Positions 1-64,000 of a DNA stretch of 64,000 nt are shown piece by piece. The stretch spans positions 17,925,653 to 17,989,652 of the forward strand of contig NC_134028.1 of assembly GCF_964204645.1 (NCBI RefSeq), read 5' to 3'. Within the stretch, counting starts at the first letter, position 1, and every line of letters begins with the position of its first letter. Position numbers and translations under genes: made by a program. The notes under the pieces were generated by a model. That model was not told the origin of the DNA and made no database searches. It saw only the letters and a program-made list of their open reading frames with translations. The DNA comes from Tubulanus polymorphus. Lineage: Eukaryota; Animalia; Nemertea.

Positions 1-140
1 TAAAGTGGGAAGCTCCATACATAACGACTAAAAATATCAATTATATTTATCATTTATATTAGAAGAATAAGCAACCGAACTCTCAGGGTTGTAATATAAA
101 TTTCTTAAATATTGTTCTTTAGAGTTTTTTTACCGCCCAT
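1..140 (-). pseudogene. Retroviral-type (rve) integrase remnant with internal deletion and frameshifts; runs off the window edge
   Basis: Minus-strand translation gives KEQYLRNLYYNPESSVAYSS (Polinton integrase N-terminal YYxP motif). It is followed in another frame by IIDIFSRYVWSFPL (rve core IDxFSRY motif). Confidence 0.7.
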
Positions 141-170
141 TTATATATCGTTAATTTTAACTTTATATTT

Positions 171-1349
171 CTAATATTGAATACTATCTAATTGTGAATT
201 CACAATATTTAATTGTGCGTCAGATATAATATAAATGTGCATTTTGAAATTTTTGTCTCCTCTTTTCTTCGCCATGAATAATTGTATTCCATCTTTAGTA
301 TTTTGCAGTTTTTTCCCAGAACCATGTAATGAATCATCCTCTGTTGTTCTAAAATCTAACCATAATGCATATTTATTACCGGTATAATAATCAATTTGAT
401 TAATATTAAAATATTTAATATCAAAATATTTTATTTGCTATTCCTTCGATAGTTATTTCTACTTTTGTTATTTCAGGATTATAATAATTATCAACATTTA
501 TTGCGCCATTAGTATATGTTGCAATGGTAAAAATATTAATATACCTTTAATAGATCTTCTTGGGAAGTTAATATTCTCATTAATTATTTCATCATTTGCA
601 TTAATAGTTACAGTTTTAAATTTATCAATATAATCATATAATAATGAAAATCCTTGATTGTATTGAGTTTGAATTGTGCTAGCAATATTTTCATTAGTTA
701 CTGTGTCATATTCTAAACATATATTTGATAATTTATAACCCATATCTTTAACAACGCTAGATAATACAATTTCATTTACAGGAGCAAATGTCATCTCAAA
801 TATAATATCTTCTTGAATTACATATTTATATAAAGGTGCATTATTATTTATCAATTCAAAGTCTAATGGAATTTTATATTTGCTTCCATAAATCTTTTTA
901 ATCAAATTATCTGTGGCACGAGTTACTATTGCGTCATTAGCTCCTGATCTTAATTTATTATGATTTTCCGATTGAATGCCTTGAAATATCATATTATTTC
1001 TATTTTCTTTAGTTAACCATAAATCTTTATAATGCATAAATAAATTATAATCATCTAATGAGAAAACTGTTTCTGGACCAATCTTTATAGTTAATTTTTT
1101 AATCAAATATCTCCCAACATTATCGACAACATAATTATTATCATGACCAATTACTTTTATATCAGCTGATAAATAAATACTATTTGGAACATAAAAAGTA
1201 TTTTGTGTTTATCTAGGAATTCTAATTTATAAAGTTTCATCGGGATTAATATTTGAAGGATTATGAGTAATTATATGATGCGATCTTTCTGCTTTAATAG
1301 CATTAGATATTCTAGAAATCTTAGAAGGACTTATATAACTCCCACTCAT
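171..1349 (-). pseudogene. Major capsid protein (double jelly-roll, hexon-like), disrupted
   Basis: ATG at 1349 and TAG at 173-171. Includes ORF 498-1106 (YKDLWLTK, LEYDTVTN, NFPRRSIKGILI) and a C-terminus reading LDFRTTEDDSLHGSG...HIYIISDAQLNI. About 390 codons, predicted beta-rich, next to the integrase. Contains stops and frameshifts. Confidence 0.7.
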
Positions 1350-1369
1350 TTATTTAACAAAAAAATTAA

Positions 1370-2806
1370 TTATTTATTTTTAATCATATTCACTAAACCA
1401 AAAATAATAGCACTTACAACTGTAATTAAAAATAAAATAATATGTTCAGCAGCAAAGTTAAGAATATTCCCAGCAGATTTCAATATAAAACCAACAATTG
1501 ATGCAATAATTCCTGGTAAAGCTGCAGCAGATTTTTTAGATAGTTCCCATAAATATTTTCCTAATTTCTTTAAACCATCTTTAACTTTATCTTGTATAGA
1601 ATTATTACCTGGGGGTTTATCTGGTTTATTTGGAGTAGGAGTAGATTTTAAAGCATTTGATATTGCTAAACCAATTGTTGTAAATAACATAGTTTCAGCT
1701 GTTAGAATTGAAAGAATTGTTATTCCTTCTAATTTAAATGATAACTTTATTCTATCTTTCAATGATATTTCAGAATTTGGTTTTATCAACAAATCTTTAA
1801 AAATAACTTTTAATCTATTAATATTATAATCATATGATTTTAATAATTATTTAATTTCTTCTTTCTGTACTTCTAAATTATCTTTTAAATTATTAATTTC
1901 TTTTTCTAATCGTAATTCTTTTTGCCTATACTCTATTTCATAAATTACTTGATGATCTAAATCAGACTTTAATTGTTCTATTTCTTTATTTTTATCAGTT
2001 AATTCTTTTTCTAAAGTTCTAATTTTAAAATCTCTTATATTTTTATCATGCGCAATTTTATCAGATGCAAGTCTTATACTTTTAATTTCTCTAATTGCTT
2101 CAACAGAAAATATATTATTTAAATCTTCTAATTCTTGATCTGCTGCATCAATTAATCCATTCGGTAAAAGTTTTTCAATTGAAACTTTATTTGATTTAAG
2201 TTTACTAGTTTTGGAAGTTATATTCTGTTCAGAAGATGTTTCTGTTTCTGATTTCTTTTTGATTATTTCAAATAATTCATTAATTCTTTGTTTAAATACG
2301 TCTATATTATCATCTATTTCTTTTTGTGTAACATCAGTTATTTCATTACTATTACTTATTCTCTTAATTCTAAATGTTTCTAAATTTTTCAAAGTTGATT
2401 CAACTAATATTTTTTTAAGTTTTGTCCTTTGATTAGTGATATCAATATAATAATCACCTTTCAAACGATAATAACATTTACCATTATCTAAAAATCTTAA
2501 TTTATCTGCTAAAGGTCCAACGTCTTCATCATTTATGTTAAGTTTAGAATTTTCAATTATATATTCTAATTTCTCTATTTTGTTTAAATTATTTAAATCT
2601 TGTTTTACTAAATCTGGATCTAAATTTTCATGATTTAATTGTGATTCTGCATTTTTAATATAATCAGGCATATTTAAATCATTATTATATCCTGGCTCAT
2701 TACCATCATTATAACTTGTTTCACTAAAATCAGGTTGTTGTTCATCAGTTATGCCAGATTCATCAAAATTATCCATTCCAATATCTTCTCCACCTTCTAC
2801 ATCTAT
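1370..2806 (-). pseudogene. Acidic/coiled-coil protein with C-terminal hydrophobic (membrane) segments; ORFs 1847-2776 and 1370-1792 are probably one disrupted gene
   Basis: Only one upstream start motif is present (at 2806, where ATG appears mutated to ATA), and none precedes 1792. Coiled-coil-like K/E-rich region, then ILSILTAETMLFTTIGLAIS, LPGIIASIVGFIL and IILFLITVVSAIIFGLV. Confidence 0.6.
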
Positions 2807-2822
2807 TTATATAATAAAAAAA

Positions 2823-4208
2823 TTAAAATTTAAAATATAATATTCCTCCTATAACAATTCCTATACAAGTTAAAGCTAATTTAGTATTTTCATGGGATTT
2901 ATTATCATTATCAGTTTTAATTATATCATGTTGAATATTATCAGTTTTAATATTTTCTGATGTATTATAATCCGGTTTAGAATCATTATTTAATTTAATA
3001 TTCTTAGTTTTAGTTTCTGTTGATTGAATATGTTTTTTATTTTTTTCACCTTCCATTAATTTTGGAGCGGTAATAATCTTTTTATTTATATCATTTAATC
3101 CAAATGAATTATTTATTGTTGCAGTTTTAATTAGATTATTGTAACCAATTATGTTTCCCATCTTTAGTACTAAATCATTAGAAATAATTAATAGATTAGG
3201 GCCTATACAATAATTTAGTCTTACATGAGATTTATCTAAATGATTTTGATATCTTACAATGCTTTCTGGAATCGATCTATTTTTATCATTATGAATTGAA
3301 TCTTCAAATAAAACTTTGAATTGTTTCTGTGTATCAAATGATGTATTTAAATTTCCAATTATTGGGGATCTTGTTTCAACTTGCGCACCTAAAATACAAA
3401 TCAAATAAGGTCTAATAGATTGATTTATTCTTTGTATACCTGATTTTGTAAAACCTTCATTATTTTCTAAAATGAAATAAACCTAACCATTATTGTTTTC
3501 TTGTTTTAAATTATCATAAAATTTCGGTAATTTAGTGAAATTTAATGTTTCTAAATCCTTAGTTTCTATTTTACCATAACCTAATTTATTACTATAGATA
3601 TTATAAAAGCTATTAGATGGTATGGGAAGTGCACAATATTCTGCAATCTTTTTAGGGCAAGGAAGTGATCTTATTGTTCCAATTTTTGTTCTAAAATCAG
3701 AATTATTTATATCTATATTAAATTCATTACAAGTTTTATGAAACTTTGATAAATTAATATTATTATCTAATTCTTTAAAATATCTAGATCCTGGTAAAGC
3801 GCACTCTAATTCATTTAATATTATTCTGATTTGAAAGTATGTATGAAATCTAAATAAACTTTGAATTAATTTATATTTAGAATTATTCAAATGATCATTC
3901 CAACTAATTCCACAACCTGTTGTTGCACAATAAACAGCAAAATTTAATTGGTTCTGCCAATACTTCATATTAGATTTTAATAACCATTGTTTTTCATCTT
4001 TCAATTTTTTTAAATTAATTAAATATACATGAAATATATTTTCCATCTTTGCATTAAAATTATTAGTTTCAGTAACATAAATTTCTAAATTAGTTAATGA
4101 ATCTAAAACTTCATTTCTATATGTAATATCTTTATTAAAATCTATTGCTGGAATATTATATTTAATTGATTTATTATATTGGAAAGCTTTTGGAAAACTA
4201 TCTACCAT
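2823..4208 (-). pseudogene. Polinton hypothetical protein with C-terminal transmembrane anchor; ORFs 3483-4208 and 2823-3404 joined by a frameshift
   Basis: Single start motif at 4208. Contains WQNQLNFAVYCATTGCGIS and ends in LALTCIGIVIGGILYFKF. Confidence 0.6.
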
Positions 4209-4331
4209 TTATTTAATTAAAAAATTAATTATTTATTAATTCTTTTAATAATTTATCTTGTTCTTTAACTGTTATATGACCATTTAAACTTATTATATAA
4301 TCTAGTGTATTCTTCAATTTATTAATTTCTT

Positions 4332-4658
4332 TTATATTAGTTTAATTTTTTCTTTGTTACTTTTTATATTTAATTTTGAACTTATACAAGTTAAAACACT
4401 TGAACTTAATCCTAATACACCAATCGATATAGCTAAAGGTGTTAATGGACTGAATATTGCTAGAAATGTTATTACAGAACTAATTGTAACCGAACCACTA
4501 ATAATAAGATAATATATAATTTTACTTTTTAAATATTTTTTCTTTTTTATCTTTAAGTCACTTTCAAATTCTAATATTTGTTTTTCTAAATATATTTTCA
4601 ATTTAATTTTATACATATCATGAGGAATAATATCAATACTATCAACTTTATCTTCCAT
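4332..4658 (-). CDS. Small two-TM membrane protein (may extend to about 4228 via a frameshift)
   Basis: Hydrophobic hairpin IIYYLIISGSVTISSVITFLAIF / LAISIGVLGLSSSVLTCI; TAAATG start. Confidence 0.6.
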   Translation of the reverse strand: MEDKVDSIDIIPHDMYKIKLKIYLEKQILEFESDLKIKKKKYLKSKIIYYLIISGSVTISSVITFLAIFSPLTPLAISIGVLGLSSSVLTCISSKLNIKSNKEKIKLI

Positions 4659-4677
4659 TTATTTAGAAAAAAAATTA

Positions 4678-5100
4678 CTAATTAGTAAATTTATATGCTA
4701 CAAATATAACAATAACTGTTCCACCTAAAATCCAAATTATTTCATATTTCTGTTGTTCTTTACTTGGGGTATAATAATCTGATAATTTAGGTTTGTATAG
4801 ATGTAATTTTTCTTTATTGGTTACTGCGTTATATAAACTCATTGCATCATCAACTGATTGAAAATCTCTATGTGAAATCTTCTGATCATATAATTCCTTG
4901 TTAATATAATCCATATAGTTTCTTCGTTTTTCTCTGTATTCTTCTGCTGCTTTATTATATTTCTCTAATGCTAAATTATGTCTTCTTTGTTCTCCTAATG
5001 AACTATTTTTATCAATATGCTTAAATAAATAACCGCCACCAGTAAATGCTAAAGCGTTAACAATTGCCGATCCTATAATAGTTATAATTGGAGAAGCCAT
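4678..5100 (-). CDS. 140-aa protein with N-terminal hydrophobic helix, coiled coil and C-terminal TM
   Basis: Intact ORF MASPIITIIGSAIVNALAFTGGGYLF...IIWILGGTVIVIFVAYKF; TAAATG start. Confidence 0.7.
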   Translation of the reverse strand: MASPIITIIGSAIVNALAFTGGGYLFKHIDKNSSLGEQRRHNLALEKYNKAAEEYREKRRNYMDYINKELYDQKISHRDFQSVDDAMSLYNAVTNKEKLHLYKPKLSDYYTPSKEQQKYEIIWILGGTVIVIFVAYKFTN

Positions 5101-5124
5101 TTATTTAGCAAAAAAATTATGCAT

Positions 5125-5346
5125 TTATATGGGAGGAATATATTTTTGTTTTTCTAAATAATCAATAGTTAAATTAGATAAAGTAACTGCTAACGTTAAT
5201 TTTAAAATATCATTTATATCAAATCTATCAACATTAACTCTTCCCATTTTAAATACTTTTTTTAATACCATTGAATAACCAACAGTTCCAACTGATAGTA
5301 AGGCGCCATTATATAATCCAGTTATTATCCACTTATTATCACTCAT
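5125..5346 (-). CDS. 73-aa hydrophobic protein
   Basis: Intact ORF with two hydrophobic stretches; TAAATG start motif. Confidence 0.6.
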   Translation of the reverse strand: MSDNKWIITGLYNGALLSVGTVGYSMVLKKVFKMGRVNVDRFDINDILKLTLAVTLSNLTIDYLEKQKYIPPI

Positions 5347-5504
5347 TTATTAATCAAAAAAAATTACTATCTTCAAAATATTTAGTTATCTTAGTGATGA
5401 TTAATTCAACATTTATTTCATTACTACTTCATGATTATCATATATTTCGGTTAATATGTTTTTAATATCATCTATGATAAAATCTTCATCTAATTCATAA
5501 AATC

Positions 5505-5705
5505 TTAAGATTCTCTAATTAAATTAGTAATCTTTTCTACATTTAAAGTTTCTTTATCTATTGTTGTTTCATACTCAAATGTTGTTTCATTAGAAAATGC
5601 AATATTTTTGATATGTGTAATTACATCATTAATGTTAAATTTCATTTCTTTCTCCCGTTTAAAATCAAATCCAAAACATATACTCGGTCCAACAGTTATA
5701 TTCAT
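5505..5705 (-). pseudogene. Hypothetical Polinton protein, probably truncated by a premature stop
   Basis: TAAATG start motif; coding-like acidic sequence continues after the stop toward about 5365. Confidence 0.45.
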
Positions 5706-5721
5706 TTATATAATGAAAAAA

Positions 5722-6474
5722 TTACTCTTTACATCTTATAACTAATTCATAAATTACAGGAAAGTTATTCAAATCAATTAAATAACCATTATGATTTCTT
5801 ATTTCTAATTTAAAATTATTGAAATGTGGAATACAAGTTTTAAAATCACATTCAGTTAAATTATAATTTATTTGCGTTCCAAATTGTTTAACATTCTTTA
5901 ATGGTAAAATATTTAATATACTAGAATTACAAATTGTATCTTTAGTTGCTTCGAATGTTTTTGTAGGATCAATTAAATTGCATTAATATAAAAGTGTGTA
6001 ACAGGTATTAAGTTTGACCTTCTGCGTATGCTGTAACAATATCTGGGTTAATTCCTAACAGTTTACCTAACGATTTTCTTACTGTAAATTTAAATTGTTC
6101 GTCATTAGCTAACCTAATCTTTATTTTATTAGAACTATCACTTTTTAAAATTCTAATACTAAATCCGGAATCACTTCCTAATTTAGCTCGAGCTTTTCTA
6201 TTAATTTCTTGTGCTAATGTATCTAAATTATATAATCCTGGTTTTAAATATATAAAAAACCATTATTCCTTTTTTTGTAAAAGATTGAAAAAATTAAATG
6301 TTCTAGACTTTTATCCGATATATTGTAAAATGAGTTACATAAACTTATATTTACTAATTTTAAATCTACACAATTCTTAAATTCTCTATCTAATTGAACT
6401 AGTAAATTATGTGATTTATAATTTGTAAGTTTTCTAGAATCAACAAATATTCTGTATTCTTTTAATTCTACCAT
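5722..6474 (-). pseudogene. Minor capsid protein (penton-like, single jelly-roll), frameshifted
   Basis: N-terminus IFVDSR...LVNISLCNSFYNIS, internal PGLYNLDTL, C-terminus LEIRNHNGYLIDLNNFPVIYELVI with stop at 5724-5722. This pattern is typical of Polinton pentons; about 250 codons. Confidence 0.7.
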
Positions 6475-6544
6475 TATTTATAACATAAAAAAATTACCGC
6501 TCTTTACTTAAAAAATTAATTTTAATAAAATTTTTCCTTAATAA

Positions 6545-7399
6545 ATGGATGAGAAGATAGCATGTGAAATTTGTGGTGAACTTCTAAGAAAAAGTAATAT
6601 GGCTCGACATATGAAAAAACATGATGAAAATTATAAACCCCCTAAACTAAACTGTCCAAAATTTAATAAATTATTCTCAAGAAATTATGTTAAAAAACAT
6701 TCAGAGAAGTGTAAAATTAATGGCGCAACGGCTAATGTTGATAGTAATGAAAGTAATAGTAATTCTGTTGAAGTTGAACCTGAAATTAATTGGAAAAGAC
6801 CTTTCTTATTCTATGACAAGGATAATATAAAAGATCATTTCTGCGAGCCTTGTCGAATAAAATATAACCCTGAAAATATAGAAGATTGGGAGAATCATCA
6901 ATTTCGTAAAGTACATATAGATAAAATTTCTAATAAATTTGAAACTGAATTCAATGAAAGAAAAAATAGTTTATTAGAAAAAATAAAATATGAGAAAACG
7001 TTACCAGATAATAAAGAAACAGTTGAAAAGTTAGAAAAACAATATAATGAATTAACAAGAAAAACATATTATTGTAAATATTGTAAATTGATTATTACAA
7101 CAAGCAATCTACATAATAGAACAATAAAACATAAAGAAAACGTAAGAAAATACCAAGAGCTTAATGAAGATCTATTACCAATAAATTATAAACGAAAATG
7201 TCCACAATGTAGTTATGCGACCTTAAGACAAGAAGGTACTGTGTTATTTTGTAATGAATGTGGATGGCAAAAGAATTTATGGGGTGAAGAAAAAACTAGA
7301 GATTTTCTCATAGAACCAAAATTAAATTATCTTGATGAAATTTTTAAAATATTTTCTATAGAAGATCATACACCAGAATATATGCAATGGCTTGAATAA
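6545..7399 (+). CDS. Multi-zinc-finger protein (C2H2, U1/matrin-like fingers, C-terminal C4 zinc ribbon)
   Basis: CEIC..HMKKH; CEPC..HQFRKVH; CKYC..HNRTIKH; CPQC..CNEC. Confidence 0.75.
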   Translation: MDEKIACEICGELLRKSNMARHMKKHDENYKPPKLNCPKFNKLFSRNYVKKHSEKCKINGATANVDSNESNSNSVEVEPEINWKRPFLFYDKDNIKDHFCEPCRIKYNPENIEDWENHQFRKVHIDKISNKFETEFNERKNSLLEKIKYEKTLPDNKETVEKLEKQYNELTRKTYYCKYCKLIITTSNLHNRTIKHKENVRKYQELNEDLLPINYKRKCPQCSYATLRQEGTVLFCNECGWQKNLWGEEKTRDFLIEPKLNYLDEIFKIFSIEDHTPEYMQWLE

Positions 7400-7867
7400 A
7401 TGAAAATAATAGAAAATAAAAATGGTGAAATAACTAAAAAAGATATTATAAAAACAATTATTCCATCAACATTTAACACAAAACAAAAGAAAATGTATTT
7501 ATATTTATTATTTAACGATTATCATGAAAAACCTAAATTAACAGAAGAAGATATGGAAAATATAAAAAAAAAATTCAAACAAATATTAATGTATCATTTG
7601 GAAAATAGACTAACAGATTCAATTAATTATGAATTCTTTTTAAATAAGATTGTAAATTATTTGAACATCGATATTATAATTCCATTTGACGAATTAACAA
7701 ACAAAAGGAAACAAAGAGAGCGAGATGAAATGTGGAATAATATAACACGTTATTTAAATGAGAAAAATGAAATGGAAGAACCTACACAAATTATACAAGA
7801 ACAATTAAATGAAAATGAAGAAGCCAATAGTGATTTCGAGTATGATGATATTGATTTTCTGTTTTAA
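7400..7867 (+). CDS. Hypothetical protein with acidic tail; same frame as the upstream zinc-finger ORF, so either a separate gene or a read-through
   Basis: TAA-ATG junction at 7397-7402; 155-aa open frame converging on the pPolB stop. Confidence 0.55.
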   Translation: MKIIENKNGEITKKDIIKTIIPSTFNTKQKKMYLYLLFNDYHEKPKLTEEDMENIKKKFKQILMYHLENRLTDSINYEFFLNKIVNYLNIDIIIPFDELTNKRKQRERDEMWNNITRYLNEKNEMEEPTQIIQEQLNENEEANSDFEYDDIDFLF

Positions 7868-10800
7868 TGGCCATAAGGTAATGTTTTTATACCATCATCT
7901 AAAATATGCCTTTTATCATCAAATTGATTCAAACTAGTTTTTTCAACTTCATTAATGTACATCTCGTGATCTTCTGATCTTAAACAATTCATTTTGTGTT
8001 TCATTACATTGAGTTATATAAACACTTTATATAATCTTGGAATTCTATATGTTTATCAACCACATGTTTTGTTATTCCTTTTAACTTTTTAGCATTTTTT
8101 TTCATAATCTTATGTTCTGTAACTATACATTCTACTTCTTATCCCAACAAATTCAATCATTTCATCACCCCCTAATTCATCTTTAAACTTACCAGGAATC
8201 TTTTTATTATCATTGCTAAATAGTTCATGATCTTTGGGATAATTGCTAAAATCAAAATGATGTTTTAATGTTTTTAAGTCTTTTGTTATGTCATTTGTCT
8301 TGATTTTTAGTATGTAGGCGTCCGTATTTTTGGCTATTAATGGAAATCCACAGTTAAATGTACCATCTTCAGTTGATAAATCATAAACATAATCTGTTGG
8401 GTTATATATTTCAAATAAATCTTTAACTTCTTCAGTTAAATCTTTTTCTGTGTGGCTTAAATTAAAGCAATTTGGTTTAGATTTAATCAATCCAATATTC
8501 ATATTGAAGCCTAATGAATTACATAATATATTTAACCCTGAAGTAGCAACTTTTCCTTTCTGTGCAAAGGTTATCTTTTTATCCTTTGTAAATTTTTTAG
8601 CACCATCTGCTGCGTAGAATCCAATGAAGAACCATAATCTGGAACTATCTTTTCTTTAGTTGAAGTATTATTTTTAACTATTGCATGAATATAGAATTCA
8701 TCATTATATTTTATAGCAAAATCTTTAGGATTGTTTACAAGTATTCTATAAACTGCTGTTGATTTCATATGATCCATGATTCTAAATGTTTTATGTGAAT
8801 AAACTTCTTCACAGAATTTCTTAATTCTTTCTAATAATTTTAAGTCTTGATTGCATAAATACTTACAATATTTATTACCCCAAACATAATTATACACACC
8901 TGCTGAACCATCTCCCATGAAAAATCCTTTGATAAAATATTCTTTTTCTTCTAATGTTTCGGGTTCTATGTTATAAGTATTATCAGTAATTTCATCAAAT
9001 GACATATGATTCATTCTTTGGAAAAATCTTTTATGTAATAATTCATCTAGAATTTTTATATCAGTTGGTTTTATTTCATCACCATTTCGTTTAATTAAAC
9101 TATGATCTTCTGTAACATCTACAAACCCTAATTTAGTTCTAAATCTATAGATTTTCTTATTTGTTTTATGCCTAATAATATTCTTTAATTTTTTCCACCC
9201 ATTTCTTGTCCAAACATCCATTTATTTGTATTAATTCTTTTTCACCATATGAAATATAACAGTCATTTTGTTTTGGAATTATTTCTGAAATTCTTCTTAT
9301 CAATATTTTATCATTACATTTTAATAATATTGGGGTGTCAGCTGTTACAGAATCAAAATATAATATTTCAATATACTTTTCCCCAAAAAGTGGTTGTAAA
9401 ACATTATAATAAAAATCATACATTAATAATTTTGATACTTCTAAAACAGTTGAACCAATGAATATAGGTTTATTAAATTTCATTGACGTTCTTTTTAATT
9501 TAACTGCTGTTAAATAATCTTCAAATCTTTTATTTCCTAAATGTCTAGGACTTGATTGTAAATGTCTTAATCTTTCAGAATTATTTACTAATTCAATATC
9601 ATTTCTATTTCTAATATTTTCACATGTTTTACCATAAAAACTATTATTCATTAATTTGAAGAAATCTTTTTCAAAATCTGTTTTTGATATGGTTCTCTGT
9701 TGAGTATTGAAATCTATATATTTTTCTAACAACTTCGATTGATTAAATTCAATATATCTATGTACTTTCTTTAATTTCATTCCTTGTTTTAGATAAAATT
9801 TTAACATTCTATAATGAACAATATAATTGTATTTATTTTGAGTAAGTATTAATTTTTCTGTAAAAACATGATCTTTCGGTTTTATTTTCTTCTGGTATTC
9901 ACTTAAATAACTGTCATCTACAGTTAAATGTTCTGGGCAATAAGGTAAGTTTCTTGTTTTAAACTTTATATTTTCAGGATATTCTAAATCAACTACAAAG
10001 AAATAACCAATTGGTGCTTCATCTTCTAAACTCATAATTGCGCTTTCCCAATTAGTTTAATCATCATTTTCAACTTCTGTTAATATAAAATTTTTATATG
10101 GTTGAGGTTGCATCATTGCCCAACCATATAAATTATTGGCGTCAATATATAATAATTTATATTCATCATTTGCTTTAAAACACCTATCTCCCATAACACC
10201 ACTAATTCCACCTCTAATTGATTTTTCAAATAATAAAACCATATCTGGTTCTTTTAATAAATCTAATTCTACATTTGTATATTTTAAACCACATTGCCGG
10301 GGTAAACCAGAACTAGAGTAGCAATAACAAGGATCAACATTAAAATGATTCAAATTAACTTCTCTAAATTTTTCAAATATGTCAGCCAATATCATAACAT
10401 CTGATTTTGAATATAAATCAACTAATTCACCATGATTTTTCATCTTAAAATGGTTCCAAATATTTAATGTTCTATTAAACACTTCGTTTTTCACATACTC
10501 CTCTTTTAATTGATCATAAAATTGATCTTTTAATAATTCTGTTACATTAAAATCATTGTGTGTTTTATAAAATGAATAAGGAATTGCGCCTTTATATCTA
10601 AATAATTTAAAATCTTGTTCATTTGGATAATAATATCGAGTTATAACAAAATCATTATCAACTAAACTTTTTGATAAATTATCTAATGAACTTGCTAGAA
10701 ATCTATAAGAATCTAAAAATCTAATGCAACCAAATTGAAATGAAATATAATTTTCAGATGTTTTAGCTAATAGTTTAAAATCATATTTTCTTACATTTAC

Positions 10801-12891
10801 ACCATTCAAAGCATTATATTCTTCTATTTCTTGATTAATTGTGCCCAATTTCCTTGATAATTGTTTTATAAATAGATGGGTATCATAGCCTGATAAATTA
10901 TGAAATAATATTGGAACGAAATTTACTTTTTTAGCTTGTAAATTACAATCTTCATGAGCAGCTCCACGATATTTTGAATTTAAATGATCATGATCTCTAA
11001 CTTTTTTATCAAATGAATAAAAACGTTTTTCACAATAACAACAATGAGTTGCATAATTAAAATCAATTTCATCTTCTTTTGTCATAACTATTCTTTTATT
11101 TTTGTTTAATAATATTGCAAAATCACTTTCTAATTCAATCATTTTATCACAAAAATCATTAACTACATTTTCACCTCTAAAAGAAATATATTGACTTTCA
11201 TATAATTCAGGATAATTTGATTTTATATAAATTCCATAAGCAGCAGCTCTTTGATGAACTTTTTTAATTGTATTTATAATTGGTGGGTCTTGTGTTGTGT
11301 CTTCATTTAATTCATTTCCTTTATCCATTGATTTTAATAATTGCTTTTTGTTATATATTTCTTTTCTATCTTGATCAGTTAATTCTTTATTCAACGATTC
11401 GAAATCCCCATAAATTACAAATGGAACAATATTCTTAAATTTATGATTAGTAAATTTCAATTTATAATCTTTTTCTGTTGGCATTATTAATTTGCAAAAA
11501 TCTTTATTATCACATAATTCTTTATGTTTTAATAATGTATTCTCAGTCATAAATTTAGATAAACATTTTCTACATAGATAAATTTTATTATGGTGATCAC
11601 TTTCTGTTCTAAAGAATAAATCAATTTGTTTTAACCACATATAATGTTCATTTTCATCTTTTTTGTAATATAACAAATCTATAGCATTTTCATCATCATA
11701 ATATTCTGTTAAATATAAAGCTTCCAATGTATAATCTTTAATATTTTCCTCTTTTGTCTTTGGTAATTGCATTAATTCAAATACATTAATTTTTAAATTA
11801 TTAACTTTTTCTATTTTAGGAATCATTTTTATAGTTACTGGATATTGATCAATTTTATATAATGTTTCATATTTCCGGTAATTTGTTATTCTAAAACTAT
11901 GCGTCATATCTTCTGTTGGGTGTAAACAACTAATAATTGACCATAGAAAACATTTATTATCTTCATTTTGAACATTTATTACTGCTTTTGTTGTAAATGG
12001 TAATTTAATATAAGATGATGCTTTAATATCCATTTCTGTTGTAAAGTTTGAATCATTTTTAAACATTTTATTACTTTTTGATGTTTTATTCCTTTTTGTA
12101 TTGTAAACATTTAAATCTAAATATATAATTTAATTCAATGTTAAGCCAGAACCATCAAAATATCTTTCTTCAATATGACGTTTAAATTCATTAAATATTT
12201 TTTCTAACTTCTCTTTTATTTGTGTTTTTGAAATAATTTCTTCAGAGTGTGTTTGAATATTATAATTCATTTTTTCTTCTGACTTTATAAAACTTACCTT
12301 CCCAGAGATACTAATTTTTGGATATTCAACATCTGTTATCAAATCTAGTATTTTTTCTATTATTTCATTAAATTTACTATAATCTTCTATTGTTGTTCCT
12401 TTAAAAAATCTAAATATAATAGCTGCAGGACCAATTTTACTATGTAATGTTTCTAAAATTTCAATTGTATCTTTTATTTCTAGTGAATCAATATAATTTC
12501 TAACATTTTCCATGTAAGGTTTATTTAAAATGGATTTAGTTTTTGAAGTTGGTTTTTTTACTTGTTGAGGTTTATCATCAAAATAATCTTTTCCTAAAAC
12601 ATTATTACTCAAATTTTGGCGGTGTTTCTGTGATTCGAGATGTCTATTATAATTCCTTTTTACTATAAATTCATTACAAACTTCACATTTTATTTCATTC
12701 ATATTTTCTAATCTTTCTTTTCTTTCATTGGAATTTTCTGGAGTTTCAAAATCTATTACATTTTTTATATGATTTTCAGTTTTTTCATGTCGTGATTTTT
12801 GGGATTTATCGATGTATTTTTTACAATATTGGCAATAATATTGATTTTTATTAACATTATTGTTTTCTGGCTGGTGTTCATTCTCCCCCAT
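7864..12891 (-). pseudogene. Protein-primed family B DNA polymerase (pPolB) with N-terminal zinc fingers, OTU-like protease, EndoVII-like insertion and an intein; several stops and frameshifts
   Basis: ExoI YGDFES, ExoII FHNLSGYD, FLDSYRF, motif A YIDANNLYGWAM, motif B KLMNNSFYGK, motif C YFD[intein]TDA, then GKFKDE, MYSY, KG and C-terminal DDKR..TLPYGH. OTU-like DNKCFLWS...EHYMW; EndoVII-like CCYC..RDHDH..YRGAAHEDCNL (10939-11043). Confidence 0.95.
8326..9351 (-). mobile_element. Intein with LAGLIDADG (DOD) homing endonuclease, inserted in pPolB motif C (Pol-c-equivalent site)
   Basis: Block A SVTADTPILL starts at 9351 directly after YFD. Block B FVDVTEDHSL (TxxH); block C FIKGFFMGDGS; block E FFIGFYAADG; blocks F/G YVYDLSTEDGTFNCGFPLIAKN end at 8326, with Thr as the +1 residue. 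Two frameshifts, near 9222 and 8640. Confidence 0.95.
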
Positions 12892-13024
12892 TTATTAGGA
12901 AAAAAAATTACTTGTGGTGATGAGTGGTGTCTCGACCGCTCGACCTCTGGTATGAAAGCCTACTTTCCCAATTACTCACATTTTGTATAGATTTTTGTGA
13001 ATTGATCACGGTCGGCCTTTCTGA

Positions 13025-13921
13025 CGGTTTCTTCAAATTGTAGAAATGCAGAAATCGGTGTGTTAATTTTACGGACAATAATACTAAATTGAATTTTACT
13101 TTATCCAGCTCAATTTCAGTAATCATTTCTATTATTCTTTGTTTTTGAAATGATGCAGACGACATAGCCAAATTCACAATCGTTATGAGCCACGATGAAT
13201 GATTTACAATTAAATAAAAAAACTGAGATTTATGCGCTGCTTCTAAAGAATTCAAAACCCAATGCCGAGAGGCACAAAAACAAAAAAAGTGCCGACAACG
13301 GTTTAGAAATAATGTAGATATTACCTTACTCACAAAAAAAAATCAAATCATATAAGATTTGGAAGGGGGCAATATTTTTATGCATAACCTGCAAATGTAA
13401 TACTCAGCGTCTCATAGATAATCATTTACCGACGAAAAAGGAAACTCATCATATCAAAGATGTAACACTTGCTGTGGTTCAAAAGAATCGTTGAAAAATC
13501 GGAAGATCTTTTTCTCTAATTAGACACCCAAACCAATTTGCGAGCGTTTCCATCTACAGCTTAACAGATAAACTTGTGGTAAATAAATAGCCCGCTGATG
13601 AGACAAAAATGTTTATTTTCTCAGCAACCAAATCGTAAACGAGCAAGCAGAGTGAGTGAGTTCGTAGGTCAAATTCGTTTGGATGCAACTGTAGTAAAAA
13701 TATGTTTGCATGCAGCTTATTTAGTCCCAATCGTTTGGTGGTAAGCTTTTTATAATCGGATTGGCTACAACATTTGGTTTGTGAAAATATCCGATCGTGA
13801 AAATAAACCACAGACTGGTTACGACTACATATGCAGCTCTGATGAAACCTTAACATTATCCGTAAAATTAACACACCAATTTTGTTTAGCGTTTCTGCAT
13901 TTCTGCGTTTTGAAGAAACCG
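13025..13921. mobile_element. Non-autonomous Mutator-like element (MITE)
   Basis: Imperfect TIRs CGGTTTCTTCAAA...TTTGAAGAAACCG with shared GGTGTGTTAATTTTACGGA. Exact 9-bp TSD CCTTTCTGA at 13016-13024 and 13922-13930. Confidence 0.85.
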
Positions 13922-13949
13922 CCTTTCTGATTCCGAGATTCTTGGGGTT

Positions 13950-14379
13950 TGACTATATCGTATCACTCACAACCACCTTTTGATGGCTAGGTCTAGTTCC
14001 TATCCATCGATTCTGCTGCCCTCTATATATGATAAAATATAATAAAATATAGGTACTAGTATAGGTGTTAGGGTTTTGCGTTAGGGTCAAACGCCTCAAG
14101 AGGGTGAGCAAAGGTTGCAGAGGGTTAGGGTTAGGGTTAGGTGAGGCACTCAGTGGGATCTCGTCGAGCTCAGTGGTCTAGTGGGGAGAAGTTGCAATCA
14201 ATTGACCCGGGTTCGAGTATCACTCAGTACATTCTATTTTCTCTTCATCATCTTTCCACTATCGTTAAATTTTTGTACAGTCGAACACCTTCATGCGCAT
14301 GCGTTAGAGCCACTGAATTGGAATTAGACCTAAGCCCAACTAGCCTGCAAAGGTTGTTGTGAGTGATACGATATAGTCA
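13950..14379. mobile_element. MITE-like element containing TTAGGG repeats and a tRNA-like segment
   Basis: TIR TGACTATATCGTATCACTCACAAC / GTTGTGAGTGATACGATATAGTCA; GGGTTA repeats at 14122-14142; no TSD seen. Confidence 0.7.
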
Positions 14380-14418
14380 CATCTAGTTTCTTGTCGTAAT
14401 CGATTGACATCTTGATAG

Positions 14419-17400
14419 CAGGGTTCAAAGCGGTCATGGATTTCCTGGAAAGTCATGGATTCAAAAATTGTCAAATCCAGGCCTGGAAAGTCATTGAATT
14501 GCCCCTAAATGTCCCTAGGTCATGGAAAGGTCATGGAATTGCATTTCCATAAACCCTGTGCATAGGATACAGAACCCTGACACATGTTTAAAGGCCTATA
14601 TCCAACAACATGCATCATTGTGTATTCCAGACTGGGACCCACTTAATTGATGAATAATACATATCCTAAGCCCTGGGGACCTAAGTTACTATAAATTGCA
14701 CTCTGAATGCATTGACCATTGAAGTATACCATTGAAGAGGTGTGTTAATTATGATGGCTCATTCCTCAATTCAATCTTCTATTGTAAAGGCTTGCAGTCT
14801 AAATAATGTTAGTCTTGATAATTGCTTGAATTGTAATGAAATTGGTAATTAGCAGTTAAATTAGTAGCGTTTCAGTGTTCAGACTCTACTTATGCCTACC
14901 TATAACATATATAACTGTGATTAATTTCTAAATGACATAAACTGGGTCTGTTAGAACAATGCATTTCACATGGTTAATTTATTAAATATTTCATTCTGAA
15001 ACTAAATAATAGGCCTAGCAAAACTGGGCCTTTCATTAGATATGTATTGCATCTGCATGAGGAAACATCCATCAGAGTTCAGTCCTTAAAGAAATATTCA
15101 GTATGCCCGGAAAGTGTAGATTTAAAGATTCCTGGCTTAATCATGAGGATTATAGTCCTTGGATAGGAAAAACAAAATCAGAATATGAAGCCAGATGTAT
15201 GAAATGTCTTCGGAACTTCAGCATCGCAAATATGGGAGAGGCTGCTTTGAAAAGTCACATTAAAAGTAAACTCCATGTGTCATCGATGACCTTGGCTAAT
15301 TCAACAAGAGGTATTCCTAACATGTTTTCGAGTAATACAACAAGCAGTATTTTGACAGCAAGTAATCGTCAAACATCAAGGTAAGTTAATCATTAATATA
15401 CAGAATTGTTAATATTTTACAATTGAATTTATTACAACTATGTTAGTTATTACAATTATTATTTTTATTTTGCAGGCCAATAATGGACTCATATATTGCA
15501 AAAGATACTGTCCTGAAATCCGAGATAATTTATGCTTTGAATATGATAAACAATCACCACAGTTACAATTCCTGTTCTGGAATGAATGACATACTTAAGG
15601 CATGCTTTCCAGACAGTCAAATAGCCGAGATGTTTTCACTTAGTCAACAGAAAGCAGCATATCTAGTTCGTTTTGGTATTATGCCACATGTAAAGGATCT
15701 AATGAGACGGAAAATCAAAGACCAACAATACGTGTTACTATTCGACGAATCATTGAATCAGCGTACGCAAACTAAACAGTTGGATGTGTTAATTAGGTTC
15801 TGGGACCATGATGTAGTAAGGTCTTCGTATTACGGTTCAGACTTCATTGGACGAGCGACTGCAAAAGATATGCTGCATTCATTTATGGACACATTTGGAG
15901 ATCTCAATTACTCCAATCTTTATCAACTGTCCATGGATGGTCCAAATGTGAATTGGAAATTTTATGAATTGTTGCAACAAGAAATTTCAAGTATGTGTAA
16001 TACTCGAAAGTCTATTCTGAACATAGGCAGCTGTGGCTTACATGTCATGCATAATGCCTTCAAAGCCGGCGACCATGCTACTGACTGGGATTTGGAGTCA
16101 CTTCTTATCAACCTGCGTTATTTGTTCAAAGATGCTCCTGTCAGAAGAGAAATGTTTACTGAGGTCACTGGTAGTCAGAAGTTTCCATATAAATTTTGCT
16201 CTACTAGGTAAGTGAATTGGATTTTAGTTGTTATTAAAATACATGTACTTAATTAGGCAATCCAAATTACCCTGGTTATCAATTATTGTTTTATCTCCTT
16301 GCCGTATGTTAGCAGTTAAACTCAACATTTCTATTTTTGTTTTAGATGGCTGGATAACCTGCCAGCTGCAGAACGTGCGATTGAACTATGGCCGTATATC
16401 ATAAAATTCGTGGAGCACGTTCAAACTTTGAAAAAGGCTAACATACCGACATCGAAACCATATTTATACATAAAAGACTTAGCGTCATCTGATATGGTAT
16501 TGCCGAGACTGCATGCGTATGTATATATTGCAAAAACAGTTACACCGTTCTTAACCATCTACCAGACGGACAGGCCAATGCTGCCATTTTTGGCGGAAGA
16601 CATACATAATGTTCTCCGATTACTGATGAAGCGATTCATCAAAAGTGATATAATTCGGGAAGCAGATACTTTCACTAAGTTGATCAAGATAGATACAAAA
16701 AAGGAATCGAATTATTGCGTTCATTCTAAAATCGACATCGGATTTATCGCGGGGGCAAAAGTTAAGGAACTTATTGCAGTTGGAAAAGCAAGTCAGCGCC
16801 AGTTTCTCGATCTGAGAATGAACACTCGAAAATTTCTTATCAGTTTAGTGGATAAAATAATAGCCAAAGCGCCGATCCAATATTCTTTGGTTAGAAATAT
16901 GGTATGTTTAAATCCGAACGAGCTTGCCGCTAATTGTGACCAAAGTCGCGCTCAGTTCAAGAGAATAATAAGTTTATTGTCGAGCTCGAATCATATAGAT
17001 GATTCGGATTGTGATACCGTGTTAAACCATATGGACGAATTCATCAATAGCGTAGTCGTAAAAACTAAATCGGATTTTTTGAGCTTCAACAAAAAAACAG
17101 ATCGATTAGATACTTTCTATCATAAACATATGCAATGCAATTCATCATTTGATAAATTATGGTCAGTTATAAGCAACCTGCTGTTATTATCTCATGGGCA
17201 GGCTTCTGTAGAGAGGGTTTTCGGTAAATAAGCAGATCGAGGTTGAAAACCTAGCTAATGAATCGTATGAAGCTCAAAGAATGATTGTAGACCACATTCG
17301 ATCCGTAGGTGGTGTGCTGAAAGTACAAATTACCAAGGAGTTACTTCTTTCCGCATCTCAGGCATATTCGAAGTACAAGGCCTATCTGGAGAAATGTAAG

Positions 17401-17979
17401 GCTGATTCAGAAAAAAGTGCTAGGGGTATTAAGCGTAAAGCCGAATGTGACGAATTGGAGAAATTAAAACGAAAAAAGAAATTGCTTGAAATTGACATCG
17501 AGTCGCTCACCACCTCCGCAAATAAGTTTATTGAGCAAGCAGAACAGGCAACAGCTTTAAAAGATGTTCGTCCACTGATTACGAAATCAGTGTCATTCCG
17601 CAAATCGGCCAATGATAAACGTGCAGAAATTAATGACATTTCAGAACTTATTGATAAAAAACAAGAAGCACTAAAAGGACTTTAAGATGTTACTTTGATA
17701 TATCAATGCTTTACCGGTTTAGGTTTATGTAAATAAAAGATTAATCATTTGTCTGCACCATGAAGTATATGAGTATATAATTATGAAATAAAATTAATAT
17801 TCTAACAAATTAATAATTTGTCTTTTTAACGTTTGTTCTTTTATAGTTAAGTTTGTCGTTTCATGGTCATTCCTCGGGGTTTCAGATATGAAATTAGGGT
17901 TGGAGAGGTCATTGAATTGGGATTGAAAAGGTCATGGAAAGTCATTGAATCAGATAGGTCATGGAAGCTTTGTACCCTG
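14419..17979 (+). mobile_element. Full-length hAT-superfamily DNA transposon with 6-bp TSD
   Basis: TIRs CAGGGTTCAAAGC / GCTTTGTACCCTG; subterminal GTCATGGA/GTCATTGA repeats at both ends; TGATAG duplicated at 14413-14418 and 17980-17985. Confidence 0.9.
15103..17685 (+). CDS. hAT-like DDE transposase; exons 15103-15380, 15476-16207 and 16346-17685; one 1-bp frameshift near 17217
   Basis: N-terminal BED-like finger (W..CMKC..H..SKLH), FDES, SMDGPNVN, CGLH (CxxH), TRW across exon junction 2, and ASVER. Two GT-AG introns keep the frame. Restoring one G gives ERGFSVNK and joins ORF 17281-17685. Confidence 0.88.
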
Positions 17980-18910
17980 TGATAGTTTTTCCCGGCTCGT
18001 GGGACCAAATATCCTGACTGTACTAGGACATACGAAAGAAGTTGACTGCTAATTCTGGATGAAAACTGATTTATTCTGTATACCGCCACATAGTTTGGCC
18101 ACAAAGACTCAAAAACATGTGACATATCATGAGACAATTTACATATTTCTCCCGTCATAAACATTAACTATAAACACTATCACATGAGTCGTGACATCAT
18201 GAATGAAAATATTGAAAGCCACATTCACTCAGTTGATGAACTTGATTTCAACAGTAACCGGCCGTCCTGGTTTAATACGTACTGCCCTGAAATTTGAAAA
18301 ACTTATATAGCATCTTCTGATTTTGTTTGTCCCGAGTAGTTAATATTTTTAGTTTGAGTTTTAGTTGTTTTATGTCATTGCCTCAAGGGATCAAAATTGT
18401 CAAGTCCAAAATGCCCATAATTAAACTTGCATAACTGTCGTTCTTTCGCTGGTTAATATTGTTTTCCTATTCCACTTGGTCAATCGTAAGACTAGTATCA
18501 TGCAGTACATTTCCTTGCTTTAATTTGGATTTTTATCGGAGTGTATATTAACGTTTCTTGTGGATGTAATATTGTTTAATAATGCTAAATATAATTCTCT
18601 TGTAAATTAATCAGCCTGATATTGATATGTGAAATGGGGCATCAACATCGATGAGTTGTTTGTATTAATTGGATTAGGTAATTAGTTGTGCTCAAAAGTA
18701 ATATCAGTGTCACAAACATGTCAGTGTCAAAACATGTCAGCAGTACTCATACAGTAGTACTCTCTCCATTATATATAAACAAAAATAATGTTAAGCACAC
18801 AGTTTTCTAGTTGGAGTTGTAAAATAGAAGTTGAAAATAAATCATCTAAATTCAAGATCATGACGTTATTTCAATGATGAGAAAAGGACAAGATATTCAC
18901 GTCATGACAC

Positions 18911-18930
18911 TGGTGGAGAACCTGTGGGCA
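18911..18930 (+). promoter_or_regulatory. Primer-binding site, probably tRNA-Ala
   Basis: TGGTGGAGAACCTGTGGGCA one base after the LTR end; resembles the complement of the tRNA-Ala 3' end. Confidence 0.65.
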
Positions 18931-18993
18931 GTTGTAAAACTGTAACTGCCCGATCCATACCTCTCGAAGCTAGAAGTTGCCCAAGTCAGGAAA

Positions 18994-20056
18994 ATGTACC
19001 AATCACGTCGGAATAGCAGTTTCAACGGTGTATATAACAATGGTAGAAGAACTTTCAGGAAAAAGAAGTGCTTCTCGTGTGGATTTAGAGTCTGGGATAT
19101 ATGGTATCACAAGGAACATCAGTGCTCAGCAAATTCCAAGAGATGTTACAATTGCAGCAAAATAGGACACTATGCCAGGGTATGTTACTCATATTGGTTT
19201 TCTCAAGGCGTGGACTGTACGAGGAAGTCAAAATTTCCGTTACAAAATTGTGTTGTTAATTGCGAACAAAATCAGACTATTGTTTCTGTTTCGAAATGTG
19301 ATGCGGCAAACCAGACAAGTGAAGTTATAAAATTTGATAAAGAAATAATGTGCCAGTCAGAGGTTTCAAATATTAGTGTTCAGACATTGCCGGTTAAACA
19401 CTTCCAAAAGATTAAACATAAAGCGGTTATGTGTGACATTGAATGCGATTGTAAATTAGTGAATCGGGAACTACAGGAACTTAAAGAAAATCAGTCGGTT
19501 TTGGAAATAAGTTACTCGAACAACAAAATCAGTTAAAATTTGTGGAGCAACAATTGGATAAAGCGGAAGCTGAGTTGAATTTTTATAAATCTAAGGAAGT
19601 TCAATGTGCACAACCATGTAAAACAACCTCTGAATCAGACTCAGACTCCGTCCTAGAGGGATTCCCGCGTTTTGAACTTATGAATGAGTGTAATACGTTT
19701 CCAGTGTTCAAACCAAAAACTTACAAAAATATTCGAGATATTTATGTTGAGGTGAATTTGAAGCCATTTTCAGAAGACACTGTTTCTGATCTTAAAATGA
19801 GTATGAAATCAATTTTCCAGAATCTGAATTTGAGTTCCTGAGAGAAATGCTAAAATCTCTGTCGATTTCTGATGTGCTTACTGAGTTATCAGTGCAATTC
19901 GAAATTCATTCCTCTGTATTCATTGTAACGATGCCAACCAAAAAAAGTTCATATCTATTACCGGAGGAACTCGCAATTCGTTATTTACCGAATAATCAAA
20001 ACCGTAAAATTTTCTTGGAGTACGGCGTGAAACGCTACAGAAAAATAATTCAATAA
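18994..20056 (+). pseudogene. Gag nucleocapsid-like zinc-knuckle plus coiled-coil ORF(s), broken into three frames
   Basis: CFSCG..H..HQCSANSKRCYNCSKIGHYARVC is a Gypsy-type double knuckle. No RT, RNase H or integrase motifs before the PPT. Confidence 0.7.
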
Positions 20057-20552
20057 TATTCGTTTTAATGATTCAAGACTAAAATATTTAACTCTTAGTG
20101 AGAAGTTCTGCCGAAACTTTTGGGGCAAAAGTTTTCGAAGAAGGGAGGTGTATCATGCAGTACATTTCCTTGCTTTAATTTGGATTTTTATCGGAGTGTA
20201 TATTAACGTTTCTTGTGGATGTAATATTGTTTGATAATGCTAAATATAATTCTCTTGTAAATTAATCAGCCTGATATTGATATGTGAAATGGGGCATCAA
20301 CATCGATGAGTTGTTTGTATTAATTGGATTAGGTAATTAGTTGTGCACAAAAGTAATATCACTGTCACAAACATGTCAGTGTCAAAACATGTCAGCAGTA
20401 CTCATGCAGTAGTACTCTCTCCATTATATATAAACAAAAATAATGTTAAGCACACAGTTTTCTAGTTGGAGTTGTAAAATAGAAGTTGAAAATAAATCAT
20501 CTAAATTCAAGATCATGACGTTATTTCAATGATGAGAAAAGGACAAGATATT

Positions 20553-23520
20553 TGTGAAGTATTTCTGTGGTAGATTAGTTATAATCGTTCATATGTGTTA
20601 TTCTACAGAAATGGCTGGTATTTCGGTATAATATGATAATCTGTCTTTTATATTTGTATTCATAGGACTCAGCTGGCTGCACGGTGTGTAACTTGTCAAG
20701 TGCTGTGGTGTATGGTGATAGATAGAGTTATATAAGGGTGTATGATTGAGGTTTGGGGGGTTGGTGTGTATACTGGGACCGGTACACACGTGTTTCAGGA
20801 GAAGTCCTGCTGATAGCCGCTGGTCGGTTGAAGTGTAGTTGTAGATATATGTATTAAAGTAACCGTTGGTCGGTAATTCGTAGAAATGAAAGAAATTCCA
20901 ATCGGGTAATGAACGGTTCCTGAACTTCGCTGAAAAAGCTGAAACACTGAAAAGCTGAAATAAAAACGCTGAAATTTCAGGGAATTTCCGAAAAACGCCG
21001 AAATTTCAGGGAATTCCCGAAAAACGCTGAAATCGTGCTAGGTACCGACAATACACGTTTTGAAATTTTTTCCGGGCCGGTGTCCGCTGACGAGTCCTGA
21101 ACCGTGTTTTATGCTCTACCTTCGGTTACAGAGACATGCCTTAAGGTCGTCGTCATGATCGACTTGATCGATTGCGGATTGCGTGGATTGTTAGATGTGT
21201 TTTTGCCATAGTTTTATGTGCATATACCGGTACGATCTAACAATGAAGTTATCACTTCATTTGAATAAATTCTTAATCACAGTAATATTAATTCACAATA
21301 TTTTTTCTTATGTTTGGTGATTTCTTGCAACTTATCATTGCCAAGTCTCATACAAGTAGTAGCTGAATGAAAGTACAGTTAGGCTGAACCTGATAACCCA
21401 AATTAAGTGCTAGCATGGAACTAATGATTATTTTGATTCTATTTTCGGTGTCATTGAAATTCGTTAAGAAAGGTTCAACCGTCATAGTATACTGTACTTA
21501 GCATTGCTACAATTGGGTGCCATATTTCTACAAGGAGGAAGGAATCTTTAAGTGTCTTTGTTCCCGGGTAGGTGGTTCACTTTCTCTTTCGACTTGCCGG
21601 AGACTACTATCTGCAATGTATTGCATGCTTTGATGTGTCTGGCCTATAGGAGTCGAACGATATTTTTTTCCCATACACAGGCTTGGCTTTAGTGTAGATG
21701 AAGGCTAGGCACTGCACATTGTGGATTGACTGGAACTCTTAACTCACAAAATTAAACGAGTCAACAAGAAAGATCCAATAATTGGACATTTGTCTAACTA
21801 TATTATTTAACAGCTTGAAATAAAACATAACACATTCTGCAAGAGTATACAAAGGAAATCAGTTCTTACATTATATCAGAATCAATAGTTCGCTTAACTC
21901 TGGCTAGAATTCTGGTTCCATTGCTTCATATTCTAATGAAATCCACTAGTATACCTTAGAATATCGCTTAGCTTAAGACTAAAAATTTGGTACCAGGAAA
22001 CAGGGAAGAAAAGTGGGTGTACTGTACATCCGCAATTGACTTATTTCTCTCAGGTTGAATCAAGTTATTATTGAAATAGCATTCGAATAGCCATTTTATT
22101 TTTAAAAATTGTGTCGTTCAGCTATCCTGCTGCAAATTTCGCAGTTGAAGTTTACTGGTGCCATCTGATTTCTCAGTATCTCAAAAAATTTGCACATTCT
22201 AAGCCTGAATCTAAAAATAGAAAAAGGTGCATTTTAGTCGGATATAAAAGAATAGTGGCTAATGCACCCTGGACTATATAGCCTATGGGGTGGGCCTAGT
22301 TTGAAAGCACTGAGGTCCGAGAGAACAGCACTTAGTAAATAAATACTGAAATTAAACTTACAAAACACCCAGTACTTGAGATGATGTACTTGACAAGAAG
22401 TGTCACCAGCTAAGCAAATCAACTTTGTCTATGACTCCTCTTTTTATAGATTCAGTAGTAGTCTAAAAATAAGAATCGGTACATTTTTCTAACAGTTGGT
22501 ATGTCATTTCTTCAAAAAAACTAATTATTATCACGCCACAGCAAATAAATTATTCACAGTTGTTGAATGGTTAGCCCGATTTAGATTAATTGGTTGACGC
22601 TAATCAGTATGACCCATACGTAGGGGCCTACTGCATGCCATTGGCGTCAATCCATTCCATTCCATTCCACAGTGAATTAAAAAGAAATTTAGTTAGATCC
22701 CTTTTGTCCAAAAGCTGCATCATTTATATAACTAGCTGTCAAATTTAATTTACCTCCTTCAGAGAATACCATAGTGACATAGTCCGTCGCCCATCAACGT
22801 GTTGACAAAAGAAAAGTTGCTGCATGTTTTATACATGAACGTTCAAATAAGATATTTTGCGTCTTGCAGGGAATATTGAGCATAGTGTTTAAGTTGGCTT
22901 GCACGGTTTGTGAATGGGTTTTCCTAATTATGCTGCCTGTATGCATTAAAAATCCGGATTTCAAGCGAATTAATTTGTCCAACAAGTGGCCCCCTAGAAA
23001 TATACTCCACACATACTGTCCATGCATGTCTCTGTAACCGAAGGTAGAGACTAAAACACGGTTCAGGACTCGGCAGCGGACACCGGCCCGGAAAATATTT
23101 CAAAACGTGTATTGTTGGTACCTAGCACGATTTCAGCGTTTTTCGGGAATTCCCTGAAATTTCGGCGTTTTTCGGAAATTCCCTGAAATTTCAGCGTTTT
23201 TATTTCAGCGTTTCAGCGTTTCAATGATTCAGCTTTTTCAGCGAAGTTCAGGAACCGGGTAACGAACGGGTTTTTGGGACGCATTGAGTCCGTAAGTATT
23301 TGTGAAATAAATGTTTTGATACTAAGTATATTTTATTCAATACATAACCTATGATTATTGTGATATATATTTTGCAGCTTTAGAGCAGGAATTGGATAAT
23401 CGAATGTGTGTGAGATATTAAAGAAAGGCAACTGTACATAGTGTAAATAAATTGTTCGTGAAGTTGAAACTACGAATTAGTTTATTTGATGGATTGATGG
23501 CTCGATAGAAATTCGTGACA
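20553..23520. mobile_element. Probable solo LTR (about 615 bp net) inserted in the 3' LTR and itself interrupted by a MULE
   Basis: TG...CA ends with a short imperfect IR (TGTGAAGTATTTCT / AGAAATTCGTGACA); 5-bp TSD ATATT at 20548-20552 and 23521-23525. Confidence 0.75.
20914..23257. mobile_element. Non-autonomous Mutator-like element with TIRs of about 225 bp
   Basis: TIR 20914-21139 mirrored at 23024-23257 (CGGTTCCTGAACTTCGCTGAAAAAG...). 9-bp TSD GGTAATGAA / GGTAACGAA with one mismatch. Confidence 0.88.
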
Positions 23521-24337
23521 ATATTCACGTCATGACACTAGCTATAGGCCTTCAGGGTACAGCTAGCAGTTGTCCTTAAGGTTCAGTCTGGGAACAGCGT
23601 CAAGACACTCATGTTGAATCATGGATGTGAAGCTTGTACCCCATGGGCAATGGACAAAATGATCTTCAACCTTGTATATAACTATTTTCCAAAATCTCGA
23701 TGTATTTAATTAGGCAGCCAAGGAAATTTACCCAAATCTTTCGCTTGCCGGTTCAGACTGAATGAAAGATTGTTTGGATGAACCGGAACCGCCCCGTATA
23801 ATTTCCAATTATGTACCGGTACTTATTTCAACAAACAAAAAATTCTGTTAACTCGACCGCCGATCACACAACTATATCTGTACTTCGATTTCCGATTTCA
23901 AAATCAAACCCCCTGTTTCGCTCCCGGCAAATCAAACGAAATTTACCAGCCAAATAAATAAATAACGGGGCAATCCCCATTTTAAGATAAAAAAGAATAA
24001 ATAGATAGACTGTTTTTTATACCTGATCTAATCAGTCTTGTTTGTAATATAGAAAGTATTCAAAGAAAGCAGCTGAATATTCCCCCCATATGTCCAGCTT
24101 TTTGACCACTTCTCCATCCATCTAATTTCAGTAGATTTCTATGTTGAATGATGGACTACTGATTTAAATGGTCATTACTAGATTGTGAGTATTATATTTC
24201 TTTTCTTCTTCAGTCTCATATAAGTAATAGGGAATAAGTTGTTTCAAGCCAAAGGTCGAAGGGTTCAAAAAATAAATTCTCGCACACTCGAATTCATTTT
24301 CCGACCCTTCAACCTTTAACTCGAAACAACTTATTCC

Positions 24338-25259
24338 TATGGTGGCTGATAAGGGCCATAGCGTAAAATTCCTGGTACGTAAATGAGGGCGCCAGAACGC
24401 CAGAACGCCAAAACGAAAAAAAAAAATTTCTCTAAAAGTTCGTTTTGGCGCGCCCCCGCCAAAACAACGAAAAACGTCGAAATTTCTCTAAAAGTTCGTT
24501 TTGGCGCGCCAAAACGGAGAAGATTCCGTTTTGGCGCCCCCGCCAAAACGAACTTTCATTTTGGCGCCCCCGCCAAAACCAAGTTTAAACCACGTAAAAT
24601 AATTCTATGTATACGTAAAATATTTTCATATATGCAAATTTATGCAAATTACACACAAGATCAACGCGCCAAATTGAAAAATAATTTTACTGTGGTTGAA
24701 TGCTTGTTTTGGCGGGGGCGCCAAAAAGGAAATAACCGCGCCAAAACGAACTTTTCTTTGTTTTGGCGCGCCAAAACGAACTTTCAGAGAAATTTCGACG
24801 TTTTTCGTTGTTTTGGCGGGGGCGCCAAAACGAAAGTTCGTTTTGGCGGGGGCGCCAAAACGGAATATTCGTTGTTTTGGCGCGCCAAAACGAACTTTCA
24901 GAGAAAATTGGACGTTTTTCGTTGTTTTGGCGGGGGCGCCAAAATGAGGGTTCATTTTGGCGGGGGTGCCAAAACGGAATATTCGTTGTTTTGGCGCGCC
25001 AAACCGGACTTTCAGAGAAAATTTGACGTTTTTCGTTGTTTGGGCGGGGGCGCCAAAACGAAAGTTCGTGTTGGCGGGGGCGCCAAAATGAAAGTTCGTT
25101 TTGGCGGGGGCGCCAAAACGGAATTTTCTTTGTTTTGGCGCGCCAAAACGAACTTTTAGAGAAAATTGGACGTTTTTTTTTCGTTTTGGCGTTCTGGCGT
25201 TCTGGCGCCCTCATTTACATACCAGGAATTTTACGCTATGGCCCTTATCAGCCACCATA
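24338..25259. mobile_element. GC-rich foldback element inserted in the left TIR of Polinton 2
   Basis: TIRs TATGGTGGCTGATAAGGGCCATAGCGTAAAATTCCTGGTA... / ...CCCTTATCAGCCACCATA. 6-bp TSD TATTCC at 24332-24337 and 25260-25265. Arms are built of TTTTGGCG/CGCCAAAA units. Confidence 0.92.
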
Positions 25260-25352
25260 TATTCCCTATTACTCTTAAAATATTCATATGAATATGAATA
25301 ACTTCTAAAATCAATTTTAATAAAAAATTTGTTATTAAAATGGAGAGTAAAC

Positions 25353-26066
25353 CCAATAAGGGTAAAAAAATATTCTAAAGCGAGAGGTTTCAGCGAACTC
25401 TAACTCTTTTTTCAATTTTCAATATAAAAAGTAACGAGTAATTAACGAGTGAAATAATGCATATTTAAAACAGTGAATATTTATATTTATATGTGTTAGA
25501 TTCTTATTTTAAACATAAAAAGTAACGAGTAATTAACGAGTGAAATAATTCATATTTAAAACAGCGAATATTTATATTTACATGCGTTAAATTCTTATTT
25601 TCAATATAAAAAGTAACGAGTAATTAACGAGTTGAAGAAAATATCAATTTTAATAAAAAAATGACTAATAAATGAATGAACAGATACTACAATTCCAATA
25701 AGGGTAAAAAAATATTTTAAAGCGTAAGGTTTCAGCGAACTCTAAAAAAGTAACGAGTAAATAACGAGTTGTTAGAATTAAAATAAATTTTTAAACATAA
25801 AAAGTGTGAGTAAAGTGTGAGTGAAATAATTCATATTTAAATCATTGAATATTTATATTTATACGTGTTAAATTCTTATTTTCAGTATAAAAGTAACGAG
25901 TAATTAACGAGTGAAATAATTCATATTTAAAACAGTGAATATTTATATTTATATGCGTTAAATTCTTATTTTATGTTTAAAAGTAATGCGTAATAAACGA
26001 GTTGAAGAAAATATCAATTTTAATAAAAAAAATTACTTATAAATATGAATGAACAGATACTACAAT
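25353..26066. repeat. Subterminal tandem duplication (about 343 bp) made of 91-bp units with GTAACGAGTAATTAACGAGT cores
   Basis: CCAATAAGGGTAAAAAAATATT at 25353 and 25696; cores near 25431, 25522, 25613, 25750, 25893 and 25983. The first copy ends with a duplicate of the ORF start ATGAATGAACAGATACTACAATTC. Confidence 0.85.
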
Positions 26067-26614
26067 TCAAAGATATCGATTTACATGAATTAGAAAAATA
26101 TTTTACAATTAAAAATTTCATTCCTATTAAAGATTTGATTAAAACTGCGCGTCTTCGTTTTCAAGTGAAAAATATTACTGAATTAGTGTTTAAAAATCAT
26201 TATCTAATAATAGAGTTATCGAATGATAAAGATAAAATCTTATTCAATACAATAATTCCAAAATTCACAACATTTGGCGAAATAGTTAAACATTTAATAA
26301 TTACAGATGAAATGCAATCACTTTTTAATAATGAAAATTCACATAAAACATTATTTTTACACTTACGTTATTGCCCATTCAGAGAATGCTATGTTATGTT
26401 TTTCAGATTACAAGAAAAGAGATTCATCCCCGACATTCCAAATGAAAAATCATTTAAAGACATAGGTACTCAATGTGATTTAGACAATGAAAAATCATAT
26501 AAAGATGTTGGGATTCAATGTAACTTAGACAATAAAATTGATACACCTAAATATGAACCTAATGAAAAAATGTTATGTAATTGTGGAAAATATTATACTC
26601 AAAGAAATAATTAA
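26045..26614 (+). CDS. Hypothetical Polinton protein with two LC8-binding-like repeats and a C-terminal zinc finger cut by a stop
   Basis: 189-aa ORF; KDIGTQCD and KDVGIQCN repeats; CNCG..TQRNN*HHLKSKYH. Confidence 0.6.
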   Translation: MNEQILQFKDIDLHELEKYFTIKNFIPIKDLIKTARLRFQVKNITELVFKNHYLIIELSNDKDKILFNTIIPKFTTFGEIVKHLIITDEMQSLFNNENSHKTLFLHLRYCPFRECYVMFFRLQEKRFIPDIPNEKSFKDIGTQCDLDNEKSYKDVGIQCNLDNKIDTPKYEPNEKMLCNCGKYYTQRNN

Positions 26615-26813
26615 CACCATCTTAAATCAAAATATCATAACTCAAAAATAATAATTCAACTCTAAATATTCAAAATAAGATATTTCAAATTAATTTTTTT
26701 CTTAAATAAATGTATGATTCGTTGAACTATTTCACCAAATGTTGTGAATTTTGGAATTATTGTATTGAATAAGATTTTATCTTTATCATTCGATAACTCT
26801 ATTATTAGATAAT

Positions 26814-29800
26814 AACTTCTTCATTGAATATACAATTGATGTAATCTTTGAAATGAATATTTTTTTCTACTACACTTTTAGTAATTCCCTTCAATTTCTT
26901 TGATTCATGAGTTTTAGTTTTATATGAATACATTTTTTTTTTAGGATCATTCCTTGATTCAAATAGAATTTTAACATTCTATAATGCACTACATAATTAT
27001 ATTTATCTTCCTGAGTTATCATTAACTTTTCTGTATGAATATGATTTTCGGGTTTAATTCTTTTTTGATAATTTGATAATTCTTCATGCGTTACAGTTTT
27101 ATGTTCTGGACAGTATGCTAGATTTCTAGATTTGAATTTTTTATCTTCAGGATATTCCAAGTCTACAACAAAGAAGTAACCAGTCTCTGAATCATCTGCA
27201 ATATCTAGAATTCTTTTCTTCCAATCAAATTTATCATTATTTTCATGTTGTAAAACTTCACTTATTTCAAATACTCCATGAGGTTATGGTTCCATCATTG
27301 CCCATCCATAAAGATTATTTGCATCTATATATAATAACTTATATCCAGGGTTATCATTTACATTGAAATATCTATCACCTAATACACCTGAAACTCCTCC
27401 TCTTATAGATTTTTCAAATAATAATAATTGATCTATATTTGTTAACAAATCCATTTTTATATCTGTAAATTTTAAACCACAATCCCAAGTTAATCCTGGT
27501 GATGAATAATAATGACATGGGTCAATATTAAAATATTTTATATTTACATCTCTAAACCTTTCAAATATATCAGTTAATAATAATACATCAGATTTTAAAT
27601 ATGAATCTACTAATTTTCCATGATTTTCTATTTTGAAATGATCCCAAATATTCAATGTTCTATCATATATTTCATCTTTAACATATTCATTTTTTAATTC
27701 ATCATAGAATTGTTCTTTTAATAATTCAGTTATATTAAAATCATTATGCGATTTATAAAATGAATATGGAATTGCGCCTTTATATCTCATTAATTGAAAA
27801 TCATCATTATTTGGGTAGTGTTGTTTTAATATCTTTAATTCATCATCAACTAATGATTTTGATAAATTATCGAATGACCTACTTAAAAATCTATATGAAT
27901 CTATAAATCTTAGACACCCAAATTGGAATGATATATCATTCTCAGATGTTTTAGCTAACATTTTAAATTTATAAGTTGGTATTTTATCTTTCGACCTATT
28001 TGAATTTAATCTTTCTATTTCATTACTGATTTCTTCTATTTTATGACATAGCTGTTTGATGAATAAATGAGCATCATACCCTGATAAATTATGAAATATT
28101 ACTGGAACAAAATTGATTTTCTTAGCTTGTAAGTTACAATTCTCATGCGCCGCGCCTCTAAACTTTCCATTCAAATGATCATGGTCTCTTACTTTTTTAT
28201 CTTTATAATTAAATATCTTTTCACAATAATAACATTTATCTGCAAACTCAAATTCTTCTTTATCTTCTTCTGTCATAATTATTTCTATATTTGTATCTAA
28301 TAGTTTACTAAATTTGATTTCATACTCAATTAATAGGTCACAAAAATGATTGATAACATTTTCATTTCTATAGTTATAATATTCACTTTTAATTAGTTCT
28401 GGATTATCAGATTTTATATATAACCCGAAAGCTGCAGCTGATTGATGAATCTTTTTAATAGTATTTGTTATTAGAGGATCTGAATAATCAATTATATCAT
28501 TTTCATTAGAATTTAATTTCTTTCTTTTATGATATATTTCTTTTCTATCTTGATCAGTTAATTCTTTATTTAATGATTCAAAATCTCCATATATAACAAA
28601 TGGTACTTTATTCTTGTAATTATATTTTTTTAATTCTAATATCTTATCTTTTTCATTTGGTAAAATCATTTTACAGTAATCATGGTTATCTCATAATTGT
28701 TTATGATTTAATAATGCACTTTCGGTTCTGAATTTAGTCATACATTTTCTACATAGATATATTTTATTATCAAAATCATTTTCTGATTTGAAAAATAAAT
28801 CAATACGTTTTTTCCACATATGATGATTCTCATAATATAGTATATCTATAACATCATTTGAATCATAATCTTTTGATAAGTATAAAGGTTCTAATGTATA
28901 ATGTTTAATATTATTGCCTTTTTGTTTTTGGTAATTTGATTAAATCAAATACATTTATTTTTAGATTATAATCTCTTTCTATTTTTGGAATACTTTTAAT
29001 TCTAACAGGGTAATTATCTATCTTATAATTATTTTCAAATGGTTTATAATGTGTTAATCTAAAACTATGTTGTTTATAATCTTCAACTGGGTGTAAGTAA
29101 CTAACTATTGCCCATAGAAAACATTTATCATCTTCATTTTGTACATTTATAACAGCATTAGTTTTAAATGATAATTTGATATAACTCGACGCTTCAATAT
29201 CTGGTTCTTTATAATATGATAGATTATTTTCATCAATTGGTTTTGATTTAGTTAACTTATTATGTTTTGTGTTATAAACATGTAAAGTCATAAATATTAT
29301 TTCATCAAATATTAAACCAGACCCTTCAAAATATTTCTCTTCTATTTTACTTTTTATTTCATTATAACATTTATCTAATCTATCATCTATATGCTGTTTT
29401 GAAATAATATGTTTTGAATGAGAATTTATATTATATATTGGTTTATCTTCAGATTTTATAAATTTAACTTTAGCGGATATACTAATTTTAGGGTATTCTA
29501 CGCCTGTAATTATTTTGATAATATTTTTCATATTTTCTAAATGTTTTTTATTTTCTTCTAATGTTTTACCTTTATGAAATTTAAACTCGATAGCAGCTGG
29601 TCCTATATCACTTTTAAATGCTTCAGTTATTTCAATATCTTTTTTATTATCTAATGAATTAATATAATTTCTAACATCTTCCATGTATGGTCTTGTTTAA
29701 TCTATTTTTTATTCTTTTAATTGTCTTCGGTTTATTGTTATCATTCTCAAAATAATCATCACCTAAAATATCATTATTGATATTTGTAATATGACTTTTA

Positions 29801-30033
29801 GATTTTAAATATTCTTTATAATATCTTTTATCACTGAATGATTGATTACACGTATCACATTTATATATTTCTTTTTCATTCTTTAATTCATCTAATTTAG
29901 TTTCTAATATATCATCTTTATATTCTAATTTCAATTTATTCTCTAAATGTGTTTTAGTTTTATTGTGTCTTGCTTTTTTAGATTTATCTATATTAATTTT
30001 ACATGTCGGACAGTAGTACTTATTTGCTTCCAT
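26814..30033 (-). pseudogene. pPolB of Polinton 2; frameshifted, with motifs B and C deleted and the C-terminus truncated
   Basis: Same domain order as element 1: zinc fingers, DDKCFLWA, YGDFES, RDHDH..FRGAAHENCNL, FHNLSGYD, YIDANNLYGWAM. NQGMILKK is fused directly to KMYSYKT..KKLKGITK. Confidence 0.92.
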
Positions 30034-30098
30034 TCTAATAACAAATTTTTCATTAAAATTGATCTTATATTATTCAAAATCTATATCATGACATCATT

Positions 30099-30404
30099 CT
30101 AACCTTTATATATGAAGTAGAAATCACCTGAACATAATTCTTCTAGATCTTCACTTGATAATCTATGAAACCTATCTGGTAAATATGTTCTGAATTTATA
30201 TTTATTTCCCTTTAAGCCTCCATATGCTAAGTGAATAACTAATTTATCTCCATAGTTATTAGTAACTGTATCAATATTTGCAATTAGATATTTCTTATGA
30301 ATTGTTAATTCTGTTAAATTCTTAAATTTATAATCTACTGATTTGACATTTGAAGTATCTTTTATTCTATCTAAGAATTCACTGTATATTTGTTTACTCT
30401 CCAT
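30099..30404 (-). CDS. 101-aa protein upstream of pPolB, possibly an OB-fold ssDNA-binding protein
   Basis: Intact ORF starting inside the TIR; beta-strand pattern YLIANIDTVTNNYGDKLVIHL...RTYLPDRF. The function is inferred only. Confidence 0.5.
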   Translation of the reverse strand: MESKQIYSEFLDRIKDTSNVKSVDYKFKNLTELTIHKKYLIANIDTVTNNYGDKLVIHLAYGGLKGNKYKFRTYLPDRFHRLSSEDLEELCSGDFYFIYKG

Positions 30405-30732
30405 TTTAATAACAGATTTTTTATTAAAATTGATTTAAGAAGTTATTCATATTCATATATATGAATATTTTAAGAGTAATAGGGAATAAGTTGTTTCGAG
30501 TTAAAGGTTGAAGGGTCGAAAAATAAATTCGAGTGTGCCAGAATTTATTTTTCGAACCTTCGACCTTTGGCTTGAAACAACTTATTCCCTATTACTCATA
30601 TATTCTATTTATAATCCTGATTATCGACCGATTGTACTCGTCGACAATGTTTAAAATCCTGATTGTCGACCGATTTTACTCGTCGACAATGTCTGCATTC
30701 CTGATTGTCGACCCATTCTTCTCATGAACAAT

Positions 30733-31004
30733 AGCCGCGATCACACGGAGACAATTTGGCCCGGGATAAATTGGCACGGATCAGGCTCGGGCCAAAATTG
30801 GCCTAAATAGAGAGCGCGTTCACACACAAACCGTTCACTCGATACTAAACAATGCTCAAACAAAGCGAAGTGGATCATTTCCGGTGCCAGTTGCAATTCA
30901 AACGCAATCATTTGTCTGGTGTTAAAATTTGGCTCCGGCCTGGTCCGACGTTTTTGGTCAGGCCAAATTTGGCCCGGGCCAAAAATGCTCGTGTGATCGC
31001 GGCT
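30733..31004. mobile_element. PIF/Harbinger-like MITE
   Basis: TIR AGCCGCGATCACACG / CGTGTGATCGCGGCT; 3-bp duplication AAT on both sides. Confidence 0.7.
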
Positions 31005-31043
31005 AATGTCTATAATCCAGATTGTCGACCAATTTTACTTGAA

Positions 31044-31191
31044 TACAGTTTACGCCCCACGATCCCCTAGCCAACTCTACAGAGAGGAATATTTGAAACA
31101 GTTTACGCCCCACGATCCCAACAACTCTACATAGGGGAATATTTGAAGACAGTTTACGCCCTACGATCCGCCAACTCTACAGAGGGAATAT
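31044..31191. repeat. Three tandem units of about 52 bp
   Basis: ACAGTTTACGCCCCACGATCC..CAACTCTACAGAG..GAATA repeated three times. Confidence 0.8.
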
Positions 31192-31609
31192 ACATTTTCT
31201 ACGCGTAATATAAATGACTGGATTCAGTACTATTCAGGACACTATTGTGACAGTTGAAGAAATTTGCCTGCATTGTGGACCATGTCGACGAGTAAAATCG
31301 GGCGTCGATCAGGATTTTAGACATTGTCGACAAGTAAAATCGTCCGACTAACAGGATTGTTAATGTTGTCGACGAGCAGAATCGACCGACATCGATCTCA
31401 TGTCGCATTGTTTGCAAATTTTACATAACTATTAAGAGATTCACACGATTTTATTGTTGCTCAAACTGTCAAAATTCATCCAGGGGCAGAAGAAATATGA
31501 AAAAACACGCATCACAGATATTTTTTAAAAAAGGAGAAAAAATTGACCCAACAATACAGGACAAAATTAACCTTACAAAATGGCGGCTAGCAACTGTAAA
31601 ATGATTTAT

Positions 31610-31705
31610 CACATCATGCAGGCACAACACACAAGTTTTCCAGGCCACTTCGTCAAGTGCCATAGACATCAGGCGTGCAAATGTCGCCGGGGCGTTTAAC
31701 AAAGC
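31610..31705 (-). pseudogene. Gypsy-type reverse transcriptase fragment
   Basis: LLNAPATFARLM..L..VAWKTCVLCLHDV matches RT GLxNAPATFQR...CLVYLDD, degenerate. Confidence 0.65.
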
Positions 31706-33065
31706 CAAAGGTCAAAGGGTCGGAAAATCAAACGAAATTAACAAAATTCATATCTAGGATTTTGAAGTTCACCAATTTGAAGTTGTGGCTCACTTCGAGG
31801 GCCGCAATTTTGATTCTTTCCTAGGAAACAAAACTTAAAATAAGAATTTATAAATTTCACTTTAATTTTCGACTTCAACCTGAAAACCTACGAATTCCCT
31901 ATTACTTGTAATTTGTAAATATAAATTATCTATCTGATTATGACATACATGTATTTATTGTCAATGAAATAGAAAATGAATCGAATGTATATATGTCGTA
32001 ATCAGATAAATAATTTACACTCACAAATTACAATTTTACCTGAAAACCTATATTTTTCCTATATATATATTACCTTATTTCGGTTTGACTTCATTTGAAC
32101 ATTTGAACCACAACAGCATTAGACTTTTTAGACATTATAAATTTAATTATCATGTTGACACAAAACTCGAAGGATTTACAGAGAAATACTATATACTACA
32201 AAATACTTGACGATACAGTCATTTAATTTCCTATGTGATAGGGCCTATAGTAACCAACACGATGTATGTAACAATCCTCAGTATTTACGGGAACGCCCAA
32301 TCCTATGTCTTTCCAGTCTATATCGCTATCGGGATATATCATTTAGAAATTTAGATGATGTAAATTAATTGAAAGTAATAAGCATTGTTTTCGTAGTGTA
32401 ATCACGGCGTTGATAAAATCCGTTGATGCTACAAATCATCAGCAGGAGGAAGCTGTTATGAGTTAGACGCAATTCGTATAGAAACCCCACTTTAGCTTTT
32501 GCTTTATTCTTTAATAAACCGTTTCTTTTCTGAAAATACATTGTTAAGAAATTAAACATTTTTACGGTCAATAAAATACTACTAAATAGAATTCCAATCA
32601 AAGCTTGCAAGATACCTTCCCTTAATCCACACTTTTACTCAATAAACTACTAAACTGGTCTTGAAATATATGTTGTATTACGCTAAGAATTCATCGAATG
32701 TTCTACGGATGTGTTTTTTATGGTTCAAATGTCTATATGCCGTTTATCGCGATGCATCGAACTTCGACGTCAGTCAGAATTCAATTAAATGTTTGCGCGA
32801 GCGTGGCACGGTCAATGCGCCGCCGGCGGTGTACGGTCATAATATTAATCGCCCATGATTGCTGATAGTTTATGAGGAATGTTCCATTCATTTCCGGGAT
32901 GTCGTATATGCGCTCGACTTAAGTAATGCGGGTGATAATTATATGATTACACCGACCGTTTCGGAATAAGAATTAAAATAGTCATAAACGTATACGACAA
33001 ACATCATCGTGTTAAACTGCCGATACTTAATAGAATATCCTACAGATTTTAGTCGTTACTAAAAG

Positions 33066-33295
33066 ATGATGTCAAGTAAATGTGGAGAATATTGTCGCAA
33101 AATAGTGGAAATCATTACGACGGTGAAGGCTGTGATAGCCAGACTTTTGTTTATGATACATGGCTTAGTGGCGATTTGGCGAGTTGTAGAGACGACTGAA
33201 GATTCACTTTACTGGTTGCTATCCGTATCACTTATTTTTCTTATCATTGAATGTGTTATCAGCCTTAAGTACCAAAGGGGCTCCGAATCGAAATG
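33066..33295 (+). CDS. TMEM26: Transmembrane protein 26-like, exon 1
   Basis: AVIARLLFMIHGLVAIWRVV..YWLL; GTAAG donor at 33296, phase 2. Confidence 0.88.
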
Positions 33296-34010
33296 GTAAG
33301 CACTTTTACTGTATTCAGATAGAATCAACCGATCACACCACAGTGCAACTTTTCTTTTGAATGAAAATTTACCTCCCCCATCGTGGAAACTCATCTTCTC
33401 GGGTATTAGAATAATTGTAGTTTTTATGTTTCAGTTTGATTTTGATTATCTTATATTTCGCATTTAAAAAAAATGAAAAATGCAGTCAAATTCCGTTTGA
33501 TTATTAGAAATATTAGAAAGATGGCCGGGGAAATAGGTAGAAGTATTCTACCCGAAACATCAGCTAAATTATTATTAGTCCAAGTTGATTTAGAGTATAC
33601 TGACGTTAGTCGTAGGTGCACCCATTGGGGATGGCATTATGTTCCGCACTCAAAGGGTTACTGAACTAACCATATCTCGAAAAACTAATGTATTTCCATT
33701 ATTTCAAAGAATAAGTTTGAAGGCCCACTGGGAGTATAAAAGCCCAATCAAAGTCAGACATGGCAGTATCTTTGAACCCATGGAGTAGTGAAGAGCTCCA
33801 ATGGTTGAAACTGGCATTTTCCTATTATCTTTTTAAACTATTTGGATCCTCCTTTGTGTCAGATATCTATGAGTATTAATTTCTACAGGCAAAATGGTAA
33901 TTAAGGGCCCCTGCTTTGAGCAATTAAGCTAATTAGTTGGTATATTCTTCACAATTTGAATCTTTGAATGACGTCTTGGGAAACCAAGATCCAAGAGACG
34001 TAAAGCAACA

Positions 34011-34066
34011 AAACAAACAAACAAACAAACAAACAAACAAACAAACAAACAAACAAACAAACAAAC
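34011..34066. repeat. (AAAC)n microsatellite in TMEM26 intron 1
   Basis: About 14 direct AAAC units. Confidence 0.95.
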
Positions 34067-36724
34067 ATCAAGGGAGGATTTATCTAGTGTATCAGTCTAG
34101 CTTGCACGGCACGGTAACAGTAACATAATACCCAGTCATCACCATACACATAATAAAGATATAGGCTTATTCATAATACCATTTTACGACATAAAAACCT
34201 CTACCTTGATCAATGAATCAGTCTGAAATTTCATACACTTCCAGTATTATTTACCAAATTTCAAAATCGGATAAAACTGAAAATTCTTCTAAGATCTTCA
34301 AATTTTCTTTTAAAAAATCCTGGTCTTTTTCATATAGAAAATAATCGTAAAGCTTTAGATTGTTATCCCCAATATGAATTGACCATTCAAAATCATTTCA
34401 GAACTTGATAAGAAAGGTTTATGAATTTTCCAGATTTTACTGTGTGACTGTAATGTTGTGAGCCACCCGTACACACTGTAAACATTATAAACAAAATACT
34501 GTAGTAAAAAAGTTTTAGCCAGTGGGACGGCCCATCTTAAATGCTTATCACCCGGCATGGGTGGATCCAGGGCCCTATCTCGAGGGGGTTAAGGGCACCT
34601 ACTATTATCGTCGAATCACGGCAAAAATGGCACATTTTATTATTGATTTATTTTCATAGAACTATATATAATACAAGTACAAAACTAAGCATTTCTGTAT
34701 GTACATTACAACATTAACACTCTAATTATACAATAAACAAAATATCATTATAGTATATGACGGACAGTCCACCATAACTCAAACTGGTGGTTTTCAGGGA
34801 CACCAACAACGCCAAATCATGCCAAACGAGGGCACTATTACGTCAATGCCCCTTCCCGGTTATTTACTGCTCATACAAATTGGCCTTTTCATGAAACATG
34901 GGAACGAACCCACATAATCAAATCCTTATCTAACCACTATGGGGTGTAAATTTTGAAAAGGCTATTCGCATGTCATTCAGTCCTTTTAATGTATCTAGGA
35001 TATGTTGACCCCTAGATGGCGCTCCTTATACAGCCATATGTTAATATATGTTTTGTCCGTTTCCTAGTACGATATTTATATCAGCAAGTGAGAAACCGGT
35101 CATAGATGCTTTGAAGGTATATCTATCATTTTCTTAAATAATAATATTTATCATTATTACTATTCTTATAATTATTCTCTTTTTACACTGAATTTTACCG
35201 AAACAATACAACCAACCGATATTTACTGACTGCTGCTTGGCACCGTTAAATGAGGTCATCGTCATCGGGTCAAAAAAAGTTAGTGGCACGGGCCCTTTCT
35301 GTGATAACCTATTCGGGCACCAGGGAGTCAAGTATGGGATCCCACTTTCCCCCTTAACCTCAAGTGGCAGAATAGTGGTTTCAATGTGTGTTCAGTGTCC
35401 CTTTACAAGACGCGTGTATTGAGGTGTGGTTTGACTAGGTACTCCACCAGCTCCACCAACAAAACGTTGGCAAATGCATTTTCCTCTATATCATCTAATT
35501 GGATTAAGGGATTTCTATGGATATGTAGTACCTGGTACCTGACATTTAAGCAAGGAACCCCTTACATAATTAGTTCCTTCTCTAACCACTAGGGGGTGTC
35601 AATTTTGAAGCTCATTTCAGCTTCGGTTTTTGGCGTGTAATTCAATCCTTTTATTTCAGAAATCGTAAAACTTGGTATAAGTACGTGCCATATGCCAACG
35701 AGCATGATTATTAAATGCAACACAGCCCCTGGGAATTCTGAAAGCACCGTATCTTCGTTATCCTCAAAGTTATCTTGATTTTTAACTTGGTAGAACAGTT
35801 GGCCTTCTTTGTACAAAGTGGCTATATGGATCTACATATCCCGGATATGCATTAAAAACTATGGTGCTGCTTCAAAATAGTAGTGTTATGAAATGACGAG
35901 ACTAGTGTTTATTTCACTTTCCAAACAACTAGATCTCTAATAATTATATCGGCTTTGAATCACAAACAATAAAAATTTGTTTTAACTTTGATAATTCCAT
36001 TTTGTTTGCATATCAAGGATATTGCAGGAGGCAAAAACCCGTTATCGTTACTTACAATTATGTTTTTTTAATTTTTCCTAGTCCACCCATCGATTCTATT
36101 CTAACACATTACAATATTGGTTAAAGAATCAAAATCTAGAAATAGACTTTAGTTCGTCATGTATTGAAGGTAGCGCTTAAATAGATTTTGTTTTTAATAC
36201 ATTGATACCGGTATAATTACAATCATTCTTGAGAAATTTTAGCTGAAATGAGTGATGGATTAATGAAATGTGAATGATTGAAAGGTGTAAATTAGAAGGA
36301 ATTTTTACAACGCGCAGTTCGAACAACGCGATGTAAAAATTCTTTCTAATTTGGTATCCATGTAGATGGCGCTGACGATGACACAGTGGGGCTACAGATT
36401 GAATTCCTGCCAGCGCAAACTCCGAAGCTACACATGGTACCCAAAGTTTTAGTTATTCCTATTTATCTTATATGCCCTGCTTTTTGTGTAGAGTGCATAC
36501 ATCAGTATGCAGTATATATCTTAGACGCTTATCTCAGTGGAAATTAACCAGGCACGGATCCAGAGGGTTGTGGTTTCAGGGGTCGTGACCCCTGCTCAGC
36601 TGCCAAAAAGAAATCTAATCGTTTTGTAGGAATGTACTCAGGACAAAGCAGGCGGACAGTACCATATAATCGTTTATCCTTTTCAAATTTGAATTCACGA
36701 AATATTCCGTAACTCTACTTGCAG

Positions 36725-37268
36725 GTTTTCGCCGGTATTCTTTCTTTACCTGAGCTCCGTTGTTCCAGCTATTTGGTTTCTAGAACTAGAAATATTTTAC
36801 ATCCGCCTTAGGGCAAGGGAAATGATTTTTCTAAAACAAAATCAATCGACACCAAAACTGTATGAAATCGGCGTTCCCAGCGAGTTGATGAATCGTCCGA
36901 ATAGATCCACCGATAAGATGGATGATTATCTGTATAATATTACCATGGCACCGACGGCATTATCATCGATCAAAGATTCGAAGAAGTATGCTGACTTTTT
37001 TGAACAACAGGATATTTGGAATAATACGAGCCAAACTGGTAATATCACTACTCTAAACGGAAACGATACGTTTAGTATGAATAGGACTGATGCTAAGATT
37101 AAAAAAGCCAGAATAAGTTCATGGAATATAACATCAACAAGTACACCACGTACATTTCATTTCTCTTCTACTTATGCTAGAAGCATAGCAACCGGAATAC
37201 CCGAAACTAACACCACCACAACTCGTTTGAGTGCAACTGAAAATTCAGTAGCATTTAAAGCTTTAGGG
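36725..37268 (+). CDS. TMEM26: Transmembrane protein 26-like, exon 2
   Basis: TTGCAG acceptor; (W)FSPVFFLYLSSVVPAIWFLEL followed by a long S/T/N-rich loop; GTAAGT donor at 37269, phase 0. Confidence 0.88.
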
Positions 37269-37362
37269 GTAAGTAGTAAAGTAAGACCACGAGAATAAAT
37301 GGATTTTAAGAGATTTGTAAATGATTTCAGTCATCATATTCAAAATGGTGTTTTATTTTTAG

Positions 37363-38088
37363 ATCAATCTTCCGATTCCACCGATGCCACCTACCCAATG
37401 GGCCAAAATTCTAGAACAGATCCTAATGTTGTTCTTGATCATAGGACGGTGGCTTCTGCCGAAAGGCGAATTGACACGTGACCAGTTATCTCAATTGTTA
37501 TTGGTTAACATCGGAATGGCAGCAGATATAATTGAATTATTCGAAGCTTTTCGCGAAGAGAAGGTTCAGTATAATCTCAAACTGACATCTATCATATTGT
37601 CACTTTGGACATTGAGCTTGTGTCAATTTACCTTGATAATGACGGCGACGAAAGCCCGTAAATCGCGTTTTGCGATCACCAAATTTGATGAGAAAGACGG
37701 TATTCAGTGTTTTTGTTGCGAAACGGAAGTATGGTCGATTTTAACGGTTTTACTGATGCAAGATATTCCATTCTTCTGTTTGAGAATGACCCTCATATTT
37801 CACTTCAATGTCGTCAGTTACTTAAACATATTTTTTACGTGTAAGAACACTTTAGTTATACTGCTGCAGTTTTATCGAATCATTGTCATTCACATTCACG
37901 AGTTTCAAAGCACGCAAAAGGTGCTAGGTGGAGAATTGGCGAGCAATGACCCGGCTCAAGCGGTCATTGATGAGGAAAAACAAAAAGTAATTCTTGGATC
38001 AAATGGGAATTGTGCAGAGAACCAACAGCATGATATAACTTGTTACAATACACTCACTTGTGTTGAGGCACAAGAATCTATGCTCTAA
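37363..38088 (+). CDS. TMEM26: Transmembrane protein 26-like, exon 3 (spliced CDS 1500 nt, 499 aa)
   Basis: TTTTAG acceptor; IIGRWLLPKGELTRDQLSQLLLVNIGMAADIIE, QDIPFFCLR and FFTCKNTLVILLQFYR are TMEM26 hallmarks. Confidence 0.92.
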   Translation: MNLPIPPMPPTQWAKILEQILMLFLIIGRWLLPKGELTRDQLSQLLLVNIGMAADIIELFEAFREEKVQYNLKLTSIILSLWTLSLCQFTLIMTATKARKSRFAITKFDEKDGIQCFCCETEVWSILTVLLMQDIPFFCLRMTLIFHFNVVSYLNIFFTCKNTLVILLQFYRIIVIHIHEFQSTQKVLGGELASNDPAQAVIDEEKQKVILGSNGNCAENQQHDITCYNTLTCVEAQESML

Positions 38089-38548
38089 AAATAATCTTAC
38101 GTCATTCTTAAGCCGATAACTACATTTAATGTCAATCTCCCTAATATATATTCACAATAATGTATTCCACCATGCTGTAAATTCAACTTATTAATTGAGC
38201 AATTTAGATGTGCCTTGTTTCTCATTATTCAGCACCACTGTCTTCGTCCCACTGTCAGTGAGCTTTCGTGACGTTTTAACGATCATTTATCAAATAAATT
38301 TTGTCAACAGTGAACAAGTGTATTGTTGATTTAAGTGATGAATTTGAAATTGAATTTGGAAAGAGATGCCAATCAACCATATTGCCCATCAACCATACTT
38401 AATGATTGCTTTTTTGACGAGTCACTAAACTATCGGTCGTTTGAATCGCCTCTTCAACACAAATTGCCATAAAAGTATAATCGAACTTCATAGCTGAGGC
38501 AATCACGAAGGATGCCCACCATAATGACAAGTTTGCATGTCTTAAGTA

Positions 38549-38729
38549 CAGTCAGCCCCCGATATACCACCCACATCGGTGCAGAACGATTTTGGCGGTA
38601 TAGAGAGTACGGCGGTACATCGGGGGTGTTTTACTATGTATTTGTATCGAGATGTACGGTACATTGAGAAAACCTGGAGGTAGGCGCGGTTGGCTGTATA
38701 TGAGAGGGCAGTATATCGGGGGTTGACTG
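38549..38729. mobile_element. Tc1/mariner-type MITE
   Basis: TA|CAGTCAGCCCCCGATATAC...GTATATCGGGGGTTGACTG|CA. Confidence 0.7.
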
Positions 38730-39139
38730 CATATTGAATTGAAAGTTATACGAGTTCCGAGTCATCCCACACTATGAAACACGATACGCTCACACTTAGT
38801 ACTATGTATTAAAATACAAAATTGACCCTCTGAATAAGCTTATCCAATGCTACAAAACATGGCATACTTACCCTACCGGTATGTACATGTATTATACAGC
38901 ATTGGCCCTCCGAATACGTTTATTTCTGATCATTCGGTAGATTAAACTTATCACAATCTGAAGCGATTGACCATGGTCTTCTGGGCCCAAGTGTAGGATC
39001 CGGTCAAGTTGTTCCAATCCGAATCACATATTTATATTCATTCGCCCTTTGCAGTTTATGGACTGTTTGACTGGTTGGCGGGCTAACTGATTGACTTGGA
39101 TGACTGCGCAACTGGTAGGCTGAATGACTGGTTGAATGG

Positions 39140-39684
39140 CATGGTCGCGATGGTGGAAAGAGTGATGATTTTGATGGCGATGACGACGGAGATGGTACAG
39201 ATAGGGATGGTCGTCATGATATTGGCAATTGTGACGGAGAGGATGGTGGTGGTGATGATAGTGGAGATGGAGGTAATGATGGTGATGTTGGAGAAGGTAA
39301 TGATGGTGATGTCGGAGATGGTGGTAATGCTGTTGATGTTAGTGGAGAAGGTGATATAGTGCAGATAATGATGATGGTGGTCATAATGGTAGTTATGCTG
39401 GAGGTGGTGATTATGGAGACGGTGATGGTGGAGTGGACGGTAGAGATAGCGGTGATGTTTGAGATGGTGGAGATGATGGTAACGATGCTAGAGAAGGAAG
39501 GGGGGTGAATATGGTGATGCTGGTGAAGGTAATGGTGGTGATTATGGAGACGGTTCCTATGGTGCTGAATCTAATGTTGCATATGACGGAATCGGTGGTG
39601 ATGATAGTGGTGATGTTGAAGGTTATGCTGGTTTTAGATACGATCATGATGGTGGTGATGATGGAGATGGTAGTGATGATGAAA

Positions 39685-39772
<88 letters not shown>

Positions 39773-39812
39773 TTTCATCATCACTACCATCACCACCGTC
39801 ATCTCCAACACC

Positions 39813-39860
<48 letters not shown>

Positions 39861-39900
39861 TGGAGGTGTTGGAGATGACGGTGGTGATGGTGATGAAGGT
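39140..39900. repeat. Degenerate (GAT/GGT)n low-complexity tract with two (TA)n microsatellites
   Basis: Triplet-rich tract; TA runs at 39688-39769 and 39817-39860. Confidence 0.9.
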
Positions 39901-40475
39901 ATGTATGCTGGAGAGCGTATATATAAGCAGACAACTGTGTAAAATACATATAATACATGGACTGCAAAATAAAATTTTTTGTATATCAAGTCTATACCAG
40001 AGTTTGCGTGTCTGTAATCTAGTACTCAGTCGAGAGCACAGCCTGAGGGAAAACAGCACATTGTGGTTCCTCAAAAAGCCCAAAATGGCAGAAATGTTTA
40101 AATCGACATTTTTTCAGGCATTGGTGAGTAAAAGAACCGCGCAGAGAGCTCAATCTACCAAGTTCATCAACGGCGCAGACGATATTACAAAGTAACAGCC
40201 AAACCTGCCAGCAACCCAGAAATCAAAAGCTCGTCTTGTCAACTACAGGACAAGATCCGAGAACTTGAAATAATCAACTAATCGATGTTAGCCCTGATCG
40301 ACAACGATGAAATATATATATGAAAGTGCCAGAAGAAGCGGAGGAAGTAATCTCAAGAATAAAAGACCATAAGTTGTTTTACGACCAATGTGCTAATACG
40401 CGAGTTGTAGTCCACGTTTTCAATCTGCCCTTCAGATATTAACAGTTTAAACACTCGACTTTAAAGTTAATCCCC

Positions 40476-41490
40476 CGGTTCCTGAACTTCGCTGAAAAAG
40501 CTGAAAGACTGAAACGCTGAAAAGAAAACGCTGAAATTTCAGGGAATTCCCAAAAATGCTGAAATCGTGCTAGGAACCGACAATACACGTTTTGAAATTT
40601 TTCCGGGCCGGGGCCGGGGCCGCTGCCGAGTCCTGAACCTTTGCTTTAGTCTCTATGTGTGGAGTATGAAAACCTATGAAAACCCTATCACAACCGTACA
40701 AGTCAACTTCAAACACTATGCTGAATATTCCAAGAAGTGGTTTAATTCTTCAAGACAAAAAAATCTTATTTGAACATTTCAAATGTATATAAAATATGAT
40801 TATGATAGCCTTTTTTCTTTTGTCAACACGTCACGCATGACTATGGGCGACTGTGGTATTCTCTGTTGGAGACTGGAGGTAAGTTAAATTTGATAGCTAG
40901 TTATAATGACGATGCGGCTTTTGGACAATTTAAAAAAAATAAAATAAAATGGCTTTTCAAACGCTATTTCAGTAATAACCTTATTCAATCAGAGAAAAAT
41001 AAGTCAACAGCGGATGTACAGTAGACCCCACTTTACTTGGTTTTCCTGGGACCTTTAAAAGTAATTAATTAGTCTTTAAAAGTTAAGCGATATTCCGAGG
41101 TAACCAAGGGGATTGCAATAGAATACGAGGCTATGGAACCAGAATTCAAACCCAAGCTAAGCGAATCTGTGGCTTTAACGCTTGATTCTGATAAAATGTA
41201 GAACTGATTTCTTTTGTGAAATTTTGCAGAATTTATAATGTATATTTTAAGCTGCTAGTTAATATAGTTAGATAAACGTTCAATTATTGGATCTTTCTTT
41301 ATGACTCGTTTAATTTTGAGAGTTTCGAGTTCCAGTTAATCCATATTGTGCAGTGCCTAGCCTTCATCTACACTAAAGCCAAGCCTGTGTATGGGAAATT
41401 GTTGTTCGACTCAAAGGCCAGACAAATCGAGGTATGAATGCAGATGGTTACCTCCAGCAAGTTGAGAAAGTAAACCGTTTTGACCTCTAC
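40476..41490. mobile_element. Partial, inverted second copy of the MULE family at 20914-23257
   Basis: Same TIR at 40476-40655. 41348-41397 is the reverse complement of 21668-21717, and 40813-40830 matches 22797-22814 inverted. Confidence 0.8.
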
Positions 41491-41731
41491 CTGGGGACGA
41501 GTGCTTTTCTCCCTAAGGCTGGGTCCTCGATTGGATACAAGAATACAGACATGAACTCTGGTATAGACTTGGTATACATCTTAGTTTACAGTCAGGCTGC
41601 TTATAGTACGTACAGTCATGATCATTCCATCATGAAATTCCAATTCCAAAATGGCGGCACTGATAGATTGTTTGTCGGGTCGCTCTACAAACTAGGACCA
41701 TTTTTAGTATAATTTTGGTCAGGCGAAGTGA

Positions 41732-44700
41732 TTGAAAATGGATATAAAACGACCATTAACCGTTGTATGTTTCGGTAGGAGATTTTCAGAGGAGGATATA
41801 TTTAGTAAGCTTGGAGAAAACACAAAACATGTTCGAGCCATTCAGTTTTTGAAGAATGGTGAGTGTAGAATTGCTTTTAACAATTTGGAAGCTATAGAAA
41901 ACTTCATTACAAGTGGTATAAAGATCAGAGATCGTCAAATTAAAGCGTGCAAAATTGACGAATTGATTGATATAACGAACGTAACTATTAAAGACGCGCC
42001 GGTTGAGCTTTCGGATATGTTCATTATTAATCAGCTACAAAAGTATGGTTACGTAGTAACCGGTTCACTGCGAAGAGGCAAAATTAAAGACACCGAAATT
42101 TTAAACGGATCTATCTATGTGAAACTGTCAAACGTAAAAAAATATTATACCCGTGGAGAAGTTTGGAAGATTTGAAGTAAGACTTTTTTGCGACAATAAT
42201 AAAACACAGTGCAAACATTGCGGGGACACTGATCACCCGTACTTCAGATGTTTACTGAAAGCTAGAATACTTTATTTCAAGTGTAAATCAGCTGATCATA
42301 TGGCTAATGATTGTCCGTACGACATAATTTGTTATCATTGTCGTGAAGACGGTCACAAAAAATCTGAATGCCCTAAGAGACTCCAACTGCAGGCGCCTTA
42401 TATTCACTGACTTGCCCAGTAGTATTCATGTTGACAGTTTGCCAGGCGCAACCGCTCATGGTATTGATCAACAATTATTCAAGCTAAACCCGAAATTAGA
42501 CAGTAACCTAGTAAAACGCGTTATTTGTCATCTAGGAACAAATTACATTTCTTTAAACAAGGACGATAATGATCAAACTATTCTCGACTTATCCAAAGCT
42601 ACAAATATACTACTTACTAGATTTTTAAATTGTGAAATTCATGTATCCAGGAAGAAAGACACTCTAAATATTTGGATGGATATATGAAAGCTGTGGGTAC
42701 TGGAGTGTTTAATGGGTAGTGTAGTGTGATCTGTGTGCATTTGTGGCCAGCACACAGATCACATTGTTCAATGGGGTTTGGTCCAGGACTCGCGAGATTT
42801 TCAACAACACGGAAGTAACGTGTAATAAATGATGACTTGAATTGCATGACTACAAGTTGTTGACGCGCCAATTGAAATGGATGATAGAACGATCGTAGCA
42901 TTTATATCAAAGTTTGGAGATTACGCGTCAGGTTCAATAAAAAAGGACTGATAAAAGGGACATCTATTTTCACCGGTACCAGGTACTTGCAACTTCACAA
43001 TATCAAGCAGCCATTACTAAATTTCACAAAGATTGGGAATTTTCCTGTGAGATTATATTGCGACACAATGTGCCTACTCTGCTTGAGTAGCGATCACAAA
43101 TCGTTCAATTGTCCGAGTAAAGTGAGCGATCACAGATTATGCCACGAATGCAAGTCTCCAGACCATGTGAAACGTGATTGTCCTCTGCTGAACGAAAATG
43201 AAACCGATGACGATCACTCCGACGAGTCGAACTCGAATCCCCCAGTCGCAGGGGTTGCGCCCACAGATCCAGGCACGAATCCCGTAACAGATCCTAACAA
43301 TGTATTAGTTATAGGGGACTCCAATATGCGTATTTCCTCTTTACTAATGGCACTGTCGTTTATCAAGCTGGGGCCACAGCAAAAAATATTGATTACTTAC
43401 TCGAGAAAACGAAATCGGAGTTCATGGACCCTCAATCAGTGACCGACGTGTTGTGGTCCACCTAGGAACTAACGACATCAATCGATATAAATCCGATAGT
43501 GAAACGATTTAAGTGAACATAACTTTGGCCCCAGCCAAAGTCAACGAAAATTTTCGTAATGCCAAATTAAGTTGCTCGAGCATTATTCCGAAGAAAGGAA
43601 CGACTAATTCGACAAAAGATTTCAACACATCAGCCAGCCTAATGAACACTTATATAGATCGATTCTGTTCAAAGAACAATATATCATTTATAAAACAATG
43701 ACGCCATATTGAAACCTTCGGGAGTCATCAGGGACCGTTATCACAACATCAGTGATAAGAATGGAATCCATCTAAATGATGTTGGGAAAAGAGCCCTCGT
43801 CGAACACTTTGAAGCTACGCTATACAACCAACAATCCGAGGTAATCACCACGCCTGCTACAAACAAACGCAAAAAACGATCCCTGACTCAAACTCCGCCG
43901 AGTGCCGAGAAACTATCGAAAAAAACTAATGTTTCTGCATGAAAAAATGTAAATGTTAAATATGAATGGACTAGAACGAATTACTACTATACTAAACGAC
44001 GAAAACTTTTGTTTAAATGACATGTCAGATGAATTGCTACGATCAAATAATTGTCCATATGCAGATATTGATAATATCAATTGTCTCGACACTTACAAGA
44101 ATGGACTGAATATTCTACAATTCAATATACGTGGTATAGCAAATAAAATCGATCAACTTAGAAATTTAAAAGCAAATTGTAAATCACAAAATTGTGAGAT
44201 ACATATTATTTTTTTATATGAAAGTTTAATTACTGACAGAAACAAGTGTAAATGTCGCATCCCAGTTTTAGCCTAATTGAACAACATCTCAAGGTCAAAC
44301 TGGTGGAGGTGTAGCCATCTTTATAAAAAATGAGCTGTCATTTATAGAAAGAAATGATCTAAATATTACATATATATATAAATACAAGGGCAGTTTGAAT
44401 CAATATTCATTGAATATAATAACATGATTATTGGGGACATATACCGAATACAGGGTACTAATGAAACGCAATTCATTAATGATTACAATAACATAATCAC
44501 TAAAGCAAAAAATGAAAATAAGACAATAATTATTGGTACCGACCAAAACCTTGATCTAATCAAAATAGAAAGTCATGCCTACGGCAAAATTCTTGGATAA
44601 TAATCTAGTTAACGGATTATATCCGGCTATTATTCGCCCTACACAGGTCACCAAAAGTACAGCGACACTCATTGACAATATTTATATTGATACTAATATA

Positions 44701-44760
44701 AAAGGACAGGTTTACTCCTGTATCATCATATCAGATATTTCATTTTCAATGTCCGATTGC
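41732..44760 (+). mobile_element. Decayed CR1/L2-clade non-LTR retrotransposon pieces: two ORF1 remnants (RRM-like, CCHC knuckles, SGNH esterase) and the ORF2 AP-endonuclease, truncated before RT
   Basis: CKHCGDTDH, CYHCREDGHKKSEC, CHECKSPDHVKRDC; esterase motifs VIGDSN, HLGTN and GIHLN; APE motifs LQFNIRG, GGGVAI, IYR, GTDQN and PTQVT..TLIDNIY. Confidence 0.82.
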
Positions 44761-47700
44761 TTTAATTTCACTCAATGTACCTTAGATCGGATAATATATC
44801 CTCTTTACAAATCCAACCCCAGATACACACAGCCGTTAGGGTTTTTTCTTAATTCCTCATTTGCCATTATATGTTAGTTATGTATAGACGATCAAATTAT
44901 TGCGGAGAGGCGAAAACTATAAACTACTCCCTGTCGTCATGTTAAAAAATCAAGATCTAGTGAAGTACAGATTTTGATTTTCAACACAGATTTTATTTCG
45001 GGGACGAAAACATTTCAAATGGCTTTTATGTCCGACATTGCCATCCGTCATTGGGTTCGAATTCCATTGATGGGCAATGAGGATTACCTTCGACTGTGGC
45101 AATCGGGGGTTCCACTTGTGGCAAGCACGGTCCCACCAGGTTCGCTAGTGTGAATTCAGACAACAACTCCCGAATTTCTTCTCATATTCAATTAAAATCC
45201 ATTATTTCTCATATTCTTTTAATGGTGATTAGTAAAATTCTCCCTACATATGAACATAGAGATCATCTGAGTTTATTAAGAGGAATGATTTGAAAATCTA
45301 GTTAATTAAAAATGAACTAAATTTTGACATGGCTCTCGCACTGATACGCATGCCATCTAGTTGGATAGCTGGTGGCAAGGAGACTTGTTGATTGATTTTC
45401 AGTTCAGTCACTAGATTGCATGCAGAGAAATCAATTTTAACAATTATCCAATTTGACTATAAAATTTTATTTTTTATGCAGCTATTGTTTATGTCTTTAA
45501 GTAATATGATTTTTCCTCTCAAGTAAACAAGTTCCTTTCATTCCATGTTAGATCACATGGATTCATCATCGTTATCGTTTACGTCTAGCGAAAGATATGA
45601 TCTGCGCGTGCGGCCGGTCTCTTCTGAGAAATAAATTCTCTACTTTTCGACGTAATAACCTTGACTGGTTCCCGCGTGATCCGGCAGCCAACTTCAACAC
45701 TTTGTTTACCGATATCTCGGAATTTCAAGCGATTTTTGAGCCAGCTTGCTCTTCTAAATATATTGATGAAAAAACATCCAAGTTTATTGGCTTCAATATC
45801 TGATATCAAAACACCCCGGTTGATGGTACCCCAGAAGAGAGCAGACAATCCGCTACCCCTATTTCATAGAAACCCAAGGCGCTGTTTGAAATCGGTTCGC
45901 ACAAACCGTTTCGATTTGTAGGATTCGTTTTTATTCATACCGGTTTACCAACCCGTTTTCACAAACCGGCGTTTTTGTTCTTTATAGTGAACCACGGATA
46001 CGTCGTTGGATTTAGCGTAGATTCGCTATTATCGTATCATTTCTTTAGTCCCGATATTTCCCTTCAATTAAGCCTTTAAAAACAACGACAAAAACGTATT
46101 TTTGATAACTTAGATCACCTCTATCGTACAAATAATTTGGTCCCAATAAGCCAAATCAACTTTATTTTCCTCAAATACAATGTATCGGGAAAACGACCGC
46201 CCCATGAAGGAGCTAAGATCTTTATTACGTTTTAATAATTCTTCTCTGCTGCCACTTATCAGGAATATTTAAAACCACTTGGTGAGACAAACAGTATCAT
46301 GAATAAAAATAGAAATAAAAAAAGTTATTCGTTTCCACTTGATGAAATAATGTATGCCCAATCAAATAACTGATGAAAAATTTCATGATTGTATTCTATA
46401 ATTCTAATTATATTCTATGTTAGAAAAGATAATACTTATATAATTCATGTATTAAATATTGCTAAACTTCATAAAGCATTCTTTACCACATGGATATTCC
46501 TTTGTAAAAACAGACATTACAGGATTTACATCTGATATAACCTTAAATTGGTTAATTTTCTTTAGTTGAAGAATGTATCGCACAGTCCATTGGGTTGGGA
46601 TGTATTTCTGTGTAAAATCTGAGCTCTGGAGGCTCTTGCGATGTGTATTACGTGTAACATTGGACGCGTTTTGTAGGTGGAGATCTGTGTCATCCCCTTG
46701 TCTTACAAACACTGACACTACGATCTCTGCCCAGTGCGTATGCTCTATGGCGGCATTTGATACAACAGTGAAATAATAGCACTGAACCTTTGAGATCATC
46801 CGTTGGTGGTTTTTAGGCGCTGGTGGGTTGGGCGTGTTTTTTCTATTGATGAAATTGAACCGAACCCTCTGATTACCGTCTTTGAGAAGTTCTCCGGAGT
46901 AAGAGATATCCTTGGATAATGATCGATGGGGTTTCATCCATCGACGTTTAAGCTGACACACGCATTACTCGAGTCATGGCTTTTTCAGAGGGGGCCATTT
47001 TAAATGCGAGACAGTTCCGGATCAGTCTTTGGTAGTGTACGTATGAAGCAGTCGAGTGTTAGTGACAACGGCTAAGAGATATGTCAGAAGGTAGAGAGAT
47101 GATACAAGGGTTGATGATACAACGGCACCTTGCCGTTGAAAAAAAATCCCAACCAACTACATGTACATTCCAAAAGGGTATTGGCTCGGTGATCTCAGAT
47201 CCCGACTTTGTGTGTTGTTCCCCCATCCACCATAATACTGCGGAGCTGAGAACACTGTTTAAGGACAGCTTCTCATTGCTTTGCCATGTAAAAAGATTTT
47301 GCGCATTGTCAGAAATGTCAGATTAAGCGCACCGCGTGGTCAAAACTGGAACTAGTAGTTGCAGGACACATCAAAATCAATATTTTTGGTGAAATACCGG
47401 GGCCATGTTCTTAATGTACCACCATAACTCATTACTATTACTAAGGTTCTGCTGAAGAAACATTTGTGGCAATATAATTTGATGGTATTTGGCTGCACTT
47501 TTTCTACATCGTGAAGCCAACTTCATCGTACACGAATCTCACATCTGACCATGGTTATTATTATCCAATGTATCGAGCTGAGCTCTGGAGCACCATCCAA
47601 TTCCGACGCCGACGGTGGACCCAGGATTTCAGGGAGGGGTGCACAAATTAGGAAAGGGGTCTGGGGCCCTCTAGAAAATGGCAAGGACTTTAAGGAGGGT

Positions 47701-49298
47701 GCACGTGCCCCCTGTGGACGAACGGAAAAGTCCCAGGTGGGCTAAAAATGAAACGATAGGATTCTCTGGATAAAAGTTGGGAAAAACCTCAAAATTAGGG
47801 AAGTTGAAAATAAAAGCCTATTTAGGACCAGATCAGTAATAAAAGCACCCTGCATATCTTAGTAGTGGATCACCGTGATCAGGAATAAGCAAGAGTCAAT
47901 AACCTTTGCGTCCCTAACTGTAACAAATCAAATCATATATGGCTAAGGTAAGATATTTTATTCAGTCTTAAAATATTGAATAAATAAATAAATAAATACA
48001 TATATATATATACATACATATACATTAAAAACAGGCCAATAAGGTCCTGACAACACATTACAAAGCATAATCATAAGTTCATAATAAATTTATATGATTC
48101 TGTAAAATGGTTCTGAAACTTAGATCATAGCACTTTTTAAAGGTATAAAATATTTTGAATACCATTTGTTTAACAAGAAAACTAACATGAAAGTTTATTG
48201 ATACCTTGAAAAATAAAATAATGATATATGTTTAATTACAAAATTCATTGTGTAAGTTATTTAGAAGTAGCAATTTATTGTCGACGTGCACTCATTATTA
48301 TGGTAACGGTTTTTAAGGAGTCAATAATGAAAATGTATTAACAATGATTTCAAATGTATGCACCGAAGATATTAAAATCACCGTACCGTATTGCACTAAA
48401 GCACATTTTTTTTCTATTAGAGTTTATACAAGGATTTATCTATTCAAACATCATGTTGTCAATTCATCTGCACAAGTGTTAGAGATTTGTAAATCAGTAG
48501 ACTCAAATTAAGTTATTTGATAACAAAACGATGTCTACACCATGGAAAATTTAAAAAGGTTTCAAGCATGAGTTTCTTGATTCCGTAAAACCGTTACAAT
48601 GATGTTTTTATACATTGCAAACTACTATGTTTTTATACACTGATAAATACTATGTTTTATTCAACTATTAAGTTAGCTTCCTTATTGATTTATGTGGTCG
48701 GCAATTTGATTTTGGCTAGCCGATTCCTTATATCCATTAACATGACATAAGTATGTAGGGCTAAAACAGCTATTTACTGGCTTATCCGTTAGTGTTGATA
48801 TATGTAGGATAAAATTCAAATAGAATTTTATCAATTGTACAAGTGATGGATGTTACATTGAATTATATAGCATACTCCCGAGGCTTGCCTGTAATTGGTA
48901 ACCTAGCGGATTGTCATGACCCGTTGCAGAGATTCAAGTCACATGGCTGAGCTACATCCACCTTGAAGATCAGGGATAGCTGATTTGTCAAAATGATCTT
49001 ATTCATCACACATGCTATATACACAAGAAAATCTTGAGATCACAAAAAATGCGCCTCAAAATTAGATAAGATATTGGAATTTAATGAAATTCTAATTATG
49101 TGCTCAAAACATTTTTGAAAGGCAGATTTTTGAGGGTTAGAAATTTTGAGGGTCTTCCAGAAGAACCTTTTAACTGCTCCTGCAAAGGGTAAGAAAAGTT
49201 TGAAACACAACCTTGGTATGAATGGTATTCAACAAATGTCATTGAACGAGTCTATCAACAAGCAAAGAAGTTGAAAGTTTAATGGTCGAGTTATCCGA

Positions 49299-49439
49299 TT
49301 AATTCAAAGAAGTGACTATCCTATATTCTGTTTCATCGTAGTCACCAGCTGGAGGTGGGAATGACTGCACCACAGCTACTGGAGCAGAATCAGGCTCAAA
49401 AGCTGAATTAGTGTAGCCCACTGTAATTACTTTTTGTTG
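49299..49439 (-). CDS. Candidate terminal exon of an unidentified host membrane-protein gene
   Basis: TTTATTTCAG acceptor, then open frame QQKVITVGYTNSAFEPDSAPVAVVQSFPPPAGDYDETEYRIVTSLN*; upstream exons not identified. Confidence 0.4.
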   Translation of the reverse strand, partial: QQKVITVGYTNSAFEPDSAPVAVVQSFPPPAGDYDETEYRIVTSLN

Positions 49440-52400
49440 CTGAAATAAATTATAATAATAATTATTATTATATTATAATCAATCAATGCTGATGATAGCA
49501 ACATTTGCCTTACAAGTGTTGTGACAAAAAGTTAAAATCAATCAGAAGCTGTTAAGTTCTTCAGTATCTAGGACCGTACAAAACTAAAACCAGTCCGGTT
49601 ACTTTCCAAGATTTATTCGTGGCAGTGGCGGATCCACACTGTGCACCCCCTTTTTCAGCTGACCAAATATTTCAAAAACATAGTCAAAATCAATTTCACA
49701 TAAAGATACATGCTCCACTATATGACAATAAATTTGTCGGTACAATATTTTGATTTTTCAAGTGGTCTGAATGCACCAGGAAGCATCTGTTAAATCAAAT
49801 GTTTCTGCCAGAGACCCCAGTATGCACCATCCTGCACCCCCAACCGCACCATCATAGTTCTTAATTGGTCCATATTGCGGACTCCTTTCTATAATTCTTG
49901 GATCCACCCTTGCATGAGGCTGTATTGGTGTTGAAAGTTTCCCATCAGTATATTTTTCGTCAAAGTAAAGTTAATACAGTCTACCAAGTCCGCTCTGAGC
50001 AAGTGACTTACATAGATCATCGGAGAGAAGTTTAAACAAGAGCCCCAAGGGGCACTATGGTCAGCCTATAGCTTTTCATAAAATGGCAAATGATGCATTC
50101 TTTGAATATATGCTCAGTTGGACAGTCAAAGGGCCTTAGCTCTGGAAATCATGTCATTTAAATTCGCTCCATTTGTATAGTAATAGGCTCAGCCTACGGC
50201 TGACCTAAAATGTGTACAGGCGTGCAGTAAAAAGAGGTCCACTCCCTGGCAAGAGCCGTTGACTACTGCATAACATACTAGTTAATAGTGAACACACATT
50301 TATGAAGCAACATTGCTGATGTGAATGTTTCAATGTGCAGCAATCTCATCGCTACAGTGCAGTTAAAGCTAAACCACTGTCGATGATCCTCATTGATGAC
50401 AGGGTCTAACATGGTTTCAGTGCCTTAATTTAAGTACATCCTATCGGCCACTGGATGCCTGTAACCATACCATATAATGTGATCAAAAAGTTATCAATTA
50501 TTCATTATGTTGTATGCTGTTATATGAAAATGAATATTATCATCATCATAGAACGAGAGCTCCAAAAATCGAAGTGATAAAATTTTTTTGTGTTATCAAG
50601 TCAAATCGAATAGCTTAAAAGCTGTGATCACTGCATTGAAATTTTCATGTTTCCACTTTTGGTGAAATCCCATCAAATTTTGCAATTTTATTCACATGCA
50701 TATCGGAAATCAGGTTGACAACAATAATATGGACTTAGCTAATGCGATAGGCCATAAAAATATGGATCATGTAAAAATATGAGTATGGAATGAATGATGA
50801 CACCTGCAGAATAAGATTCCCACACTCTCCCCAATGGATTGGCAATAAGCTATTAGCAGTTCCAATTATATTGGTAATGGGTAACCATACCAATGTGACC
50901 GCTTTTAATGTGATGTACTAAAGCTATTCATCAATCTCACATCTCATGTGAATGAATAGTAGACACTGAGTAAAGGAACATTACCTGTAACTAAATTATA
51001 TGTGCATTAGTGATGAGCATTATATAATTCCCAAGCAATGACTTCATTTAAGAGCGATTAATAACATGTTGTCACTCAACACAGATACCTAAATTAGTCA
51101 CAAGGGCTTCACTCAAACTCATCTAATGAAAGTTTTATAACTCTATTTCTCCGGAGTTATGCCACTAAAATATCTGAACCTGGCTTCACTATACTTGTGC
51201 ATTAGTTATAATTGTATCTTGTGTTAGTAGATGAGTGCCCGTGAAATAACATAACACACATATCACAATTTCTAAAAGAGAAAGAATCACTCAACAATGC
51301 AGGACAAAAGTGCCATAACAAAATGGTGGACAGCAACTGTAAAATGGTTTATCATTTCCCTAGTTATGAGGCACAATAATGTTTCTGTCTCAACGAAACT
51401 ACCAGGATCGATTTGAAGAGAAATAATGAGTAGTTAAAACACCTACTTACACTTCATTTATTATTTACGAATAGTCTACAATTATATTGAATTTTTGTCG
51501 AATCAGGAATAAAATATTTCAATACTCTATGAAATTAAATGCATCGGATTAAACTACAGATATCAGGCAAAACAAATCAATAATTCAAAAGACAGATGCA
51601 ATTACACTGAAAATACACATAAGTAGGTGTAATACGGTTTCCAATCAGGCATAAGTCTTTGTCTCTATCAGTGTAATTACTTTTAAAGGATTAAATCATT
51701 ACTCCAAAAATAGTCTACTACTGCTATGATGCAAGTAAAAGCATTTAAAACACTTGAAGACTTAAATATACACCACCTATATCATTAATTGCAGTATCAA
51801 TCTTTAGACTGTAGTTAACCAATGTTTGTGATTCATGATTTTGTTCACACTTATCACTATTTCTGCAAGAACTTTTTAACAGATATCTCATTATCATACT
51901 TGAAAGCATGGCCCCCAATAAACCCCTGAAAATGGGCAAATGTCTTTCATGTTCCCCATGATACTTTGGTTTGAATGCCGTACTTGGATGTGTACAAATA
52001 TTGGTCAAAACCAGTTCTCAGTTCATAGAATATGACCTGGCTGTAGGAGTGCTAACTAGGGGCCAACACATACACTTGATACGTAGATCAATATGGGCTA
52101 CCAACTACAAACTACTGATATAGGTAGTTTTTGCAATATAATTTTGAGGAAAATGAAGATACAATTCTTTCACAGTACAATCCCCTGGTGCCAGTTTTAT
52201 GAACTGATAATGCAAGCTAATGAATTTTTTAGCCTAAAACAACTCTTAGGCGACAAACAAATCGGTCAATACTGATTATGATAAAGGACCAATGCTCCAG
52301 TGGCTCGCCAAACTGGTGTGAATTAAAAAATCTGTCATGTTTAGGCTACCGGTATGCAAAAATTCACTTTATTGAAAATTAAACAAGAACAAATATATCA

Positions 52401-54208
52401 AAAAGGAAGGTGTGAACTTTTAACGATCATTTGACGAGAATGACATGAGAATAAAATCTTTGAAAAATCGATTATGAAATTTTTGTCTAGACTAATGTTC
52501 ATAATTTTAATACATTCCGAGAGTGACGTAAAACAACTAAAACTATGAGTGACCTGTTAAGATACGGTACAAACTTGGTGAGAGCCTGGGTTTCATCGGA
52601 GAATTTTTATTTTCATACGGACCAATCGGGACAGAAGCTCCCAAGTTCCTCAAATTTGAGGCCAGTGCTGGTGCTGGTTAAGTTTATCGACTGACATGGT
52701 TTTTAATAATTTCACGATAGGATTGCTTTAACTAGGCATGCAAGCTTACATTTTCACTCAGACAAATCATTGTTACCCGTGATATACACCATAGCGCACA
52801 TTATCTATAACTGATACATACATACACACAGTGAACACGAGAGTATAAGGCGATATTGCCTACGCGACTGTACACGATTGTTTTCAACATGAACGCTCAT
52901 CACTGTGCTGCAGATTACAAACTAATACAAATAATCAGGCTCCAAAACGGATCCTAATGCGAACGTCAATAAAATGACTTCAATAAATGTTGATAAAATA
53001 AGTATTCCAGACGTGTGTATATCAGACTCATCTCTAAAAATTCAATGCTATCATCGATGAATCAGTCGTGTGGCAAACACAGATTTTGAAACCAAATTTT
53101 CGTCAGATATCTTGATGCAACATTACCTTATGGGATATCAAAACTAGATGAAGCATTGAACTCATCGCACACAATAAATCGTTATATCATATGCCTTGAG
53201 TATCAGTATTTCGCGCTAGAAATGATGAATATCAACCTTTTCAATTGTACCGCCATTTTGGTTAGTAAAATAACGCGCACCTGCTCGTCCACCTCATTCA
53301 ATGTTATGACATCATGATGCAGGTCAAAACGGTCAACACTGATCTAATATAACCAAGATTTTGAGAGGCCCATAAGTACCAAACAAAGCATCAGATCTTA
53401 GAGAGATAAAGTTCTTCCGACGCAAATAGCATTGAATTTTCACATGTGTAATTTTGGACAGTTAAAGATGCTGCATAAAAAACGTGCTCAAATAAATCAA
53501 ATCTTTTACACTTTTTGGTAAATTTCTCAAAAAGTATGAAACCTACGGCTTTCAACTTTGCGCACCATAAAGAATAACAAATGACGAAATATATTTTTGC
53601 TTAATCTGTTCAATTCGACCATTAGTAGTGAAATTACAGGCTACTGAAATTGCGTTTGAGTGTGCTAAAAATTGAGCGCAGCTATTAAGCATACGAATGA
53701 TTATTGATCGGCCAGGCTATTGACAATTAAAAGAATTAATAAATGTTAGAAATAGATAAATATCAAAGTCACAAGGTATAAGGGCAAGAATATCATCAAC
53801 GTATAGTAACCAAAGTGTTGCGGCCAAATGCTTCCCGCACTAGACTTCAAGATCTTGGTCGGTTTTCGTTAGAAAATAGTACGTCAAAACATTGTATACA
53901 TGGCATTGTTTTATTAGTTTCTTGTGTCGATGTTCCCTGTGCAGCTCTGTAATATTTTATAGTTGGAATAGAGGTCGAATGGTTTGGTAAGTGTCTCTTC
54001 CCTTTTATTATTGTAGAAACTACAACTGTTTGGTTTATTTAGCACGGTTGAATTAGTCTGTTTACATGTACTTAGTATCCTTAATTTTGTATTTTTTAGT
54101 AAATCGTTACTCAAGTGAATTCACTGGACGTAGCTTTAGAGATTAGTAAAATAAACGCATTTATGATAGACCCGAAACTATTCTTTGTATTCGCCGATAT
54201 AACATGGC

Positions 54209-54960
54209 TCACACACAAAGTTTAGGGGGAGTATCCGTGTAAATAGGTAGTAATTCAGTTTCAACGTGTTCGAGGAATAGGTTCGCTAGAATGGGACTAA
54301 GCAGGTTTCCATAGCCATGCCAGTTTGAAATATGAATTATTAAAACTGAAAATTTCTGGGTGGAAATTTCAATTAATTCAATAATACAATCATTAGGAAT
54401 GTCAAATTCAAAATCCAATGATGGAAGTTTACGTTTAAGAAAATGCAGGTTAGGCTAAGAGGAACATTAGTAAAAAGGTACCTTCTGATGTTCCTCTTAC
54501 GCCCTAATACCGTGTGACTTTGATATCGATCTATATCTTACATTTATTAATTCTTTTCATCCATTGGAATCCTTTCATTGGAAGTTGATGGGAAAATAAC
54601 CTTTCTAGATGTTTGTACTCACAATTGTTTGTCTTGTTTGAAATTCTCAGTTTATAGGAAACCTACCCACTCTGGATCATACCTGCATTATTTTTCCTTC
54701 ACTGCCTATAAACTTAGTGTTGCCCAAGGCTTATTTTTTCGTTCTTTTCGGATTTGTTACCCCCTTTTCTTGGATGATGAACTAACCCAGATCAAGACTT
54801 CTCTCAATAAATTAGCATAACCCGATGGCATTTTGAATAAAGCTCTCTTGAGAGCCCGTCGTTCCCATTTTTGTAATTCTCAAGGGACCCGCACGCGTAT
54901 ACAGCCTATTGTTGTACCTTTCGTTCCTTTTCTGGAAAAATCTGAAACCCCCTGCATCTC
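54209..54960. mobile_element. Penelope-like retroelement RT fragments in opposite orientations
   Basis: Minus strand GNLLSPILANLFLEHVE; plus strand ITFLDV..FSVYRKPTHSGSYLHYFS..RSFRIC..DDELTQIK. Confidence 0.8.
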
Positions 54961-57433
54961 TTAAACAAACAACTCAATTTTACTTATAAAATAAAGTTTC
55001 TCGTTTTGGCTATATTTATTGTGGGATTTCTCGCATTTATTCAATTTAAGTATCATTAGCATTGATGGACATTATTAGTAAATTTTATAAACGTAGCTTG
55101 TAACTGCTTCAAAAACGCAATTAAAAACATCTCTCACCTTTAAGGAATCGATTTGAAGGGGATCGTCCAAAAGTGGATTTTTCCTGCAATGGAAAACAAT
55201 TTATTCATAATTCATCACAAATATTTACATACTTCCAAAACATGGCCAAAAAGGATCTGTTGGCAGCCCTTAAATTTTGAAAAATATTTGAGGAAAATTG
55301 CGACCTCTAGGCTGTTAACAACATTTTTCCTGCGGCCCCTGGAGGCGGATATATGAATCAAATTAAACCCATTAAACCCATCAATAGGGTTCTGCATGAA
55401 GTGATGCCCTACATGTGTACGAAGTTTAAAAGAATTGTTAACAGTTGCAGTAGGCTGTTTTCCTCTGGTGACCATAGTTTGAATCACATCAACCTAATTA
55501 TAAATAAGGAATTTGAATCATCAGTAGTTTGAATACAAGTTAGATCTTTGTATTTATGAAATATATGCAACATTGCAGGTCATGTTCCAATCCCATTGAA
55601 ATTTATCTTCCACATCGATAAATGATACAAAAGCGCCAAGGGGCATTACGGCTAGCCTGTCGGCTTTTTACAAGTGGCAAATGATGCAATCTCTGGGTAA
55701 TATTTTTAACACAGTACGATTGTGTTTTCATAAGTAGCACAGATGGGGAATTGACAGGAAAAAATACTTCAGATCAATCAATAAATAGTCTCATTGATTT
55801 GAATGGGGAATAGAATGAAAATTGTTCAATAAAGTAAAATTCGAATTGGATTTGATATCATTTTGCAGAATAGAATTTGATTGAATTTGCAATTTCAGCA
55901 CATGGCTAATAAAGTGTTGCCAGACTTCCGGAAATCAAAAAATTTAAAAAAAAATTTTCTGCCATTCAACTTTATCTAAGCAATGTTTCCTAAAGTTGTT
56001 TTTGTTTTCATTTATGAGCAATAGTTTACTCGGCATACACTCGCATAATTCTACAAAAACTGCCAGCGTATGTTCAGAGACCTAGCTATGACGTAATCAT
56101 CTGTTCATAAGCATAACAAGAGGTCCATGGACCCGAGACTTCGTCGAGATAATCGGAAGTTCCAGTTTGGGAAAAGGGATGTCACACCTCCCCCGGCAGG
56201 CTGGGTCAATGTAGCTAACGTATCAATTACAATTATAATAAATAACATTTCACCACTTGTGGTGAAATGTAATTTAGAATTCAATACGGTCTTACAGAGC
56301 ATATGCCATCAAAATAGAATATTGTGTATAATTCAAATTCATCACATTCAAAATGTGATGTATTCATAAATATCAAATATGGAACTGGTTTGAATTTTAG
56401 TTCAGCCATTACTGAGAAAGATGACTTTTGAATCGGCAATTTCAGCACGTGCTCACTTTTATTGTTTATCTTAGCAGGTGCGTGTTTATGACGTGTTTAT
56501 TGACTCTGACAAACGCTCGCGGCTTCCAGTCATTTCACTAGACATTTCATGCGATATTTTATCTTTATGGGAGTGATTTGAATTAATAAACTCTTACCAT
56601 TGTATAGTGCTGCTACCATTGTATATGACATGATAATCGTATATAAGTGAGTAGCACTGTAGGTCAGTGAATACGGTGAACAAATGATGTTTATCTTATC
56701 GATTATACATAGCCTACGCGTAATAGCGCGCACACGTGCTTGTGTTGATTGTCATAGTTAACATCATGATTAGTGCCACCTGCGGGTTGAATATGAACTA
56801 GACGCACGGAGTGAAGGATAAATAGATGACTATTCCGCTAACTGTTACGGCTAATTCGTGCTACTTTTTTCAATAAATCACATCTCAGGTCGTTATATGT
56901 ATACTAAAGTTTCTTCTGGTTAAGAAATCACACAAGGTACAATTTTGGTGGCATTTGCCCTTTGATTTTGAAAGTTATGCTTGTTTTCTGGACTATTTTT
57001 CTCAATGATCCGCATGAACTGGAAATTTTTCGCTAGTAATTCCTTTGGAGGTTTATGTTTGAAGCTCTATCCAACCATTCCACTTTCAAACTGCACATCA
57101 CTGAATACCTTTTAAAAGCAGATGAATAACAGCTACACAAATAACTCCGGAGAAGGCGAAAAATGGTTGTCCAACTTATTCAAACTTTATTGAAAATTCT
57201 TTCAAAAATATTGCATTATAAAATCTTTCAAAATTAAAAATAAACATTACACAAAGGCCTGATAATAATATATTATCCATCATTACAAACACAGTTATTA
57301 ATGAAACGATATACGTAAAATATGCGAGCAATTTTACTTTACCACCTGATTAAGGATAAAATTAACTAGGGGTCCAGGGACACCATGCCCACTTGGGAAG
57401 TGGTTTCAATTGCTCAACAATCTACCAATTTCA

Positions 57434-58180
57434 ATATTCTACGCCCCTGGTGACCATATACAAAAACCAATGACCTTGAAACCCACCACAATCATAGAAC
57501 ATGTCAGCAGCTATGATTTTGTAATCGATTGTGATAACAAAATATGCCTCGTTACCAATTTAATATGGAAATACTAAGTTATTCTGCTATTCAACGCCCC
57601 CTCGTGACCATATGCAAAACCCAATGACCTTAAAACTCACCACAATTGTAGTACATGTCATATACAACTTTGCAATTGATCATGGTAACAAAATATGCCT
57701 AGGTACCAATCTAATAAGAAATACTAAGCTATTCTACTATTCAACGCCCCTTGGTGACTATATGGAATAACTAATGTCCTTAAAAACTCACCACAATCAT
57801 AGAACATGTCATGAACTACAACTTTGCAATTGATCATGGTAACAAAATATGCCTAGGTACAAATCTAATAAGGAAATACTAAGTTATTCTACTATTCAAC
57901 GCCCCCTGGTGACCATATAGAATAACTAATGTCCTTAAAACTCACCAAAATCATGGAAGATGTCATGAGCTACAACTTTGCAATTGATTGTGGTAACAAA
58001 ATATGCATAGCTACAAATATAATATAGAAATACTAAGTTATTGTATTATTCAACGCCCCCCTGGTGGCCACATACAAAAACCAATGACCTTGAAACTCAC
58101 CAAAATCTTAGAACATGTTATGGGCTACAACTTTCCAATTGAATATGGCAACACAATATGCTTAGGTATCAATTTAATGT
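57434..58180. repeat. Tandem array of five units of about 152 bp, probably internal to a Helentron/HINE-like element
   Basis: TATTCAACGCCCC(C)TGGTGACCATAT recurs at about 57435, 57588, 57738, 57893 and 58047. Confidence 0.85.
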
Positions 58181-59659
58181 GGAAAAACTTTTTCCCACCT
58201 ACGAATGAGTACTGATGACACCAAGATGGCCGCCCATTGCGTCATAATTGGCTGATCAAAAATACCTGTCTCAGGTATAAAACATCCCTTTCCAAAGAAT
58301 ACCCATCACAAATTGCAATGAGAAATGGCAAACCAGTAGGAAGCTACAGGACCTAGAATTCTGGCCAAAATTGACATTTTTGGGCACTAAAAAGGTCATA
58401 GGACGGCCATCTTGAGTCAGATCGACCCAATTTTCTTATGCTGATGGGCCCTTGGTAGATTCAAATATAAACGAAAGATCAAGGTTATTGATCAAAGCGT
58501 CTTCAAAATTTCCCTCGAAAACTTCGAAAAAGTGTAAATAAATTGCCCATGGGCAAAGTGTGGTTTACCTTGAAAGCTAGAGGTTGTTTGGGGTAAGGGC
58601 ATTGCTTGAAAAATCTTTTTAATTCGTGACTTCAAAGTTCTACAAGTTTAAATACTGTATTTTATCTTTCTTAAAGGATTAATTTGTAGTCAAATAAGAC
58701 CAAAGATATACATTTGTTTATGGTCCACATCCAAATTTCGTAGGGTACAGGTAGGCGCGGCATGGAAACTATTTTATATTTTCAAAGAAATATTTTTCAA
58801 AATATGAAAAAATATTCAAATAAAATTCATATGTTGTACATATCAGATGGTGGCTGAATGTATGGTTGCAGAAGCTAAAATACCGGTGCAGTAAGAAATC
58901 GGCGTATTAGATCGTTTTAAATCCTGGAATTTACCACTACAATATTCAGACCTAGACCTATACCTATAGTTTGCTGCTTAGTATTTTCAGGTCACAAGAA
59001 ATTTATTACAAATTCTATCAAACAGAAAACACAGCGCTCATCGTCTGCTGATGAAATGTCAATCGCGCCAGCAAGCAGCGTTACACTATCACTATAGAAG
59101 TGTATACTGTACGCGCGTGTGTTTGTGTGTGCAACAGTCTAATCTAATGATTGCGTAAGTGAATGTTCGCTTACACTTCAATGTCAATCAAATCAATCAC
59201 CGGGTATTAAAATGAAACAATACCTATGGCGGATAATAATTACATTCTCACCAGTAATGAGCATTTGAAATTCGCACGTATCCTAGTCCAATGAAACGTT
59301 CGCATTCTATGGCTTTCCCTTAATTATTTTAGTAGCGCTGGAATTCCCCGTATATCCCAAAAACAGCCAATCACATTCGCTCGTAGAGACAACGCCCCCC
59401 AATCGAGGTAATTGCAATTTTATACGCGAGAGCTAAGAATTTTCCCGCCAAAAACAGTTTTTCGTAGAATTTTAACAATGTTGACCATGTCATCAACGGA
59501 GGTTCGCCATGTCTTCAATCGCATCGATTATACGTCGTTTAAGCCGAGAACCAATGAAAAAAATGCTCACATAAAAAAACGTACCACGATTTTACATGAA
59601 TCTTCATCTTCAACTTCATATCGCTGACAAAGGTAAACCAAAAATGCTTTTGGCGAACA

Positions 59660-59887
59660 ACAATGGCTGCCAGTCGGCCATCTTGAATCTGACAGGGGCA
59701 GTTTTTGGGCTGAAGATGTGTCTTGGGTAGATACATGTATAAACCAAATATCAAAACATTACCTTGAAGCGTCTTCAAAACTTCCCAAAATAACTGGATT
59801 CCTTCTATGGACAGACGAACGGATGGACGACGGACGAAAAGTGAACGCAATAGCCCGCTGGGACTAAAGACCCAAGTGGGCTAAAAA
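59660..59887 (+). mobile_element. Helentron-associated (HINE-like) 3' end
   Basis: GGCCATCTTG motif, then a GACG/GGAC microsatellite and short hairpin TAGCCC..GGGCTA followed by an A run. A similar end lies at 47715-47750. Confidence 0.55.
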
Positions 59888-62800
59888 TCAACATAACTGC
59901 CTTTTCTATTCAATTAGGATTCAAAGGTTACTCGTGATCACTAGCAAAGTATGAATAAGCTTTGACATTCTTAACTAAACTTGTATAAAAAATTCTATGG
60001 TCAAAACAAACATTGCACCATCTCTCTATTTTCTGGATTTGAAGTGAAGATAGGTGGCTGAATGAAACATATGCGATTGAATCAAAATGGATCGGCTTCT
60101 CGGTATTTTTGAAAACGCACAAGTTTGATTGCCAACAAGTTGTTGACAAACAGAAGATAGTCTGCTAAGTTGTATTAACTTCAACTTTTTTTAAATGTGC
60201 GTGGTCTGAGGGAACTTCATTGTAGGTTACATAAGTAACATCCGATCTATCACTACTGCACGTGCTGGTACCACAAGGTTGTTTCAGATGGGAAATGCCT
60301 TTACTCTGCATCCCTGCTTGCCAGGGGTCCGGTATCACTCCCCATACTTGCTTCCACCAGCCCCCCCTGGCCTCACGACGCGTGATTTCATTACTGGCAG
60401 TTTTGCGCATGACGTCATAAATCGACTTGCGAAATACTTCCTTGTTCAGTAAAATGTTCTTGATTGTCCATTTAACGGGAAATCCAACAGAAGCCTAATG
60501 TCATTTGTTACAAGCGTTGTGATTGGTACGACTGGTCAGCTAGTAATGACTCCAATGACTCGCGAGGGCAAGGGGAGTATCGATTTTAAAGCTATTCCGA
60601 GGAAAGCGGTGTTTGCTGTAGTATACATAGATAAAACCCAATATCTAGTATAGATAGGGATTGTACGTATCATTCAACATCCATTTGACAAATCTGAAAC
60701 AAATAGAAATGTACCATTTAGTTTCTGCCTAATCAAAACACAAATAAAATGTTATCAAAATGTTATCCACTGGGGCTTGTCACGTTCTAAGGCCAGCAAT
60801 GGAAAACCCCATGATCTAGTTACCGTTGGCGTTGCCTGCGAAAAAATCTAAGTAAAGACCTAAGAAAAACTTTGGCAGACGCTCACGCCCGGCCAAGCCA
60901 TTTCCATTCATCCCCAACCCCATGCATGGTCTACGACAACTGTCACAATAACTTGCCCCGTCCCATATTGAAATTACAGAAATACTGAAAAAAAACTCAC
61001 CTAAGCAGGGATCCTGAAGCAGAGATTGGGAATAATGAATCTGAAAAATTGAATTATTTCACTAATTTTATGGTTACATAAGCCTGTACAGGGCTAAGAG
61101 CAGATAATCTCCCAAGTGAAATAAATTGAGCTGAAATTTGAATTTGATAATCAACAATTATTAGAAAGGCAAACAATGCGGTTAAAAGAAAGTCACATGC
61201 AATTACAAATTATGCTGGATACTTTGATATCAATATAACGTAGCTCCGTTACACAAAAGTCTAAGTTAATGACGATTTGCAGCTAGTTAAATCTGCAGAA
61301 AACACCAGCCAACTCCAGTTGTTTACATTGACAGAATAAATCAGAATCCCATCAGCATTGGTCTAGCATGCCATAGGCCCTACTTAACTGGAGGTCTTAC
61401 ACTGCATTAGATAATTCTATCATATTCAGCAAAAAAGATGAACTTCTCTTACCCATGACGTCAAAATGACGTGTATCCCGTGCAATTTCTTGTTCATCTA
61501 AACTGGTTGTTTGGGGAATACCCCCAGCTGCTGAAGGTATTCCCTAATAACCAATCAGAGTGCAGCTTTCTCATAATGACGTCAAAAAGCGCGATTTTGT
61601 AGGCCGCGGCCTGAACCGTGGGTAGAGCCGTGATTAGCTGAAAGAGCCCACATGATCTCTGCAGAATGAAGGTATTAATCTTCTAGATGGAATATATATT
61701 CGCGAAAAAATACCGAACTTTGAATGCCAATTACTGCATAACTGGAATGTTTCATGGTTTCATCTTCTCACCGTTTTATCTTTGTTTGCAGGCTCTTGTT
61801 TGGTACCGTTTTGAATGGCACTTATTGCATAATGAAAGTGTGCAGTACAAAAGACGAGTTTCGATACACGGCATTTTGTGAGCCAGTTATTTCCGGAAAG
61901 GTCTCCAGAGCCATTATGAAGACCCCGTCGACATACGATGAAGTCAACAAAACAATGTAGGTGGCACTACATTAGGGGCCATGAAAGCCGTTTTTCAGCA
62001 ATACACTAGCATATGCTAGGTAAACTAGTATATAATGCTTATGGTACCCGTATACCAGGGGTTTTAGTAAAATAACCAAGAAGTAAGAAGTAAGAAACAT
62101 ATACAGAATATAGCTGCAAAGCAGTGATAACGGGTTTTCTGCGCAGTCTTAGAATCCTGTTCAACGGTGGATTTCGACAAAGCATTTGATAAGGCACAAC
62201 ATCAGCCATTACTAAACAGGCTATTAGGAAACAGCATCAATGATAGGTCGCCCAAATGGCTCATTTATCTCTGAACGAAAACTTGTAGCCGAAATCAACG
62301 GAACGCCTCAACTTGGAATAAGTCGGTCTAACTAGTGGAGTCACGCAAGGTAGTATCCAAAAAACTCAATGATCCGACAAGAAAATCTTGTTCGAATGAA
62401 AACAATTCTGTTTGATCGAACAATACACTTTTTGTTTGAACCCAAACTTTTCTTCATTCAGAAAGCTATGTTATTGTTGAAATGAAAAACTTTTTGTCCC
62501 AGCAAAAAAAGTTTGGTTGAGCGAAAACAATTTTTTCGAACAAACGTTTGAATGAATACAATTCTGTTCGATTGAACGAAATACTTAATACTTTTGGTTC
62601 GGACAAAAAACTTTTTACAATATACTTGTTCGAATGAAAAACTTAATGTTCTGACAAGAAAATTCTGTTCAAATTAAAACGATTCTGTTCGATCGAACGA
62701 TTGTTTCGAATGAAAAACTTTTCGTTTGGACAAAAAAAGTTTGTTCAACTTTGTTCTAACGATTTTTTCGAATTGGTTCAATCGAACAGAATATTATTGG

Positions 62801-63138
62801 TTCGAACGAAATAAATTTTGTTCCGACGAAATAATTTTCAAGCTAAAGGTCTTTTGAACGAAAAAAAAAGAAGATATTTCTGGGGCTCCGCAGTAACTTA
62901 AAGCCGGACGTAGGTCGGCCTTGTGACGTGATGCGATTCTCGCGTTGCATCGCAACTTTCGGTGCAAGTCGGTTGCGATACGATTGTCAGTGACTGTGTG
63001 CGACTAGTTTCTGCCAGTCGCAAGAGCGCGTAGGTTGGTTGTGACAGTTGTGTCGCGTCGCAGAAAGTAGAACACTTGCGACTCCTTGTGACTGGCGTTG
63101 CTGAAAGTCGCAACCCGTCGCAAGGGAGCGTAAGTCAT

Positions 63139-63410
63139 AATTTGTTAATTTATGCTTGAATTGATAATCGATGTGACAAGAAACGTGCAGTAGATTTCGG
63201 AAAGACGACTTAGAAAAACATGTCAGCTCTTTGAATGGGGCTCAATTTTCGATGTTTACGGCCCGACAGTGCTTTTGTAACGATGATTCTTCAAAATACG
63301 CACGCAGCATTTGGAGATCGAAGTGAGCTGAATGATATCAGACGGATTGTATCGGCAACAGCGGTAATGTAAATAAGCCTATGTACTTTTGACAAAAAAA
63401 GTGTAGAAAA

Positions 63411-63448
<38 letters not shown>

Positions 63449-63606
63449 GAAACACGCGAATCTCAATAGGGTTATCTGTGAGGCCGTAAACATCGAAAAT
63501 TGAGCCCCATTCAAAGAGCGGACATGTTTTTCTAAGTCGTCTTTCCGAAATCTACCGCACGTTTCTTGTCACATCGATTATCAATTCAAGCATAAATTAA
63601 CAAATT
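63139..63606. mobile_element. MITE/foldback with near-perfect TIRs of about 125 bp and an internal (AAT)n
   Basis: 63139-63263 is the reverse complement of 63482-63606 with few mismatches; (AAT)n at 63411-63447. Confidence 0.85.
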
Positions 63607-64000
63607 TATTACCCAAAGATTGCACATTCTGTCGCGGTTTTTAAAAACTAATTATAACAATAGCCCATTTTCCTTTATATAAAATTTTCATGTCAGGACT
63701 CGGACGTTGCATTTCATCCATCCGGTGCCGGTGGTAGGAAACATCTACCAGTTTATGAACCTTTGACAAGTTTTATGGTAAAACAAAAGGCAAAATGGTG
63801 CTAAGGCGGAGACTCAGTCAGATACGTGAAAAGATGATATTCAAATCAATTCCAATGGTGAGAATGGATCTGATATGGACTAAGGAGTGGGTAATCTGTA
63901 CATGAAGGTATTGATGGATACTGATAGCAATAATTCTTATTATTTAGTAGGTCTAGGGGGTAGGCCTAGTGACCGAGATGCATATAGGATTAGGATTGGG

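What the first reader, a model, noticed from the sequence alone, without database searches (positions are those of the whole stretch)
8326..9351. Homing-endonuclease intein inside the protein-primed DNA polymerase of an animal Polinton
Seen in sequence: pPolB motif C reads YFD|SVTADTPILL...[1026 bp]...YVYDLSTEDGTFNCGFPLIAKN|TDA. Removing 9351-8326 restores an in-frame YFDTDA. All intein blocks are recognisable: Ser1, block B TEDH, two LAGLIDADG helices (KGFFMGDG and IGFYAADG), block F VYDL, terminal Asn and Thr+1. The penultimate residue is Lys rather than the canonical His. Established: this is the Pol-c site used by inteins in archaeal and nucleocytovirus (e.g. Mimivirus) RNA-primed PolBs, and splicing inteins are not known from animal cellular genes. 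From memory, the N-terminal part (SVTxDTP, VWTxxGW, IIRHKTxKKIYR, DVTEDHSL) closely resembles the Mimivirus PolB intein. Inference: an intein jumped from a giant-virus PolB into a very distant protein-primed PolB and entered an animal germ line with the Polinton. I know of no description of intein-bearing Polinton pPolBs but cannot search the literature.
Basis: partly seen in the sequence, partly recalled or inferred. Interest (0 to 1): 0.95.

Follow-up and report, generated by a model that had tools for sequence, protein, structure and literature searches.

The report
Intein family in animal Polinton polymerases
A virus-like jumping element in animal-type DNA carries, inside the active site of its DNA polymerase gene, a broken copy of a predicted self-splicing protein insert (intein) related to those of giant viruses; intact relatives sit at the same spot in several other such elements, and copies with and without it coexist, so it likely spreads between element copies by homing, although inteins were not reported from animal genomes in the papers we could search.

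Summary
Confirmed. Minus-strand 9351-8326 (1026 nt) interrupts motif C (YFD|TDA) of a Polinton-type protein-primed DNA polymerase with a LAGLIDADG intein. This copy is dead (two frame changes, several stops), but it belongs to a family: 28 protein clusters join a pPolB to this intein, in five groups under 60% identity, several intact. A model of one matches endonuclease-bearing inteins. The pPolB inteins form one clade (100/100) among motif-C inteins of RNA-primed PolBs, including giant viruses. A giant-virus donor is favoured but not proven (AU p 0.21). Intein and polymerase trees mostly agree (8 of 11 splits), so it is an old resident of Polintons, not a recent jump into this animal. Raw reads of the same species from another study show copies lacking exactly 1026 nt at this site, and two other families hold filled and empty alleles 97-99% alike. 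Terminal Lys-Asn is normal for this family. Splicing and cutting are untested; hosts of most relatives are unnamed. Ten literature searches found no description, and this scan had not noted it on other DNA.

The parts
8326..9351 (-). LAGLIDADG homing-endonuclease intein, pol-c allele; broken copy (frame changes near 9220 and 8635)
   Evidence: reads lacking exactly this stretch
9331..9351 (-). intein block A, Ser1
9102..9113 (-). intein block B, TEDH
8907..8927 (-). first LAGLIDADG motif (GFFMGDG)
8602..8622 (-). second LAGLIDADG motif (GFYAADG)
8326..8388 (-). blocks F and G (VYDL ... GFPLIAKN), terminal Asn
9352..12891 (-). N-terminal part of the protein-primed PolB (zinc fingers, exonuclease with endonuclease-VII-like insert, motifs A and B); in-frame stops at about 12132 and 10059
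   Evidence: PF03175 E 4e-12, PF02945 weak; tblastn with P0001
7867..8325 (-). C-terminal part of the pPolB, starting with Thr+1; broken near 8112 and beyond
501..1208 (-). double jelly-roll major capsid protein piece of the same element (gene continues to the left in another frame)
   Evidence: PF16903 E 7e-4; Atlas feature hits 0.95-0.97 to viral capsid clusters, recognition value below its threshold
1..12976 (.). AT-rich (about 23% GC) Polinton-like element, multi-copy in the species; left end outside the window, right end approximate

Best explanation
The 1026-nt insert is a broken copy of a LAGLIDADG intein sitting in catalytic motif C of a Polinton protein-primed DNA polymerase, and in intact family members it is predicted to splice itself out of the polymerase and likely copies itself into intein-free Polinton copies by homing. 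Shown: the anatomy; intact relatives at the same site; their monophyly; filled and empty alleles side by side. Inferred, step by step: (1) the precursor is translated and Ser1, block-B Thr/His, block-F Asp, terminal Asn and Thr+1 carry out canonical splicing, restoring YxD-TD, without which the polymerase lacks its active site; (2) the freed endonuclease cuts the motif-C DNA of empty copies, and repair from a filled copy converts them; (3) because one host genome holds many filled and empty Polintons, empty sites persist and keep the endonuclease under selection; (4) the intein entered pPolB once, long ago, probably from an RNA-primed PolB of a giant virus by a rare non-homologous event in a shared host cell, then co-diverged with one pPolB lineage and jumped at least once to a second, unalignable pPolB type; (5) it reached animal chromosomes as cargo of integrating Polintons.
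For: Family: 28 cluster representatives among 552 stored proteins match both a pPolB and this intein; they form five groups at 60% single linkage. 14 of 14 full-length pPolB inteins examined keep Ser1, both LAGLIDADG Asp-Gly motifs, block-F Asp and terminal Asn; 11 of 14 match TEDH; 13 of 14 have Thr+1, although groups are only 39-56% identical. Fold: AlphaFold model of natural P0003, most 10-residue blocks of the intein at pLDDT 85-98; the ten best PDB matches are endonuclease-bearing inteins (TliVMA, PhoVMA, PI-PkoII, PI-PfuI, PI-SceI; E 5e-16 to 2e-10). Empty alleles in the same species label: in run X5 (another study) 80 reads cross the site with a net loss of exactly 1026 nt (skips of 1031 and 1035 with 5 and 9 other letters between), one X2 contig does the same (1063 with 37), and depth inside the insert is 212 against 689 and 531 beside it. 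Other families: of 15 listed members of the 136-member P0144 cluster, 7 are full-length and filled, on seven contigs of 95 kb to 1.0 Mb, and 5 are empty, 97-98% identical overall where measured. Filled and empty differ at 8-9 of the 20 residues next to the site but at 2-4 of the 390 residues further upstream (4 gap-free pairs), as co-conversion or target escape would give. P0124 (filled) and P0127 (empty) are 99.2% identical with identical flanks. Origin: clade 100/100 in a 63-row IQ-TREE tree; RNA-primed motif-C inteins were monophyletic in 0 of 200 bootstrap trees; FastTree 0.983 among 330 rows. The C-terminal signature pattern found 11 IMG/VR loci, 9 named as giant-virus MAGs; 10 of 11 show an RNA-primed PolB C-terminus and none a pPolB. 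Intein identity to giant-virus-type PolB inteins is 37-42% with unalignable polymerases. Second jump: the P0160 intein is 39-46% identical to the others while its polymerase flanks give no match better than E 6e-4. Animal context: TMEM26 at 36693-38085 (E 3e-60); P0393 comes from a record named as a clam-symbiont MAG.
Against: No splicing or cleavage was tested, and the window's copy can do neither. The AU test does not reject the pPolB inteins as sister to all RNA-primed motif-C inteins (p 0.214), nor P0160 lying outside the rest (p 0.376); the nearest sister changed between trees. Intein and polymerase trees agree at 8 of 11 splits, which plain vertical descent with repeated precise loss also predicts. 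Filled elements could be copied by polymerase from empty ones, so their expansion does not prove splicing. Most RNA-primed hosts and nearly all pPolB carriers are unnamed records; many clusters may come from the same few genomes. Integrase, ATPase, protease and terminal repeats were not seen in the part of the element inside the window. No read was shown to bridge element and host DNA.
Confidence: 0.75

Rival explanations
1. The intein splices but no longer homes: it is inherited with the Polinton lineage, and empty copies arise by precise loss or by recombination with intein-free lineages.
For: 8 of 11 splits shared between intein and polymerase trees, including all splits at 100/99 in the polymerase tree; intein and extein identities are similar pair by pair within the main lineage; P0124 and P0127 have identical flanks.
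Against: Both endonuclease motifs are kept in 14 of 14 full-length inteins across 39-56% identity, whereas idle homing endonucleases decay (homing-cycle passages of PMC7765530); differences pile up at the site in the P0144 family; the intein also occurs in an unalignable pPolB type.
Confidence: 0.13
2. The donor was not a giant virus: pPolB and giant-virus inteins are sister lineages from another source (archaeal, phage or protist PolB), or the transfer ran from Polintons to giant viruses.
For: AU p 0.214 for all RNA-primed motif-C inteins being one clade without the pPolB inteins; the sister group is unstable; archaeal pol-c inteins were not in my trees.
Against: 0 of 200 bootstrap trees gave that grouping; the C-terminal signature is shared with giant-virus MAG inteins; the Mimivirus intein is only 24% identical to its best archaeal match (PMC549080 section 6) against 37-43% to pPolB inteins.
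Confidence: 0.1
3. The element is not in the animal's chromosome but is DNA of a free virus or of a symbiont joined to host sequence by the assembly.
For: No read bridging element and host DNA was shown; no genome is held for this window; runs X6 and X7 with the same species label laid nothing (the tool warns that this is no proof of absence).
Against: The polymerase and capsid genes are broken in many places, which a replicating virus could not afford; a second decayed copy, 72.5% identical, lies 17 kb away; reads from another study span identities from under 90% to over 99% at depths of 139-1077 against about 30 beside the element; TMEM26 and transposon-like repeats share the contig.
Confidence: 0.03

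Closest known systems
Mimivirus PolB intein (pol-c allele; Ogata, Raoult and Claverie 2005, PMC549080) and PolB inteins of other Nucleocytoviricota
   Same: Same site in motif C (YGD|TDS there, YxD|TDx here), same length class (351 aa; 333-354 here), Ser1, block-B Thr/His, two LAGLIDADG motifs, Lys-Asn end, Thr+1; 37-43% identity.
   Different: The host is a protein-primed PolB of an integrating Polinton that does not align with giant-virus PolB outside the motif; it lies in animal-type chromosomal DNA in many filled and empty copies.
Archaeal PolB pol-c inteins and VMA-type LAGLIDADG inteins (PI-PkoII, PI-PfuI, PI-SceI)
   Same: Hint plus LAGLIDADG fold; weak sequence match to PI-PkoII (E 0.0045).
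   Different: 10-15% identity in the structural alignments; cellular, RNA-primed or unrelated host proteins.
HNH and VSR nuclease inserts in Polinton pPolBs (Jeong et al. 2023, 10.1101/2023.08.22.554363; Krupovic et al. 2024, PMC11071308)
   Same: Nuclease domains inserted in Polinton pPolBs; Krupovic et al. suggest in one sentence that such inserts stem from intein invasions. The window's pPolB also carries an endonuclease-VII-like insert.
   Different: Those inserts are HNH or VSR with no splicing domain described and lie elsewhere in the protein; this is a complete Hint-LAGLIDADG intein in the catalytic motif, with empty alleles.
Polintons/Mavericks (adintoviruses, Starrett et al. 2021, PMC8502044)
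   Same: pPolB, double jelly-roll capsid protein, AT-rich, multi-copy and decaying in an animal genome.
   Different: The words intein, homing and LAGLIDADG do not occur in that paper's main text.

Membership tests
Canonical (class 1) intein | Discrete insert in a conserved motif, with an allele lacking exactly the insert | tested here: met
   80 raw reads and one contig with a net loss of 1026 nt at the site; P0124/P0127 pair
Canonical (class 1) intein | Ser/Cys1, block-B TxxH, block-F Asp, terminal Asn, Ser/Thr/Cys+1 | tested here: met
   all present in the window; 14 of 14 full-length relatives for Ser1, Asp and Asn, 11 of 14 TEDH, 13 of 14 Thr+1
Canonical (class 1) intein | Penultimate His | tested here: not met
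   Lys in the window; His in 10 of 14 full-length pPolB relatives; Lys is the commonest state among related motif-C inteins, 92 of 175, Mimivirus included, so it is not a strict criterion
Canonical (class 1) intein | Hint fold and profile match | tested here: met
   model of natural relative P0003 matches intein structures; P0144 passes Pfam and NCBIfam cut-offs; the window's pieces alone stay below them
Canonical (class 1) intein | Continuous reading frame with the host protein in this copy | tested here: not met
   two frame changes in the insert and stops in the polymerase; met in intact relatives such as P0001, P0144, P0146, P0160
Canonical (class 1) intein | Protein splicing activity | not testable with these tools
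   needs a bench assay
LAGLIDADG homing endonuclease | Two LAGLIDADG motifs with acidic catalytic residue, I-DmoI-like fold | tested here: met
   PF14528 above cut-off in P0001, P0146, P0393; I-DmoI matches at about 3 A rmsd
LAGLIDADG homing endonuclease | Cleavage of the empty allele | not testable with these tools
   indirect only: differences heaped at the site
pol-c intein allele | Insertion after the first Asp of PolB motif C and kinship with other pol-c inteins | tested here: met
   site as in PMC549080; trees
Polinton/Maverick | Protein-primed PolB | tested here: met
   PF03175, E 4e-12
Polinton/Maverick | Double jelly-roll major capsid protein | tested here: met
   weak PF16903; Atlas hits to capsid clusters
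Polinton/Maverick | Retroviral-type integrase, packaging ATPase, protease | tested here: inconclusive
   no Pfam hit among the element's ORFs scanned; the element runs off the window's left end
Polinton/Maverick | Terminal inverted repeats and target-site duplication | tested here: inconclusive
   none among the repeats listed; one end lies outside the window
Hedgehog/Hint or bacterial intein-like domain (considered, rejected) | Hint domain without endonuclease that cleaves rather than rejoins a host enzyme | tested here: not met
   endonuclease present, both splice junctions present, empty alleles exist

The most novel reading that the evidence does not exclude
Animal germ lines do harbour working splicing inteins: an old giant-virus-type intein family lives in Polinton polymerases of several invertebrate lineages and runs its whole homing cycle (invasion, target escape, decay, re-invasion) among the many Polinton copies of a single animal genome; its endonuclease may also cut polymerase genes of competing Polintons or giant viruses.
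Probability: 0.5. Interest if true: 0.9.

Novelty: new variant of a known kind. Interest (0 to 1): 0.8.

Why it matters
Surveys list eukaryotic inteins in fungi, algae, some protists and giant viruses, with no animal entry (PMC5784728, section 5), and homing between very distant PolBs was judged implausible (PMC549080). Here a pol-c intein has crossed from RNA-primed to protein-primed polymerases and rides in animal-type DNA. It marks a past meeting of Polintons and, probably, giant viruses in one cell. It offers a countable within-genome population of filled, empty and possibly resistant alleles for testing homing-cycle theory in an animal. It also supplies new inteins and endonucleases that evolved in eukaryotic cells. 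Practically, such inserts split pPolB marker alignments and can hide these elements.

Tried and rejected
No whole genome is held for the window, so copies could not be counted in an assembly. IMG/VR: the middle piece gave no locus, a pPolB-type N-junction pattern gave 0, P0001 gave no relative; the first-endonuclease-motif pattern gave one IMG/VR locus and five metagenome loci, none with a pPolB match, so the genomic context of the intact relatives was not seen. GTDB genomes: 0 matches to the C-terminal pattern. No RNA holder listed; X6 and X7 laid nothing: no evidence either way on expression. The search of 50% representatives (best 150 of 5921) added only the fragments P0264 and P0362, probably because carriers are hidden behind other representatives. 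AU tests were not significant. Trees left out false extractions and near-duplicates (13 rows dropped), used 63 of 330 rows (27 nearest, 18 random, 6 motif-B inteins as outgroup), LG+G4 without mixture, and placed the window by unchanged pieces only; no archaeal inteins were included. Penultimate Lys as a sign of a defect: rejected. Mimivirus as the nearest relative: rejected. Literature: ten searches gave no paper describing an intein in a Polinton pPolB or an animal genome. Not searchable here: InBase, Repbase, subscription journals; I did not open the supplementary intein tables of PMC5784728 or PMC10710043, which could list such a case.

Full report
Observation. On the minus strand, motif C of a family-B polymerase reads YFD (9360-9352), then 1026 nt (9351-8326), then TDA (8325-8317). 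The insert begins SVTADTP and holds TEDH, GFFMGDG, GFYAADG and VYDL, ending GFPLIAKN. It is read in three pieces, with frame changes near 9220 and 8635. The host gene matches PF03175 (E 4e-12) and is broken too, with stops at about 12132, 10059 and 8112. This copy can therefore make neither a polymerase nor an intein. GC is about 25-28% in the insert and 23% in the upstream polymerase, so the insert is not compositionally foreign.

Surroundings. The gene lies in an AT-rich block, 1 to about 12,976, with a capsid-protein piece at 1208-501 (weak PF16903; Atlas feature hits to capsid clusters, recognition value below threshold). Integrase, ATPase, protease and terminal repeats were not seen; the left end is outside the window. 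A second decayed pPolB lies at 26.8-30.1 kb. TMEM26 pieces at 36.7-38.1 kb (E 3e-60) point to an animal host; that TMEM26 is an animal gene is my recall. In raw reads X5 (same species label, another study, 12% of the run) depth over the element is 139-1077 against about 30 at 14.4-15.5 kb, and reads range from under 90% to over 99% identity: a multi-copy, diverged family. Integration is inferred from contiguity and decay, not from bridging reads.

It is an intein. The middle piece alone finds 386 proteins; the three best are pPolBs with the same insert (62, 48 and 47%), and the rest of the 120 listed carry PF00136, among them Mimivirus PolB at 46%. My extraction of the Mimivirus intein, 1053-1403, equals the one published at YGD|TDS, the pol-c allele (PMC549080, passages and section 6). 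A model of natural P0003 has pLDDT 85-98 in most blocks of the intein, and its ten best PDB matches are endonuclease-bearing inteins, followed by I-DmoI. The window's pieces fall below the curated cut-offs; P0144 passes both. Lys-Asn ends 92 of 175 extracted motif-C inteins, His-Asn 52 (two of the extractions were false).

It is a family. Three protein searches, one representative search and three cluster look-ups stored 552 proteins; 28 cluster representatives match both a pPolB and this intein, in five groups at 60% single linkage. Each search listed only its best 120 or 150 hits, so this is a floor for clusters; the number of host genomes is unknown and may be far smaller. Intact examples are P0001 (1693 aa), P0144, P0145, P0146, P0524 and P0160. 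Of 14 full-length inteins, 14 keep Ser1, both LAGLIDADG motifs, block-F Asp and terminal Asn, 11 match TEDH and 13 have Thr+1. The only named carrier is P0393, filed under a clam-symbiont MAG; I read it as host DNA in that bin, which is inference.

Filled and empty alleles. In X5, 32 and 48 reads skip 1031 and 1035 nt with 5 and 9 other letters between, a net 1026; one X2 contig skips 1063 with 37 between; five more reads skip 1032 with the letters between not shown. Depth is 212 inside the insert, 689 and 531 beside it, so very roughly a third of related copies are filled. Reads of other copies differ from this one by insertions or deletions near some of its breaks, so not all breaks are family-wide; I did not pursue this. 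In the P0144 cluster, 7 of 15 listed members (of 136) are full-length and filled, on contigs up to 1.0 Mb, and 5 are empty. Filled and empty differ at 8-9 of the 20 residues next to the site and at 2-4 of the 390 further upstream in four gap-free pairs; a fifth has an indel upstream and was not counted there. That pattern fits co-conversion or escape of the target. P0124 and P0127 are 99.2% identical with identical flanks, a pair that fits either ongoing invasion or precise loss.

Origin. pPolB inteins, the window's included, are one clade: FastTree 1.0 and 0.983 (185 and 330 rows), IQ-TREE 100/100 (63 rows). Rooted on motif-B inteins they nest among motif-C inteins of RNA-primed PolBs in all 200 bootstrap trees, but the AU test does not reject a sister position (p 0.214), and the nearest neighbour shifts between trees. 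Their C-terminal signature occurs in 11 IMG/VR loci, 9 named as giant-virus MAGs, none with a pPolB, and in a similar form in ChoanoV1 PolB. Intein identity between pPolB and giant-virus-type carriers is 37-43% while the polymerases do not align, so the intein moved independently of its host gene. Within the main pPolB lineage intein and polymerase trees share 8 of 11 splits (14 rows): the intein is an old resident. P0160, a different pPolB type, carries a 39-46% identical intein, a second jump, though its place inside the clade is not fixed (95/91, AU p 0.376).

Mechanism. Shown: anatomy, family, monophyly, coexistence of filled and empty alleles. Inferred from established intein chemistry (PMC7765530, passages): splicing by Ser1, block B, block F, terminal Asn and Thr+1 restores the catalytic motif; the endonuclease cuts empty copies and repair converts them. 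Inferred from the population pattern: the many Polinton copies in a genome keep supplying empty sites, which would explain intact endonuclease motifs across 39-56% identity. Rivals are vertical descent with loss (0.13), another donor or direction (0.10) and non-integration (0.03).

What is known. Green et al. 2018 (PMC5784728; section 5 and passages) list eukaryotic inteins in fungi, algae, some protists and four giant-virus families, Iridoviridae included, with no animal or Polinton entry; inteins in animal-infecting large DNA viruses are thus known. Krupovic et al. 2024 (PMC11071308, one passage) suggest that nuclease inserts in polinton pPolBs stem from intein invasions, citing HNH and VSR inserts (Jeong et al. 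2023, passages; no LAGLIDADG or homing there). Starrett et al. 2021 (PMC8502044, passages; id taken from scan note e1-7908106) has no mention of inteins, and Gallot-Lavallee et al. 2023 (PMC10710043, term search) none of Polintons or animals. Passages of PMC12220804, PMC5718144, PMC3671162, PMC13768754, PMC4104785 and 10.1101/299784 add no case. Ten searches found no description; supplements, InBase, Repbase and subscription journals were not seen.

Verdict. A real feature: a new variant of a known kind, the pol-c LAGLIDADG intein, in a new host class (protein-primed Polinton polymerases) and in animal-type genomic DNA. The window's copy is a fossil; the family has intact members and shows signs of homing. 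Interest 0.8.

Noticed in passing
window:26814-30069 (minus strand): Second, decayed Polinton polymerase gene, 72.5% identical in DNA to the first over 2.9 kb. It aligns to P0001 residues up to about 1045 and then resumes at about 1600, so motif B, motif C and the intein site are all missing; it could be ordinary decay or the scar of an endonuclease cut.
   Followed up: partly
P0144 cluster (P0251, P0253): Some empty alleles read YTD-CDS instead of YxD-TDS at the catalytic motif itself, and others YFD-TDA: two different diverged forms of the target site in one 97-98% identical family.
   Followed up: partly
P0160: The same intein in a second pPolB type (strong PF03175 match, a nuclease-like motif recalled as VSR, no endonuclease-VII hit) whose polymerase does not align with the others.
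   Followed up: partly
P0038, P0040, P0045, P0061, P0074 and similar: Many 680-800 aa RNA-primed PolB proteins begin only about 65 residues before the motif-C intein, suggesting a lineage with a split PolB gene.
   Followed up: no
window:36693-38088 (plus strand): TMEM26 gene pieces (PF09772), the clearest host gene in the window.
   Followed up: partly
window:15061-17685 (plus strand): Transposase-like ORFs without Pfam hit for the two scanned; resemblance to a hAT-type element is recalled, not tested.
   Followed up: no
window:13735-13822: Short stretch with very high read depth and thousands of loose ends, a high-copy repeat fragment beside the element's right end.
   Followed up: no
window:24338-25259 and 24262-30558: Nested inverted repeats and a 114-nt tandem array next to the second Polinton fragment, with inverted arms at 24262-24337/30483-30558 and 25286-25352/30392-30458.
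   Followed up: no
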